DNA of 64,000 bases from Oikopleura dioica. Lineage: Eukaryota > Animalia > Chordata. The DNA is taken from contig OU015570.1 in assembly GCA_907165135.1 (NCBI GenBank), positions 2,067,929 to 2,131,928 of the forward strand, read 5' to 3'. The notes beneath the pieces are model-generated. The model saw nothing but the letters and a program-made list of their open reading frames with translations, did not search any database and was not told the origin of the DNA. Position numbers and translations under genes: made by a program. Within the stretch, counting starts at the first letter, position 1, and the number at the start of each line of letters is the position of its first letter. Shown here piece by piece: positions 1 to 64,000 of the stretch.

Positions 1-8
1 CGCACTAA

Positions 9-155
9 ATGGCGCGCCGACGAAGGAGCAAGAAGAAGCAATCGCCGATTGCATTCCTTGTGACGACCCGAGGCAAAGTACTGTCTCTCTCGAAACGAGG
101 AATTGTGTCTCGACCCAAGAAACGACCCAGCACCAAGCGACGAAGGCGAAGATGA
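9..155 (+). CDS. 48-aa Arg/Lys-rich protamine-like protein (candidate virion core protein)
   Basis: Hand translation MARRRRSKKKQSPIAFLVTTRGKVLSLSKRGIVSRPKKRPSTKRRRRR*; ATG at 9, TGA at 153-155; too short for the ORF track; sits just upstream of the capsid gene. Confidence 0.55.
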   Translation: MARRRRSKKKQSPIAFLVTTRGKVLSLSKRGIVSRPKKRPSTKRRRRR

Positions 156-253
156 TTATGCTCGTGGCAATTTTGGTCACCTATATTGTCCTCGTTGTTT
201 TCCGATTTATTGATTGTGCTCGTATATTGGAATATTTGAAAAAGCTTGTGTAA
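152..253 (+). CDS. 33-aa single-TM micro-protein
   Basis: MIMLVAILVTYIVLVVFRFIDCARILEYLKKLV*; its ATG overlaps the previous stop (ATGA at 152-155). Confidence 0.4.
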   Translation: MIMLVAILVTYIVLVVFRFIDCARILEYLKKLV

Positions 254-279
254 CCCAGCTGTAATATAATGCGTTTAGA

Positions 280-2212
280 ATGGCCAACGAAAATTATGGA
301 AATCTCATGTTCTTTCGCGGAAGAAAGCGCGAACTAAAAGAAACTCTGGATCCGTACAAGGGCTACAGAGTGGTGTCTCGACTTGCAAAGGATGATTGCC
401 CGGAAATTTTTCGCTTTGAAGTGCCCGACGACGGGTGTAGGGCGGCTACGTTCGAAATTTCGAACGCCGTTCGAGATTTTTCGAACGCCGTTCGAAAAAT
501 TTCTGAAATTGCTTATAAAAATGAGCTCGTATGCGCTCCGCGCCTGATTTGTAAGAAAACTCCTTCATAATGATGTCAACTTCATCTACTTACACGATGA
601 CATTGATTTAAGCTCATTCTTAGGTCAAGATTTTTCGGAAATTTCGAACGCCGTTCGAAAAATGGGCCCAAAACCGATTTCGAACGGGACCGCCCGCCAC
701 CCCCGACGACAAGCACAGCCTTAAATTATCTCAGTGCATGTTTGGCTGCAATTTTAAAATGCCCTCAAATTATGTACCCGATAATGATATTTTGAGGGGA
801 AACAACTAAATTTGGTCGAGAATCGGCAACAGTTTGCCACCGAGCTGTGGGAGACGGCCGAGATAAAGCAAAAATTTGTCAAAGAAGACGGTAATGATAT
901 CTGGATCCCGTATGAGAGACTCTTTCACGAGTACGAAGTTCGGGCTCCGATTATGCACGGCTTGTGCAGACAAGGACGAGTGCTCCCAGCCGGCACGCGG
1001 GTACAAATCGAACTCACCATGAATGAACAATGTTATGCTATTATGCGACATTCCATGTATCAAAAGTGCCGAGCCAAAATGTCCCAGCTCGATCAAGTCA
1101 GAATGCCCCTTCCTGACGAAATTGAAACTTTTGAAAAAATATCGGGGAGCACACGAATTCGGGCCAATGCGATTGCGCTGAAAAATTAAAGGCTAAAAAA
1201 TTAAACGGGTAATTGAAAAGTTCAACCCTGAAGTCTCTCCATACAGCGCCGACGAAGTCAACATCAAGGCAACCGACATCAAAACCAAGGCTGCCAATGG
1301 AACGGATTTAAAATGGTGGCGACCCCACGACATTATCGAAGACATGGTCAAGACAGAAGAAATTGAAGGACAAGAAAACTTTGCCGACGACGAAAAGATG
1401 ATCTACTTTTTCAGGGAAAACAAGCTCAATGCAAAAGAACGACTTAATCCGCGAAACTTTTTGATGGAATCTGTCTTTTGCGATCCAAAACCGATTCCGA
1501 AAGACCAATTTCAACAGGGCGGGATGGTGAATGTGTAATTCCATTTTACTATCCGAAATTCACCCGAAAGACACTTGGAACTGGAATGAGCGAGTACGAC
1601 ATTGAGCTGAGCGCAGGACCTGTTCCCAAAATGATCATCTTTACAGGAATGCCCTATTCTCAAGCTAGTACAATGACATTTGAAAAGTGCATTTCAAAGA
1701 CAACAATGGAGCACCCATCTTTTAAAATTCAAGAATTTACCATTTACATTGACGGGCAGCCTGCATATCGATCTCCTTGGTCAACTGCAACTCAGCACTA
1801 CATCAACTTTATGAAGCACAATGGACGATGGGAGAATGCAGCTACAGCTAGCGGACTCGATTATTTTGTCTTTAAAGGGCAAAATTGGTTGGTGCCGCTC
1901 ATTTTCGACAATGATGGCGAGGGGCAAACGGCACTTGTCACTGCAAAAATCAAATTTGCGGATACGCTTGTGCAACAATGGGATGCAATGATTATGCGAT
2001 TGCCAGTGCGAGAGCTGTTTTTGGACGCCAAAGCTCGAGGTACTTTTTGCCCAGTTAATTCTACTTATTATTATTGTTATTATTATTATTCAGAGGCATC
2101 TGTGGTGGGAACCGCTCGAGTCATGAAGACGACGGCTTGTGGCACCAAACGAAGGGCCGAAACTATCCCACCGCCTCCCAAGGTTGCGCCCAAACGAAGA
2201 CGAAAGGGCTAA
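280..2212 (+). pseudogene. Polinton/adintovirus double-jelly-roll major capsid protein (hexon-like), disrupted by a MITE and frameshifts
   Basis: Motifs in the expected order: EIFRFEVP; EVRAPIMHGLCRQGRVLPAGTRVQIELT; GPVPKMIIFTG; IQEFTIYIDGQP; VTAKIKFADTL...ELFLD. C-terminal basic tail PKRRRKG; 54-nt GT-AG intron 2040-2093; AATAAA at 2232. Confidence 0.75.
433..702. mobile_element. MITE inserted in the capsid gene
   Basis: Imperfect TIRs gggtgtagggcggctacgttcgaaa / tttcgaacgggaccgcccgccaccc; 8-bp TSD ccgacgac (425-432, 703-710); removal restores ...FEVPDD-KHSLKLSQC. Confidence 0.85.
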
Positions 2213-2281
2213 TTATTTATGTATACATTCAAATAAATGTTGTTTTATTGAAAAAAGTCTTTTTATTCAATTATTGAAAAA

Positions 2282-5200
2282 ATGAAAGTTTCAAGGTTTT
2301 TAATAAATCGTGAAAAGCCTGAATCTGAAGGTGCTCGCAAGCGCCGTAATCGCTTTTGTATTCGAATCGTCAAGGCGAGAGATTTCGTTCGCGTGCATCC
2401 GACGACTCTTCTGACTCTGATGATGATGAAGGCTGCAAGACCAACTTTTTCCACGCAGTCAAGCTGGGAATAAATTGGCACCGTCTGTCTGGAGGTTAGC
2501 AGCCCAAAACAATTTCGCGCGCCTTGTGGGATAAAATTGTAACTGTCAATGTTGATGATTTGGTTGCCGAGTTTGGCACTCCAAAACGCAGCGATTTTCC
2601 TCGTATTGAAGAGCGACTCGGAATTGATCTCTACATTTTGTATTGGGGCCGCTATGCGCCTCTGGGAATCTCATATAGGCCCTACAGAACTTCTGGACCT
2701 TGCTGTATTCGAAACGCGCTTGGCGAGCTAGAAAAACTCGACCGCGATCGGCCGCTAGTTGTTTTGCAGAGTAGTAGGCCGTTTTACCATCGCTTGGGCA
2801 CTTTCCATTTTATTCCAACTCGCCACGTGGCAGAAGATTTTGACAAAAATTGGATTTCCGTTTGGAGAGCCATTGTCGATTGCAAATGGCCAAAGTTGAG
2901 CCGGCAAGAGCAGGATTTGAAAATCGAGTACGTGAAAAAGAGCTGACTCTGGCGGAAAATGAGCGCTTTTCGATTTCCGATGGAGTTCTTGGTCGGATAA
3001 GATCTCGATTTGGAGTCAACATTATGCTTTACACGGGCAATGTTGTCAACGCCAATGTGCGAGATCGTCGTTGTTATTATGCCACTCAAAAGCCACAAGC
3101 AGCTGCATCTTCTCGTTGCCGGACACACAAGCGACACTTTTCTGGACCAATTTGAGAAATTTGCCAACGTGAGTTACAAGCGCCTCAAAGCCGAGCCCTG
3201 GAGAAACCCTGGCCTCGCTGCTCATCCCCACTGGCGAAAAAGTCGACTCGAAAAGTATCCCGACAGTTTGAGAGAAATGGCCGCTGGAGCCGGAGCCGCC
3301 ACTGGAGCAGCGACTGGAGCAGCCACTGAAGCAGCGACTGGAGCAGCCACTGGAGCAGCCACTGGAGCAGTCGCTGGAGAAGCCGCTGGAGAAGCCACTG
3401 GAGCAGCCGTTGGTGCCGACTACGCCGACGACTACCACTGCGCCGACTACGACTGTGTCGACTACGACTGTGTCGACTACGACAGTGCTCCAGACGAGCG
3501 ATGCCACGACGACGACGACGACAACGACGACGACGTTGACCTCTTTCCCGAGTACGACAGCGATGCCACCGATATTGAAAACGATGACAACGAGCCAATT
3601 CGAAATTTGGGAGGACTTGTGCCCAATGTATTTGACGAAAATACCCGCGTGCGAGTGCTTCAAGGTACCGAAGTTAAAGATATGCCGCGCTGTCCAACAC
3701 AAAACTGTCCGTATACAAACGATCGCCTCGCTCGAATGAGAGATCACATTAAAAGTGCACTCTAGAGCAAAGGCGAATAATCACGCAAACGGTGCGAGGC
3801 CGCCATGTGACCAACTTTATGAAGGAAATTGTCAAAGACGGCTATTTGCCACACGAGCAATTTGTCCAAACTTTTTATATAACCTACGACATAGAATCGG
3901 TCATGTCGAGCGACTCGCTTGGCCGAATTGCGTCAATCTATGGCTACGAAAACAACAACGAGAGCGATGGCGAGGACAATGGCGGCGACGAGATGCAAGT
4001 CGACAACAATTGCGTCTCAATCAATGGGTCAATGCAGGCACTGCCGACACATTTGCAACGCCCAAAAAATCGAAAAAGCAAAAAGAGCAAAGCAAGAGCC
4101 GCCGCTTTCCGATCACAAATTTCACAATGTCGTCTCAATTGCTTGCATGACTAGCGATGGAGAAAAGGAGTGGTTTTTGAGAAAAGATCTCAACTATGAA
4201 AGCGGTATTATTATGGCGGCCAAGTTTGTCAAGTATTTGTCCAAGCTGAGGCAGCGCGCGGCCGAAAAATTACCTCCATGTCTCCAGCAAGGGATCGACA
4301 TGTACTCTCACCAGCTGAGCAAAGAAGTCAAGGATCAATTTACGCCCGAAGAGCAAGGAGTCATTCGCAAAAAGCTCAACTACCTCAAAGACTTTTTCAA
4401 ACTCAAGTGCTATGCGTGGAATGGAGAAAGCTACGATTTGCGAATACTGATGCCGCTGCTGACTTCGGTGCTGTACGATTTTGTTGGAAGGGAATCGAAT
4501 CAGCTCAACATAATCAAACGCGACGGGGGCTACATGATGCTTGAATGCGCTGGGATAAGTTTTCGAGACTTTATGAACCACGTGGTCCCGATTTCTCTTG
4601 AAAAATTTGCTCGATCGTTCAACTTGGATCCAGCCGCTTTCTCAAAAGGCATTTTCCCCTATGACCTGTTTACCGACATGGAAACAATGTATCAGACAAC
4701 TCAATTGCCGCCCTATCCGGCTTTCTCGTCTTCGCTCTACATTCCGTGCAAAGATCATGCGCTGGAAATGAACGCCATTATCAAGGGCAAGTTTGAATCG
4801 GGCGAGTGGACGCAGCGAGAGGACTTTTTCGAAAAATTGGACGAGTACCTCGGTCTGGAGCGTCTGTACGATTCTCCTGCGCTCAAAGATTTGCCGCCAG
4901 ATTGTCCTCCCACAATGATCCAGTACATTTATTCGCATTTTGAATGGAAGGGCGATTGCTACGAGTGCGATGCCAAAAACGAAGCCGTCAAGAAAATGTT
5001 TCACATTTCATCAAAAGCCTACAATGAAAGTCTTGGCCTTTGGGATGAGATTGCGAAAAGCGTCAAAAACATGCACATGGTTCAATTTCTAGTCAACTAC
5101 AATTTAAACGATGTGCGATTGCTAACCGCGGCGATTGATGCTTATTCGAAAAAGTGTCTCGAAGTATTTGGACTTGGCGCACATGGAGGACTCTCGATTG

Positions 5201-7499
5201 CCCAGCTGGCCCAAACTGCAGCATTTATGCACTTTGATGAACAATTGCCGCCAATTATTTCGCCACCCAAAGAGGCAGAAGGCTTTTACAATGATTTTCG
5301 CGAAAATCTTACTGGCGGCATCTGTCAGTCTGTACACCGAGCAGTTAATCTCAATGGGCCCAGCGACCTGCCCAAAGAGCTCTGGCAATCTACAAATGGA
5401 GAAGCCTTTTGCGACTTTACAGTTTACGATTTCAATGCACTCTATGGACACATGGCTCGTCAACCGCTTCCAATTGGCGCGGGATTGCTGTACAAGCGAC
5501 AGACGAGCAATTTCAACAATTTTAGAGCGACCCCGCTCTTCCGCAAAAAGAAAATCCTTCGCTCGAGTCGATCCGCTACCTCGAGTACCTCAACAAAAAC
5601 TTTATGGGCGATCGCATCAAACATGCCTACAATTTTGTCGAAAAAGATTGGGCGATATTCAATAGATGGCTTTGCTACACTTTCAAAAACTTTTACCAAC
5701 AGCGATGGCGAGCAAATTGTTCAAAAGCTGCTTGTCGAATACAATGGCTGCCATTTTCATCCGTGTCCGCTTCGTCGCTGCAAAAAGGTGCTGAGCAAAT
5801 CAGCTCGAACTCGTCGAGTTTGTGTCAATGGCAAATTTGTCAAAAGGGTTCTTTCAACTTCCGAAACAGTCCAACTCGAAATTGAGCGCATCCATTCGAT
5901 TGTCGACACAATGAGAGAGCAAGACAAGATGCAATAATGGGGAAAGCCTTCTATTGACGGCGAGCTGCATGTTCAAGGTCTCCAAGGTCCACAAAATTTC
6001 CACCACGTTTTGCGCATCAAATACGACTGCGAATGGATCAAGGAAAAGTCGGTGATTTTGAGAAAGCGTCCCGAGATGCTCTACACTGTCTACAGTGCAG
6101 ACTATCCATTTTTGTTTGACGAAGTCGTTGGCGAAAATGACGTTAGGGAAACCTTTGCTCGTCGCATCGAGGGCAACAAGACGCAATTCTTTGGATTTAT
6201 TATGGTTGATTTGAAGGCGACACAAGAAGTTTATGAACGCCATCCCGACATTCCGCCAATTTTTGCGCGAGTAAAGCTCGAAGCTGGAGACTGCCAAGGA
6301 CACATTGATCGCATCATCCCACCCGATGTCAAGAAGCGAATGTTTCCCAAGGAAGACAACATCTTTTGTTACAACAAGGAAAACTACTTGTGCACGAGCG
6401 ATATGCTCGCCTATTTGATTGACCAAGGCTACGAGTATGAAATAAAGTACTTTGTCAACTACTACCGAGGTGCGCCATTTGCCAACTTTGTCAACAAAAT
6501 GGTCAAGGAGCGAATCGAGTGCGAGAAAAAGGGCGACGACGCTGGTTCAAACATGTACAAGCTCTTTTTGAACTCGTTTGTTGGAAAATTTGCCCAAGCA
6601 AATCATCGCTTTGCAAATACAAAAATTGTCGGTGCTGATCGTCTCCGCGAGTGCTTTGAAAGCTCAATGTTCAAAGCTTATAAGCCGATTCGCGTCGAGG
6701 ATGTGGCAATGGACCCGCTTCATGAAGTTGTCATGCGCAAGTCGACCGTTATTGAGAATTTGGCACTTCATATCCAGGTTGCAATTCATCAAAACTCGAA
6801 GCTGCATTTATTGCAGTTCAAGGACATAATCAAGGATTTCATGATTCCTGGAACTGTGAAATTTTGCTACTGCGATACAGACTCGCTGGCTTATGCTCGA
6901 ACAAGACCAACTCTGAAAGCGTGCGTCAAGCCGCACTTGGTGAAAATGTGGGAGAAAGCTGTCGAGCCGCAATGGTTTGCCGGGCAATCGGTGGAAAGTC
7001 AAAAGGAGCCAGGGCTGCTGAAAGAAGAGGCATCGATCCAATCGGGCTGGTTTATAACACTTTCCCCAAGTGTTATGCATTGTGCCCAAAAGAGCCCTGC
7101 GAGCTGGAGAAGCAAATTGTCGACCCAAAGAATGAGCATCGAACGCTGGAAATTTTGCAAACCTTTGCCGAAAGACGGAGCCCGTACGGGAGCCCAAAAT
7201 TACAAAAAGTCGACCAAGGGATGCAAGACCAAGATTCAGCTTTCGTAAGTAGCCGTGAGCAATCGTTTATTACTGCGAGTTTCAGGTTTTACGAGTTTCT
7301 GTGCGCTGTATTTGGAATCGATTATTACCAGCGAGTGACGCGAGATGTGGCCCAGTTTATGTGGAATCGAAAGCGCGACAGAATGGAAACGGTGACAACA
7401 ACACGCAAGGTCATTAATCCAATACTGACAAAGCGACTGATTTTGGCGGACAAGGTTACTACTCGACCCCTCAGGCGTGCAAATGGATCTCTAATTTAG
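2282..7499 (+). CDS. polB: Protein-primed family B DNA polymerase (Polinton type), frameshifted as assembled, with at least one intron
   Basis: Exonuclease motifs YAWNGESYD, FRDFMNHVVPISLEKFARSF, KGIFPYD, YNLNDVRLL. Polymerase motifs YDFNALY, KLFLNSFVGKFAQ, YCDTDS, KSTKG, and C-terminal KRLILADKVTTRPL. Intron 7245-7285 (GTAAGT...TTTCAG, 41 nt) joins KIQLS to FYEFL. The start position is uncertain. Confidence 0.9.
3281..3540 (+). repeat. Coding tandem repeats in the PolB N-terminal region (12-bp gccactggagca, 15-bp gactacgactgtgtc, poly-Asp)
   Basis: Directly visible; translate to (ATGA)n, (DYDCV)n and D-runs. Confidence 0.85.
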
Positions 7500-7599
7500 C
7501 TGTCTTTTTCTTATTTCTAGCTCTTTTCTAAATGTTTCTAAGCTGTCTTTCCGTAAATAAAAACATAAAACTAGTTTCCATCAAAAATCTATTTGCAGA

Positions 7600-8028
7600 A
7601 TGAGAGGTTTTCGTGAGCGTCTGAGTGAAACAGTCGAGTACATTCGCCAACAAAGAAGTCGGTATCGGCGTTCTGTTCCGTTGAGGCCGCCCGTGCGCGA
7701 AAGTGTGCGAAATTCCGTGGATGTCGATAAGCAAAATGATTACGAGTTGTCGCCAGAAGAGCTCGAGTGGTATTATCCTGCGTCGCGAAACATTATCAAT
7801 TGGGAGAGTGAAAGTGACAATCTTGGAGAAGGAACAATAGCGGACATTAAATTTCTCAACGAGCTTATACCCAACAACAACAAGGCGAGCGCTTATCCCA
7901 ATCCCGAGGAATATTTTGAGCCCATTGAAGAAGAGTGTTTGTATGCGCTGGATTCTCCATTGCAATATGCGCCCATTTACTTTATTCGTAAGTATTTCGG
8001 ACGAGCTGTTGTAAATTGGCTTGACTAG
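7600..8028 (+). CDS. Hypothetical protein, 142 aa
   Basis: Intact ORF following tttgcag and flanked by AT-rich spacers; no recognisable motif. Confidence 0.6.
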   Translation: MRGFRERLSETVEYIRQQRSRYRRSVPLRPPVRESVRNSVDVDKQNDYELSPEELEWYYPASRNIINWESESDNLGEGTIADIKFLNELIPNNNKASAYPNPEEYFEPIEEECLYALDSPLQYAPIYFIRKYFGRAVVNWLD

Positions 8029-8144
8029 AACTAGAAATTCAAATTTTAAATGCTGCAAAATTGAAACGCAAGTATAAATTTTTAACATTATGGCTATCTA
8101 TAAATGGTAATTATGGTTAAGGAGATCATTGGGACCATCACAAA

Positions 8145-8597
8145 ATGTCATTTGCCGGAGACAGATGGAAACGCTACTACGAGTTGTGCAATCGCTACAG
8201 CATCACTTTGCTCAACACGTGGGACATTCAAGAGACGGTGCGGAAAATTGCCTACAATCTCAATGGGCTGCTGCGTGTTCAAGTCGACGCCTTTTACACG
8301 ACAATAAGTTCTAGAAGACTGCGCGATCGACAGGGAAACTTGCAGGAAATGAGCCCCAAGGTGAGGATCGTATATCCCAACACCTGGGGCTCAGTAAACG
8401 ACACCGAACTGCTCGTCACTCCCAACGACATTGACCAACTCGTGAGCGAACTTGAGCCCGACGCCTTCAAGAACAAGCTCCTGATCAACACGTTTCAGCG
8501 GCGCAACGTGTTTCAAGACTCGAACGTTCGCCTCCATCGCCTCCTCGCTTACCAAGTCATGGTATACACGTTTCCGCCTTCGTGGATACATTCCTAG
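8145..8597 (+). CDS. Hypothetical Polinton protein, 150 aa, resembling a domain found N-terminal in some Polinton PolBs
   Basis: Intact ORF with TATAAA near 8099; pattern LRVQVDAFY...VRIVYP...LLVTPNDIDQL...DSNVRLHRLLAYQVMVY. Confidence 0.6.
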   Translation: MSFAGDRWKRYYELCNRYSITLLNTWDIQETVRKIAYNLNGLLRVQVDAFYTTISSRRLRDRQGNLQEMSPKVRIVYPNTWGSVNDTELLVTPNDIDQLVSELEPDAFKNKLLINTFQRRNVFQDSNVRLHRLLAYQVMVYTFPPSWIHS

Positions 8598-8619
8598 CTC
8601 GACTCTGCTTCGCCTTCTT

Positions 8620-9060
8620 CAATTCTGTTTCAACCCTGCTTCTTTCAACCTGCTCCTTCAACCTGCTTCTTCAACTCTGCTTTTCAACCCTGCTTTTTCA
8701 CAACTTTGCTATTCCAACTTTTGTAAAGAAAACGCCGTTTTAGATGAATATTTACAATGTTTTATTGGCAGTTTCAATCATGTTTAGAAAGTGGTTTTGA
8801 AATTTTTTGGATTTTTGGCTTTTGCATAAATACAGGGCATAAATTGGCGAAAAAGGGCATAAATTGGCGAAAAGGGCATAAATAACGAAAAGGGCATAAA
8901 TTGGCGATAAAAGCATAAATAACGAAAAGTGCATAAATTGGCGAGAAAAGGCGAAAATGTACAAATGTGTTGCAAATGTGCGAGTAAAGTAAAAGGTGCG
9001 AATAAAGTTATAGGTGCGAGTAAAGTTACAGGTGCAAATAAAGTTACAAGTGCGAAAAAA
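8620..9060. repeat. Three adjacent degenerate tandem arrays (ttcaaccctgct; gggcataaattggcgaaaa; aaagttacaggtgcgagt)
   Basis: Visible repeats at the point where plus- and minus-strand gene blocks converge. Confidence 0.75.
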
Positions 9061-9255
9061 TGGTGCCACAGAAAAAGGCCAAAAAGGGGCCACGCATGTA
9101 TCTCTCACATTCCTAAAATTCCTTGAACTTTTCAAACATGTATCCTTTTCTAACATCTTTCGTGCATTGGGGTGCAGGACAGGCTTGCTTGGGTGCTTGG
9201 GGAGCTTGGTTGAAGACACTTCATCGTGAGAAGGGCGTTATAAAAACAAATCTGA

Positions 9256-12168
9256 TTATTTGTCTATCATGCTTTTTGACGGCTTACCCGAGAGAAAGTC
9301 GGTTTTATTGGGAGCGTCGGTGGCGCTGCTTGCAGCTGTGGCGCCAGTACTTGAGTCAGCAGTGGTGGCGTACGCCCTGGCGGTATCGGCATTGGCGATG
9401 TTTGTTGAACCGGAAGTGGCACGCGCAGAAGCTCGACGAGTTGGAACTCCGACGACGCTTCTAAAGACGGCGATGATTGTGCGTTTTCGGCTTGGGGCAA
9501 CTAGGCGACTTGGGTCGAATCGTCGCTTGAGCGGACTTGGTGGCTTGATGTCGAACGCTAGAATTTTTGGTGAAAACGGTGTAAATGATCCAAGCTTACC
9601 TGTGCCGTCGAGCTTCTTTTTCTCGCTATAAAGCGGAAAGTTGGCAGCATCCATGCCCAGCGTCTGCAAAAGGGATCGAAATTGCGACCGCCTTTTGTGA
9701 TGAGGGCCTGATTGACGACGTGCTCGTGCTTGAGGACGGATTCTAGGCGAAGCAGCGGATCTTCTTGCAGCGCAAAGACGAGATAGAAGTTGGCGAGTCG
9801 ATCCAGCAGCACCAACATTGTGTGCCTAATGAATGAAGATAGCTTTATGAGTCACTCATAATTCTAACTTCACTCACCTGTGATTTGCGATGCACGTGCC
9901 GCGCAGAGTTTTGTGGGTGCGGAGGAGGACTTGTCGAGATTGCTGCTGCTCGGGCGTGAGATTCTCCAGCGGCTGAAAGACGAGCTCTTTTTCTAGCGCC
10001 GTGAATGAGAGCACTTTGGTGAGTCGCTGCTCTTCGCTCTCCACAAATTTTGCCAAGAATTGGCGAATGATGCAGAGCATTGAGAGGGCGACGTTTTCCG
10101 AGTTTTGCAGCAGCGAGTAGCCCTTGAGCAGCACAAGATCTTTGGCGAGCTTGGGAAATTCGACTTGGAGAAAGGTTCCAAAGACGCGGGGAGTCGCCAA
10201 ATCCTGGTATTTTCGGCCGAGGTGGTTGTTGATCGGCAGCGACAAGTCCTTGTAAGCGTAATCGACAACGTTGGCAACCGTCACCAGATGGGCAAATGTG
10301 TCACTGCGGTGAAGAGTCGTCCAGTCGATTTCATGCACCGTGGAGGAAAACGATTGGCGCGACTTGATTTCCGAGTAACTTGCCATGCAAATACTTTGCA
10401 TAATCGATACAAGCTCGCTTGTAACGTCGAGACCTAAACCGTTTTTTGAGTTTTTGCTAAGCTGGAATCTCTCGACTTACCGACCAAGTACTCGCTATCC
10501 TCTGGTGCTGCCGTCGAATCGTTGGTGAGCGGCGAGTTGGTTGAAGAGCAGATATTTCGCCCAAGGTAGCTGACGGCTCTCATATCGCCATTTTCCTCTC
10601 GCCCTGTCCAATAAGACCTCGGAATGAACTTGCAATCGCACGCCGCCAAGTAAAATTCCGCCAGCCTATTCACTGATTAGTATGCGCCAAAGCGGCAAAA
10701 ATGGCAAAAAGTGGCAAAAGCAAAACTTACGCGATAGAAGCACTAAAGCGGCTCGAGTGCGGAATCGAATCGAGCAAGTGGCTGGACAGCAACGATCGTT
10801 GATGTACATTCTCCAAGGTCAGCATCTTTTCTTGATGGCAGCAGACGAGGATGTCGTCGAGAAGCTGGTTGAAGAGCACGTCTGCTTCGACAAGAGGCCA
10901 AACTTGGGGAAGTACAGCGAGGCCAAATTGTCCGTTGATGGAAATGGGCATTCGAGCAAAAATACCCTTGTTTTCGCGCACGTGACTCGCCAGTGAAGAC
11001 GAATAGTCGACCCAGGTGTTGCGGGGACAGTCTTGGCGTAAAAGAGCTCTTTTGGAATGAGCCCAGACGCGCTAAAATGCATTTGATAACGAGGGGTTGA
11101 TCAAGTAAAGCTTACCTTATTGCTGGTTTCGCGTGAAAAACGCCTTGAGCGTCTGATAGAGTGCGAAAATTGCCACAAATACCGCCGCCACTTGAATCGG
11201 GTGGATTGACAAAGTCGACTCGGGAGCAAATGGGGCGGGCATTGTCGAAAAGCTGGCGTTGGCGTGGCCGTTGGTGTTGGCGAGGTTGTTGGCATGGCCG
11301 TTGGCGTGGCCGCGGGCAAGAGCGATTGAAGGGGCGTTGGCGTGGTTGTTGGCGAGGCCGTCGGTGTTGGCGAGGCCGTTGTCAGGTTTGTCGTCGCTGG
11401 AGCCGACGACAGTTTTTCAGAGTCATCGCTCCTTCGGGTGTCTTCAAGGACGTCGTTGATGGTGCGCTCGAGGGTGGCAAAGTCGCAGTCGCTCTCGTAG
11501 GAGACCGGGCTAGGTTCCGTAAGCGAAGGACTGGCGGAGGAGGTGACGATTGGAGTGCGAAGCGGCTCTTCTCTCGACCGAACGGGTTCAACTCGCTCAT
11601 TTGCCTTGTCATTGCCGCCGTTGAAGGAGTAGTTGGCCTTGGATCCGCTAGCGGCGACTCGGACGCTTGAACGGTCGCTGGCTTGATCGCTGGAGTGGTC
11701 GCTGTGACGTACGTCGGCGCGGACGCTGACTTGGTCGCTGGGACGGACGCTGACTTGGTCGCTGGCGTGGTTGCTGTGACGTGCGTCGGCGCGGTCGCTG
11801 GAACAGTCGCTCGCGTGGTCGCTGTGACGTACGTCGGAACGGTCGCTGACGTTGTCATTGGTGGCGGGGCCGACGCTTCTTGATCTGACTCGGCTGGTGG
11901 CAAGAGGGACAAAGGTTGGAAGGGCCGAGCCAGTGGTGACGACTCCCGCATACGTTGGGGCGCTGGTGTTGCTGGACGCGGAGTTGGGTCGGCTTGCAAC
12001 AAAGAACGGCGTGACCGACTCCGGGTAATTGGGACGTTGAGACCATCCGAGGGGTTTTGAACCCATGTTTGGTGGTGTTCTCGTCGTCGATGTCGGCGCT
12101 GGACAAGTCGGTCGCGGCCACGTTGAATTGATTCCGGCGTCAAGACGATATCCCAATCCATATGTCAT
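9256..12168 (-). CDS. Multi-exon orphan gene: S/T/P-rich N-terminus plus globular region
   Basis: Successive minus-strand ORFs (11101-12168, 10727-11082, 10434-10673, 9874-10401, 9256-9818) are separated by short AT-rich gaps with cttac/ctcac donors and cta acceptors on the plus strand. The model is approximate. Confidence 0.55.
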
Positions 12169-12209
12169 AAACTAAAAATTTTACCTTTTATATTTTGCGC
12201 TAAAAGTGT

Positions 12210-14455
12210 AAAAAGGGCACAATGGGAATTTTACACGTCAGTCAATTGGTGGTGGTGGAGGTGGCGGCTTGTGTTCGCTTTCTAGACAAAGTTGAGTCAA
12301 AACCAACAAGGCTCACTTACGAAATGTAATTTCCAAAGGCAACAAGTCCGTCGATAAAAGTAAATTCTTGATCTTGTGGCCCATCAAATTCGTCCAAGAG
12401 ATTTTCCATTTCTTGATAAAAACGCTTCCTTCGGCTTTCGGCTCTTTCTTTGTGACAAATTGCCCGTCGTCAGATTGCCATCCGAATCGCCAGTCTACTT
12501 CCCAGTCGTTTTGCCAGTTGGTGAGCCCGGACGGGAGCCCGTTGGCGAGTCCGTTGGTGAGCCCGTTGACGAGTCCGTTGGTGAGCCCGTACGGGAGCCC
12601 GTACGGGAGCCCGTTGGTGAGCCCGTCGGCCGAATCGCCGGCTGTCCCCGGCTCCATCTTTGGCCATTTCATCTTTGGCGACTCCATCTTTGTCGGCTCC
12701 GTCGTCGACTCCATCGTCGGCTCCATCGTCGGCTCCAACTTGGGCTGCAGTACTGCCTCCAACTTGGGCTGCAGTACTGCCTCCAACTTGGGCTCTGGCT
12801 CTGGCGCTGGCTCTGGCTCCGTCTTTGGCTCCAACTTGGGCACTGCCTCCAACTTGGGCTTCGTCGTTGTCTCCGTCGTTGGCTCCGATTTCGGCTCCGA
12901 TTTCGGCTCCGATTTCGCCTCCGATTTCGGCTCGACTCTGCTAAACGGCGGCACCTTGGCGACTGGAGAATTGCTCCAGTACTCGTTCTTCCAGTAGTCG
13001 CGCCCTTCGTTGGAGAGCAGCGAGCTATTTGGCGATGCTATCGGCGATTGCAGCGCCGACACAAACTCTGGAGATGAATTTGCCGACGCAACTGGCGACG
13101 CAACTGGAGTTTGAAACGGCGTTTCCACAAAGAGCTGCCGACGCAAGAGTCCAAGTTTCGCCGGAGTATCGATCAGCTTCTTGAGCGGCACCGTAATTTT
13201 CGCCAGTTTCTTTGTGATGGGCGATTGCGCATCAAATTGGGCTTTCAGAGATTCGTACTTGCCAATGTGATTGACAACATCGGGCGGAAGACTGGCGAAA
13301 TACTGCTCCATGGTCTGCGGCGATGTTTTCTGAAATACGAGTAAAAATCGATATTTTTAATTATCGTAAAACTTACCGCTTGGAGCGCTGAACTTCGATT
13401 CTCGGGAGGAGTTCTCGAGCTTTCGAAATTTTCAATTTCGGCTTCAATCGAAAACGATTCTTCCGACAATTGTGGCGACAAGTTGGTGGTCGTAGGGCCA
13501 TTTCCTGACGCGGTGTTACTGGAAGTACTGGGCCAGCACTGGAAGTACTGGGACCAGTACTGGGACCGGCATTGGAAGCAGCACTGGAAGCAGCATTGGC
13601 AGCAGCGTTTTCTGCTGCAGCTCGTTGCGCAGCAATTTCTTCTTCTTCTTTCTTCCGGTTGTCAGCTCTTTCCGCCCTCTCTGCATCAAGAGCTGCAAAA
13701 TACTCAAAATCTCTTCTGAGCTCATAGGGGTCCTCACCTTCAATTTCATCCAGGGGAATTGTTTCGTACCGCGAGCGCACTAGTCGGCAATGCATTCCGA
13801 GAACAATCAATACCGCCAAAAAGGAAAATGCCAGGCCGATAATTAACACGATCCTACGGGGTGCAAAAAAGGAAAAAATAAAATAAATTAAAATAAAATA
13901 AAATGCACCATATGCGCGCCAGGGTACCCCGTGCGCTCAGGGTACCTGGTGAAAAAAGCACCTAGCTTACTCACGTGAGAATATTTATTTTTCCTTTTTG
14001 GACAGATGGCGGTGCCGTACGTCCCGGCGTGGATGACGTGGGGCTCGGCGATTGCGTTGGGCTTGGAGACGTGGTGCTCGGGTCGGTTTGATTGCTCGGC
14101 ATCTCGGCGGTCGTCGGAAGCGAACTTGTCGGAGGAGAAGGACTCGTCGATGGAGGACTCGGAAGTGAACTTGGAGGAGATGAACTTGGCGGAGGTAAAC
14201 TTTTGGAGGTGAACTTGTTGGAGACGAGCTTGTCGTGGGCGAGCTTGTAGTGGACGAGCTTGTCGTCGGCGAAATCGTCGGCTCCATCGTCGGTGGCGAC
14301 TTTGGCGACAAAGTTGGTGGTGGTGGCGGGGAAGGAGCAGGCTTTCGGCAAATCAAATCTTGATGATTTACAAATCGGCTGCAATATCGCCGATGTTCTT
14401 CGCTCGTCATCTCTTTGGAGCTCAAGCTCGCCGCCAAGATCAACAGAACGAGCAT
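12210..14455 (-). CDS. Multi-exon type I membrane protein: signal peptide, mucin-like stalk, TM, long repeat-rich cytoplasmic tail
   Basis: MLVLLILAASL signal; PTTSS repeats; TM LIIGLAFSFLAVLIVLGM; YETI/YEL motifs. The intron at ~13330-13376 joins ...SALQA to KTSPQTMEQYF of ORF 12313-13311. The 3' end is approximate. Confidence 0.55.
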
Positions 14456-14769
14456 GATTTCTAAAATATTTCATTTGAGGCAGTTTTACTTGAGTGGTTA
14501 AGATTGAGTGGTCGAGAAAAATGGCACAGGTTGTCAAACAGTTTGAACAAATTTAAAAGCTAATTTTCATGAATTTGAAGCAGAGAATCAAAAACGAAAT
14601 TTGAAGGAAACGGAATTTAAAGTTGAAATTTTGAGAAAAAATTTGAAAAGAAGATTGAAGAAGAAATTGAACTAAAGCAGAAACTAACACATGATTTTAG
14701 AAGGCGCAAATTTGATAATAACTAAAATTTTCAATTAAAAAAGGGCAGGGACGAGTTTTGAGTGGTTAG

Positions 14770-16939
14770 TACGTTGTTGATGCGCGGCGGCGGCGGCGGC
14801 GACGACGGTGACGACTGCGGCGGCGGCTAGTTGAACTAGAAATTCAATTAGATTTTGAGACTTTTGAAAAACTTACCAATGTGCAAAAGGCGTCGGACTC
14901 GGTTGGTCGAGTAGCAGCATTGGCGGCGAGCAGATTTTGGGCCATCGCGTGCTTGGGGAGCCAGCCGACGAGGTGCTCAAAGGAACGGGCGGCGCTGCAG
15001 ATAGCCCACAAGATTGGCTCATCGGGTCGGCTGACGCTGTGGTTGAGGGAGCGAGGATCGCGACCTCGGAGAAGATTGAAGAGCGTGTTGAATCGCTCGC
15101 GCTCGCCGGAGGGGTCGTCGTTTTCTTTAGAAGAACGAATTTGCTCTTCGTTTTGGCTGATTGCGCTTTGGTAGAGCTTGAGCTCTAGGTTGTATCGGAG
15201 GAGCTTTTTCTGAATTGGCTTGATTGTGCCAGACATTCGGCACTCCTAAAAGCTGTTAGTTGTTGTTGTCGCAAATTTTGATAACCTGTAGATTCCATCG
15301 AATTGCTCCCGGATCGTATTCGGGAATTGTGGCGAGGGGGATGAAGCCAGCGACGAGCAAATAGGCCACTTTGACGTTGGCGAGATCATCGATTCGCCAG
15401 TCGGGCCAGGGATGAGCAACCATCGGAGCAGTCGTCAAATGTTTGTAGATTTCGGAGGCAGTGGCAGAGTTGATGGCATCTTCCATGTCGAGCAATGACC
15501 AGCCTTCACTAGGCAAATCGATCTAAATTGAAATTGAAATTTGCGATTTCGAAATTTGGCAAAAGACTTACCCAGATTCGAAGCGACGAAATTGTCAAAT
15601 ATCCGTCGACAACCTTGAATCGAGGAAAAGCGCGCCGAGCTGGAGCCAGTTGAAAACATGCACCGGCTCGTCGGTGATTGGAAGTCCCTTGAGCAGCTTG
15701 GCCAATTTTGTGCCTTTGAGACATCCGGTGAGGCCCTCGGCGCTGAGATTGTCATCGACAACCGAGTTCAAAGTGGAAGCAATGCTCCACCGCTTCACAG
15801 AATTAATTGGGATCAAATCGGGCTCGGGATCCTCTTGCACGTCGAGCCATCGAGCGACGTCGGCAAACTTGGCTTCGCGCTCGGCAGCAGTAAGCGTTTG
15901 CTCTGGAACGGGAGCTGGCGTCGGAGCTGTCGCTGGAGCTGGGTCGTACGTCGGCGCTGGGACGAACGTCGGCGCTGGAGATGGCTGTCGAGCGAGCTGA
16001 GACGAGTGCCGAGTCGACTGGCGCTTGGGCTGCTGGCGTTGCGGCTGCTGGCGTTGCTCGCGTTGTTGCTGCTCGCGTTGTGACTGCTGGCGTTGAGGCT
16101 GCTGGCGTTGTGGTTGCTGGCGCTGCGGCTGCTGACGCTGAACTTGCTCGCGAAGGGGTTGCTGGCGTTGTTGCTGGTGGCGTCGGCGTGCTGGCGACTC
16201 GAGACGCTGCTGGTAAAGCGGAATTCGGGGGTGTCCTTGACTTCTTCGTCGAGTGGGCCTTTGGATTGGCGGGTCTACTAAATTTTTGATTAGAATGCGC
16301 TTTTGGACGATAAATTACCGTTTTGTCGGCCTCGAGCTCCATAGATTGGCTGATCGGCCGAGTAGAGCACTAAAAATGGGTTATTGATGCAGAATTTGTT
16401 GAAAAATTACCTCTTCGGTTTTACTTGCCAGCTTTTCGGATTGGCTCCGACATCGTTGTTTTGCCTGAGTTGATGCGGGGCTGCTATTTTTACGGCAGTT
16501 TCGCTTAGAGCGCCGGACTCTAACAGGCGAGACATCAAGCGGACTCTCCATCGCTCTAGAATTAATTTTACGGTAGGGTGGGGTGGGGGATCGACTATCG
16601 ATGAAATTGATCAAAAGGCGGAAGCTGGGGATAGATTGGACAGTAGTCGGGAAAAGGCGTATGGGAACACATATGGGAGCCCGTACGGGAACCCGTATGG
16701 GAGCCCTGAGGAGAAATGATGTGGTAAGCGGGTGGCAGCGGGTAAATTGGCGAACTCGGCAGAGAACTCGGCCGAGAACTGGAACTTGGCGGAGAAGGAG
16801 GTGCAGAAGCGGGGCGCGAAGACGGGTACGGGTACTGGTACGGGCTGTAATAAGGCGGAAGAGGTGCGGGAAAATTCGGACGAGTCGCGTAGCTGGCGTG
16901 AAGTTCAACATCCTTGAATCGAGCGCCAACCTTTAACAT
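14770..16939 (-). CDS. Multi-exon orphan gene with Pro/Tyr-rich N-terminus, Thr/Ala-rich linker and globular C-terminus
   Basis: ORFs 16595-16939, 15595-15840, 15256-15516 and 14844-15236 with short introns between them; boundaries approximate. Confidence 0.45.
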
Positions 16940-16959
16940 ATTCTGATTTGACAGGAATT

Positions 16960-18514
16960 CTAAAAATTTTTGTTAGCAAGGGTTTTGACTGATTGAGACT
17001 TACTGGACGCAGTGTCAACGACATCCGAAACGACTTCAAGGGCACTTTTCTTGCGAGAAATTGTGCCAGTTGAAGCGCGTCGCGTTGGAGGCGGAGATGA
17101 GCTTGCCGAGCCTTCACTTGAGCCCGATGGTGCGCTAGTCGACGGAGCATCTCGAAGCGATAGCCGCGCTGCTGAGGAAACGATTCCCTCGGATCGAAAA
17201 GCTTAAAGTAAATAAGGGGCCCCTCGAAATTTTGACTTACGACGAAGGACGCGGCTTGTGGTCGTCTTTACGACGGTCTTGACGACTGTTCAGGAGCAGT
17301 TCAGGGACAGTGGAACTAATTGTAATAATTGTTGATTCGCTGAACACTGCTCTTGTGCTCCAAGCTTCCGTCCCAGTTGATTGGAGTGGTCGTAGTCGAA
17401 TTCTGGGTCATGTCGAGCAAGCCTTCCCCTCCAAGGATTTTGACTCGGTGTGTGGTCACGACCTGGAGCTGGAACTTGTTTTTGCTGACGGCGGATGGAT
17501 TGTCGGCGCACGCAATCTTCAACGACGGCTTGAAGTTCAAGAGCCGGTGATGATTGGTCTTGGCGAGGCCGCTGACAAAGGCGCGCTCGGGGTTATCACG
17601 CACAAAGAGAGCATCGACATCGTCCTTAAAATAAAAGTCAGAAACAGCGCCCATGTCTAAACTTACCGCGAGACCAAAGTTAGCGCTTGGCGGCGGTGGG
17701 GGAGGCTTGGCTTGAGCACTCGCCATTGCTTCTCGGGCGCTTTCGGCTTCGTTGAGAGCCTTGGCATTTTCGGCGAGCAGTCGCTGGCGGTCGGCTCGCG
17801 GCGGAGGTTGTGGACGTTTAGGTGCAACGCTGAATCGAACAAACTGCTCTGCGAGAGCGTCCAGGTCGTCGTCGTCGTCGCGCTAAACAAGAGTTTAGAG
17901 TTTTGTAATACAAGTTTTGTAACACAAGTTTTTGCACAATTTACCTTTTTGTAAGCAGCAGCAGGGCGCCCACAAGATCCAAATAGTCCACGACCTCGTC
18001 CGCGGTTCGTATTGCGGAATTGATGCCGGTATTTTGGCTGCTCGTCTTCGCTGGAGTCGCTGAGCTTTCGCGGATCCTTAATGCTCCGTTTGAAGTTGAA
18101 CTTTGACTTTGTTCACTAGAAAGGGGGCACTACCTGGCGATCTCCGCAATGTCCGATGACGCTGAGCGACGGCGCGTCGATGAGAGACTCTGGCGGCGTA
18201 ATGTTCTTGCGCTCCCGTACGGGCTCACGTGCGAGCCGCCGCCCTCGGATGAAAACTTTGTGCTTCGGCTCCCGTACGGGCTCCCGTACAGCATCGGCAT
18301 CAGGCGGCGGTGGTGGTGGCTTGTGAAGCGGCGGAGGCGGCTTGCTTGGCGGAGCAAACTCTGCTGGTGTCTTGAGAGTTCGCGGCGGTGGAGGCTTGCT
18401 TGGTGGGTCGATTCTGGCGTAAAATTTTTCTGGATCGTGGGACTGAATCGTAGACTCTTCAGTGACCGTTGAAAGATCGGTCTTGCCAATCATTTTTTCG
18501 GCCGATTTCGACAT
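16960..18514 (-). CDS. Multi-exon orphan gene, Pro-rich N-terminus (PPSKPPPP repeats)
   Basis: ORFs 18116-18514 and 17316-17726 plus short introns; may be continuous with a neighbouring gene. Confidence 0.4.
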
Positions 18515-18779
18515 CCTTAAATTTTTTATTTTTCACACTAGCTCCAAATAAAAGGGATAGAAATTTGAAAACAGGGTTAAAAGAAAGAGAAGCTACATGA
18601 GAAGTGATGAGGCTAACAGAGTATAAAGCTAACGGAGTATAAAGCTAAACGAAAAGAAAGCTAAACGAAAGAAAGGATAAACGATGGGAAATTAACGAGG
18701 TCGAGGTCAGATAAAGCTTGAGTGATGAAATGAACAGCTGAAGATGGGGCGATTTTAACCAGGGACAAATGTACAGGGA

Positions 18780-19846
18780 GATGCCAATTCATGGAAGAAT
18801 AATTTGGAGGAGTTTTCGGGCGATCGTTTTACCAAAGGGCTCGGAAGGCGGCGGCAAGCGATCCTTGAATTTTAATTTTAGTTTCAATTTAAGTTACAAT
18901 CAATTTTTAACTTACCGACAACCATGTCGAAAAAGAGCTCGCCCTTGTAGTCGCCGTCGGATTCGTCGAAGCCAAAGGACTCGAAGACGACATCCATGCC
19001 AGAGCCAAAGTCGCCAGAGCCGAAATCTTCATCGTCGTAGAGGATGTAGTCGGTGGCGGTCAGGTTGGTGGCGGTCAAGTTGGCGGCGGCGGCGGTCGAG
19101 TTGGCGACGATTGTGGAGTTGGTGGTGGCGGCGTTGACGAGGTCAAAAGAGTCGTAGCCAAAATCCATCTCGTTGAAAGAAATTGACAAGTTTCCGGCGG
19201 GTGGCGCTACATGATTTTTAAGCGCAATTGCGCCAAAATAAACTAACCAATCACGCTGCGCGCGAAGCGTCCGCCAAGGCATCGTCGTCGAGCCGGAAAG
19301 ACCATTAGGATCAATATCATGCAGGCCAGGGAGAAGACGCAGCCAACGAAGAACCAGCAGAAGATGAGCAAGTTGTTTACTCGCTAGAATAAAAGTTAGA
19401 TTTACTCTTAAATTTTTTGTTAAAGCTAGTACTTACTCGGAAGCCTGAGAGGTGAGCCACAACTGTAAACTTTTCGACCGATATCTCCTGATGGTCCAAA
19501 AGCGAGATAAACAGCCGTCGCGGATCAGGGCGTCGAGAGACGATCGGAGGCATTCGCTGAAAATGCTCAGCGTTTGCCTGGAGCGAGTCGCAAAGGTGGT
19601 TAACCATTGACGGATTCGAAACGCCCAGCTCTTCGTCTCCAATGGAGGCAGTGGACTCGCTGCTATTTTTTTAAATTAACTGCTGTATTATAATAATTAT
19701 GAAAATTATATATAAAATCATATTTATAAAACTTACGGTGCAACAACCATGGCGGGGTAGGGGTAGCAAAAGGCTCTCTTGATCTTTCGACGCAAGCGCG
19801 AAACCGAATTTTCCAGGTTGGAAATGTTCACGCTTAAAGTGCACAT
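18780..19846 (-). CDS. Multi-exon membrane glycoprotein-like orphan (TM helix, N-glycosylation sequons, DFGSG repeats)
   Basis: Hand translation of ~19290-19370 gives LLIFCWFFVGCVFSLACMILILMVF; downstream NST, NST, NLT, NLT and DDEDFGSGDFGSG. Confidence 0.45.
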
Positions 19847-20149
19847 GTTAGTGAGCCGCCAAATTATCAAAGGCAGAAGAGAGGGCAAAGAGTCAAAGGC
19901 GCCACAGAAATGATAACAGTCGGCACAGGCTTTCTCTTAATCGGCAGTTTTCTCTCAGCAGAATTTGACCTTGGGAACATCCGGTCTTTGATAAACATCG
20001 GAATGTGGCCTTTTTTCGTAATTTGGTATTCGGGCGCCATCAAGAAACGAACCCAAACCAAATCTCGAAAATACAAATCTGACGAAATGTTTTAAAAAGG
20101 GAAATCTTGAACCTAGATTTGAATTTTAAAAGATGCATTATGGCTCTTG

Positions 20150-20590
20150 GAATTTTGATTTTTGCAAGCTTGCTTTTTGCAAACTTGCTCTTTTGAAAGT
20201 TTTTGAAGATTTTAAAACGGCTCTTTTGAAAGTTTTCGAGTCGACTCTTTGGAACATTTTAAAACGACTCTTTGCAAGTTTTCGAGACGACTCTTTGCAA
20301 GTTTTCGAGACAGCTCTTTTGGAAGTTTTCGAGGCAGTTCTTTTGGGAATTTTGACGCAGCTCTTTTGAAAATTTCGACGCGGCTCTTTGGGAAGGTTTT
20401 CGAGGCAGCTCTTTTGGAAAGTTGACCCTTTCGCACAGTTTCAAGCTCTATTTTCGCTCCGTTTCTAGCTCTATTATCTAGCTCTATTTTCGCTCCGTTT
20501 TCTAGCTCGAATTTCCGCTTTAGCTCTAGTTTTGGCTCAATTTTCAACACTAGATTTTTGCTCCGTTTTCTACTTTTACTCAACTATTTG
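20150..20590. repeat. Degenerate ~23-bp tandem array (gctcttttgaaagttttcgagac) followed by tctagctc repeats
   Basis: About ten degenerate copies are visible; intergenic. Confidence 0.75.
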
Positions 20591-20724
20591 CTCCAACTCT
20601 CTCGACCGCTCGACTCAGAAATGCAAGACTCGTAAATGCAATCAATATCAAATAAATCGGTTGCATTTTATATTAAAGATAAATTGAATTTATTTTGAAA
20701 ACAGACTCCCGTGGAGATAAATCC

Positions 20725-21519
20725 GTTAGTTTCGTCGCTGCAGAACAATATTGTTCTTGAAGGCGGTCACACGCCCATTTTCGTCTTTGACGAGGATCAA
20801 CGCCCTTACTTCTCCATTCGCCAATTCCTCGCGAAAGTTGTTGTGGTTGAGGTAGATCTCGGCGATGTTGTTCTTGAGGGCGACCAGCTGCTTTTGGAAG
20901 GGGGTCGCGTCGGCCGGAGCTAAATTATTAAATTAAAGCATTTGATGATAAATTTACCTTTGTGGGGCGGCTCGACGTAGTTTTCGATGCGAAAGATTCG
21001 CGGAGTGTTGAATTCGGTGGGCCGGCCCAAAGTTCCATCCCGTCGGTATGCCCGAAGGACAATGTTGCCCTGCTCGCCAATCTGACCGTTGTCGTCGGAG
21101 CGGAGCTCGGTGTAGGTGCCGTTGTCGTTGGTGGAGTTGCCGTTGGTGGAGTTGCCGTTGGTGGAGTTGCCGCTGCCGTTGAGGACGGTGGCGTTGGGAG
21201 AAGGGCCGGTGCCAGTGGCGTTGAGGGGCTCGACGCCAGAAATGGCGCTCACGTTGGCGCCGCCAACAAAAACGCTCTCGTCGGGAGCAACAACGCTGCC
21301 GCCAGGTACGGTGACGACAGATCGGTTGGCCGGGGTGGCTGGCGCGACGATGGTTGTTTCGCCAGGGTCGGCGCCAACATCGACTTCGTCAAAGACGGTG
21401 ACGATGGAGCCGTTGAAGGTATTGCCGGTGCCGTTGGGAGAGGACGAGTTGCCGTTGGAGGAGGAGGAGTTGCCGTTGGAGGAGGAGTTGCCGTTGGAAG
21501 AGGAGGAGTTGCCGTTGGA
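20725..21519 (-). CDS. 5'-truncated Asn/Ser/Gly-rich protein with many NxS/T sequons
   Basis: Frame of ORF 20920-21252 extends to ~21519 through (SNGNSS)n; intron ~20920-20957; last exon ends ...NNIVLQRRN*. Confidence 0.5.
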
Positions 21520-22019
21520 TTATGAAAGAAAAACCACTTAATGACCCTAAGTTTTTACTCTTCTTCTTCAACCTCGCGAACAAGCTCAGCTTGCGCCCAA
21601 AAAGAAGTTAATTTAATCGTTAATTGATTCCTTTTTTAGAAAAAATGATCGCTAATTAATACAACTTTGAAAAAAAGTCCGGAAATTTGGACAATGGTCG
21701 ATTTTGTAGTGTCCCACTAAGATGCCTTAAGGATATAGCCTTGAATATTGAACTTTCGTAGCGCCGAATCCCTGTTACAAATTTATTCATTTTTCAAAGA
21801 AACCCTACCTAAAATACAGCGTAGATTTCGAAAATTCCTTTATTTTTAGTACTTTCTATAGTGTTTATACCTAAAAATCGACTTCAAAATAAAACAGACC
21901 ATTGTTCTCTGAAAATTCCCATTAAAAAGGTAAATCTGGATTGATGATATGAAAGATTGAAGCCTTATCTCCAATCTAGCGGTGGATTTTGTAAAAATAT
22001 TGAAGATTATGGCTTCTAG

Positions 22020-22357
22020 TGTTGTAATATGCTTCCTCATTTATGACTTCTATGTACTAAGCTAAGTTCCTGCTAAGTAAGCATACTACTTTTGTATTGA
22101 CGGTAATTCGGTGTTTATTTGTGATTCTGGGGCAAGGCCAGAATGAGGAAAATGGGCATGGTCAGGCACTTTTATAGGAGCGCTCGCTCACAAGTCTCAC
22201 TTCGAGTTCGACTTTATTTCTGAGCTGCAGTTCCGAGTTGAGTGATGAGCTCGCGCTTCGCAGTTGGTGCTCGCGCTCGCCCCTCAGCTTCGGATTCTGT
22301 GAGCTTGGCTCGAGACTCAACTTTCGTTTTTGTAATCATAAGTTATGGACCATAACA
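22020..22357 (-). repeat. 3' LTR (338 bp)
   Basis: No difference from 45451-45788 seen by eye; minus-strand TATAAAA and AATAAA inside. Confidence 0.95.
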
Positions 22358-22370
22358 CTTTTCCCCCCTT
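22358..22370 (-). other. Polypurine tract
   Basis: Minus strand AAGGGGGGAAAAG immediately before the 3' LTR. Confidence 0.9.
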
Positions 22371-22400
22371 GCTGGCAAAATAAAATTGAGTTCAGGTTAC

Positions 22401-22596
22401 AGCTACAGTAAGGTTTAACGATGAGCTTCAGTAAAAATTAACGTTGAGCTACAGTAAGGTTTAACGTTGAGCTACAGAGAAGATTTACCTTGAGCTACAG
22501 TGAGGTTTAACGTTGAGCTACAGTAAAATTAGACGTTGAGCTACAGTGAAGTTTTTCGTTGAGCTACAGTAAGGTTTAACTTTGAGCTACAGTAAG
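22401..22596. repeat. 23-bp tandem repeat (agctacagtaaggtttaacgttg), ~8.5 copies
   Basis: Directly visible in the 3' untranslated part of the LTR element. Confidence 0.9.
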
Positions 22597-22730
22597 AGGT
22601 AAAAAGTTCTTAGTCGAAAAATTTGAAGGGCTGTTGCTGCTGTGTGAGGTCTTCTTCCCACCTATTCTTCCCCTCCTTCAGCCAGTGTCGTTGAGCTACG
22701 TTTGTGTCAGGATGTAAAAACACTAGTTTC

Positions 22731-23258
22731 TTACTTGAAGTTGTTTTGCTGCAAAGCCATCGTAAGAAATGCCATCCTTGAGCATCGGCAAAGTATGCAT
22801 TTTCTTGTAAGGCGAGCGAATTGTACGGCGCATTCAGGATGAAAGGAGTGAAGACAGCGCAGTGTTACTGTGGGGTTACCCTTTCGACAAATCGGGCATA
22901 AACGGCCGTTTGTATGATTCTCCATGTGTGTGGTAAAGAGACGAAGTCCCATCGAGTCCCAGCAAGCAGAACAATGATCATATTTTTTGCATCGCTCAAG
23001 GAAGCAGTTTATGTGAAGAAAGTGCCCACATTTTGCTTTGATACCCATCTTCATACTTGATTCACAGTCTCGCATTGAACAAATAACGCAGACTTCGTCA
23101 GGGTTTGGCGTTACTATTCGGCATCCTTCGACGAAAACGAACATGAAAGTTGTTGTAACGAGCCAATTGATGGGTGTTTCTTCGGCTTTTCTATTGACAG
23201 AGCTCGTTCTACCGGCTCTTTCAAGGCGACCACTCGAAAAATCGTTTCTGCTACTCAT
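22731..23258 (-). CDS. Tandem RING-H2 finger protein (putative E3 ubiquitin ligase), intronless
   Basis: CVIC...CGHFLHINC...CSAC and CPIC...CLHSFHPEC...CILC: two complete C3H2C3 patterns. Confidence 0.85.
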   Translation of the reverse strand: MSSRNDFSSGRLERAGRTSSVNRKAEETPINWLVTTTFMFVFVEGCRIVTPNPDEVCVICSMRDCESSMKMGIKAKCGHFLHINCFLERCKKYDHCSACWDSMGLRLFTTHMENHTNGRLCPICRKGNPTVTLRCLHSFHPECAVQFARLTRKCILCRCSRMAFLTMALQQNNFK

Positions 23259-25288
23259 GATCTGAATCAGAGTTCTAATAGTTTCTGTCAGCTAACAATA
23301 ATGGATGTCTTTAACAGCTGAAAATTTCATCGTTTTAGCTATGTTTCTTCAAAAGAAGAGCTTTTAGCAAAAACTGTATAGAAAGAACTATTACAGTAAA
23401 AATTTAGTTCGCTTTCCGTGAAAAAGCGTTGTTGTTCAGAATTTTGTTTTTAAATGCCGTTAATTCATGTTTTAGAACAGAATCTGAATATATATCCTTA
23501 TTTTTTAAAGCTCATCTATCATGGTATTCCTTTTTTTTTTAAGTGAGCCCATAAAATTGAACTTACAGTTAATCTTTAGCGTTGAACTACAGGAGGATAG
23601 GTTTTATCATAATAACAATCTTCTTTTTGACTTTAACGCGAGTTTTCTTTGTGAAAAGAAACACTCGGCGAAACTTTTAAAAGCGTTGATTCTTTTAGTT
23701 CACATGTTCTGATTTCCATCAGATTTTCGATAAAGACAGACGTAAGCTAAATAATTTCAATTATGAACCGTTATGGGCTTGTTTTTTCAAAGAGGAAGAA
23801 AAAGGGAATGAATGAAAGTACTATTTTAATGAATATTTATCTTAAGGGTACGGCTATCGATTTTGAAAGGGGCTTATTCTGATTGTTGAAAATACTTTGT
23901 CGTTTCCTAAATTTAAGGAGGTTCCGTCAGTTTTTGGTGAATTGAGTCTCGTGCGGACCAAATTTTCGAAAAAATCTGTATTAAGGCTAGTTTTTATTAA
24001 ATTAAATGATCTAAGGGGATAAAGTCCGATAAAGATTATTAATTTTGCGCTTTCCGAAAATCAGGTTCGTGCGGATGAAATTTTGTGGCGACACCCTTAG
24101 TCGATTTTACTTGCTGTTTCGAAAAAGTATCAGACTTTGAATTTACAAAGTCGATTTTCGGCAATATTTGAGATTGCGCTCGAAAGATTTTTTTATAAAA
24201 ATTTCTACCGTCACCTGAGCTACAGTCGAAATTCGTAACGAAGAATTTAAAATCGATTGATTCCAAAGCGGGGGTGGGGTTCCTTAAGTCAGAAATTTCC
24301 AATAATTGAACATTATTTTCATCAATGGGTATTCTGATTGGTTCCGAGAAACAAAGATCAAGTTAAGCCAATCGATTTAATTGAAACCCGTGATCTGCGC
24401 TAGAATTGACCCTTTCATAGTTATTCGAGCGTTACGGTGGTGTTCTTCACTACTGTTTGCTCCAAATGATTTTATTGGCCGTAAAATTTTGAACTTCTCG
24501 TTTTCCGCCTTGACCTCTTTATTTTTATGGTTTCTGCCTGAGCGCTTCAACCGAGTTTCTGAATTTCAGAATTTCTCATTATAAAAAATCGGTCAAAAAG
24601 AAAGGCCGTGAAAATGATTTTTTCAAAACTAGAGGTTTAAAGAAGAAACGCAAAGAAAGAATAAGATGGAAGACGAATTTTTGAAAACATCTAAAGTAAG
24701 TCGGGAGCAATTCTATTTAAGCGCATTTTCGGACTAAGTAAAATTTAAGGGTTTACATTCCTTTTAGATTTTCCGGATTTGGCATTTTCCGAAAATGAAA
24801 ATTTCACGAATCAAAGATTACAAATTATCTTACTCCAACCTTTAGTTTCATTCAAACTAAAAGGGGCGACTCTAAAATGGCCAATAAGAAATTCATTCCA
24901 TAATTTGGGCTTAAATTTTCTTAAATCCAATGCAACTTAAAACCCAAGAATTTATTTAAAAATCGACCGAACCCAAAGGGTTTTGCGCTCATAATTAAAG
25001 TAAGCCTCCATCTTTAAGGATACCCCTTACAATTTTCCATTGAACTACGACTCCCGATTCGAATCGTCATTTCAAATATTCGGTTCTAGAAGATCAGCAG
25101 GGGACAAGCACTCGAAAGCAAAAATTCTCCAGGTCACGTGACCTTCACGAGTATTATTTTAAATAAATAGAATCGTTTGATAATCCCTAAAACCTGGAAT
25201 GAGCAGAAATATTGGGCACTAGTTAAGATTTATGTTACCGTTAATGCGAACTTTTTCTTGGCTTGATTTGGGTGGGTCAAAAGTTATT

Positions 25289-25900
25289 TACCATTGGTCG
25301 AGAAAAATATAATTTTCACCAAAATTTCCAAACTTATTTTTTTGTTTTCTCTATACTCTAGATGTGTTCTAGAGGTCCTAAAACCCCCCTTTCGCCAGAA
25401 AAAACCACGTGAAGCAAAGAAAAAATCGATTTTTCGACTCGAAAACTCGAAAATCGGAAATTTTCACCAGCCCATTACTCATCCTTATCGATGAGTCAGC
25501 ATGATGAATCATACCTCATTAGATAGCTCAGAGTCTGAACTTGTACGGACCGTTGAGAAACCGGTGCGGACTTCAACCGGTTGGTCACACGGTAAGGTTG
25601 AAAGTTGGTCAATTTTCCGAAATTTCAAAAAATGCCCATCTTCAAGCGATGATTACTCATACTTCCTGATCACTAATTTTGGCCAGTATATGGCCACTTA
25701 TGGTCGACTTTGGTCAAGTTTGGCCGGAGGACCCCGGAGGACCTCCCTGGTGGAAGACCATCCGCTGGAAGACCAATACTTAGTATTTCAATATATGGCT
25801 GTGCTCGGCCAATTAATGGCCACGTATGGTCAAATTTGGTCTCGTTAGGCCGAAAGTCCTCCGGAGGACCTCCCTGGTGGAAGACAATCTGCTGGAAGTC
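25289..25900 (+). repeat. Left TIR with ~120-bp internal repeats
   Basis: The same spurious ORFs (MVEKNIIFTK..., MMNHTSLDSS...) occur on + here and on - at 39166-39657. Confidence 0.92.
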
Positions 25901-26049
25901 CAAAATTAAATAATGAAATAAAATGCTTGCTGGGCTAAGAATTGAAATCTTCGGCAAACTCTGGTCACGAGAACATTAGAATCATATTTTGCGACTGTTC
26001 TAAGTTAAAAAAACATTTATTTCGACAAGAAGAAAAATCAAAACTCATA

Positions 26050-26780
26050 GAAATAATGAAGTTTGAAAATCGGAGTAGAACTTTGACGTTCCAGGTCGAT
26101 CATAAGAACTGGTTCCGTTGTTGGTGTATGAAGAATAGCCGGCTCTCTGGAATCGCTGTCAGCATATCCAATTCCATCGGTACTGATCCCAACTACCCAA
26201 GAGCTTAGAAAAAGGATGCGCTTTTTTGACTATGTTAAAATCTTATATTTTGAGCTATTAAGGTATCATACATGTTTCTAACATTTCAGCGCAGCCCAAC
26301 CTATCGCGCTCTGAAAGTGGAGCTATTTTTCTCAAGATTTTTGTCTCTGTTCGAATTGGAGCTTCGGTAGCTATTGTGATAACGGAATCTTCGGAGTTAC
26401 TAAGTCCATTTGGGAATTTTATGACTGACGCTATTTTGCCAAATTTAGCAAAGGAGATCCAGCCCTATATAAGCTCTGCAAGATACGAATTCCCTTTTTT
26501 TTTAAATTTAAATGGATGATTGACGAGATTGAGACTTCACTTAGCCTGCTTTGTGTCGAGCCTAGTCCTTATAGTCCCACAGTTCGGGATGGATTTCAGA
26601 GTCTTCACAGATTCGGTTAATTGTTAACTTTGCCTCAGTGAAGATGTTGTTCCGAACTGTAAACTTCCGAGCCGCGGCTATTGAATGAAGTCTACTATCA
26701 TTTCTCTCATTGAGCTCATCGTCGGATGAAATCGATTCAGGATGCGAATAATTATAAAAATCGTCTTCACAACTGCTCAT
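26050..26780 (-). CDS. Orphan multi-exon gene, divergent from the Env-like gene, possibly degraded
   Basis: ORF 26562-26780 (MSSCEDDFY...) followed by further exon-like segments; 3' end uncertain. Confidence 0.35.
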
Positions 26781-27070
26781 TTTTGGTTTTCTCGAACTGA
26801 AGCTTGAAATTTTTTTTTTGTATTCTATGGCTTTGGCTTCCTTTGTTTCAATAAATGGTCATGGTCAAGGCATTAAAATTCATAAATGCAAAAAAGATTC
26901 GGATTAAAAATTTTGAAACTTCAACAAATCGAACAACAGACAAACCAGAGCGATAAAGATTAAATGTGAAAAAGAAATTCGAAATTTCTGAAACAAATAA
27001 ATTAAGCTCGCTGTCATAAGGATATGATTTGATGCATGTTTTTCCAAAATTAAGAATCGAGCGCTAGAAT

Positions 27071-27188
27071 TGACGTCAATGCAAATTGCGCGCTTTGTAC
27101 AAAAAAATGGATCGCCACGATTGCTTGATTTTAAATTTATGAAAAACTGTAACGGTGCCAAAAAATTATCAATTAGTCGGGTATAAAA
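27071..27188 (+). promoter_or_regulatory. Putative promoter of the Env-like gene (CRE-type TGACGTCA and TATAAAA)
   Basis: TGACGTCA at 27071-27078; TATAAAA at 27182-27188, ~40 nt before the ATG at 27225. Confidence 0.45.
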
Positions 27189-27224
27189 GGGTGACGGCTG
27201 ATTTCTATCTTCATCATTCTAGCA

Positions 27225-30200
27225 ATGGGGCTTAAAGCAATCATTTTCATATTGCTGCTTGCCTCCATCTATCTTATTCAACGTGACAATTTCCGTATAG
27301 TTAGAGAAACTTACAAAGAAATTTTTGAAAAAGAGAAACCAAATCAGCGAAGTCGAAGAGAAATTGATGACGAAGACTACGCAGAATGGCTTGCCGTTAG
27401 CTCAACACATCCAGCTCCTAGCGAAAAATCACCAAAACCTCATAAGATTCTTCTATCAAATCAATTTTCGCTCAATGGCACGGTTTCAAATCACAAAATT
27501 TATACATTTAGGGAAGGTTCGATATCATTTAAATTGAAGTTTTTTCTTTTTGAGAAAAGACAGGAAATTTCAAAAATCGTTTATTCATCGATATTGAACT
27601 CTAAGAAGTGCTTTACATTCATTTGCATTAAAAATGAAAATTGACACTCCTATACCTGAGACGTCGAAAAATGATGAAAAGGTTTGTTATTTCTGTTGAT
27701 ATAACGTGCTACCTGAATTTTTAGCTTCTAAAAATACCAACTCTACTCTCAATCATCAGCGAAAAACCCGCGATTTTGGCGAGCTTCTTATTTCAGCGAA
27801 CTGAAGATGGTTTAAAACACTGCGCACTCAATACTGGTATTCCATCAGATGTTTACAAACGCGTTCTCAGAATGATTATGGTGGAAAAATGCGCAAAGGT
27901 TACTCATGACTATAAACCTTCTCTTATAAGATTAAGATGAATGATTTTGAAAAAACAATACACGAGTCGATTAGAACTAATATGGTTGACCCATCTGATC
28001 CATGTGTCGCGGCTTTGATTCACGCAGTGGAAAAGACTCTTAGAAGTTTAAGCCGTGAACATCGTGCTTTGCCAGAAAATTTCCAGGATTTTGTTACTTC
28101 AGGATCAGGGCGGAAAAATCCTTTAAAAACAATGATCAAAAATAAGAAAATTTTTCAAGCTCTTTCAGCACTTTACAATTATCAAAGTCATTCAAGTTAT
28201 TGTGCGACGATCTTCAACTCTTTTCGAAGTTACAAGTCAACTCTAAATATAGATTCGGTCAACAACGAAGACTTTTCCCGAGAAGATGAAGTATAAATAA
28301 GTATTTATTTCAAATAATTAACAAAATTAGTACCTCGGACTCACTACACAGCAACTCAAGTCTCTCGCTTTGCTCATTGATCATTTTGATCATCAACACA
28401 GGTCGTGATTAAATAACATTTAAATAATATTTTTATTTAAACTTCATATTTTTAAATCATCACAGACTCCTTCCGAAAATTGTCTTTCGAGAGTTTCTTT
28501 TCACGTTTAAAACTGGAAGTCGTCGTCAGAGAAGACATCTCTTTTTATCGGGCAGTAATTACTGGAGAATCTCAAATTTACAGAAAGAAATGAAAGGATT
28601 TCAAGCATATGGGTTCATCTCTAATGATTTATTTATTTTATAAGGTTTAATTCATGTTCAACCCATTCAAGATGCTGTTGACTCCGCAATAAAAACAACA
28701 AAAACAAGTTTATTCCAAATCACAGGATCGGGTCGACTCGCAGTTAATCTTTATGTTTGTTCTTGATTAAGTTTCATTATTTTTATATTTTGCCACGATC
28801 CTTTATCTAGATTCTGTGGAAGCAATTTCATCTTCTCTTGATTTTTTCGAGACGAGATCTGCCGTTCGACGAGGTTATGATGACAAAGAAGCATTTTTCT
28901 CCTGTCTTCGACAGCAGGGTCAATTTTGTCATAGCCACTCAAGTTTCCAAAGTTTAAAAAATGTACTTAACTTTAAAAAATAGATTATTTTTATGCATAT
29001 TAAAAGTTTACTTTTAATAAATTTAATCAAAAAATATTTAAACAAGATAAGACATTTTATGGCACTTTTGTATGCTTTTTGTGTCGGATCGAATCCTTAT
29101 TCTGAAGACAACTGCATAGGTTGTAAATTGCCTTATTTATTTATATAATAAATCTATTAGATTTGGTGGATTCTGACTTGGTTCGAGTCTCCTATCAGGG
29201 TGCATCGATCAGCGAAGAGTAAGAATTCAATTTTCTCGTAAATTTTTAAATTTATTAGTGATAATTCAATGGATGCTATCATTGATCTGGAAATTCAAAT
29301 TCCTCTAGACTTGAAGGCTTATTACCAAATAAATTTCGAGTATCTGCCGATTCTGACGCGAATGGGAAATTATGGAATAGTCAAGGACAGTTTGAAATTT
29401 AATTCAAATTATTTTAATTAAAATCGAAAATCGATAGAAATGTTCTTTGATTTGTTTTTTTTTTTATCAAATTGTACTAAAGGAACCATGCTTGGAGGTA
29501 AAAACAATTTATTATCTTTCATTAAAAATTGAAGGACCACATATTTGGAGTTAATGAAACCAAGGAGGGATCAAAGGTGACCAATTTTAAGAAAAAAAAG
29601 TAATTATAGAAGCTCTGACAGTTCTCTTTAAATTATTTTAGTTGTCGAACAAGCACTTGTCATGGGTCATTTACCTTCCTTTGTAATGATGCAGACAAAA
29701 TATACGGATTAAATGAAGATTCTCAGAGTTTGCCAATTTGCTCTCGTCCTCTTATCCAGGTATTTAAAAAACATGATTCCGTTTTTCTCCTTTTTTTATA
29801 TCATAGACGGAGGTGCATTCATATCACGACAAGACGTGTATTGTGACAACAGAAAATCGTGTTCTTAAAGCCGAGGGAAAAAATCTTGTCAATGTCGCCC
29901 AAGAAGATGGAATAACCTGCCTTCCCCATCATAGATCTATTTCTTACAGTGTAGAGTAGGGTCAAAAATCTTCATTCTTAAACATTTTCGGTTTTTATAT
30001 TTCATCTATCTATGATGATTATCAAGATAATCTGACCCGTTTGCAAAGCCGTTGGTGATATGACCGTTCAAATTCCCTCACAACAGTTTTTGTCTCCAGA
30101 AATTTATTTTAGGTAAATCCTTCTTCAGCATTAGACAGATTGCCTTAATTTTACAAAGCTTGGACCTCGCCACACGCTTCGCTTCACAACAAACAAATTA

Positions 30201-30730
30201 TCTACAAACGCTTATTGAGTCAATTGAAGCACCTGAATTCACTTCTTGGTCAACATTTTATGAAAACGGTTAGATTGTTGTAAAATCATAAGATATAAAA
30301 TATTGATTTAGCCAAAAACATCAGTGTTTTCTCGCCGAATCAAATCTTCAGTTTTCTTGAAAAAGGGACGAATAGTGCGCTTCATGCTCTTTTTCCTTCA
30401 TTCGGCGACTCATTTCTCTCTTCCAAATTTCGGAGCATTTTAGTCAAGATTCTTTCCGTTATCTTGATCTATGTTTTTATAAAGGCTTGGTTCCAAAGAT
30501 TTAAGACTTGTTTAGAGATAATTAAACAGCAATGGGAAACCAATTTAAAGGAAATCATCAAAAAATTGCTATTTAGTATCATATTCTGAGCTAGATCTTC
30601 TGTCAAATTTTCTTTATATTGAATGCTTCTCAAGTAGTTGAAACATGACCTTAATGTGATGTTTTTCAGATGCTTGTGTTTCTCGTTTTTGCTTATCTCT
30701 TTTGGCAGTATAAATCGAGGAAAAAAAATG
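27225..30730 (+). CDS. Intron-rich class I fusion (F/Env-like) glycoprotein region: signal peptide to TM
   Basis: Signal MGLKAIIFILLLASIYLI; RSRR (27348-27359); RRQRR|HLFLSGSNYWRISNLQKEMKGF (28521); LLYAFC...NC; IIDLEIQIPL...YYQINFEYLPI (29278-29352); CRTSTCHGSFTFLC...C (29643-29759); heptad-like LDLATRFASQQTNYLQTLIESI; TM IFCQIFFILNASQMLVFLVFAYLFW followed by KSRKK. Confidence 0.7.
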
Positions 30731-32265
30731 GTCCTATTAGTCTTCGAAGTCTACGAGGTCGAGGAAAATCATATATCGGCCCCTTTTTTCAATTTAATGA
30801 TCAATGCGCGACATGTGGATACTTACAGACGAGACAGCATAATTGCGTACCCCTGCAGTGTTGCAGAAATATTTATAATAATATAAATTCGTACAATGAG
30901 TATGTCTCATAATGAATTTCATTTATTCATAAAATTTTAGTCACATTCTTCATCATCACAGACACGATCTTATTGTCGAAGAACAAGTCTATCCTGATAC
31001 CAAGAAAAACTTGGATAATTTTAAAAAAATGCACAAAAGGACGGTATTATCATCATATTTAAAAAGAGATATTTTTGTTATTACCTTGACAAAGCCGGCG
31101 ATTAAATCACTTCTACTGTGATGTCTGCGACGCTGTTTTCAAAAGATCAGCTGTGAATAAAAAGGAACATGAGGCATGCTGCCAGGGGATAATTTGTGAA
31201 GTATGTAAAACACGTATTCCGAAAAAATTCTTCGATGATCACAAAAATTTCTGCAAAGAGTAAGTTTTTTTTGTACTCGCATGATCTTACATTATAAGAG
31301 CTCATTCACCACTGCAAGAAGAGATATTTCCAGATGAACCTGATGACGATGTATTTCTTGATGATTCCGATATTGAGAAAGGACGAATGGATGTTGACAA
31401 TAAATCAGATTCATCAGATGACGATATAACAAAAGAGCTTGAGAAAACTGCGATAAACAGCCAAAGATCCGCGCAAAGCAGACTCAAGTAAAAATATGCA
31501 ACTAGGTTAAAATCACGATTGAACTAGAAAAAAAATTCGAGAATCAACGAACTCATTGACTGGCGAATACGACGTCCAAGCATCGTCTCTAAATATGAAT
31601 GTGGAGCTTAAAAGAAAGAAAATTCAAGATTTGAATCTTACGATTGAAGAGCTTTCGTATGCCGGTCTTATTCCATTCGATCGAATCATGGAGCAAATGG
31701 ACAATCTATTTGAGGCACATGGAAATTTGGCTACACGAATCGTTTTAGCAACCGCATTTGGAAATCAAACAGAAGATTCTCAGAAATATCTTCTGAAATT
31801 TATAAAAGAAGATTCTGAATTCTATTTGAGGTTTACGCCTATCCTTAAAAATTATAAGTTAAAATTAAGCAAATATCGGATTAAACGAGCAATCGAAGAT
31901 TCCAATTCTTTAAAGAACAATCAACCGATTGAGCGTCTTAACAGGGCCGAAAAAGTTCCTGAAGAGCTTCAAATGAAAATATTCATTGCTTGGCTTGAGG
32001 CTTCAGGAAAGAAAGCAAACATTCTCCATCTTTTCAATTTTGGAGTAATTTTGTTGCCTTTAAAAGTTCCAATTCCAAGAGGAAGAACATCTCTTAAGAA
32101 AATAAGTCTCCTGAGTAGGCCCGAAAAGCAGATTCTTCGAACAGTTGGCTTTACAGAACATGTGAAGGAAAAGACGAAAGAGGTGTATGCTGAGACAACC
32201 CAGGAAGGGATAATGCTTCTTTTTTTATTTTATATTGAACAATATCTTTTCAATCAAATCAATTT

Positions 32266-32488
32266 GGCTGATCCTATTTTCAGTAGATTTTTTTCTGGAC
32301 CTATTTTTCAAATCGATTTTTAAGGGTGTCAGGGGCCTTCCGGCCCCTTCAAACCCTGATAAAAACCCGGCCCGGGACCCAGGCTTTCTTTTGGTCCAAG
32401 AAGACACCCTTAATTATTATTCTAACACCCTTAAAAATCGGTTTGAAAAATAGGTCCAGAAAAAAATCTACTGAAAATAGGACTTGCC
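32266..32488. mobile_element. MITE with 9-bp TSD (MULE/Merlin-like), intronic
   Basis: ~65-bp TIRs; aatcaattt duplicated at 32257-32265 and 32489-32497. Confidence 0.88.
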
Positions 32489-32712
32489 AATCAATTTTTA
32501 TCCAAGAAAAGTATATTTGCGTAGCGACAAAAAAAGAATGCATTCAGAAAATACAAGAAAGTGTCTGTGAAGAGCTTTCGCAGTATCTTTGCGTAAAGTA
32601 TAAACCGTTCTTCATTTTTTTCAAAAGGTACAATCTCATAACAGATTTGTTAATAAATTTAAAGTGAGCATGGATTCTGGAAAGATCAATGCTTATGCGA
32701 ATGGTTTCTTAA

Positions 32713-33225
32713 GGGTAAAACATCAAATCGGAGCGGCGCGCCACGCTGGATCAGCGCCCCGCCGTGACCTACTTTTCAAAGGGCCTTAACCTCTGAACGG
32801 ATGAACTTTTTTCAAATTTTGTTTTGGATTAAGATAATTGAAGCCTTATCTCGTCGCTTACTGAAAATAAGCGAAGTCGTAAACTTAGAAATGGAAAAAA
32901 CTGACATAAGTCATTCTAAGGATCATATAAAATTCTAGAGACCTTCAAAATTCGATCTGAGACAACGAACATTTAGTTCAAACGAAGTTCGTATAAAAAT
33001 TGTGAGAGGAGATTGATTTTAACCAACTTATGTCAGTTTCTCCCACTTTTTAGTAAACGATTTCGCTTATTTTCAGTATGCAAAGAGGTAAGGCTTTAAT
33101 TTTGTCAATCCAAAAGAAAGTTTTAAAAAAAGTTCATCCGTTCAGAAGTAACGGCCCTTTGAAAATAAGGTCACGGCGGGGCGCTGATCCAGCGTGGCGC
33201 GCCGCTCCGATTTGATGTTTTTCCC
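32713..33225. mobile_element. MITE, TTAA TSD, long TIRs, inserted in a transposase exon
   Basis: ttaa|gggtaaaacatcaaatcggagcggcgcgcc ... ggcgcgccgctccgatttgatgtttttccc|ttaa. Confidence 0.9.
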
Positions 33226-35211
33226 TTAAGTTTTAAAAAATTTGAATTGGTAAAATCAACATAAAAATGCGTGAATTGCTTCCAATCAAGAATAAAGGTA
33301 AAGATTCATATTAACCATATAATTTAATCTTATATCGAATAATTAAGCCGAAAACATACGAGTCAGTCACTATAGACAAGAATCAGAAACAAAAAAAAGA
33401 ATTGTGCATGTCCCGAAGGGATCGCCAGAAGCTCTCTTCACGTATGAAGAATCGTATCAATTTATCTTGAAGACAATTATAACAGGTATTTTATGAAAAA
33501 ATGAAAATTAGATTCTTAAAATTTGATAATAAGCTCTACAGTCGATTTAAAAAAAATTTAAAGGAGCATACCATTTTCCCGATAAGTCAATTGTACGCCT
33601 CGCAGATTTAAAGGCGACGGCGATCGCTCCGAGAAACGTGAACAGAAATATGCTTTATCAAAGGGTCTTAAATCTTTTTAGTGGGTAAAATTAACTTAAA
33701 ATACATTTTGTTTTAAAATTTAAAACCCTTTGAAAAGTGTGAGCTGGATTATGGGCTTGGCGTTTAAGATAAGCTGACTTTATCGAATTTGAGTTTTCTT
33801 AGGCTGATTATCCGCCCTTTTCAGAACAAATTTTTCCATCACAAGGGCGAAAAAGACTCAATCAAATCATCTTGCAGCACCATCTGTCTCCAACCTTTCG
33901 GCAATTTTCTATTTCTACGATCTTAAAAGTGACAGCTGGAAACGACTTCTTGTGTCTGCACTAAGGAAAAACTATGAAATACAAAGGAAAATAAGGACGA
34001 TTATCATTAACTTTGAATAACTTAATCATATTTTATCAAAGCGAGACAAAATCCTATTATGATACAGTTAGAACAATTTTGCATGGAATCGACATCATAG
34101 TTGCTGACAAAGAAATAAGAACAATTTACAAGTATAGCTATATTTTTTATTTATTAATGTTTTTGAAGCCACATCATCATCAATGTGGATAATTGCAGAA
34201 GAGAGTTCAAGGTCGAGTTATAATAATAATGATAATTTATCAATTTTTTGAAATTATTTTTATAAACTCTCAAAGAATAGATGGGGTCTACCATCCATGA
34301 AGGCTCTTCCTCATCCTGTTGTGGCTATTTTTAAAGCTGCTTTACGACCGGATTCATAAAAATGAGTGTAGATATAACCATATATTAAGAGTTTACAATT
34401 ATGAATCATTTTAAGATGGAAAATCGCTTATTGTTAAGGGTCCTTCGATACAAATTCAAATATAATTACAAATTTAATTATTTGATTTTATGATTCTCTG
34501 TTATAACGTATTCGTAAGGACCATTGATAAGACTCTTTTCATTCTTTTGTTCCAGGATTGTAATTAAAGAACTTATGAATATCATTTATGAGTTTTATTT
34601 AAATAATTAGTCTTTAAGAAAGACTATTTAATTTAAAGTAGCGACTGCAAAAGAGCTCAACAGATTGGAAAGAGGTTACACACTACAAATGCTTATTGAA
34701 GAATTAATATTGAAAGAGCAAAGGGCATTTCTCCAGCGTCAAAAAATAACGTCAATCCTTTCAGGCAAGGGATAACGAAACATGCTCATTGTATTTACGT
34801 CTTGCTTATTATCCCTAAAATAGACGTTATTTTTTAAATCTCGATATTGAAAAATTCGATATGAAATACGAAATCAGTGAAGGAACACAAAGCAACGATG
34901 CAAGAATGATCGCGTTAGATAAAGAAAATAATCGGCTAAAATTAACGAACCACTGGGGTCGGCAAGTGGACGGCTATTTTTTAAGGGGTTCGATCACGAC
35001 TCAAACTATTAGAAGAGCTTAAACTATTAAAATGATTCATGTCCAAATGCTGACCCCAGTTGAACTGGTTATGTTCCTGTTCTGATTGTCTCAACGGCAA
35101 TTTTAACAGATGTCTTATTCAAGAAGGGTGGAATTTTTACAAAATGAGAGAAACTCAATTTAATACTTCTCTTCTATAAACATAATACTAGTATAAAATA
35201 TCCGCTTTAAA

Positions 35212-36584
35212 GACAAAGCTGTACGATTCTCTTCGGATATTAAAGAATCGCGAGTGCCCGTTATCAAAAGTTCAAATGAACCGAAGGATATGTCTGCTCC
35301 CGGTCCATCATTTATCGACCATGAGGATTTATTTGATGATGTCTGGGATTTTCAAGAAGATAAAATAGAGAATGATGCTGATGCGCAGCCTAAACTTGAA
35401 GAAAATTTGGTTAATGTCACCCTTATTCCAAGTCAAGGGTTTCCGTTCACAAATCAAGACAGATTAGATTTCCTGATACAAGAAAAAAGAAAAAGATTGA
35501 GTGATTTTGAGGCGAATCGAATACTTAAATATTTCGAGGTTTTACCTACTAGCCATGTATTTTTACATTTAATTTTATTTTAGCCGAATAAATCCGTTGG
35601 CGTTCATACGCTAGACGGGATTTTGATGAGGTTTAATTCGATTGCTGGAGAAGATACTCTTATCGTCAAAACAACCCAATTTGATGTGTTGTATAATTTC
35701 GGCGTTTTTGGAACACAAGCTTCTTTTACTGATATCGCAAGAGAAAACAACAAAAATATTAATCATGTAAGCGGTCATATCTAAGCATTAAATATTTCTG
35801 ATCAAAATTTTAGGTCAAAAATATACTTATGCCGATTTTCTTCACAAACGAGAACACAAGTAAAAATCATTTCTCTCCAAATCGATTGCGCCTCACAAAT
35901 GAAATTGGTCATTTTATTCTGATCGGTTTTGACATAGAAAACGACGTAATTCTTTGTTTCGATCATTCCAGACAAACGTCGACGAGAGCTTGGGAACTCT
36001 TGATTCCATGGGCAAGACGCAGTTTCGAGCAGGTTTTATAGTATAAACGTTTCTTGGTTTTTTCAAACAAAATTTTTTAAATCAATTGAGTTCATGAAAG
36101 CGTAAAGAAAGCGAAAAACACTATAAAACCTGCTCTCTGAAAATCTTTATGGAAGAAACGCGGAATGTGTCGAAGTTTTGGGACAAGAACAATTCGCGAA
36201 TGATTGTGCGATTCTTTTGATAGCGAATGCAGAAGTCAGGGGATAAGATTTAAAAAATTAAAAGGCGGATTTTGACAAAATAGCGCCAAAATTTTGGTTG
36301 GGCAATTTGTACTTCTATTATTAAAATTTATTATCGTTGATAAAATTTGTAAGATTGGTTTGACTTCAAAGCTAGATCCCCGTTTTCAGTTTTTATATTC
36401 AATCGTCAGGTGATTATAATTCTATATATACCCTATTTGGGGCATTCTTGATTTAATAACAATTTTAAAGGTCGCTTCTCGTGGTATTTCTTTTACTCAG
36501 GAGACGACCAATTCCCTACGAATTCGACTTAAAGATATCTGGCTTACTAACATATATCGCAAAACATGTTCTTTTGTCGAATAA
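35212..36584 (+). CDS. Ulp1/SENP-like (clan CE, family C48) cysteine protease domain, multi-exon
   Basis: RLSDFEANRILKYF; YLMPIFF; GHFILIGFDIENDVILCFDHS (His 35910, Asp 35961); QEQFANDCAILLIANAE (Cys 36205); FTQETTNSLRIRL; stop at 36582-36584. Confidence 0.8.
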
Positions 36585-36739
36585 AAATATCTGTTTTTCT
36601 TTTTTAATATAAAAATAAATCTCTACTTTTAAAAGTACAAGTGGCTATTGTTTCTCTTTATTATTAAAAATTCTACGGTATTCTAAAAAAGTAAATACAG
36701 TACTAAAAACAAATACTAAAAATACTAAAAACAGTAAAT

Positions 36740-37527
36740 TCACTTCCCCTTTTTCTCGAAATATAAAGGATAAATAAAACCTTCCATTTTTTCGCTCATC
36801 CAAGGCGTCTTCTCTTCTTCTTTGTCCGAGAAGTCTTCATCATCGAAAGTGATTCCCATTGGCATCTTTTAAAAAATAAAATCGGATAAATTGATTATTC
36901 CCACCTCATCAAGAACAATCAAAACAGGACAATTATTTCTGTCAGTATTCACATTTGTTAAAATTTTTTTGAAGATATTTTTGGAAAGGTCCAATTGCTT
37001 CTGGTACCATGGCGGAATTGACCAAGGTCCTACTGTTTTACCAAAGCTGTCCTCGTTTTTGGAACGGTAACAAGTAGAGAACTTTCTTGGAGGGGAGTAT
37101 TGTTTCCATTCATCGAAAGTTCCTAAATTCCGATAATAACTTTAAATGAGTTTAATTTTTTAAGCTTTTACCTATTTTTATTGTTTTGTTTGGTTTATTC
37201 TTGAGGATTATTTCGGCCAATTCTGTTTCTCTTGTATAGTCCCAAGCCCCTCTGACATAAGAAATAAAAAAAATTTCTCTGCTTTTCTTCCCTGCTCACT
37301 CGCGCAAGAATTGTAGTATCCATTAAAAATTCGACGCATGAATTTTCACAACGAGCCTGAATTTTTGAAATTTTTTTCCAGATGAGGTCAGAGTCATCAT
37401 AGGCTATTCGAAATTCCCCCAATAAAGAGAAATGAATGAAAAACAAATCGCAGATTATAGTCTGGACTTGGCGATCTGTGTAGTAAACCTTAGTAGAGTT
37501 CCGAAGAGCGTTAATAAAAAGTTGCAT
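36740..37527 (-). CDS. Orphan multi-exon gene
   Basis: ORF 37195-37527 plus downstream exon-like segments bounded by short AT-rich introns. Confidence 0.45.
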
Positions 37528-37879
37528 TGTTTTAAGAAATATTTTTAATTTAATTAAAGCTTAGAGGTTTCTTCCAAATCCGATATAAATTTGCTAAGAA
37601 TGTTCTTTATTCTCCGATTTTTGAAGAAAAGTGTCTTTTTATTTACGCTCTAATAATTCTGCCTTAGGTTTTCTGCAAAAATTACCAAGACCAGTAGAAA
37701 ACATGCTATTGAATTGGCAAGAAAATTCGAAAACGCACTAGGTCTCCTCATCGGGCCTATGGACTTTTTCCAGGAAAAAATAATACGATGCAAGACAGGG
37801 ATCTTAATTTTTTATGCAAAAACTTCGGAATTGCAATGCGATTGCAATATTTTTACGAAAATTTAAAATCCCTGATGCC

Positions 37880-38702
37880 AGCGTATTTTATGGGAGACAG
37901 GAGTTCAAAATTATGCAGAGTTTGTTCTCCTCGAAACGGCACGAGAAATGAATGATGGGAGCATCAAACGCAGGTTCTCAATTGCGTCAACTGAAGTTGG
38001 GGACATACTTATTCCTGATGAGAACTGGCGATCAAACGAGAATACGCACATACTGTCTCATATCTAGGGCCGACGCGTAAAAAATCAACCCCCAGAAAGC
38101 ATCAAGGTAGAGAGCTGAAACAACGTGATATAATGAAGTTCGACCCTACTAAAAAAATTGCTATTGAAAATTTTTTGGTTTGGTCACGTGGTCACGTGAT
38201 ACAGACCTCCGAAAAACTAAAAAAAGCTTGACGACCTTGAACGCATGATCAAGGTCGATCAGCTCATATCTCAGAAGAAAGAGCTAAAAAAGTTATTCTT
38301 ATTAATATTTTTGGTGGCGCAATCACGTGAGACAGTAGAAAGGAAAAAAGATGACCCTGAATTCAAGGTCGTCAAGCTTTTTTAGCTTTCCGGAGGCCTG
38401 TATCACGTGACCAAACCAAAAAATTTTCAATAGCAATTTTTTTAGTAGGGTCGAACTCCATTATGTCACGAAGTTTAAGCTCTCTACGTTGATGCTTTCT
38501 TGGGGTTGAATTTTTACGCGTCGGCCCTACTCATATCTACAAATTAAAAGATCCGACCCTTATGCTTAAGGATGCCATGATTTTGAAAGGCCACTGGACG
38601 CCAGCCCGATTGACGCAAAAAATAAAACAAAAATTTGAAGAGGAAATGAAGAACATCCTTGAGGAGATCGGAGAATACTTGTCGACAGAAAATGAGGATT
38701 AA
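37880..38702 (+). pseudogene. Orphan ORF interrupted by a hAT MITE
   Basis: Removing 38065-38529 and one TSD gives an open frame ...NYAEFVLLETAREM...HILSHI|YKLKDPTL...EYLSTENED*; 5' end unclear. Confidence 0.5.
38065..38529. mobile_element. hAT-type MITE
   Basis: TIR tagggccgacgcgtaaaaa; 8-bp TSD ctcatatc (38057-38064, 38530-38537). Confidence 0.92.
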
Positions 38703-38969
38703 AAATTGTCATTCATTATTTCTGTTCAAATTGTTTTTTCTTTTCGGTTTTTCATCTTCGTTCTTAAATACTTGTTCATTTTTTTGATAAATATATGTTT
38801 GTCTATTGAGATTTTCTTAATTTGAATGTGGTCTGTTCTGCAGAAATTTGAAGTATCAACACTTTTTTCGCAGGCACTTGCGACCGACCGATTTATTGCC
38901 GCACCGGTTTAGTATTTTTTCTAGAAAGAACAGATATTAAGCTTCTTATCAGTTAACCTTTTGAAAATA

Positions 38970-39662
38970 CAGCCTGACTAGACCAATATTGACTATAGGT
39001 GGCCATAAATTGCCCGAGCACAGCAATCTATTGAAATTCTAAACATTGGTCTTCCTGCAGATTGTCTTCCACCATAGAGGTCCTCCGGGGGACCTCCGGC
39101 CTGACTAGACCAATGTTGACCATATGTGGCCATAAATTGGCCGAGCACAGCCATATATTGAAATTCTAAATATTGGTCTTCCAGCGGATGGTCTTCCACC
39201 AGGGAGGTCCTCCGGGGTTCTCCGGCCGAACTTGACCAAAGTTGACCATAATGGCTATATACTGGCCAAAATTAGTCATCAGGAAGTATGAGTAATCATC
39301 GCTTGAAGATGGGCATTTTTCGAAATTTCGAAAAATTGACCAACTTTCAGCCTTACCGTGTGACCAACCGGTTGAAGTCCGCACCGGTTTCTCGACGGTC
39401 CGTACAAGTTCAGACTCTGAGCTATCCAATGAGGTATGATTCATCATGCTTACTCATCGATAACGATGAGTAATGGGCTGGTGAAAATTTCCGATTTTCG
39501 AGTTTTCGAGTCGAAAAAATCGATTTTTTTTCTTTGCTTCACGTGGTTTTTTCTGGCGAAAGGGGGGTTTTAGGACCTCTAGAACACATCTAGAGTATAG
39601 AGAAAACAAAAAAATAAGTTTGGAAATTTTGGTGAAAATTATATTTTTCTCGACCATTGCTA
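38970..39662 (-). repeat. Right TIR with ~120-bp internal repeats
   Basis: Reverse complement of the left TIR. Confidence 0.92.
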
Positions 39663-41623
39663 ATTTGGAAAATTATTAGGCACGCTCCATTAGCTCTTAG
39701 TCTCGAGAGAACTGTAAGTGGTCATAAGCGCTGGTTAAAAGCTGCGCTTTTCAGAAGAACATATTCCGGTCGTGTTCAGATTCCGGTCCCCGGAATACGA
39801 CCAAAAGTAAAATTGCTTCTTAACCAAGTCAAGTCTTTCATGTGACTTGATGTCGAAAATATTTCCTTGAGATCATTTTCTTTTTAACTGTCAGTTTTTC
39901 ACCCAGAATACTTTGATTCTTCAAAATATTTGATTTTTTCAAGCGCTGACTATGATTTTCGTTCTATCAAATTTTATTCAAAAATGATTAAAGTTCCGTT
40001 TGAACTTATAATTTGAGCTGATTTGCTCACGCTTTGTGGTTTATTTACTTACTGATTTCTAACGCGAAAAGAAATCGGTGGGCTTATTCCTTCCCACAGA
40101 CGTTCAGAGATTTTTCAAAGTGAATCTCCATGGGCCCACTTTCGTGTAGTGAAATGGCCAAACGTCATTTACGGGGTGCCTTAGGTTCCCTGGCAGTATA
40201 CGGAGACCAACTGCCCTCCATATGGAATCCCTATTATGTTAAATACCTTTACTTAGCGTGAGACCACATGCATGATCCATGCGTATGGCTAAGTTATCTT
40301 TTTCTTTGCCTATCCCTCTGCAAGGTGATAATAACATCTGTCACCGGTCTACAGTTTGCCAGCGAAAATGTAAAAATAAGGCTCATGCCGAAAACATTTT
40401 TACATCGCAAAACTTTCAGAGGTTAGTTCAGCTTAGATTTTGAGTTTTTCATGATTCTTGATCATTATTCGTTTTTTACCCAAATTTAATTGCATCAGTT
40501 TGCGCTTGATAAAATCTTTTCATAATGTCATGATAATTACTATACTACTGTCTTAATTGTTTGTAAGTAACCCTTTACATACCTTTTATGTTGTTTTCGT
40601 TCGAGTTTTTGAAGGAGTCGTTTTCGCGTTGGGGCCTTCCTTCATTTTTTCATCTTTTTTCGGCGTTGTTATGTCGTTATGATGAAATCGTTTCGTAGCA
40701 CGTCGCAAGCCCAACTGTGTTGCGATTTTTCAGGCAGTTTGCGCTCAATACGTTTCATCTTGGATCAATGTCGAATCCTTTCTGCTTGCTTATTCCTTCT
40801 TGTTTTCTGCCATTGAAGTAACTTCGAGCTTTTTTCTGTGGAAAATCCCGTCTCCAAGCTGAAGTAAAGGAATCGTTTTGGACACCATAACCTTTTTTGT
40901 CGATTTACCTAGCTAATTCTGTCGTGTTTTCGTTTGTTGATCAGGGTTATTGTTTCGTCGGCTCCACATCGAGATCGACATTGCTTTTCGCCCGCACCAA
41001 AGGTTGTTGATTCCGAACATCCCGTGTTCCAGTGTCCACCGCTTTTCGAATATTAGTCTTTAGTCATCACTCAGAATTAGCAATTACCTGCGCAGGTTTT
41101 TGCCCTTGCGATTTCCGGGATTCTGTGCATCAAACGTGTACGTTGTTGATGGACTGAAAATCGCCCTCGAAAAGCCCAAGCAGAGTTCATGTTGATGATT
41201 CCAGTCGGCTGTATCGTTTCGAATATTTCAATTATTTCTAAAAGTTCCATTCGTTAACTCTACCGTGTAATTTGGTAAAATTTAAGTGTAAACGGATACG
41301 GATCTAAAGTTTCAGTACAATGAAGATGGTTTCATCGCGCCAGGATCGGGCGGCTTCTTCTTTCCTAAAGCAGGCGGGATTCGAGACCCTTAGGGTTGAT
41401 CAGACCAGGTCAGGTTTCGCGCAGGTGGCTAAGTGCAGGGCTTCCAACTCACTCCCACAATTGCCAAAGTCGCTCGCGCCCGTCGATTTGAAAGTATCAC
41501 TCATTGCAGAAGCGCAATTTTTGCTCACTTCTTTGAATGTAGATCATCCGCTTGATTCGATTATGATCCAATGTGCCGAAATTTTTGTTATTTTCCGTAA
41601 AAGCAGTCGCAAGCGACTGTTAC

Positions 41624-42367
41624 CTATTTAGTCCATGTGAAGGTTTTTCGAACTGCAGTTTTTAATTGACTGAAAGTGATATCATCATCGTCAATTCCAA
41701 GTAGGCGTGTCATCTCAGCGTATTCTTGTTGATTGCAGTTCTTCATTGTCATAACCTGAAGAATGCAAACCGCTTCGGTGGCCCTTGGGTCCTTTCCTGT
41801 TGTTGTTTTGTATTTCGAGCAGAGACGCAAGAAGAACCGCATAAGCGTTTCATTTTGGCCGCGAGTCATCCTCAGCACATCCGTTGCCGTCGCTGATCTG
41901 GAGGGACCCAGAAGGGCTCCGACGGAATCCACAAATGATTCGAAGTCTTTGCGTTCGCTATCTTCTATGATTTCGTCGATGTAACGATCTCGAGGTCGAA
42001 GCGTCATGATGAGCAAGTTCATCATCTGTTTGTCAGACAGCCCTGACTCGCGAGCGTATTTGAAAGCACTCTTGTTTCGGTTGAAATGTTCCCAGAACGT
42101 CAGGTTCGGCTCAGTCCAATTCCGAAGTCCATATTTTTCCGGGCTTGATATGATGACTTTGTCGGGATCCCGCTTCGGCAATTCTGTTCCTTTGTGTCCT
42201 TGCTCACCGTCTGAGAGAAAGGTGTTCGTCTGAGTCCCTCTTGTGTTTGTTCCGCTGGTTTCAGGCTCAGGATCAGTGAGCGGGACATCGAGGTTAGTCT
42301 TGGTAGATTTGAATTCGTTGTTTCGAGAAGACATTTTTGGGTTTCGCAGTCTAAATAAGGAATCCAT
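41624..42367 (-). CDS. gag: Gag-like capsid protein of the non-autonomous LTR element
   Basis: Sense to the element; MHR-like MTRGQNETLMRFFLRL; helical CA-like pattern. Confidence 0.6.
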   Translation of the reverse strand: MDSLFRLRNPKMSSRNNEFKSTKTNLDVPLTDPEPETSGTNTRGTQTNTFLSDGEQGHKGTELPKRDPDKVIISSPEKYGLRNWTEPNLTFWEHFNRNKSAFKYARESGLSDKQMMNLLIMTLRPRDRYIDEIIEDSERKDFESFVDSVGALLGPSRSATATDVLRMTRGQNETLMRFFLRLCSKYKTTTGKDPRATEAVCILQVMTMKNCNQQEYAEMTRLLGIDDDDITFSQLKTAVRKTFTWTK

Positions 42368-42568
42368 AGTTAATATGTCTTTTCTTCCCTTCTGTTAATC
42401 TTTGCAAGCCTTAAATTTTGTGAAAGCAGTGACGTTTAACTGTTGCAAATTGTGGAAGACGAAGTTCTTTGTTGATAAGCTCGGTGCTTCTGAAGCCTTT
42501 TTAGCTTAATGAGGTAGTTAGGCTTAATAATTAGTGTTAAGTTACATTGATTGTAACACTTACTCATG

Positions 42569-43141
42569 CTATCCCCGTCGGCGACTCAGTTTTTCAGGAA
42601 GCTTTGCCGAAAGGGGTATTTTACGCGTATTTGATCTTGTCGGGAAGGGGAGGTTTCTTTGTGGCTGGCCATTGATTGCGAACGCTCGTTGTACCCGCCG
42701 TTGTTCTCGCTGCGCTTCGTATTCAGATGCGAATTGGCGGATTCGATGGTCAGTTGTACGACAAAGCTCACAGTTATCCAGGTTAGAATTGACCAGCACA
42801 GACCAGGTCCGTTCATTGTTGATTTTTCTAAAGAAAAACCTTGCCGTTTGCTTTTGGGCTGCGTAAAGAGAAATGTAATTCGTCCGGATGCGGCGAAATT
42901 CAATTGCGATGATAAAATGCCATTCTAATAGCTCATCAAGCGTAGTTGGCGCAGGGCTGGTTTCGAGGATTCTTTCAAGATTTCTCAGAGCTGTTCTTGG
43001 TGAATAATTTGGCAGGGCTGAAGAGTTAGCCGTTCTTTGAATCATCACTACGATTGAGCCGATAATTCCGTCACTTTCCGATCGATGGCCAATCGGGTAT
43101 CGTTTGCCGGCGAGTGCGTCGGGAATCAATTCGAGATACAT
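42569..43141 (-). CDS. Hypothetical 190-aa ORF upstream of gag
   Basis: Intact ORF, sense to the LTR element; no recognisable motif. Confidence 0.45.
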   Translation of the reverse strand: MYLELIPDALAGKRYPIGHRSESDGIIGSIVVMIQRTANSSALPNYSPRTALRNLERILETSPAPTTLDELLEWHFIIAIEFRRIRTNYISLYAAQKQTARFFFRKINNERTWSVLVNSNLDNCELCRTTDHRIRQFASEYEAQREQRRVQRAFAINGQPQRNLPFPTRSNTRKIPLSAKLPEKLSRRRG

Positions 43142-43589
43142 TTGTTTTATTCAATTCGTGACGTTGCTGCCTTGGTCCACACTCATTATTTCTCGTCTTA
43201 ATTGTGTTGCAATCGAATCTAAATATGATCAATTGTCGAGATTTTCCAATAGCTCCGCTGACTCTTTAATCATCGAGCTCCGCCGAGGTTTTCACGGAGG
43301 AGGTGCACTATTGGCTGTTAATCAAGGGCTTAGCCGAATGCCAAAGCTAAGACCTAAAGAACACATTTTTACGTAGGAAATCGAGAAATTCTGGCGGAAA
43401 ATAACAGCGTATATGCGTTTTGAGCAGAATCGATGTTTTCTTGTAAACAATTTTCAAACCTTTCTTTTTTTTTTGGCGAAAATTTGGGAACTCTGCCTCT
43501 AATTACAGCTAAATTTTTGTTAAAGGCAATTTTGGTTAATTTTGAGCAGAGTTTTGCTGACGGAGGAGCAAAAATACATATTTAAGTTG

Positions 43590-44870
43590 GCCCTTTTGTC
43601 AAAAATCGAGAACTTCGCTTGAGGCCGCAGCCAAATTAAATCGAGACCGGCCAAATTTGGCAAAAATCAAGGGCTCCGCTTGAGGCCGGGGCCGAAATAA
43701 CTTAAGATAGGCTAATTGGCAACAAAGTCTAGGGCTCCGCCGAAGCCAGCCCAAAAATCAATTTGAAATGAGCCTTTTCTGCAGAGCTCCTTCGGGGCCC
43801 GGCCGTAAAACGAGTTAAGATGGGTCTTCTTGGCATAACTTCTGCATGGCCCGGCCAAAAATCAATTTAAGATGGGCCTCTTTGGCAAAATTCTGCAGGG
43901 CTCCGCCGGGGCCCGGCCGAGAATCAAGTTAAGGTCTGCCTTTTCGGCAAAAATTCTGCAGGGCTCCGCCGGGGCCAAGCCGAAAATCAAGTTTAGATGG
44001 GCCTTTTCGGCAAAAATCCTGCAGGGCTCCGCCGGGGCCCGGCCGAAAATCAAGTTAAGGTGGGCCTTTTCGGCAAAAATTCTGCAGGGCTCCGCCGGGG
44101 CCCGGCCGAAAATCAGGGTTAAATGCGCCTCCTCGGCAAAATTCTGCATGGCTCCGCCGGGGCTTGGCCGAAAATCAAGTTAAACTGGCCTTTTCGGCGA
44201 AAATTCTGCATGGCTCCGCCGGAGCCTGCTCAAAAAATAAGTTTTAATGGGCCTTTTTTTTGGCAAAAAAATTGGCAGGGCTCCGCCGGGGCCTGGCCGA
44301 AACTCTATATAAATTGGGCCCTCTCGGCAAAATTCTGCAGGGCTCCGCCGGGGCCCGGCCGAAATTCAAGTTTAAATGGGCCTTATTGGCAAAAATTGGC
44401 AGGGCTTCGCCGGGGCCTGGCCACAATTCTATAGAAAATCGGCCTTCTCGGCAAAATTGGGCAGCACTCCGTCGGGGTCCGGCCTTAAATTAAGTTTCAA
44501 ATATGCCTTCTCGGCAAAAATTTGCGCAGGGCTCCGCCGGGGCCGCAGCCAAAAGTCATTTTCAATACGCCTCTTTGCTAAAAATCGGGCAGGACTCCGT
44601 CGGGGTCCGCCTTAATTTAAGTTTCAAACTTGCCTTTCTGGCAGAATTTGCGCAGGGCTCCGCCGGGGCCTCGGCAAAAATCAAGTTTAAATACGCCTTT
44701 TGGCAATAATTGGGCAGGACTCCGTCGGGGTCCGCCTTAATTTAAGTTTTAAATAAGCCTTTTGGCAAAAATTGGGCAGGACTCCGTCGGGGTCCGCCTT
44801 AATTTAAGTTTTAACAATGCCTTTTCAGCAAATTTGTGCAGGGCTCCGCCGGGGCCTCGGCCGAAAAATA
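43590..44870. repeat. ~60-bp GC-rich minisatellite, about 20 copies
   Basis: Unit ggcaaaaattctgcagggctccgccggggcccggccgaaaatcaagttaagatgggcctttt, degenerating toward both ends. Confidence 0.92.
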
Positions 44871-45436
44871 ACTTTAAAACCTAGCAATCGCCCTTACCCC
44901 GACCCGAAGACCTCTCCTAAAGGCGTGTCTACCGGATAGCCCCTCTAAGAGCGAGCTCCCGATCCTTACACACAGCCCTGGAGGTAAGCCTTTCTCCAGC
45001 AAAAGAGCTTGCGACCCGTTAACGAAATTTACCTCACTCAGAGCGTAACGAGCGTACATTCGGAAAGTGGTCCGCCCCAGCCGAAACATCCTTCAAGCAG
45101 ACCCTGCCGGGCCCTAGGGATCACATGGCCGTCTCATCGTGGTGGTAAACCCGTATCCCCTTTAGTTTTTGGACTAACCTGGTTTTGGCGGCTTCTATTG
45201 TGGAGCTTGAAAATCGCGAAAATTCCTTTTTGCTGTGTCTTCTATCTCGGGATCGGCGATAATGGCGCAGATTTCGGATTTCCAAATCGTAATTACCCAT
45301 ATTCGTTGTGCATTCAGCCATGACTGCAGATATTTGTAGAATCAGGTGCTATTTTTGTTGACAGCTATGATTGATCAGGAATCGTACCAACGGTCATCAA
45401 TCATGATCGGAGCAGCAGGCGGGCAGGTTCGTAAAT

Positions 45437-45449
45437 ACTTCTGACACCA
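45437..45449 (-). other. Primer binding site, tRNA-Leu-like
   Basis: Minus strand TGGTGTCAGAAGT, 1 nt inside the 5' LTR boundary. Confidence 0.8.
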
Positions 45450-45450
45450 A

Positions 45451-45788
45451 TGTTGTAATATGCTTCCTCATTTATGACTTCTATGTACTAAGCTAAGTTC
45501 CTGCTAAGTAAGCATACTACTTTTGTATTGACGGTAATTCGGTGTTTATTTGTGATTCTGGGGCAAGGCCAGAATGAGGAAAATGGGCATGGTCAGGCAC
45601 TTTTATAGGAGCGCTCGCTCACAAGTCTCACTTCGAGTTCGACTTTATTTCTGAGCTGCAGTTCCGAGTTGAGTGATGAGCTCGCGCTTCGCAGTTGGTG
45701 CTCGCGCTCGCCCCTCAGCTTCGGATTCTGTGAGCTTGGCTCGAGACTCAACTTTCGTTTTTGTAATCATAAGTTATGGACCATAACA
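45451..45788 (-). repeat. 5' LTR (338 bp)
   Basis: Direct repeat of 22020-22357. Confidence 0.95.
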
Positions 45789-46516
45789 CTAGTAACTGGT
45801 TTATGATTGTACTTCGAAATGGAGAGTGGCGCGCGCAGCCAATTAGAGCGAGGGGAAAATCTCACTCAGCCCATCGCTCATCCTATTTTACACGAGAAAT
45901 TTTGTCGACAGCTTGGACGAAATCTAACTAGGATTCTCCCTCGCTCTAATTGGCTGCACGCGCCACTCTCCATTTCGAAGTACAATCATAAACCAGTTAC
46001 TAGAAGCCGTAACTTTTAATATTTTTACAAAATCCTCCGCTAGATTGGAGATAAGGCTTCAATCTTTCATATCATCAATCCAGATTTACCTTTTTAATGG
46101 GAATTTTTAGAGAACAATGGTCTGTTTTATTTTGAAGTCGATTTTTAGGTATAAACACTATAGAAAGTACTAAAAATAAGGGAATTTTCGAAATCTACGC
46201 TAGATTTTAGGTAGGGTTCCTTTGAAAAATGAAAAATTCGTAACAGGGATTCGGCGCTACGAAAGTTCAATATTCAAGGCTATATCCTTAAAATCTGAAA
46301 AATGTCCGGAAATATGGACTCCGGAAATTTGGAAACCAACTGTACATCCGGTTCTAGAGATAATGAGATTTTTGGAAATATTCAATTTTTTGCAAATTTT
46401 TCTCAAGAAGCGACGTATAAATTTTATTTCGCACTATCTATGTCTCTTTTCTTTCTTTGAATACAACGGATCTAGTTTGACTTCAAAAATTATAATTATT
46501 AGTTATTTTCCTGTTA

Positions 46517-46840
46517 CAGTCAGGGCTTGCAATTTCTGGCCTTGCAATTACACGGTTTTTGGCGGAAATCCCAAAATTTTTTGCATTTTCAAAAACAAGG
46601 CATTTTAATATTTATCCACGTAGATGAACTAACTATTGAATATTTAAAGAATATATTCTCTTCTAGAGCCTAAAAATAACAGCATGGTAAAATTGAAGCA
46701 ACCAAATTTACTTTTTTGAACGAAAAACCCCATAAGTTTTGTTAAATTGCAATTTGGCCTTAAGATTTCGAGGCTCGCAATTACACGGTTTTCGGCAAAA
46801 ATCCCGAAATAAAAAACAGTGAAATTGCAAGCCCTGACTG
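46517..46840. mobile_element. Tc1/mariner-type MITE (TA TSD), copy 1
   Basis: ta|cagtcagggcttgcaattt ... aaattgcaagccctgactg|ta; near-identical inverted copy at 56346-56670. Confidence 0.92.
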
Positions 46841-46851
46841 TAGTATGTAGT

Positions 46852-47474
46852 CAGGGGTCTAAATTCGCAGTGCGAATTCGCATTATTGCGAAGCGATGCG
46901 AAGGCAAAAATAGTTGTAAAGAATGCGAAATTTAGGAATTCTCTTCGGCGCGAGCTTGAGCAACTGCCCGAATTGCCTAATTGCCCGAAAGTGCCTAAAT
47001 GCCCAAAATACCTGCTCTTTCCCGGCCAAATTTTAGGGGCTGAGCCGTCCCGATGCCCGGCCGAATACATTTTGTCCGAACATGGCCCGTTTTGCCTGAC
47101 TGCCCGATGCCCGAATGGTCACCTCTGTTATCAAGTTTATTACTACCTTGGAATATTTAAGAGTTAGGCCCACCATTCGGCTTATATTGATGAGCTGGAA
47201 AAAGTACAGCAACAGATTTTTGTAATTTTCTGTCCCAAAAATAGGTTTTTAAATCATGTTCGCTTTTGGGTGGCTGATTGCTAGAGATTCATGCCAGAGA
47301 ATGCGTTTCAATTCAAGCGAAAAATTTTTGCAATTTTTCTTCGCAATTTTCAATGATTTTTCGCTTCGCTTTCGCTTCGCAGATGGGCTAAAAATTCGCT
47401 TCGCAAAAATTTGAAAAAACGTTCGCTTTCGCTTCGCTTTCGCACTAGGATTTCGGCTGATATTTAGACCCCTG
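46852..47474. mobile_element. MITE with caggggtctaaat TIRs and ttcgc subterminal repeats
   Basis: Flanked by the 7-bp direct repeat atgtagt (46845-46851, 47475-47481); contains a fragment of another element. Confidence 0.8.
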
Positions 47475-48285
47475 ATGTAGTAGCAACGTCTTACTACATT
47501 TCCAACTCTGACAGGGACCGGAGTCAAAGTGACGAAAAATGAGATTTTAGCAGAGGTATAGCGAAAATAAAAAAGATAAATGAATCAGAAAGGTGTGCTG
47601 CAAAAGGCGTAAAATGCATACAGTTATTTTCCTCTTTTATGGACATTTTTCTCCCAACTTTTCATAAAAATGTCCACAAAAGTGGGCAAGAGTCTTCAAA
47701 AAATGTCCCGCCGTAGAGCCTTCTGAAGGGATCCTAGCTTCTGCTGAATCTCCCACTTCTAGCGTAGTTTGCCTGCTCTCTATATCTGGACGAGTGAAGA
47801 AAACGAGTAAAGTATCTTTGACGTCTGTATTTCGAGCTGGAGTAAAATAGAGGTTAATTCACGAACTGCGTGAATTACCGAATGGAGAGAAATACACGGC
47901 GGCGACCGAGCAAAGCTCGATCTAGATAAGCAAGTGACCTTAGGGGACGAGGGAGTCTAACGAATCTAAGATCCCAATACCCCCATGAGACTGAAACGTC
48001 CTCTAAGGCCAAAGTGTGTGATTTTTGCAGGAGTATAAGCGTAAGATGAGTAACATGGCAGGTTCGAAACGTCGAGGCAGTCTGATTCGCGTTAAAAACC
48101 CTTTTTGGGAAAAAGCTTGAATCAGATGCGAAGTTTTCGTGATGTCCGAGCGGTGATGACATGAAGGAGTAGCTGCACATGTAGAAGAACTCAAAATACG
48201 TCGGCGACGGTAAACTGTGATAATTTCCGTACCTTTTCAGGCCCCGGTCGATGAATAGGGGACCTGAGTGGGGCAGTACTTGCGC

Positions 48286-49104
48286 TTAGTCGTATGACTG
48301 ACCCGAGTTTGTGCCGATGTTTAGAGGTTCGACGGGCCTCGTTTCACGGTGTGCTCGTTTTGTATGTTTCGGGAGATGAGCTGCTCCAACTTCGGTTAAA
48401 GTCGCATTCGGATCGGCGCCGGCTGAGTATTGACGATCTGGTGAAGACTTTGGACGGGTTCTTTTCTTGCTGTTTTCAGTTGCTGAGCCCTCAACTACTG
48501 TTGAATTATGTTTATCGACTGACATATGGCTATTGTCGGGCGCAGCAACCTCCGAAATCACTGTAGCATCAGCTGACATGTCCTCGGCAGTTTCATAAAG
48601 AGTACCACCAGAGTACCAGCGATCTGACGGCTCGGCTGGAGCTACCGACGAGTCCAAAATAGATGTAGCGGTTGTATCTCCCAGATTTTCCATGTCCAAT
48701 CGGCGTCTACTTTCCAAAATAGGTGATAGAGATGATCTTGGCGGTTTTTCCATAGCAACCATCGGAGTCGACGCGACCTGAGAAGATTTCCTCCCCCCAT
48801 GCGACTTCGACCCGGACTTTTCCATCGGTTTGGAAGTAGGAACAGGCGATTTTTGTGGGACTTTCGACTTAACGATTTCGGTTAAATGTGGGAATACGTA
48901 CTCGGCCTCGTAGTAATCAATCCAGCGTAAGTCGTGATTTCGTTCTGCGGCGTGAACCACGTGTTCTCGATGGATGAAATCACGTTGTCCTTTTTTATCT
49001 TCGACCATGACGACCCAGTCGTTGCTCGAAACGGCTTTCAGGGGACCTACCCAGCGTTCCTTCTTGCTTTTAGCGTCGGTCAGGTTTTCTCGCTTAATGT
49101 ACAC
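48286..49104 (-). CDS. Integrase C-terminal part (GPY/F-like), out of frame with the main ORF
   Basis: RWVGPLKAV...VMVED...IHREHV overlaps the end of gag-pol in another frame. Confidence 0.75.
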   Translation of the reverse strand: MYIKRENLTDAKSKKERWVGPLKAVSSNDWVVMVEDKKGQRDFIHREHVVHAAERNHDLRWIDYYEAEYVFPHLTEIVKSKVPQKSPVPTSKPMEKSGSKSHGGRKSSQVASTPMVAMEKPPRSSLSPILESRRRLDMENLGDTTATSILDSSVAPAEPSDRWYSGGTLYETAEDMSADATVISEVAAPDNSHMSVDKHNSTVVEGSATENSKKRTRPKSSPDRQYSAGADPNATLTEVGAAHLPKHTKRAHRETRPVEPLNIGTNSGQSYD

Positions 49105-52100
49105 GACAGCGCCAGCGGGATTGGTCTCGGCTTAGGCTCGTTTTTCAGCCTGTGCTCCATGGCTCGGTCAGCAGCTTCCATCGCAGTTTTCACAATGGCT
49201 TCCGCCGATTTCGCTAAAGCTCCCACATTGAGACCAAACACCTGAGGTGTTTCCGCTGTCATTTCTGCGCCAGTAGAGTGGGTGAAAGTACTTTTTCGGC
49301 CAAACCAAACTTCTCGCGGTGAAATTTTCGTGCTTTTGTTTTTCACACTATTGAGCGCGCGCATCACGTGGGGAACGCAGTCGGCCCAAGTTTTTCGACC
49401 GGAAGATGAGTTGACCATGCAGAATAGACTGTTTTTGATAGTCCGATTCGCTCTTTCTGCGAAAGCGTTTGATTGAGGGTGAAATGCGGTACTTATTGTA
49501 TGTTTTATCTGGTTAAGCTTACACATTTCGTCAATCACGCTTGCGCAGAAGTGGGTACCTCTGTCACTGTGTAGATGTTTCGGCAAGAAATCCATGGGAA
49601 GGAAGACCTTGTAGATGAGCGCTTTTGCAGCGCAGATAGCAGTGTCGGACCGCGTCGGAATGCACCAAGTGTAGCGAGAGAAAGTGTCCGCCACCACCAA
49701 ATAATACTTGAATCCGCCAGCGGGAGGCATACAAGCGAAATCGATCTGAATCGATTCGCCAGCTGTTTTTCCACGACGAAGGGTTCCAAGTGGCGGTTTG
49801 GTACGAGTTCCAGCAGATCCTTTTCTGCGTAGGCAAGGGACGCAGCTGTGGACGTAGTTAGAAACATCGTCTTGAAATGAAGGCCACCAAACGTCCTCTA
49901 ATCGCTCTAAAGTCCGCGGCTCGCCCAGATGACCGGACAAGTCGTGAGCTAGAAAGAGAAAGTGACTTTTTACCGCTTCCGGTACCACCGCCCGCGCGCC
50001 AGATTTGAATTGACACATCAAGCACCCGGTAGTGTTATCCAGGAACAGAGCTTTTTCCATCTTGAGTAGAGACGATTGTCGGTGGTCGGAGTCCTTCACC
50101 AGCGATTTTATGTCCAGTGGCTCCTTACCAGATTCCAGAAAAGTGATGATTGCACTCAGAGCAGAGTCCTCCCTTTGATAGTCCAGAATGTTATTATAAT
50201 TCGCTGACACCAACGGAATCTCCATTGGCGCCGCGATAGCCTTGACGTTTACCTTATGTATCTTCACCTCTGATAAAGTGATTTTCTCCGGAAACTGATT
50301 TTCGTTCCAGAAAGGGACGAAGACACGTACTGGTGAATTCTTGTCGATTTCGTACTCGCGACCAACGGGAAACTCAGAGTCGTATCCAAGTGATTTGTCG
50401 TCCTCGCCAGGTCTGCGGCTCATAAAGTCGGCGAATTGATTTTCTGATCCCTTGATGTAGACAATGTGAAAATCGAATTCTTCCAATCGGCTTTGCCATC
50501 GGCTTATTTTAGAATTCTTGAACTTCTTTTTGTGTAGGAAGATCAAAGATCGGTGGTCTGTGTGAATCTGAAAGAATCTACCTTTCAGGAGCTTTTCCAG
50601 TCGCTCGCAGCACCAGACAATGCTAAACATTTCCTTTTCTGAAGTGTTCCATTTTCTTTCAGCTTTGTTGAAGGTGTGGGAAATCGCGCTTACTAGGTGC
50701 ACTCTCCCGCCATACTCTTGTAGCAGGACGCCACCCGCTGCGTACAGGCTCGCGTCTGTGTAGAGATGAAAAGACTCGTCAAAGTTAGGAAAACTTATGA
50801 CTGGAGTCTCGGAGAGTCGTCGTTGAATTTCCTTGAGCGCCAAATCCGCTTCTTTGGTCCACTTGAAACAATTTGTTTCGTTCGCCGAATTTCGAACATC
50901 GTTTATGGGCTTCATTCTGCTCGAGAAGCAACCGGATGAAATAGCTTCGCCCATTTTCGTTTCTAGAAAACCTCGGATCCAATTCAATGACCCGATTAAT
51001 GAAGCTAACTCCTTTTGGGAGCGTGGGGGTTTCATCTGACGAAGAGCGGAGACTTGCGCAGGGTCCGGTTTGATTCCATCTTCGTTGATGATTCGGCCCA
51101 AAAAGTGAGCTTCGGATTGTAGGAAAGAGCACTTTTCGCCCTTGAGTTTAGCGTTAAACTTGCGGAGCGCGATGAATAGGTTTCGGAGAGTGTTGTAATA
51201 GCAGCTGAAAGTCTTCCCAAAACACACTATGTCATCGATATAAGAAAGCATCTTTTTCCTGGTGGGGCTTGAGTCGAGAATTGTGTTTACGACGCGCGAG
51301 AATATATTCCCCGAGCATCGATAACCGAATGGTAGTCTGCAGAAGGCGTAAGATTTCCCACCCCACTGGAAGGAAGTCTTGTACCTGTCGCTTTTCTTTA
51401 CAGGGCACTGCCAATATCCACTTCGTAGATCAACTGTGGCGAAAAACTTATTGCCCGGTCCAATGTTCGCAATCGTATCCTCCATGCTTGGGAGATGGTA
51501 AGGGTCGGATTTGTCGGAGAGGCATTTGTTCAGGCTGTTTTTGTAGTTGATGCAGAAGCGCATTTCCCCAGATTTCTTAGGAATAGGCAATACCGGGCTG
51601 TTAAACCCTTTCTGGTCTTTGATCTCTTCTATTATTTTCGTTTCGAGCAGTTCGGAGATGTGATCGCTGACCTGACCATGAAAAGCTTGCGGAATCGGGT
51701 GTTGACTGATGTTTCGACTCGTACCATCAGTCGGGATTTCGATCTCGAACGGGAATTCACCCATTTTTTGACCGTCGCAGCCGAATCTGTCGTCGAATTC
51801 CAAACACAGCTCGGCGACCACCTTCTTTTGCCCCGGGTCGGCGTTTGCTGGTAGGGTAATTCCGAGTTTTTGCTTCGCTAGCTGAATGGGGCACCTGGCT
51901 GCGTTCTTGTTAGGTGCGTCCAGCTTTGGGACTTTTGGTGGCGGTTGAGTGCGGGATCGATCGCTATCCTTGACCGCTGATCTAGTAGTCAAGTATTTCT
52001 TGATTTTGGTCCGCTTCACTCCGTCCAGCTTCACCACTTGAGTCTCAGTTTGTGTGAAGGCTTCGTTGTAGCAAAATGAGAGAGTACGATTCTTATTGTC

Positions 52101-53438
52101 GACTGTGAAGCTGTCCGTCATCGCATTCTCTAGTATATCGCGGCCCAGTAGACTTGGGTATTTACTGCCTGGCATAATGGTGAGATTCAGGGAGAATGCA
52201 GGGCCACCATTGAATGATAAGCGGCAGGGAAGGATACCCATCGGCTGCTCGGCGGGAATATTTGGGCTGAAACCGGTGACCTTGAAGGGACAGGGCTTCA
52301 GCATCTGGAGAAATTCGTCGGGAACGTAAGCAGCGGACAGACAGGAGGACTCGGCTCCGCTGTCGACTTCCATCGATACGTCAAAACTTTTAGAGCCCGT
52401 AATGATGGTAGCCGAAGCGAAATAAGCCTTTCCTGGTCGCTTCTTCTTCACTGTGTAAAAGTGAACGTCGAATGGTTGGAAATCTTCAACGTTCTTAGTC
52501 GTATTTATCTTCTTGGATTCTGGTTGTTTATCGTCTTTCCCATCCTTAGAATCGTTGCTGGCGCGCTTAGCATTCTTCTTCTTTTTGTTCTTATTTCTGT
52601 TGAAGTGCTGGGAGACGGTCGCGCTGTCAACTCGATTCTGTCTTGTGGATTGGGCGAGACGGCAGAGTTCGTTGATATCGTAAACTTTTGATAGGCTTGG
52701 AAGGATTGCGTTGAAAACGTCTGGTTCTTCTTTCCTAAGATTCAAGTACAGCATCATCGTCGAGAATATGTCAAATATTTCATCGACCCCGGCGTCGGCT
52801 GACTTCTCTTGTCGGTAAGAGTTCAAAGTCGCTTGCTTCGCCTCGTTCATCTTTTGCAAGACGTTGGCGGTGTAGTGTGCAAACGGCTTCGAATGGTCGT
52901 ATTCGACGTCGAAAACTTCGCTTAGCTTCAGTAAGTAGTGACTCTTCGCGGCGAATGATTTCTCTAGCAGCGCCTTGGCCGATTTCCAGTCTTGACAATT
53001 CAGAAATTCGGTTCCAAGTGAGCGTTCGATGTTCAAGTCGAAGTGGCTGTACACTGCTGCGATGAAAGGCTGTTCACGTGAAGGTCTGTCGCGGACGTAG
53101 GCGCGGTGATAAATGTCGGCTCTGCCCAAGAAGGTGTTGAAAGATGTGTTGCATGCGGCGTCCAGCTTCGGCAAGTCTTGGACGTGACGAGACCAGGTAG
53201 TGGCCACCCATGCTTCTTCTCTCATTGTCGCATTCGTAGAGTCTTTTCCTTGATCGAGCTCGCAGGTAAGAAGCGTTGTACTGAGCTGTTCTAATTTTAC
53301 TCTGCTTTCTGTGATCAAGGGCTCTAGGCTTGGCTTTAGTGATTCGTCATTTCGCACTTGTTCTTCGAGGTAGTTTACTCGATCGTTTATGCTTCTTATT
53401 TCGGTGACGGTTTCTAGCAGTGATTTGTTCGCCGCCAT
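49080..53438 (-). CDS. pol: Gag-Pol polyprotein (1452 aa)
   Basis: PR VDSGA; RT LPFG/YIDD; RNase H YTDAS/TDHRSL; IN H-H-C-C, IQIDF, SDRG, AERANR. Confidence 0.97.
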   Translation of the reverse strand: MAANKSLLETVTEIRSINDRVNYLEEQVRNDESLKPSLEPLITESRVKLEQLSTTLLTCELDQGKDSTNATMREEAWVATTWSRHVQDLPKLDAACNTSFNTFLGRADIYHRAYVRDRPSREQPFIAAVYSHFDLNIERSLGTEFLNCQDWKSAKALLEKSFAAKSHYLLKLSEVFDVEYDHSKPFAHYTANVLQKMNEAKQATLNSYRQEKSADAGVDEIFDIFSTMMLYLNLRKEEPDVFNAILPSLSKVYDINELCRLAQSTRQNRVDSATVSQHFNRNKNKKKKNAKRASNDSKDGKDDKQPESKKINTTKNVEDFQPFDVHFYTVKKKRPGKAYFASATIITGSKSFDVSMEVDSGAESSCLSAAYVPDEFLQMLKPCPFKVTGFSPNIPAEQPMGILPCRLSFNGGPAFSLNLTIMPGSKYPSLLGRDILENAMTDSFTVDNKNRTLSFCYNEAFTQTETQVVKLDGVKRTKIKKYLTTRSAVKDSDRSRTQPPPKVPKLDAPNKNAARCPIQLAKQKLGITLPANADPGQKKVVAELCLEFDDRFGCDGQKMGEFPFEIEIPTDGTSRNISQHPIPQAFHGQVSDHISELLETKIIEEIKDQKGFNSPVLPIPKKSGEMRFCINYKNSLNKCLSDKSDPYHLPSMEDTIANIGPGNKFFATVDLRSGYWQCPVKKSDRYKTSFQWGGKSYAFCRLPFGYRCSGNIFSRVVNTILDSSPTRKKMLSYIDDIVCFGKTFSCYYNTLRNLFIALRKFNAKLKGEKCSFLQSEAHFLGRIINEDGIKPDPAQVSALRQMKPPRSQKELASLIGSLNWIRGFLETKMGEAISSGCFSSRMKPINDVRNSANETNCFKWTKEADLALKEIQRRLSETPVISFPNFDESFHLYTDASLYAAGGVLLQEYGGRVHLVSAISHTFNKAERKWNTSEKEMFSIVWCCERLEKLLKGRFFQIHTDHRSLIFLHKKKFKNSKISRWQSRLEEFDFHIVYIKGSENQFADFMSRRPGEDDKSLGYDSEFPVGREYEIDKNSPVRVFVPFWNENQFPEKITLSEVKIHKVNVKAIAAPMEIPLVSANYNNILDYQREDSALSAIITFLESGKEPLDIKSLVKDSDHRQSSLLKMEKALFLDNTTGCLMCQFKSGARAVVPEAVKSHFLFLAHDLSGHLGEPRTLERLEDVWWPSFQDDVSNYVHSCVPCLRRKGSAGTRTKPPLGTLRRGKTAGESIQIDFACMPPAGGFKYYLVVADTFSRYTWCIPTRSDTAICAAKALIYKVFLPMDFLPKHLHSDRGTHFCASVIDEMCKLNQIKHTISTAFHPQSNAFAERANRTIKNSLFCMVNSSSGRKTWADCVPHVMRALNSVKNKSTKISPREVWFGRKSTFTHSTGAEMTAETPQVFGLNVGALAKSAEAIVKTAMEAADRAMEHRLKNEPKPRPIPLALSCTLSEKT

Positions 53439-55260
53439 AGCTCGAAATATATCGGCAGTAAGGGTTTATGGGCCTTGGATTACCTTTCAGGCCCTCAGAA
53501 AATACTGCGACTAAAAGTCGCAATATGATGAGCTGAGGTGCCTTTTGCGCAAACGCCCGACGATTTCTCTGTCCAGCGATTGTCGAAATTTCAAGGTCTG
53601 GTCCAAGGGTCGATTCTTCGTAAACTTCTCTCGATTTTTGGTGAAAAGTGGCGAAAGAATTATGTTTTTCTCAGTATTTTAGGTTTTCCCCGGCGTGCGT
53701 GCGTGGTTGCGTGGGCGCGACTTTCGGCGCGTGGGTCGTGGTGGCGCTCGTGTGGTGGCGCTCGCTCGGGGTGGTGTTGGTGTGGTGCGGCGCGGAAAAT
53801 TCTCTGAGTGGAGTTTCTCCGGCGGCGCGGTGGCGGTTGGTGATTCGGTTCCCCTCGACTCCGCTGACGGCCAATCAGCGTCCAAGTTGCGAAACTTCGG
53901 TTGTCGATGGCGGAAAATTTACCTTTTCTCCAACGGGACTACTCTGATACCACTGAAGGGATCCTAGCTTCTGCTGAATCTCCCACTTCTAGCGTAGTTT
54001 GCCTGCTCTCTATATCTGGACGAGTGAAGAAAACGAGTAAAGTATCTTTGACGTCTGTATTTCGAGCTGGAGTAAAATAGAGGTTAATTCACGAACTGCG
54101 TGAATTACCGAATGGAGAGAAATACACGGCGGCGACCGAGCAAAGCTCGATCTAGATAAGCAAGTGACCTTAGGGGACGAGGGAGTCTAACGAATCTAAG
54201 ATCCCAATACTTCGATAAATTTTTCTTCGAAAAATGGAAAATTTTATCATCAAAACGACTTTTTCTGCCTTTTTAACATTTTTAGTCAATATCACGGTTA
54301 AGGCCATTCATTTTTTATAAAAACATCCTTATTTTTTAAAAACACCCTGTTAATTCCTCACAAATTTTCTTAGCTGGACAAATGTCAACAAAAGTGGAAC
54401 ATTATCCTTGCAAATATGTCCCACAAAAACCCTATAAAATGAAGAAAATGTCCACAAAATTGGGGTCCACAAAAGAGGAAAAAACTGTATTTAAAATATA
54501 TACTATAAAAATATAAAATAAATATAAAAATTTCTAAAGTCGTGCCAATTCTTACGAGTATAATCAAGCTGTCGAGTGACCCGATCGGTCCGCCGATTGG
54601 TCTCGTTTTCGTATGAATGCCTGATAAAACTACCCGATTCTCAGAATAAACATAAGGTTTTTGAAATAAAAATGGAATTTGTGCCACAAAAATAATCTCT
54701 GCATGTAAAATATCGGCTTTGCAAAAGCGTCCTCTTTAAACCTTTTAGTATCAAGAAAATAATTACGAAATTTGGGTTAACATAAGAGATAATAACTGTA
54801 GGTGGAGGAATTTTCGAATACACCTACTGTCTGTAGAACGCGTGTATAAAGAAAGAGAATATCGGAAGGACAAGAGAATTGAATACATAAACGCAAGGGC
54901 ACAGCGCGAAGAACATGTGTGTTTGTTGTCAGATGGGAGCAGGGATGTAAATCACCACAGCCACCCCACCACTGTGGTGGGGTGATTTTTCACCATCCCC
55001 TTTTTTCCGTGGTGGTGGTGGGGTGATTTTTCACCATCACCTTTTCTCAGTGGTGGTGGTGTGGTGATTTTTCACCAACACCTTTTTTTAGTGGTGGTGG
55101 TGGGGTGATTTTTTACCAACACCTTTTTTAAGTGGTGGTGGTGGGGTGATTTTTCACCATTTTTTTTTTCGAAAAGTGGTGGTGGGATGATTTTTCACAA
55201 TGGCAATTTACATTTAAATATTATTTATTAAGATTAATAGATATAACTTGCGACAAAAAA

Positions 55261-58200
55261 CTACTGTTTATTATTAAATTTTTTGATTTCTTCTCCAAGC
55301 TCCTTGAAATTGCCAGCGAATTCATTTTGCAAATTTCTCTCGATCGTAGCCATCTTCTGGCGATTTCGACTCGGATCTCTTGTTTTGCTGGAGACGATGC
55401 TGAACAATCGCTCGATTTCTGATGACGACGAATTTATTGAGAGAAGCTGAAATTTACATTAACGAAAATAATAAAACTCTAATCGACTTACATAACCAGT
55501 TATTTTATACAATCTTGGATAATCCATTTTGTTGGTCTCCCAAAAGATCGAATAAGTGACGTTACTGACTGACTCTCGCCTGGGGAGTATTTTCCATTGA
55601 TCTTTAAGAATAGCTTCCAGTCCGGTAGATCCAATTTAGTAAATTTATTGATTTCATCTAAGATGCTATAAGGAAAATAACCGTTATTTTTACTTGCCAT
55701 TAATTCCCTTCGCGGGTGCTGAACGAGAAGCTGAGGCGACTAACGAAGGATCAACATCGACTTCTTGGTCATCCGAATTCTGAGCAGGCATTTCACACAC
55801 GGTCGGTTCATCGCTTATTTTTCCCCAAAGATCTTTTATGTACTGCTTCGCGTCGTTTTGCCAGTTGGCAATTTCTTTTTAGAATTTCGGAATTTTTTCG
55901 AAAAAATAATCCGAGGATTTCTCCATATGCCCGATGAGTTTATATAAATTGCACTTGTGTGTCGGCCAATAGACAAAAACCTCGGCTATTAAATAAAATG
56001 AAGTAATTTTGAAACATGAACATTGATACCTTTCGTAGCGCCCAAGACGCGAGAACTCTCTTTTCCCTCGACTTCTCCAATCGATTCACTAACATAAGCT
56101 TTTCCAGCCATGAAAAACATGAGCTTTATGAAACAGCTGCGAGCGAAAATTTCTTTGTATTCTCTTATTTCGAAATCTTCTTCAAACTCTCCATCCTCAT
56201 TTTTCACGGGAACTGCTAGTTTTTCAAGCTCGATACCAACTTGTTCAAAAGTTGGCAAATTTTCGGTGATCTAAATTATACATGCAAAAATGATAATTGC
56301 AATTGTTCATACTTTTGCATCTGTTCTTTCCATCCTTTTGATATACAGTCAGGGCTTGCAATTTCACTGTTTTTTATTTCGGGATTTTTGCCGAAAACCG
56401 TGTAATTGCGAGCCTCGAAATCTTAAGGCCAAATTGCAATTTTACAAAACTTATGGGGTTTTTTTCGTTCAAAAAAGTAAATTTGGTTGCTTCAATTTTA
56501 CCATGCTGTTATTTTTAGGCTCTAGAAGAGAATATATTCTTTAAATATTCAATAGTTAGTTCATCTACGTGGATAAATATTAAAATGCCTTGTTTTTGAA
56601 AATGCAAAAATTTTGGGATTTCCGCCAAAAACCGTGTAATTGCAAGGCCAGAAATTGCGAGCCCTGACTGTATTTCATAATGCAACTCAAAATCGAGTGA
56701 AGAGCCGCGCATTTTTCGATCGCAGGAATTCCATGGGACAAATTCTTAAGAACAGGTGAAGATTGTGTCATTTTAAGACTAGAGAGGGTCATTTTCAGAC
56801 TAGGAAGAGTCATATGCGACTATTTTCACCCATTTCCTGTATCAAATATCGCTCATTTGATGTTGCAGAGTCCATCGAAAGAAGTTGATTTGACCAGGAG
56901 AGAACCAAGCGCAAATGCGTCGTTAAGGATGTAAATCGTATCAGATGCGACGGGCCGGGTAAGGGATATGAGGGTTTGATCTTGTGTGCACTTTCCTCTG
57001 ACAATGTAGAGTCAGGCTGCTCCAGTTTGATCATTTTTAATGAATCCGCGGGGGTTGGGACCAAATCGTAAAAATAGTCCCCAAGGGATTGGGGGCTTCC
57101 TTTTGGTTTTTTAGGGCGTCTATATATATGAAATTAAGAGAAAATATGTTAAAAACATACCGAGAGAAGCTTTGGAAATGCCTTTTTCGCTTCTTGGATG
57201 AAAGATTTGATCGAGTCAATAAATGATGAATCTAGATGAAAAAACTTTTCAGCTAGTTCTATCGCTGCCTTTGCAATAAGACTGAAACAAGAGTTCGTAA
57301 ACAATTACTTTTGTTCAAAATTTCATTTCTATGCGAAAAAGCCCTTTTTCTATGCGAAAAATTCCTTTTTCTATACGTAAAAAGTCCTTTTTCGATAAGA
57401 CAAAGACCCGCAAATTGATTTGAACTCGACCTTAAAGAGTGACACATGCAGATATTACTTAGCATGCTCATGTTTCTAACCGACCAGTGACACTGCAAAT
57501 CTGATGTTATCGCAATTTTTGTGGCGTCCAATGAGAATTTCTAATTGAAAAATAAGAAAAGATTTTCTTTCATTTTTACCTCGAGAGTTTGCTCAAAAAT
57601 TGGAATTGATTCTGCGCTACCAGTTGAATCGACAGCTTCGAAAATAAGAGGATAAACCACCGTCACAGATCCAAGAGTCGGAGTAAGGGCAATGCAGTAC
57701 GCTTGATCTTGAAAGTCACTTGTTTTGTTTATCGTCGCTTTGTGATCAACTTGTAGTCCACAGTGACCCTTTTCAATAAAAATGGCACATTTTCCGAAAT
57801 ATAGACCACCATTTCTTCCGCGGCGATATTGGCTTCTTTGGCAATAAAGTACCGAGATGATTTGAGTTTGATTGCCTCTTATGGATCAAATCCAAGTGAT
57901 TCAAGAAGAATTTCATCTCTTTTTGACACGATGTCACTTTATTTTTCATGAACATAAAATTTTATGAATACAAGTCTTACCAATCAAAATAGCTCTGGCT
58001 GAGATTTTTAGCGCTAACAAGATAGGAATTGTATTTTTTTATTCTTGTAACAGCGGCCTCGGGAATTTGTTTCGTATTTTTCTTCGTCTTGGCGGCGGTG
58101 AAAGGATCCGAAAAGACCAATTCATGGTTACGCGTGATATGAATTTTTACTAAAAGTTTTTTTTGTTCGAAAAATACGCAGTTTACATTTATCGCGGCTT

Positions 58201-58430
58201 ACTAGGGTTCCTCCACCTTTGCATATGAACTCTGAGTTCTTAGATTTACAGTCGCCTTCGCAGCGGGCGTATCCACTGTAATCGCCATTTTCTTTGAAGC
58301 CGAAAAGGAATCCTTTAATATTCCAACCTTCGTATTCATCGAGTACTTTCTGTACTCGGAGAAGAGTCTTATTATCTTTCGCCTTTGCAAATTGAACTGA
58401 CAAATTCTCTACTCTTTTGCGTTTTGCCAT
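55261..58430 (-). pseudogene. hAT transposase, multi-exon, interrupted by a MITE
   Basis: BED-like N-terminus (YARCEGDC), IAITSD, LIRFTSL, C-terminal LLSINSSSSEIERLFS dimerisation motif. Confidence 0.85.
56346..56670. mobile_element. Tc1/mariner-type MITE (TA TSD), copy 2
   Basis: Same TIRs and interior as 46517-46840, inverted. Confidence 0.92.
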
Positions 58431-59408
58431 ATTTAGCTTTTAAGAACTCGCCCGCGGCAAAAACAAAAAAGTGATATCTAGAATAATTTTGGCTATATTG
58501 ATCTCGAAACTTTTTCACTTTTTCAATGGTGGTGGTGGGGTGATTTTTTCACCATCACTTTTTCAGTGGTGGTGGTGGGGTGATTTTACACCATCACTTT
58601 TTCAGTGGTGGTGGTGGGGTGATTTTTCAAAATCACCATTTTTCGGTGGTGGTGGTGGGGTGATTTTTCCACCACGGATCACCCCACCATTTTGCTGTGG
58701 TGGGGTGAAAATGGTGTGGTGATTTACATCCCTGGATGGGAGACAATTCGTTGAATCATTATCAGCCTGATTGCGGGATAGAATCAAGAACTGTTTGCAG
58801 GCTTCAAAGAACGTATGTCGATTGTCAGTTCTATGCTTTGGAAGGGTTTCCGAAAAATAACGTTGAGTATTATTTTGAGCTAAAAGAGTACTGCTTTTTG
58901 AGACTATTCGGATACAATATACGGAATTTTGGAGCGAAAATTACGGTTTATCCTATTTGATTGAAGAAAACATAATTTTTTCATGATTTTAGCAGCATTG
59001 AAACTTGTGAGATGTGTGTCGGCCGGTCGCGTGCTCAATTGATAAGTTATCTATACCCAAATCTGAATCGTGTTACAACAGCTCAACTGGCAATCTATGT
59101 TATAAGTCAAAATTTTCCTACACAAAATTTGGCCGGTTTTCGTCGAAATAAACTGATATTTGAGGCAGAAAACGGATTGAGTTGGCCCACTCAAAAATTG
59201 ACCTTGAATTGGTCAATAAAGATACATCTGCATAAAAATTTAAAATCAACCTTTTTACTCACCTTTATATTTGTGACCGTAAATATGGGTTTGGATTATT
59301 CCCATATGTAAAAAATGTACATATGATATGTACATTTTTTATCATCATTATATGTTGGGTCCACGCTCAAAAGATAAATTTTTTTAAATACAGTGTGAAG
59401 CACTTTAA

Positions 59409-59795
59409 GGGTAATGGTAATGTATCGGCGCGGCGCTGCTCGCTCGACCCGCGCTCCGCCAGAACCTATTTCTCACGAAGCCGCAAAATCTGAACGGATA
59501 AAGATTTTTCGAAATTCAAAAGATTCTGAATAATCAAGACAGTCTAATTTTCAAAAATTTTGGATGAGAAATATCGAAGAAAATGTCGTTTGAAGGAAAG
59601 TGGCAATTTTTAGATAGTTTCTCTTTGACAATCATTATCATTTTTGCTTTGTTAATAGAAGTGACTTTGATTATTCAGAATCTTTTTGAATTTTGAAAAA
59701 TCTTTATCCGTTCAGATTTTACGGCTTCGTGAGAAATAGGTTCTGGCGGAGCGCGGATCGAGCGAGCAGCGCCGCGCCGATGTATACCATTACCC
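59409..59795. mobile_element. Palindromic MITE (gggtaatggta...taccattaccc)
   Basis: ~130-bp inverted arms; TTAA on the left only; sits in a repeat also seen near 60343. Confidence 0.8.
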
Positions 59796-60234
59796 GCCGA
59801 TTTTCGGATGACATCGAATTTCAAAAGTGGCCTTAAAATGGATATTTTTTGTCTCGAGTCAGATGACAACAAATTTTTTCCTTTCTTGGGAATAAAAGAT
59901 AAATGAGGGTTCATAAAATTATTTGGAACTTAACTTTCTTTCACTGTTTTTGGAATATACTTTCAACTTATTTCCTAAAGAATAGAAATAGTGTTATTTT
60001 TTTCGCCCGACCTAAGTATGAATTGCAGCCTTTTTCAGAATATGTCCTTTAAATTGAACTCAATTCTGATTCTTTCTCTCCTTTTTTTAAATTATATTCT
60101 TAAAGCATGTCTTAAAAAAGAATCAACATGGCAAATGCTTAGAAAGAAGATATGAAGAGATTCTAGTGAAGACGTCAAAGAAAAGTGACGTGAAGAAGAC
60201 AATTGCTGAGCTTTTTCGAAAGAAAAATGGTTAA

Positions 60235-60762
60235 CCCTAGCCGGCCAAAAATGGTTTATCTCGGGTACCGGTCAAAGTACTCCATATTTGGCGCCAAGGA
60301 TTTACCTGCAAATAAGACTATACGAATGATAAATCTCAAATAACAGTGTGAAGCACTTTTAAGGCCGATTTTCGGATGACCGCGAATTTCAAAAGTGGCC
60401 TTAAAATTCTGTTCTCGAAATTCGGAATTTTTTGAGAAAATGGTCAATTTAGCATATTTTGTCGAAAGCTGTTAAAAACTACCTGCTAATTTGACCATAC
60501 CCACTGTACCTGCAAAAGACTCTCTTAACGCTCTTAAATTGGAATTTTCGCAGATAACATAATTTGCAAAATGTTGGCGAAAACGCTCTTAAATTGGGCG
60601 CTCTTAAAATGGAAAACCACGGTATACAAATGATAAATCTCAAATTATATGGTCTTGGGGAAATAGATTAAACCCTGGAAATTATACGTTAAATATTGGA
60701 AATGAGTAAAAACCTGCTCCATATTTGGACTCCAAATTTTGGAGTACCTTGACCGGCTAGGG
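60235..60762. mobile_element. piggyBac-like MITE, degraded or nested
   Basis: ttaa|ccctagccgg ... ccggctaggg|ttca. Confidence 0.55.
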
Positions 60763-60945
60763 TTCAGACATTCCTGTGCGTATTTTTACACGGCTATATA
60801 ATGATTATAGATTGAAACAATTGGAATCAAAATCTAAGTGAAAATTCAAACAAGACCGTAAGAAATCATCGTTAATTGAAAAAGTCGAGAAAAAACATCG
60901 AAAAATACCAAAAAGAAAAATAAAGATAAAAACACAAGGCATCAG

Positions 60946-61473
60946 GGGAGCGCGTCTGTTCAGGCGTTTTTGCGATTTGCATCCTTTTAGGCGTTGCGTC
61001 AGTTAAGGCACTGAAAATGACTAGTGGAAATCTGATATCAAGTAGGGTCTGCTAGATTTCCTCGATTGTTACTATCCTTGAAATTGTTCTTATTTCAACT
61101 TCAAGTTTTATTTGAAATTTTGAAATAGATCTGAAAAACTTAGTAAAATTACAATGTCGAATTAAATTTTTCTTAATAATAAGTTCATTCTATCACGAAA
61201 AACTTCAAATTCAATTATAAAACTGCGGTCCAGGTTGACATGCTTAATATAATAACAGTAATTGAGTATAAATTTTTTTCTTATGAAAATGTTAACCCTA
61301 ATACTAACTCTAAGAATTGGGAAGGTAATGGTTAATCAAGAAAGTCAAGCAGACCCTACTTGATATCAGAATTCCACTAGTCATTTTTCAGCGCCTGAAA
61401 AGACGCAGCGCCTGAAAAGACGCAACGCCTTAAAGGATGCAAATCGCAAAAACGCCTGAACAGACGCGCTCCC
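60946..61473. mobile_element. MITE with ~100-bp TIRs and a 15-bp flanking duplication
   Basis: gggagcgcgtctgttcaggcg ... cgcctgaacagacgcgctccc; aaacacaaggcatca at 60930-60944 and 61474-61488. Confidence 0.85.
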
Positions 61474-63608
61474 AAACACAAGGCATCACGCAGTCGAAGA
61501 CAGAAAGCTTTTTCAAGTGACACTGTAACTTTCGGATTTTGAACTGAAATTGAAGGGAACGTGGCCTTAAAGTGGATTTTTAAGGATGACAGATTTTCGG
61601 AATTTTTCGAAAAAGTGGCCTTAAAAGGGTCGGCCTTAAAAGTACTTCAAATTCTTTTAAATTTGAACGACTTTTAACTATCATAAATTTATGATGTGTA
61701 TTCTTACGGGATTAAAAGATAATATCAAGAAAGATTTCATAAATATTAAATGATTTTGTTTTGAGGGTAACTTCACTTAAAATAACCGTGAGCGAGCGCG
61801 AGCAAAGGTTCTAGAAATCAACGTGAGTGAGTCAGCATGAGGGTAGAGATTAAACAGGTTATCCCTGATAATATACTGGCAAAGACTGCTTTCCTAATGA
61901 CTGGTATGGGCCGATGGCTAACAGGTGTCTGACTTGCTGATATACTTGCTAATTGATAAGAATGAATCCACCTACTCTGAAGAACTTCTCTGAGAGAATT
62001 TTCGATTAAAAGAACTTTGGTATCATGATGGGAACACTATTATTGAACAAAAAAAGTATTTTTCAGCAAATATTTTTAATAAAATCATGATAAACCTAAT
62101 GTGGTGCAGAGCTTTCATAGAGAATGCACCATATATGGTGTTCTTGGCGGGTACCCCAGAAAATCCACTTTTGGCGGGCTAAGGTTAAATCTCATTATTT
62201 TCAAAGAAAATGTAAGATTTTCGATAAGAAAAAACGCCACATCTGGCAAAAAAGGAGAAATATAAAATTTTGGCGCAGAAAATGTCCAAAAACTCGATAC
62301 AGGCACTTTTGAAAGGTGTCCCAAGAAAACCCCTTAAAATTGCAAAAATGTCCAAAAATTTGATGTCCAAAAATTCCATAAAAAACTGTAGTAAATTTAC
62401 ACTTGATTTATTGAATGTTAATATCTATTGAACAGTTGGGTGGAGTCAGTGAAGTTATCATTTTCGTCGCTTAGTCTTCGTCGGTGAGCGTCCTGCTCAC
62501 GAGCGGCTGCGCGCCATTTTTTGGATCGTAATTGTTCATTCTCTATCCAACCCCCTTCTAGTTCTTTTGAAACACTGTTCTTGTGGCTTTAGTAATCGAT
62601 TCTGGGTTTGTTGGATAGTTCGTTCGTTCAGCTTTGAAAATTTTGTTTGGTTTACCTTCTCCTCCCTCCAAAGAAAAATAAATTTAATAGTTTTGCAAGA
62701 AAAATGTTTAGACTAAGTTTAAATAATACGCCAAGAATAATTATGAACAAATCAGAAAATACAAGTTTTCAATAAAAGTTTACAAGTGAAATAAGAAATT
62801 GAGCGTAAATGAAGAGCAGTTAAAATTTATAAAAATACAGCAATGAAGTTTGCCTTTTAAAAAAAATTTTCAGTCTTATAAATTATACAGTAGATATTTT
62901 TGCGACCATTTTGTCGATCTTTTTGTAGTTTTTGAATATTTTTTTGTTCACTAAAGTTTTCAATTTTGTAATTTTTATGTGGAAGGATTCCTCCTTTTTT
63001 GGAATATAAATTTCACAGAGCATTATATACATAAAAATAATTTCTTTACATAAAAAATGTCAGGGGCAGCTTAGTTATCGAGCACAATTTCAATAAAAAT
63101 GTGTTGTGGTTCACGAAAAAGCCGATCCTGATTCTATCTTGTTTTCATGTTTTTCTCGCGCAACGTATTTATGCGGAGCGCGCTGCCACTTTTACACACT
63201 TCGTTCTCGCCGCTCCTCGGAGCACTACAAAATATACCAGTTCTTTTTCCTACACAAGACCGTGTTCAGTTTTTGCAGCTTATTCGAGAGCCAACATAAA
63301 ATGGTACCAGGAACTTGCTAGAACCCTCGCCCTCAACTCCGTCTACTTAAATTTTTTATTGTTGGAATCTCGCCTATTCTTTGCTGGTAGAGAACGAACG
63401 TCACCTGGCCACCTCTGGACATCCCCGCCGTTATTTTCTTGCGCTCAACGTTGGCTACGACAACAACGACCCTACTTATTAGCTGGCGCATGAATCAAAC
63501 CGCGTACGCGCGTCACTCTTTAACCGTGCCGGTTTACCGGCCACACAAAGAGTGCCCACCAAAGGTAGTTTAACCCGCTGAGCCACTTACCTCGATTTTT
63601 CGCTCATC

Positions 63609-64000
63609 ATGACCGACCTGGAAATGCTGAAAAAATGGTCGGAGGAAGTCGAAGCAAAGCTAACCACCCTGACCGTTGGTTCCGCCCATCACACGACCAA
63701 CCGAGAACTGCTAACAGCCCTGAAAGCCAAAGTCATCGCCGCGCTAAAACCCGCTCCAGTCTCCAACGCCAAATCTTCCAACGGCGATCTCACTCGCGAT
63801 CAAATGGCATCTCTGCGTTCGTCCGAGTCCGCGCTCTCGACACTCGAGTTCACCGGCCGCCATTTTGATCGCACTACACAATTTCTCGTGCTTGTCGACA
63901 AGATATACGACACGTACATCGACTCCGACGCCACACTCGAAGCTACCTTCGTCAAGCAAGTTAAAATGCTGAAAATCTTGCTGAAAATCCCTACGCCCGA
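63609..64000 (+). CDS. gag: Gypsy-type Gag, N-terminal part, open to the window end
   Basis: Hand translation MTDLEMLKKW...TTQFLVLVDKIYDTYIDSDATLEATFVKQV matches the pattern of FNTFLGRADIYHRAYVRDRPSREQPFIAAV in the 49080-53438 Gag; PBS-like TGGCGCA at 63484; probable LTR upstream with unclear boundaries. Confidence 0.7.
   Translation, partial: MTDLEMLKKWSEEVEAKLTTLTVGSAHHTTNRELLTALKAKVIAALKPAPVSNAKSSNGDLTRDQMASLRSSESALSTLEFTGRHFDRTTQFLVLVDKIYDTYIDSDATLEATFVKQVKMLKILLKIPTP

Follow-up and report, generated by a model that had tools for sequence, protein, structure and literature searches.

An env-like gene directly ahead of a transposase-like and protease-like gene in a likely cut-and-paste DNA transposon of Oikopleura dioica

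The element and its setting

The locus described here lies within a window of 64,000 nt (the whole stretch of Oikopleura dioica DNA that was analysed, contig OU015570.1) and is a genuine element bounded by terminal inverted repeats (TIRs), 14.4 kb in length, at 25296-39655 (Table 1). Its TIR arms are about 650 nt long, with 94.7% identity between left and right arm across 619 nt, and its GC content is 35%, compared with 49% upstream. The target-site duplication is likely the 3-bp ATT, as no other length fits the flanks of this single insertion site, and the two ends are supported by the points at which a few related sequences break off. The paired TIRs and the 3-bp duplication bear out the preliminary description of a TIR transposon around the locus, and the element is likely a cut-and-paste DNA transposon. 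It is nested, in reversed orientation, inside a host LTR element that is pol-less: a search of that element for reverse transcriptase and integrase gave no match.

Several small insertions interrupt the element (Table 1), in agreement with the earlier view of a degraded copy; the copy examined is probably non-autonomous and mobilised in trans. Besides the two genes discussed below, three other predicted genes lie between the TIRs, and a Pfam scan of the one at 37660-38702 gave nothing above cut-off. The evidence for the element comes from this one copy and from one 150-aa relative (P0002, 61% identical). Of 24 RNA runs, eight were aligned; none of them reached the interior of the element, and the four contig runs missed a neighbouring host gene as well, so these runs do not bear on expression.

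Table 1. Features of the TIR element and its surroundings, in window coordinates
Feature	Coordinates	Strand	Details
Host LTR retroelement, pol-less	22020..45788	-	both LTRs the same across 340 nt; CTAG duplicated
Left TIR	25296..25938	+	flank ATT 25293-25295; related RNA reads/contigs break off at 25296 or 25293
Additional predicted gene	26050..26860	-	divergent from env-like gene
Env-like gene	27225..30589	+	predicted 819 aa, 17 introns; sequence-based gene model; stop 30587-30589
Second furin motif	28524..28535	+	C-terminal product a predicted 462-aa (~52 kDa) TM-anchored piece
Predicted TM helix of env-like protein	30437..30493	+	19-residue hydropathy 2.27
Disputed junction	30443..30669	+	either the end of env (tail, stop) or between one and three introns linking env with the exon that follows
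Predicted membrane anchor or cytosolic TM half	30670..30726	+	ATG behind TTTCAG acceptor; 12 hydrophobic residues (2.48); basic cluster
Zinc-finger-like exons, acidic linker, long helical exon	30670..32203	+	open 453-aa chain
MITE-like insert	32266..32488		9-bp duplication; within predicted intron
MITE-like insert	32713..33225		TTAA-flanked; within predicted exon (exon by eye)
DDE-like core	33735..34359	+	Asp codons 33747 and 34188 by eye; stop 34357-34359
Transposase-like C-end with CxCxxC, linker, protease start	34906..35541	+	uninterrupted in P0002
Small TIR insert	34950..35062		missing in P0002
Cysteine-protease-like end	35500..36584	+	His 35910, Asp 35961, Cys 36205; last-exon stop 36582-36584
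Small insert in protease region	36027..36135		perfect 16-nt inverted ends
Additional predicted gene	36760..37480	-	
Additional predicted gene	37660..38702	+	broken by MITE 38065-38529 with 8-bp duplication
Right TIR	38972..39655	-	flank ATT 39656-39658; related RNA reads/contigs break off at 39655 and 39658

The env-like gene

The model of the env-like gene has no internal stops, and its introns use 15 GT donors, one GA and one GG. The predicted product is a type I membrane protein in which a signal peptide and two furin motifs accompany a cysteine-rich ectodomain, and a single transmembrane (TM) helix is followed by a short tail; 14 cysteines lie upstream of the TM helix, and there are three N-glycosylation motifs. 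By simple hydropathy, the peaks of the 819-aa model are confined to residues 1-20 and to residue 761 onward. R-x-K/R-R motifs lie in the coding frame at 27348 and 28524, ending at residues 45 and 356; between 27225 and 30586 there are four such motifs over all plus-strand frames and none in the antisense frames. The hydrophobic N-terminus and the furin motifs are confirmed, and the parts follow one another along the plus strand in the order originally given. A hydrophobic fusion peptide was sought after either furin motif, where the mean hydropathy over the first 20 residues was -0.7. The complete TM helix and a 35-residue tail lie within one exon, and both look coding, since the frame from 30473 to the stop was open in just 69 of 2000 shuffles.

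The intron-exon structure is genuine. Seventeen introns picked by hand (two of them off by one base) have a mean GC content of 22%, compared with 38% in 74 exon tiles, four of which scored as intron-like. A long residence of the gene is suggested by its frame, which stays open across 17 introns, and by the low GC content that it shares with the element.

It is very improbable that the env-like gene is part of the surrounding LTR element or of a Maverick-like element, or an artefact of permissive splice rules. The LTR element around the locus does lack pol, Mavericks are similar in size and in their long TIRs, and with GT, GC and GA donors permitted, 30 of the 63 antisense controls had open splice paths. 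However, introns and exons are cleanly distinct in composition, P0002 provides a relative, and the 17 predicted introns contrast with the intronless core genes of Mavericks (bioRxiv 2022.07.12.499685). The gene also lies between the TIRs on the strand opposite to gag, which departs from the arrangement of env-bearing Ty3/gypsy elements, where env shares the orientation of gag and pol between the LTRs. These readings are already largely refuted, and the assignment of env to the host LTR element is rejected.

The zinc-finger, transposase-like and protease-like gene

The 453-aa chain that opens the second gene spans three GT-AG introns and one GA-AG intron and has 12 cysteines within its first 163 residues; the Pfam zf-met profile matched the zinc-finger exons at E 5.6e-4, slightly short of the family cut-off. 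The introns proposed earlier at 30900-30940, 31260-31298 and 31488-31527 are present and keep the frame, as are and do those at 30551-30594 and 30634-30669, while the GG donor thought to be required near 31043 is unnecessary, as the frame is the same with a GA donor at 31040.

Further downstream the gene model (32200-36450) was read by eye. The DDE-like core offers candidates for two of the three acids of a DDE triad, and the contexts of these two Asp codons are ones that we take to be Sola2 transposase-like. In the protease-like end the Asp lies 17 residues past the His, glutamines stand five and seven residues before the Cys, and an insert separates the Asp from the Cys; the His-Asp-Cys order and spacing may be those of a Ulp1-type protease, in which the oxyanion Gln stands immediately before the Cys. 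A single-sequence model of 73 residues from this region, of low confidence (pLDDT 46), has the order strand-strand-strand-helix. In P0002, the CxCxxC motif and the protease region are read in one frame, and this continuity therefore supports the transposase-to-protease fusion claimed for the locus. The 64-nt intron (35148-35211) offered as the means of that fusion joins the frame only if its end is moved to 35212 (65 nt, by eye); with the end at 35211 it does not. In P0002 the gap falls elsewhere, at about 35123-35211.

The junction between the two genes

The stop of the env-like gene and the downstream ATG at 30670 are 80 bases apart, and the ATG is in frame exactly at position +1 of an acceptor (30669|30670). 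None of the 560 12-residue windows downstream of the hydrophobic start at 30670 has a hydropathy of at least 2.4, which supports the earlier observation of a membrane-helix end directly before the zinc fingers. For an anchor, 12 hydrophobic residues are short.

The preliminary description had read across this junction to obtain a single Env-to-protease polyprotein, in which the introns 30551-30594 and 30634-30669 were to build the TM helix. A full TM helix and tail are already present in the preceding exon, and the path through the two yields two TM helices, so that the transposase would sit outside the cell, on the luminal side. The in-frame path is also within chance: such Env-to-zinc-finger paths were found in 87 of 400 shuffles with introns of 35-60 nt, in 307 of 400 with introns of up to 100 nt, and in all 400 when 240 nt was allowed. 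Together with the antisense controls, the shuffles rule out in-frame introns, taken alone, as evidence. The single polyprotein is thus unsupported, and the env-like frame, with its own TM helix, tail and stop, and the ATG behind an acceptor are further evidence against it.

A polyprotein made by splicing in another way is somewhat unlikely; its most plausible form would be a minor isoform that accompanies free Env, in the manner of Gag and Gag-Pol. It could arise through a GT-AG intron at 30473-30669, or through 30443-30484, 30551-30594 and 30634-30669 together, either of which would leave one TM helix, then basic residues and a cytosolic transposase. The first splice would merge both hydrophobic stretches into a single helix with a hydropathy of 2.76, and the exon at 30670 resembles the part of a type I TM helix that faces the cytosol; on the second route, 30443-30484 is intron-like in composition and the donors at 30551 and 30634 stand at the 92nd and 88th percentiles. 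Against these points, and beside the frequency of such paths in shuffles, the ATG at the first position of the exon would have to be coincidental, and the three acceptors for the short-intron fusion are weak by the standard of this element, standing at the 62nd, 65th and 27th percentiles among all AG sites; of the 17 training acceptors, 15 reach at least the 70th.

Other observations on the junction fall on both sides of the question of one gene or two. Two genes are favoured by the weak fusion acceptors, the ATG at acceptor +1 and the resolution of operons by spliced leaders, common in O. dioica (PMC7986045, PMC11067885). They are disfavoured by the strong donors at 30551 and 30634, the former of which conforms to the AG|GAA donor consensus of GA introns (PMC7072748), and by the lack of a poly(A) hexamer in 30589-30669. 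A MITE at the junction was also considered, and a convincing repeat is absent there. It is more likely that the env-like and transposase-protease genes produce separate proteins than one fusion.

Searches for related families

The names Env-F, Sola2 and Ulp1 given to these regions rest on motifs recognised by eye, because no profile, sequence or fold search produced them, and the family assignments that had been claimed are therefore treated as leads. Pfam searches with 38 pieces of exons and with read-through frames, 18 in number, returned just zinc-finger and RING matches, with no Env, transposase or C48, and PHROGs searches with 18 pieces returned no Env, transposase or C48 match; the queries from the Env region were exon pieces or read-through frames in which at most about half of the residues are real, and those for the transposase were single-frame pieces. 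Word-indexed protein searches, each within one length band, gave no match among 2472, 3825 and 39 candidates. PDB sequence searches gave no matches, protein atlas searches gave no usable match, and scans of metagenome and viral contigs found no relative; the 21-nt TIR end had three matches in metagenomes, all of them chance 23-25-mers with no wider similarity. A HMMER read-through query with about 50 core residues matched P0002 only, via the linker exon, and no family. Single-sequence models reached pLDDT values of 36 and 46, and fold searches with the 73-aa protease model (the latter value) gave no match with E below 0.001, their best Z of 3.7 being noise. Matches to pPolB, packaging ATPase and capsid were sought with Pfam in the scanned pieces, which exclude the minus strand of 27231-36599, and none was obtained; ORFs of the length expected for these proteins are absent.

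These results bear on an unlikely account, in which the element is an ordinary protease-bearing TIR transposon with passengers. The env-like gene would then encode a captured surface protein, or a former env retained for receptor blocking or having no role in mobility, and the hydrophobicity at 30670 would be incidental. The searches without a fusogen match, the absence of a hydrophobic fusion peptide and the three other, unrelated predicted genes inside the element are consistent with this, as is the known occurrence of C-terminal Ulp1 domains in transposases (PMC2836005). However, the model fits an Env in its signal peptide, its pair of furin motifs, its cysteine-rich ectodomain, its single C-terminal TM helix and its size, the open frame over 17 introns and the shared low GC content suggest long residence, and a hydrophobic start such as that at 30670 is rare.

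Comparison with known systems

Envelope capture is known in LTR retroelements and in capsid-coding Mavericks. With its signal peptide, furin cleavage motif, cysteine-rich ectodomain and C-terminal TM helix, the env-like model resembles the F-type Env of Tor and the errantiviruses. Tor Env is described (PMC4402516) as a furin-cleaved membrane glycoprotein with products of 60-65 kDa; the piece following the second furin motif here is predicted at about 52 kDa before glycans, as against gp60/gp65 in Tor (same source). Appendicularian LTR elements carry F-type env (PMC13524379), for which the same source gives a hydrophobic fusion peptide following the furin site as a criterion. In contrast, the post-furin peptide here is not hydrophobic, and the likeness lies in motif layout. 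Unlike Tor-type Ty3/gypsy elements, the env-like gene is in a TIR element, has no same-strand gag or pol, and has 17 predicted introns.

The two acidic motifs and the C-terminal CxCxxC of the second gene, together with the TIRs, are features that we take to be Sola2-like. The target duplication of Sola2, however, is 4 bp (AWWT; PMC3627910), whereas that found here, at one insertion site, is 3 bp. Ginger1 and Mutator transposases carry a Ulp1 domain at the C-end, discussed as a SUMO/ubiquitin hydrolase and not as a polyprotein protease (PMC2836005); the present locus is similar in being a TIR element with an intron-containing transposase-like gene ending in a cysteine-protease-like region. It differs from both in that gypsy-type integrase motifs are unseen and in its 3-bp duplication, hydrophobic N-terminus and env-like neighbour.

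Nematode Mavericks, which carry the gB-type fusogen MFUS-1 along with pPolB, ATPase and capsid proteins (bioRxiv 2022.07.12.499685), are likewise TIR-bounded DNA elements with a captured fusogen or fusogen-like gene and a protease or protease-like region. Unlike them, the present element has intron-rich coding chains, and pPolB, ATPase, capsid and a gB-type fusogen are unrecognised in it. Teratorn, a piggyBac-herpesvirus fusion (PMC5601938), is a DDE transposon joined to viral genes, to which a DDE-like element with an env-like gene is comparable. Teratorn has 180 kb and is largely virus-derived, while the element here has 14 kb and one env-like gene. The open-licence literature yielded no description of a cut-and-paste transposon carrying an envelope gene, and an envelope-like gene directly ahead of a transposase-protease gene would be new for such transposons.

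Proposed interpretation

What has been observed is the pair of repeats, the order in which the genes lie, exon chains that stay open, and, in P0002, an uninterrupted frame from CxCxxC into the protease region. The best explanation of these observations, to which we assign a probability of about 45%, is that a likely cut-and-paste transposon contains two co-oriented, intron-rich genes, one for an env-like protein and the other for a membrane-anchored zinc-finger, transposase-like and protease-like protein. The two proteins may arise from one transcript or from two, with the second gene expressed via leader trans-splicing at 30669 or from its own promoter. The env-like gene may have been captured long ago from the F-type env of Tor-like LTR elements, its introns being gained later. 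The anchor would tether the transposase to the cytosolic side of the env-bearing membrane, excised element DNA could leave the cell in fusogenic vesicles without a capsid, and the protease might free the transposase or act on SUMO or ubiquitin.

The most far-reaching reading, which is speculative and rather doubtful, would describe an enveloped cut-and-paste DNA transposon with neither capsid nor polymerase, in which a captured F-type fusogen and a membrane-tethered zinc-finger/transposase/protease protein carry the excised element from one cell to another, such as out of the soma into the germline. The tether would be either the second protein's own anchor or an Env fusion made by alternative splicing, and the whole would correspond, among DNA elements, to Gag-Pol plus Env. 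Should the env-like protein prove to be a fusogen and the transposase to be anchored in the membrane, a simple DNA transposon would have gained a capsid-free intercellular route, which would bear on germline entry and species crossing by DNA transposons. Even as a passenger, an env-like gene with 17 introns, in frame inside a TIR element, would be an unusual capture.

The TIR element and its surroundings

The TIR element (25296-39655), a likely cut-and-paste DNA transposon, is bounded by arms 94.7% alike over 619 nt (arm-to-arm alignment) and has a GC content of 35%, against 49% upstream. Matches to related RNA reads and contigs break off at 25296 or 25293 on the left and at 39655 or 39658 on the right; with the ends set at 25296 and 39655, ATT flanks either side, and a 3-bp target duplication (ATT) is likely, judging by this single site and a handful of loose ends. 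TIR-like ends (25296-25403, 39494-39658) with a likeness of about 80-90% turn up in several RNA runs with the same species label, and related elements or MITEs are therefore present in other lineages.

The TIR element sits in opposite orientation within an LTR element that showed no match to reverse transcriptase or integrase. As the LTRs of this host are identical over 340 nt, a recent arrival of the TIR element is suggested. Five or six small inserts in the TIR element are hard to square with a recent arrival, unless the element moved in trans carrying them. The small inserts that fall in predicted exons are concentrated in the transposase-protease gene; the env-like gene showed none. The LTR element has, in turn, inserted into a MITE whose arms lie at 21727-22020 and 45789-46291.

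Features of the window by position
Feature	Position	Strand	Remark
LTR element, pol-less	22020-45788	-	Identical LTRs
RING-finger ORF of this LTR element	22731-23291		Pfam E 1.1e-7
gag-like ORF of this LTR element	41624-42394	-	
193-aa ORF of this LTR element	42569-43150	-	
Tandem array in this LTR element	43716-44865		62-63-nt units
Extra predicted gene, TIR element	26050-26860	-	Intron-containing
Extra predicted gene, TIR element	36760-37480	-	Intron-containing
Extra predicted gene, TIR element	37660-38702	+	Intron-containing
Small insert	32713-33225		Predicted exon, transposase-protease gene
Small insert	34950-35062		Predicted exon, transposase-protease gene
Small insert	35123-35211		Predicted exon, transposase-protease gene
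Small insert	36027-36135		Predicted exon, transposase-protease gene
Acidic motifs, second gene	33747, 34188	+	Read by eye
Stop, second gene	34357	+	Read by eye
His, Asp, Cys, second gene	35910, 35961, 36205	+	Read by eye
Match to P0002 residues 1-15	34906-34950		
Match to P0002 residues 15-34	35063-35122		
Match to P0002 residues 34-144	35209-35541		61% identity
LTRs of second LTR element	47723-47980, 53953-54210		Identical over 258 nt
1461-aa gag-pol-like ORF of second LTR element	49080-53465	-	Open

The envelope-like gene

The genes of the TIR element are real. Mean GC was 22% in 17 hand-picked introns (the training set, two of them one base off) and 38% in 74 exon tiles. In leave-one-out scoring (simplest model) 16 of the 17 came out as intron-like; 4 of the 74 tiles did so too. 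The env-like model (27225-30589, +) has 17 introns (15 GT-AG, one GA-AG and one GG-AG) and encodes a predicted protein of 819 aa with zero internal stops. Its hydrophobic peaks are confined to the N-terminus and to residue 761 onward, furin motifs end at residues 45 and 356, and there are 14 cysteines ahead of the TM helix and three N-glycosylation motifs; as modelled, the protein is laid out like a viral envelope protein. The stretch around 29160-29390 may resemble paramyxovirus and baculovirus F. None of the searches matched the protein to a fusogen. The predicted post-cleavage piece of about 52 kDa lies near the Tor Env products gp60/gp65 (PMC4402516). F-type env is listed for appendicularian LTR elements (PMC13524379). 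The same source describes F-type Env with a hydrophobic fusion peptide, whereas the 20 residues past the furin motif here have a mean hydropathy of -0.7. On balance, we lean towards derivation from an F-type Env. Its short introns and GA-AG donors, together with the LTR element, would fit an Oikopleura-like host; GA-AG introns with an AG|GAA donor have been described in O. dioica and in a single copepod (PMC7072748).

The zinc-finger, transposase-like and protease-like gene

Beginning at the 30670 ATG, the reading frame stays open across four introns as far as 32203, a chain of 453 aa. The preliminary description called for a GG donor near 31043, but with a GA donor available at 31040 (97th percentile) none is needed. 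We take the acidic motifs and CxCxxC to resemble Sola2 transposases, and the His/Asp/Cys set to resemble Ulp1. Duplication length speaks against membership of Sola2, a group with a 4-bp duplication (PMC3627910) where the present element has a likely 3 bp, and membership is unconfirmed by sequence. Transposase-protease fusions occur in Ginger1 and Mutator, where the domain is discussed as a SUMO/ubiquitin hydrolase (PMC2836005).

A HMMER search of 1.84 billion proteins with the read-through of 33808-36243 returned a single match (E 2.2e-34), P0002, a 150-aa protein in a cluster of one from a 3328-nt contig. Because its residues match pieces of 34906-35541 consecutively, CxCxxC, linker and the start of the protease region share one frame in this relative, a frame that ends at the position of a GT intron in the present copy. 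The two gaps in the alignment are likely later additions to the present copy, and the first (34950-35062) has clear inverted ends.

The zinc-finger exon opens with 12 hydrophobic residues followed by a basic cluster, and 0 of 560 downstream windows match the hydrophobicity of this start. From this we predict that the transposase-like protein, encoded beside the env-like gene, is tethered to a membrane and has its body in the cytosol, whether the two are fused or separate.

One polyprotein or two genes

The short introns proposed to join both genes into one polyprotein exist, and their existence is weak evidence, since open paths arise often by chance: shuffles reached the 30669 acceptor in 87 of 400 cases with 35-60-nt introns, 307 of 400 with a limit of 100 nt and all 400 with a limit of 240 nt, and 30 of 63 antisense controls held open 1.1-kb paths. 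Nor are two introns needed to build the TM segment. The exon ahead of the junction already holds a helix (hydropathy 2.27) followed by a 35-residue tail and its own stop; the two introns would add a second helix, so the transposase would face the lumen. Single-helix fusion is offered by a 197-nt GT-AG intron from 30473 or by a third short intron at 30443-30484.

A fused isoform made by splicing draws support from the high-ranking donors at 30551 (92nd percentile) and 30634 (88th) and from the lack of a poly(A) hexamer between the env-like stop and the second gene. However, the acceptors required rank at the 62nd, 65th and 27th percentile, while 15 of 17 training acceptors stand at or above the 70th. 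Separate genes are also favoured by the frame from 30473, open in just 69 of 2000 shuffles, and by the in-frame ATG exactly behind a TTTCAG acceptor; the frame from 30551, open in 814 of 2000, does not discriminate. We assume that TTTCAG ahead of the ATG at 30670 suits a trans-splice acceptor. Spliced-leader-resolved operons are a common feature of O. dioica (PMC7986045, PMC11067885). In our judgement, a fused isoform is roughly half as probable as separate genes, and strict fusion is improbable. The preliminary description stands in part: the single polyprotein that it proposes is unproven, and none of the family names Env-F, Sola2 and Ulp1 is confirmed.

A possible role in transfer between cells

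The gene arrangement in the TIR element is real and unusual. Capture of fusogens has been described in LTR elements and in nematode Mavericks, which differ in having intronless genes that also encode capsid, polymerase and ATPase (bioRxiv 2022.07.12.499685). Searches of open-licence literature turned up no cut-and-paste transposon in which an envelope gene is present. In the simplest mechanism, the Env-like protein and the anchored transposase would come together at the same membrane, from which the excised DNA of the element might exit in fusogenic vesicles. We give a probability of roughly 0.3 to this reading, in which a captured F-type fusogen and a membrane-tethered zinc-finger/transposase/protease would carry excised DNA between cells with neither capsid nor polymerase; alternatively, the env-like gene would be passenger cargo. 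The three extra predicted genes gave no family match; a matrix- or capsid-like partner might be among them.

Elsewhere in the window

A second stretch bounded by inverted repeats (46515-56680) encloses another LTR element, with a 281-aa ORF behind its gag-pol-like ORF. The GC-rich genes at 3268-21517 contain arrays of 12-, 15- and 24-nt repeats encoding low-complexity, mucin-like proteins.

Follow-up and report, generated by a model that had tools for sequence, protein, structure and literature searches.

The window analysed, 64,000 nucleotides of Oikopleura dioica DNA, holds an intron-rich gene for a predicted glycoprotein with the features of F-type viral envelope proteins, called here the F-like gene. 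It lies inside a TIR element that is nested in an LTR element in which no pol was found. The original prediction did not mention the TIR element, which is the immediate container of the gene. The features of the locus are as follows.

22020–45788, minus strand: surrounding LTR element, with identical 338-nt LTRs at 22020–22357 and 45451–45788 and CTAG flanks
22734–23291: RING ORF in the LTR element
25291–39660: TIR element of 14.4 kb, with 643-bp TIRs that are 94% alike, and TA flanks
25291–25935, plus strand: left TIR, with TA directly outside at 25289–25290
26040–26780, minus strand: modelled gene of a kind not recognised, divergent from the F-like gene
27225–30589, plus strand: F-like glycoprotein gene, about 19 exons and about 810 aa, predicted intact
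30670–31491, plus strand: gene for a zinc finger and acidic tail, four modelled exons, start approximate (zf-met E 5.6e-4, just under the cut-off)
31595–35179, plus strand: candidate intron-rich transposase-like gene, about 600 aa, splicing of its core approximate, possibly broken
35290–36600, plus strand: Ulp1/C48-protease-like gene, motif-based, with no Pfam match
36780–37527, minus strand: modelled intron-containing gene of a kind not recognised
37876–38702, plus strand: gene of a kind not recognised, start approximate, coding sequence split by a MITE
39012–39660, minus strand: right TIR, with TA directly outside at 39661–39662
41627–42394: gag-like ORF in the LTR element, with no Pfam support

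The two TIRs are identical in 605 of 643 columns, and five reads of run X11 begin at 25291 with unrelated flank; judged from its sequence, the 14.4-kb element is likely to be a cut-and-paste DNA transposon. Its other genes have the same intron style and density as the F-like gene. The candidate transposase has D-N-C..EFK, H-K-N-E..DG and terminal CSCxxC motifs, which we take to be those of a transposase; neither Pfam nor Atlas supported the assignment, and one of its exons fell in two hypothetical Atlas clusters at 0.76. In the protease-like gene His, Asp, Gln and Cys motifs follow in what is presumably the order expected of a Ulp1/C48 protease. A Pfam search of 25 ORF pieces of the TIR element recognised no pPolB, integrase, ATPase or capsid, keeping in mind that short exons lower its sensitivity and that capsids are often missed, though the same check did find pPolB elsewhere in the window. 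The Polinton-like region at the start of the window is an element of its own, and tblastn matched it to none of the 10 exons of the F-like gene that were tried.

The LTR element reads on the minus strand, with a PBS-like site beside 45451 and a polypurine tract beside 22357, and the F-like gene is thus antisense to it, as had been proposed. Antisense, intron-rich and enclosed by TIRs, in an LTR element where no pol was found, the gene is not the env of that element, and it does not occupy the Ty3/gypsy env slot, a sense ORF after pol inside the LTRs. Long residence in a DNA-replicated element had been argued from the introns. The TIRs and their TA flanks favour such residence, but the intron argument is by itself weaker than it was put, because an antisense passenger retains its introns through retrotransposition; it is the TIRs that carry the case.

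A splice-aware dynamic programme found an unbroken path from an ATG at 27225 to a stop at 30589 with 17–19 introns of 30–100 nt, in keeping with the more than a dozen short introns originally noticed. This path initially scored +15.3 against −54 to −118 in shuffles (42 of 50 shuffles gave a path and eight none) and −94 for the reverse complement, with penalties that had been adjusted after looking at an earlier run. Rescored with a codon table trained only on the neighbouring genes, it reached +81 against −29 to −93 in shuffles (a path in 32 of 40, none in eight) and −66 for the reverse complement. The gene is real, its structure being beyond what chance gives in shuffled sequence. Twelve introns are identical in the last two of three model runs and eight in all three, the latter being those on the plus strand at 27682–27724, 27899–27936, 28291–28330, 28402–28465, 29120–29160, 29498–29534, 29760–29806 and 30269–30311. 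The model is approximate at the junctions near 27516–27609, 28725–28811, 28942–29047, 29385–29642 and 29948–30159. For the exon at 28811 the ILWKQ frame, chosen in two earlier runs, was ruled out by the codon score and by a relative, P0001, introduced below. The gene had been placed at 27225–30730; it is present there, but 30589 is the simplest end for its coding path, and a hydrophobic exon at 30670 more likely opens the next gene than closes this one.

A near-identical stretch is present in six DNA runs of three studies, one of them possibly the source; no RNA run was among the matches listed. When four RNA runs were compared with the element, 4, 12, 4 and 0 reads fitted, all partially and with no splice joints. 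With mismatches at 5 of about 54 TIR letters in the few reads that fitted, the animals concerned may belong to another population, and the reads speak neither for nor against expression.

Along the predicted protein the following features were placed.

27225–27281, plus strand: predicted signal peptide, from hydropathy only (KD19 2.1 at residue 1)
27348–27359, plus strand: first furin-type site by motif, RSRR, residues 42–45
27937–28290, plus strand: largest exon of the N-terminal part, matched by relative P0002; predicted all-helical at low confidence (pLDDT 52)
28521–28596, plus strand: central furin-type site RRQRR (28521–28535) and candidate fusion-peptide segment
28645–28962, plus strand: candidate heptad repeat A and following helix with two Cys, in the DSVEA frame that is kept in relative P0001
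29259–29385, plus strand: IIDLEIQIPL...YLPI exon, with the strand-pair motif at 29278–29352; relative P0003 fits up to the modelled donor
29642–29948, plus strand: two modelled exons with six clustered cysteines
30136–30268, plus strand: candidate heptad repeat B, the model's top heptad window (0.71)
30437–30493, plus strand: predicted transmembrane segment (KD19 2.27), then a tail of about 30 residues

RRQRR, the strand pair, the Cys cluster, the second helix and the transmembrane segment are thus all on the plus strand in the order first described. R-x-[RK]-R sites occur in the modelled protein at residues 42 and 348, and the part ahead of RRQRR has about 330 aa, more than is usual for an F2 subunit. 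By hydropathy only, the KD19 maxima are 2.1 at residue 1 and 2.27 at residue 760, with no value above 1.36 between them; 408 residues separate the cleavage site from the transmembrane segment. The heptad windows at residues 377 (0.54) and 677 (0.71) are candidates by raw score, and the six clustered Cys, at offsets 223–299 from the RRQRR site, are candidates for the conserved C-terminal cysteines c1–c6. The I-P-L..Y-L-P strand pair followed by the six-Cys cluster fits what we take to be the F-type pattern. The aromatic/Gly segment reported after RRQRR is present as HLFLSGSNYW but is weakly hydrophobic, with KD values of 1.0 over 6 residues, −0.05 over 10 and −0.7 over 20. The analysis supports a product that is, as far as its predicted features go, an apparently intact type I membrane glycoprotein encoded by an intron-rich gene.

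Homology searches, all with exon pieces or read-through frames, did not place it in a family. Pfam gave no F or Env family, such as Baculo_F, Gypsy or Fusion_gly, for 12 pieces, three read-through frames and nine further pieces that included three relatives, and PDB sequence searches with exon pieces gave no fusogen. In word searches of protein databases the queries were the largest exon, three post-furin exons read through as one, and the first ORF, and none of their 73, 419 and 13 candidates scored; Atlas had no usable match for the strand-pair exon. Among 1.84 billion representatives there was no fusogen and no ordinary host membrane protein, the outcome that had been named as counting against the proposal; three unnamed exon-sized relatives alone matched. 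An exact look-up of 10 ORFs found 0 of 10 in the collection, metagenomes had no loci for the exon protein or for the TIR-tip pattern, and viral contigs had none with the window's pol or with alignments A1 and A2. Single-sequence folds of two fragments were of low confidence (pLDDT 52 and 53) and uninformative on the four-domain head-and-stalk fold of F-type fusogens, the confident part of the second being intron-derived; the fold of the largest N-terminal exon had no match under E 1.4 among viral folds. PDB profile matches to AcrIIC4 and a silkworm storage protein (E 0.8–6) were taken as chance, as was an 18-residue match to the transposase domain PF21789 (E 0.015; 15.8 bits, cut-off 24); under E 0.05, Pfam gave nothing else for the post-furin region.

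The feature order is in common with baculovirus F and paramyxovirus/pneumovirus F, and so, presumably, is the strand-pair and Cys pattern. The match originally drawn to baculovirus F, errantivirus Env and paramyxovirus F stands for feature order but has no counterpart in any profile, PDB or fold match, and F-type (class I) homology is plausible as a match of pattern. In contrast to the baculovirus and paramyxovirus proteins, exon pieces find neither a PDB nor a Pfam match, no virion genes were recognised nearby and the insect consensus is lacking. That consensus, for the fusion peptide of insect Env and group II baculovirus F, is GxxxxxGxxxKxxxGxxDxxD (PMC6085415), of which the post-furin segment, compared by eye, fits the first Gly only. 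The exact F-X-G of Tor, as given in the extracts drawn on, is absent from that segment as well.

The three relatives, P0001–P0003, are 58–79% identical to the F-like protein, and two of them end at its modelled intron borders. Conservative changes make up 26 of the 42 differences, against a neutral mean of 11.8 and with none of 5000 simulations as high, although the test is biased upward because phmmer selected the matches; for the N-terminal pair alone the count is 9 of 23 (p 0.13, not significant). Purifying selection on the gene is the best reading of these comparisons. The post-furin exons are better kept (83% and 72%) than the N-terminal exon (60%), which is the polarity described in extracts on Iris/env. 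The relatives sit on contigs of 2.7–3.5 kb, so the link between the gene and the TIR element rests on one copy.

The F-type Env of Ty3/gypsy errantiviruses, including the Tor Env of Oikopleura, is alike in its signal peptide, central furin site, Cys-rich C-terminal domain and helix ahead of a single transmembrane segment (PMC13524379 and PMC4402516, in extract), and extracts on F-type Env name this feature set and six invariant C-terminal Cys (PMC1262188; PMC13524379). Those Env genes are described as unbroken ORFs that accompany gag and pol in LTR elements. The F-like gene sits instead in a TIR element, is split by about 18 introns and encodes a further furin site, an N-terminal part that is long and a fusion-peptide segment that is weak; the likeness seen is one of features. 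Drosophila Iris and a mosquito domesticated env are likewise env-like genes outside a retroelement, with a better conserved C-terminal half and six C-terminal Cys (PMC1262188, in extract). As extracted from that source, Iris is syntenic, intronless (Iris-B has one intron) and without a furin site, having lost the cleavage site and fusion peptide, in contrast to an intron-rich gene with two furin-type sites in a mobile-looking element. Nematode Maverick MFUS-1 (10.1101/2022.07.12.499685) and Teratorn (PMC10175614) are, in the parts of the sources drawn on, TIR-bounded DNA elements with an envelope glycoprotein gene. MFUS-1 belongs to class III (gB-like), and its element also has genes for polymerase, integrase and capsid, according to the same extract; Teratorn carries a whole herpesvirus (PMC10175614). 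The F-like protein, by contrast, has the look of class I, and neither a polymerase nor a capsid gene was recognised in the 14.4 kb.

On the best reading, a DNA transposon in a larvacean-type genome carries a gene that derives from an env and is under purifying selection. The proposal that a TIR DNA transposon carries a spliced gene for a furin-cleaved type I glycoprotein, with an F-type (class I) viral envelope protein as its likely ancestor, is judged about evenly balanced between true and false. The env would have been captured from an LTR retroelement or a virus, for which larvacean LTR elements with F-type Env (PMC4402516; PMC13524379, in extract) are a plausible donor pool, and would have acquired introns in long DNA-level inheritance under host splicing. 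Its product would enter the ER, be cleaved at RSRR and RRQRR and trimerise, and its two helices may close up as a six-helix bundle, pulling membranes towards each other; it would act at the cell surface by an F-like hairpin. The site of action would more likely be cells, or in trans the particles of other elements, than a virion of its own, since no capsid, gag or polymerase gene was recognised in the TIR element. In Oikopleura, expression of the Tor retroelements is described beside the germ line (PMC4402516, in extract).

A bolder proposal, and a rather doubtful one, is that a capsid-less cut-and-paste transposon family in larvaceans keeps a functional class I fusogen as a core intron-rich gene for cell-to-cell passage. 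It would imply passage from soma to germ line, or into the particles of other elements, and a way of life that has an envelope but no reverse transcriptase, polymerase or capsid. F-type envelope genes described so far are in LTR retroelements, viruses and a few nearly intronless domesticated genes, and the fusogens of DNA elements described so far are in Mavericks (class III, with capsids) and Teratorn (a whole herpesvirus); searches of the open-access literature gave no account of a small TIR transposon that carries a many-intron class I env. If confirmed, such a gene would show a new route for envelope genes between element classes and record heavy intron gain by an env, and it would offer a testable chordate candidate for a DNA transposon that moves from soma to germ line.

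An unlikely though appreciable alternative is that a host gene which arose from an env and, like Iris, was domesticated long ago has been captured once, as a passenger, by a DNA transposon. It would have a host function, such as blocking the receptors of Tor-type retroelements or a cell-fusion step, for which fusion activity is perhaps dispensable. Some 18 introns and purifying-type change suit a host gene, the weak fusion-peptide segment recalls Iris, in which cleavage site and fusion peptide are lacking (PMC1262188, in extract), and TIR elements have been described as taking up host cargo that contains introns (10.1101/2022.07.12.499685, in extract). The other genes of the TIR element are equally intron-dense, though, so the introns do not mark the F-like gene as foreign to it, and annotated proteins yielded no full-length relative of the sort expected for a conserved host gene, a weak objection given exon-piece queries. 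That the gene encodes an unrelated fast-evolving membrane glycoprotein of host or transposon, resembling class I fusogens by coincidence, seems improbable. Many secreted proteins have furin sites, helices and Cys clusters, post-furin hydrophobicity is weak and no search gave a homology or fold match; against this, no ordinary membrane-protein family matched either, the strand pair and then six-Cys cluster presumably fit the F-type pattern, and six features over 400 residues agree in order and spacing with F-type Env as described in the extracts.

The antisense gene might also be an env serving the gag-bearing, pol-less LTR element, the TIR element having entered an ancestor of it and now co-retrotransposing with introns kept. 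LTRs identical over 338 nt, beside TIRs that differ by 6% and three MITEs in the inner element, make the inner element look older than the LTR insertion. This is nonetheless very improbable: introns are likewise modelled in the TIR-element genes on the minus strand, which have the sense of the LTR transcript, and the ages call for no 24-kb RNA if an aged copy jumped by cut-and-paste into an LTR element that was young. Of the MITEs, two are placeable in introns of the transposase-like gene and the one within the gene at 37876–38702 lies at 38066–38529 with an 8-bp duplication.

The F-like gene, an intron-rich glycoprotein gene on the forward strand, lies where repeats and flanks reveal three elements, one inside another. 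Its immediate container, which the original prediction did not mention, is an element with terminal inverted repeats (the TIR element).

21727-46291: MITE-like element flanked by TTAA, outermost of the three; its central CTAG took the LTR element and a small hairpin element (45789-46003)
22020-45788, minus strand: surrounding LTR element; 338-nt LTRs identical, TG...CA, CTAG on both sides
22734-23291: its RING ORF, near the 3′ LTR (PF13639, E 1e-7)
41627-42394: its gag-like ORF, a label given without Pfam support
43600-44880: 62-63-nt tandem repeats in its leader
25291-39660: TIR element, 14.4 kb, within the surrounding LTR element; TA flanks on both sides
32267-32488: MITE with 9-bp duplication, inside the TIR element
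32713-33224: MITE with TTAA duplication, inside the TIR element
38066-38529: MITE with 8-bp duplication, inside the TIR element, breaking the coding sequence of its last gene

The surrounding LTR element inserted mid-way in the MITE-like element; no pol was found in it, it is non-autonomous, and 23-nt repeats lie upstream of its polypurine tract. The terminal inverted repeats of the TIR element are identical in 605 of 643 aligned columns, and five RNA reads from one sequencing run (X11) start exactly at 25291 with unrelated flank, independent support for that terminus. Apart from 5 differences, these reads match the repeat over its first 54 bases (25291-25344) before continuing into other sequence: elsewhere there is a short relative of the element's end, and it is found in poly(A) RNA. 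As its inverted repeats are 6% diverged and it holds three MITEs, while the LTRs are identical, the TIR element looks older than its surroundings, and the simplest reading is that an aged copy jumped recently into a young LTR element. That the gene instead serves the LTR element as an env in antisense, the whole 24 kb having been retrotransposed with antisense introns retained, is very unlikely, and is weakened by the minus-strand genes of the TIR element also being modelled with introns.

The F-like gene is genuine. Splice-aware dynamic programming found an unbroken coding path from an ATG at 27225 to a stop at 30589, at first with 17 GT-AG introns. A second run, its length prior tightened and GA donors eased (both after the first run), gave 18 introns and a score of +15.3, against -94 for the reverse complement and -54 to -118 for 42 of 50 shuffles, 8 having no path. 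With a codon table trained solely on neighbouring genes the third run scored +81 (reversed, -66; shuffles, -29 to -93 in 32 of 40, with no path in 8). Eight introns are identical across all three runs, which have 11 acceptors in common, and 12 are common to the last two; several junctions are provisional. A separate codon test chose the modelled frame for 13 of the 15 exons left out, and it favoured the DSVEA frame at exon 28811 (+4.2 versus -1.9). Introns at the locus are 30-100 nt and AT-rich, some with GA donors, which PMC4402516 reports in O. dioica; these traits suggest a larvacean host of Oikopleura type. The proposal of a gene with over a dozen short introns is borne out by a path of 17-19 introns scoring far above shuffles. 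An exon at 30670-30909 opens with a hydrophobic stretch and basic residues and then turns Cys-rich; it could anchor the zinc-finger protein in the membrane, or else give the F-like gene an alternative end.

The working protein model is 809 aa, and the spliced model recovers the predicted RRQRR (28521-28535), strand pair, Cys cluster, helix and TM. There is a signal peptide predicted at the N terminus, furin-type sites RSRR at 42 and RQRR at 348, a predicted TM at 760 (408 residues from RQRR) with a tail of ~30 residues, and three N-glycosylation sequons. Four cysteines precede the RQRR site and eleven lie from there to the TM, six of these clustering at offsets 223-299 and one sitting in an uncertain exon. 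Mean hydropathy after RRQRR falls from 1.0 for 6 residues to -0.05 for 10 and -0.7 for 20. The part ahead of RRQRR is ~330 aa, with one N-terminal exon predicted all-helical (pLDDT 52).

F-type Env is described as having a signal peptide, furin site, fusion peptide, conserved cysteines, C-terminal helix and TM (PMC13524379; the same order in 10.1101/2025.02.07.637071), with six invariant C-terminal cysteines and a better-conserved C-terminal half in the env/Iris family (PMC1262188); the order and spacing of features in the F-like protein agree with these accounts, and larvacean LTR elements contain F-type Env (PMC13524379). That much of the class I F-type reading stands; what did not follow was a fusogen match or a fit to the fusion-peptide consensus. 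Pfam, PDB sequences, the protein database, Atlas, 1.84 billion representatives and viral folds gave no fusogen match, blanks that weigh little because the queries were short exon pieces (36-140 coding residues) or intron-laden read-throughs. The I-P-L...Y-L-P strand pair followed by a Cys cluster we take to resemble the Baculo_F and gypsy Env pattern, a lead and not a test. The segment after RRQRR misfits the insect Env consensus GxxxxxGxxxKxxxGxxDxxD, as given in PMC6085415, and lacks the exact F-X-G of Tor3b/4b. F-type ancestry is probable on these features, retained fusion activity is evenly poised, and the protein is classed neither in the errantivirus Env family nor in that of baculovirus F.

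Queried with a single read-through frame (27931-29391), phmmer gave three matches of 53-69 aa among 1.84 billion representatives: P0001 (79%), P0002 (58%) and P0003 (70%), singleton Logan gene calls on contigs of 2739, 2739 and 3493 bases. They are sized like exons. P0001 begins to match at the modelled acceptor 28810 and P0003 ceases to match at the modelled donor 29385, so these intron positions are older than the split. Conservative changes (BLOSUM62 above 0) make up 26 of 42 differences against a neutral mean of 11.8, a count reached in 0 of 5000 simulations, a test that overstates the case because score-picked matches lean conservative; by pair they are 7/8 (p 0.0004) and 10/11 (p 0.0002), with the N-terminal exon at 9/23 (p 0.13). 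This pattern fixes the reading frames and, for the half that follows the furin site, points to purifying selection. Between 78 and 98% of sampled words from the gene are present in six DNA runs of three studies, one run possibly being the source.

Six further genes with the same intron style are modelled in the TIR element: a zinc-finger gene (zf-met, E 5.6e-4), a transposase-like gene of ~600 aa with a terminal CSCxxC and a catalytic region whose splicing is tentative, one with His/Asp/Gln/Cys motifs arranged as in Ulp1, and three of unknown kind. The motifs of the ~600-aa gene resemble those of DDE transposases; Pfam and Atlas supported neither this label nor the Ulp1-like one. The MITEs at 32267-32488 and 32713-33224 can be placed within introns of the transposase-like gene. 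None of the element's 25 ORF pieces was recognised as coding for a polymerase, an integrase or a capsid.

Beyond gene structure, motifs, position and conservative divergence, which are observed, a captured env would have acquired introns during inheritance as DNA; its spliced product would be glycosylated and furin-cut, and would be displayed in trimeric form, with two helices that could collapse into a hairpin. Because the TIR element shows no recognised virion genes, the protein would act on cells, or on particles from other elements, and the beneficiary may be either the transposon, through cell-to-cell spread, or, by analogy with Iris, the host, through interference with Tor-type elements. 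That the gene is F-derived and belongs to the transposon has about an even chance of being correct; a domesticated host gene captured once by the transposon is a distinctly less probable account, and a look-alike membrane protein that is not F-derived is unlikely. The nearest cases are MFUS-1 of nematode Mavericks (a class III fusogen in an element with capsids), Teratorn (likewise a DNA element with an envelope glycoprotein gene) and Iris. The open-access literature searched, including 10.1101/2025.08.15.670264 (subscription papers, Repbase Reports and some supplements lying outside this scope), yielded no example of a class I env that is rich in introns and carried by a small TIR transposon.

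Two further regions of the window were noted.

47723-54210, minus strand: second LTR element; LTRs identical over 258 nt
1448-8600: Polinton/Maverick-like region, with pPolB (PF03175, E 8e-11) at 5938-7245

The second LTR element has one 1461-aa gag-pol ORF with RT, RNase H and integrase, overlapped in another frame by a 281-aa ORF that reads like an integrase tail, and no env was seen in it. In the Polinton/Maverick-like region a 680-aa ORF upstream of pPolB looks like its frameshifted N-terminal part, and beyond the region, as far as ~21500, run minus-strand ORFs abounding in Pro/Thr/Ser tandem repeats, which are possibly cargo.
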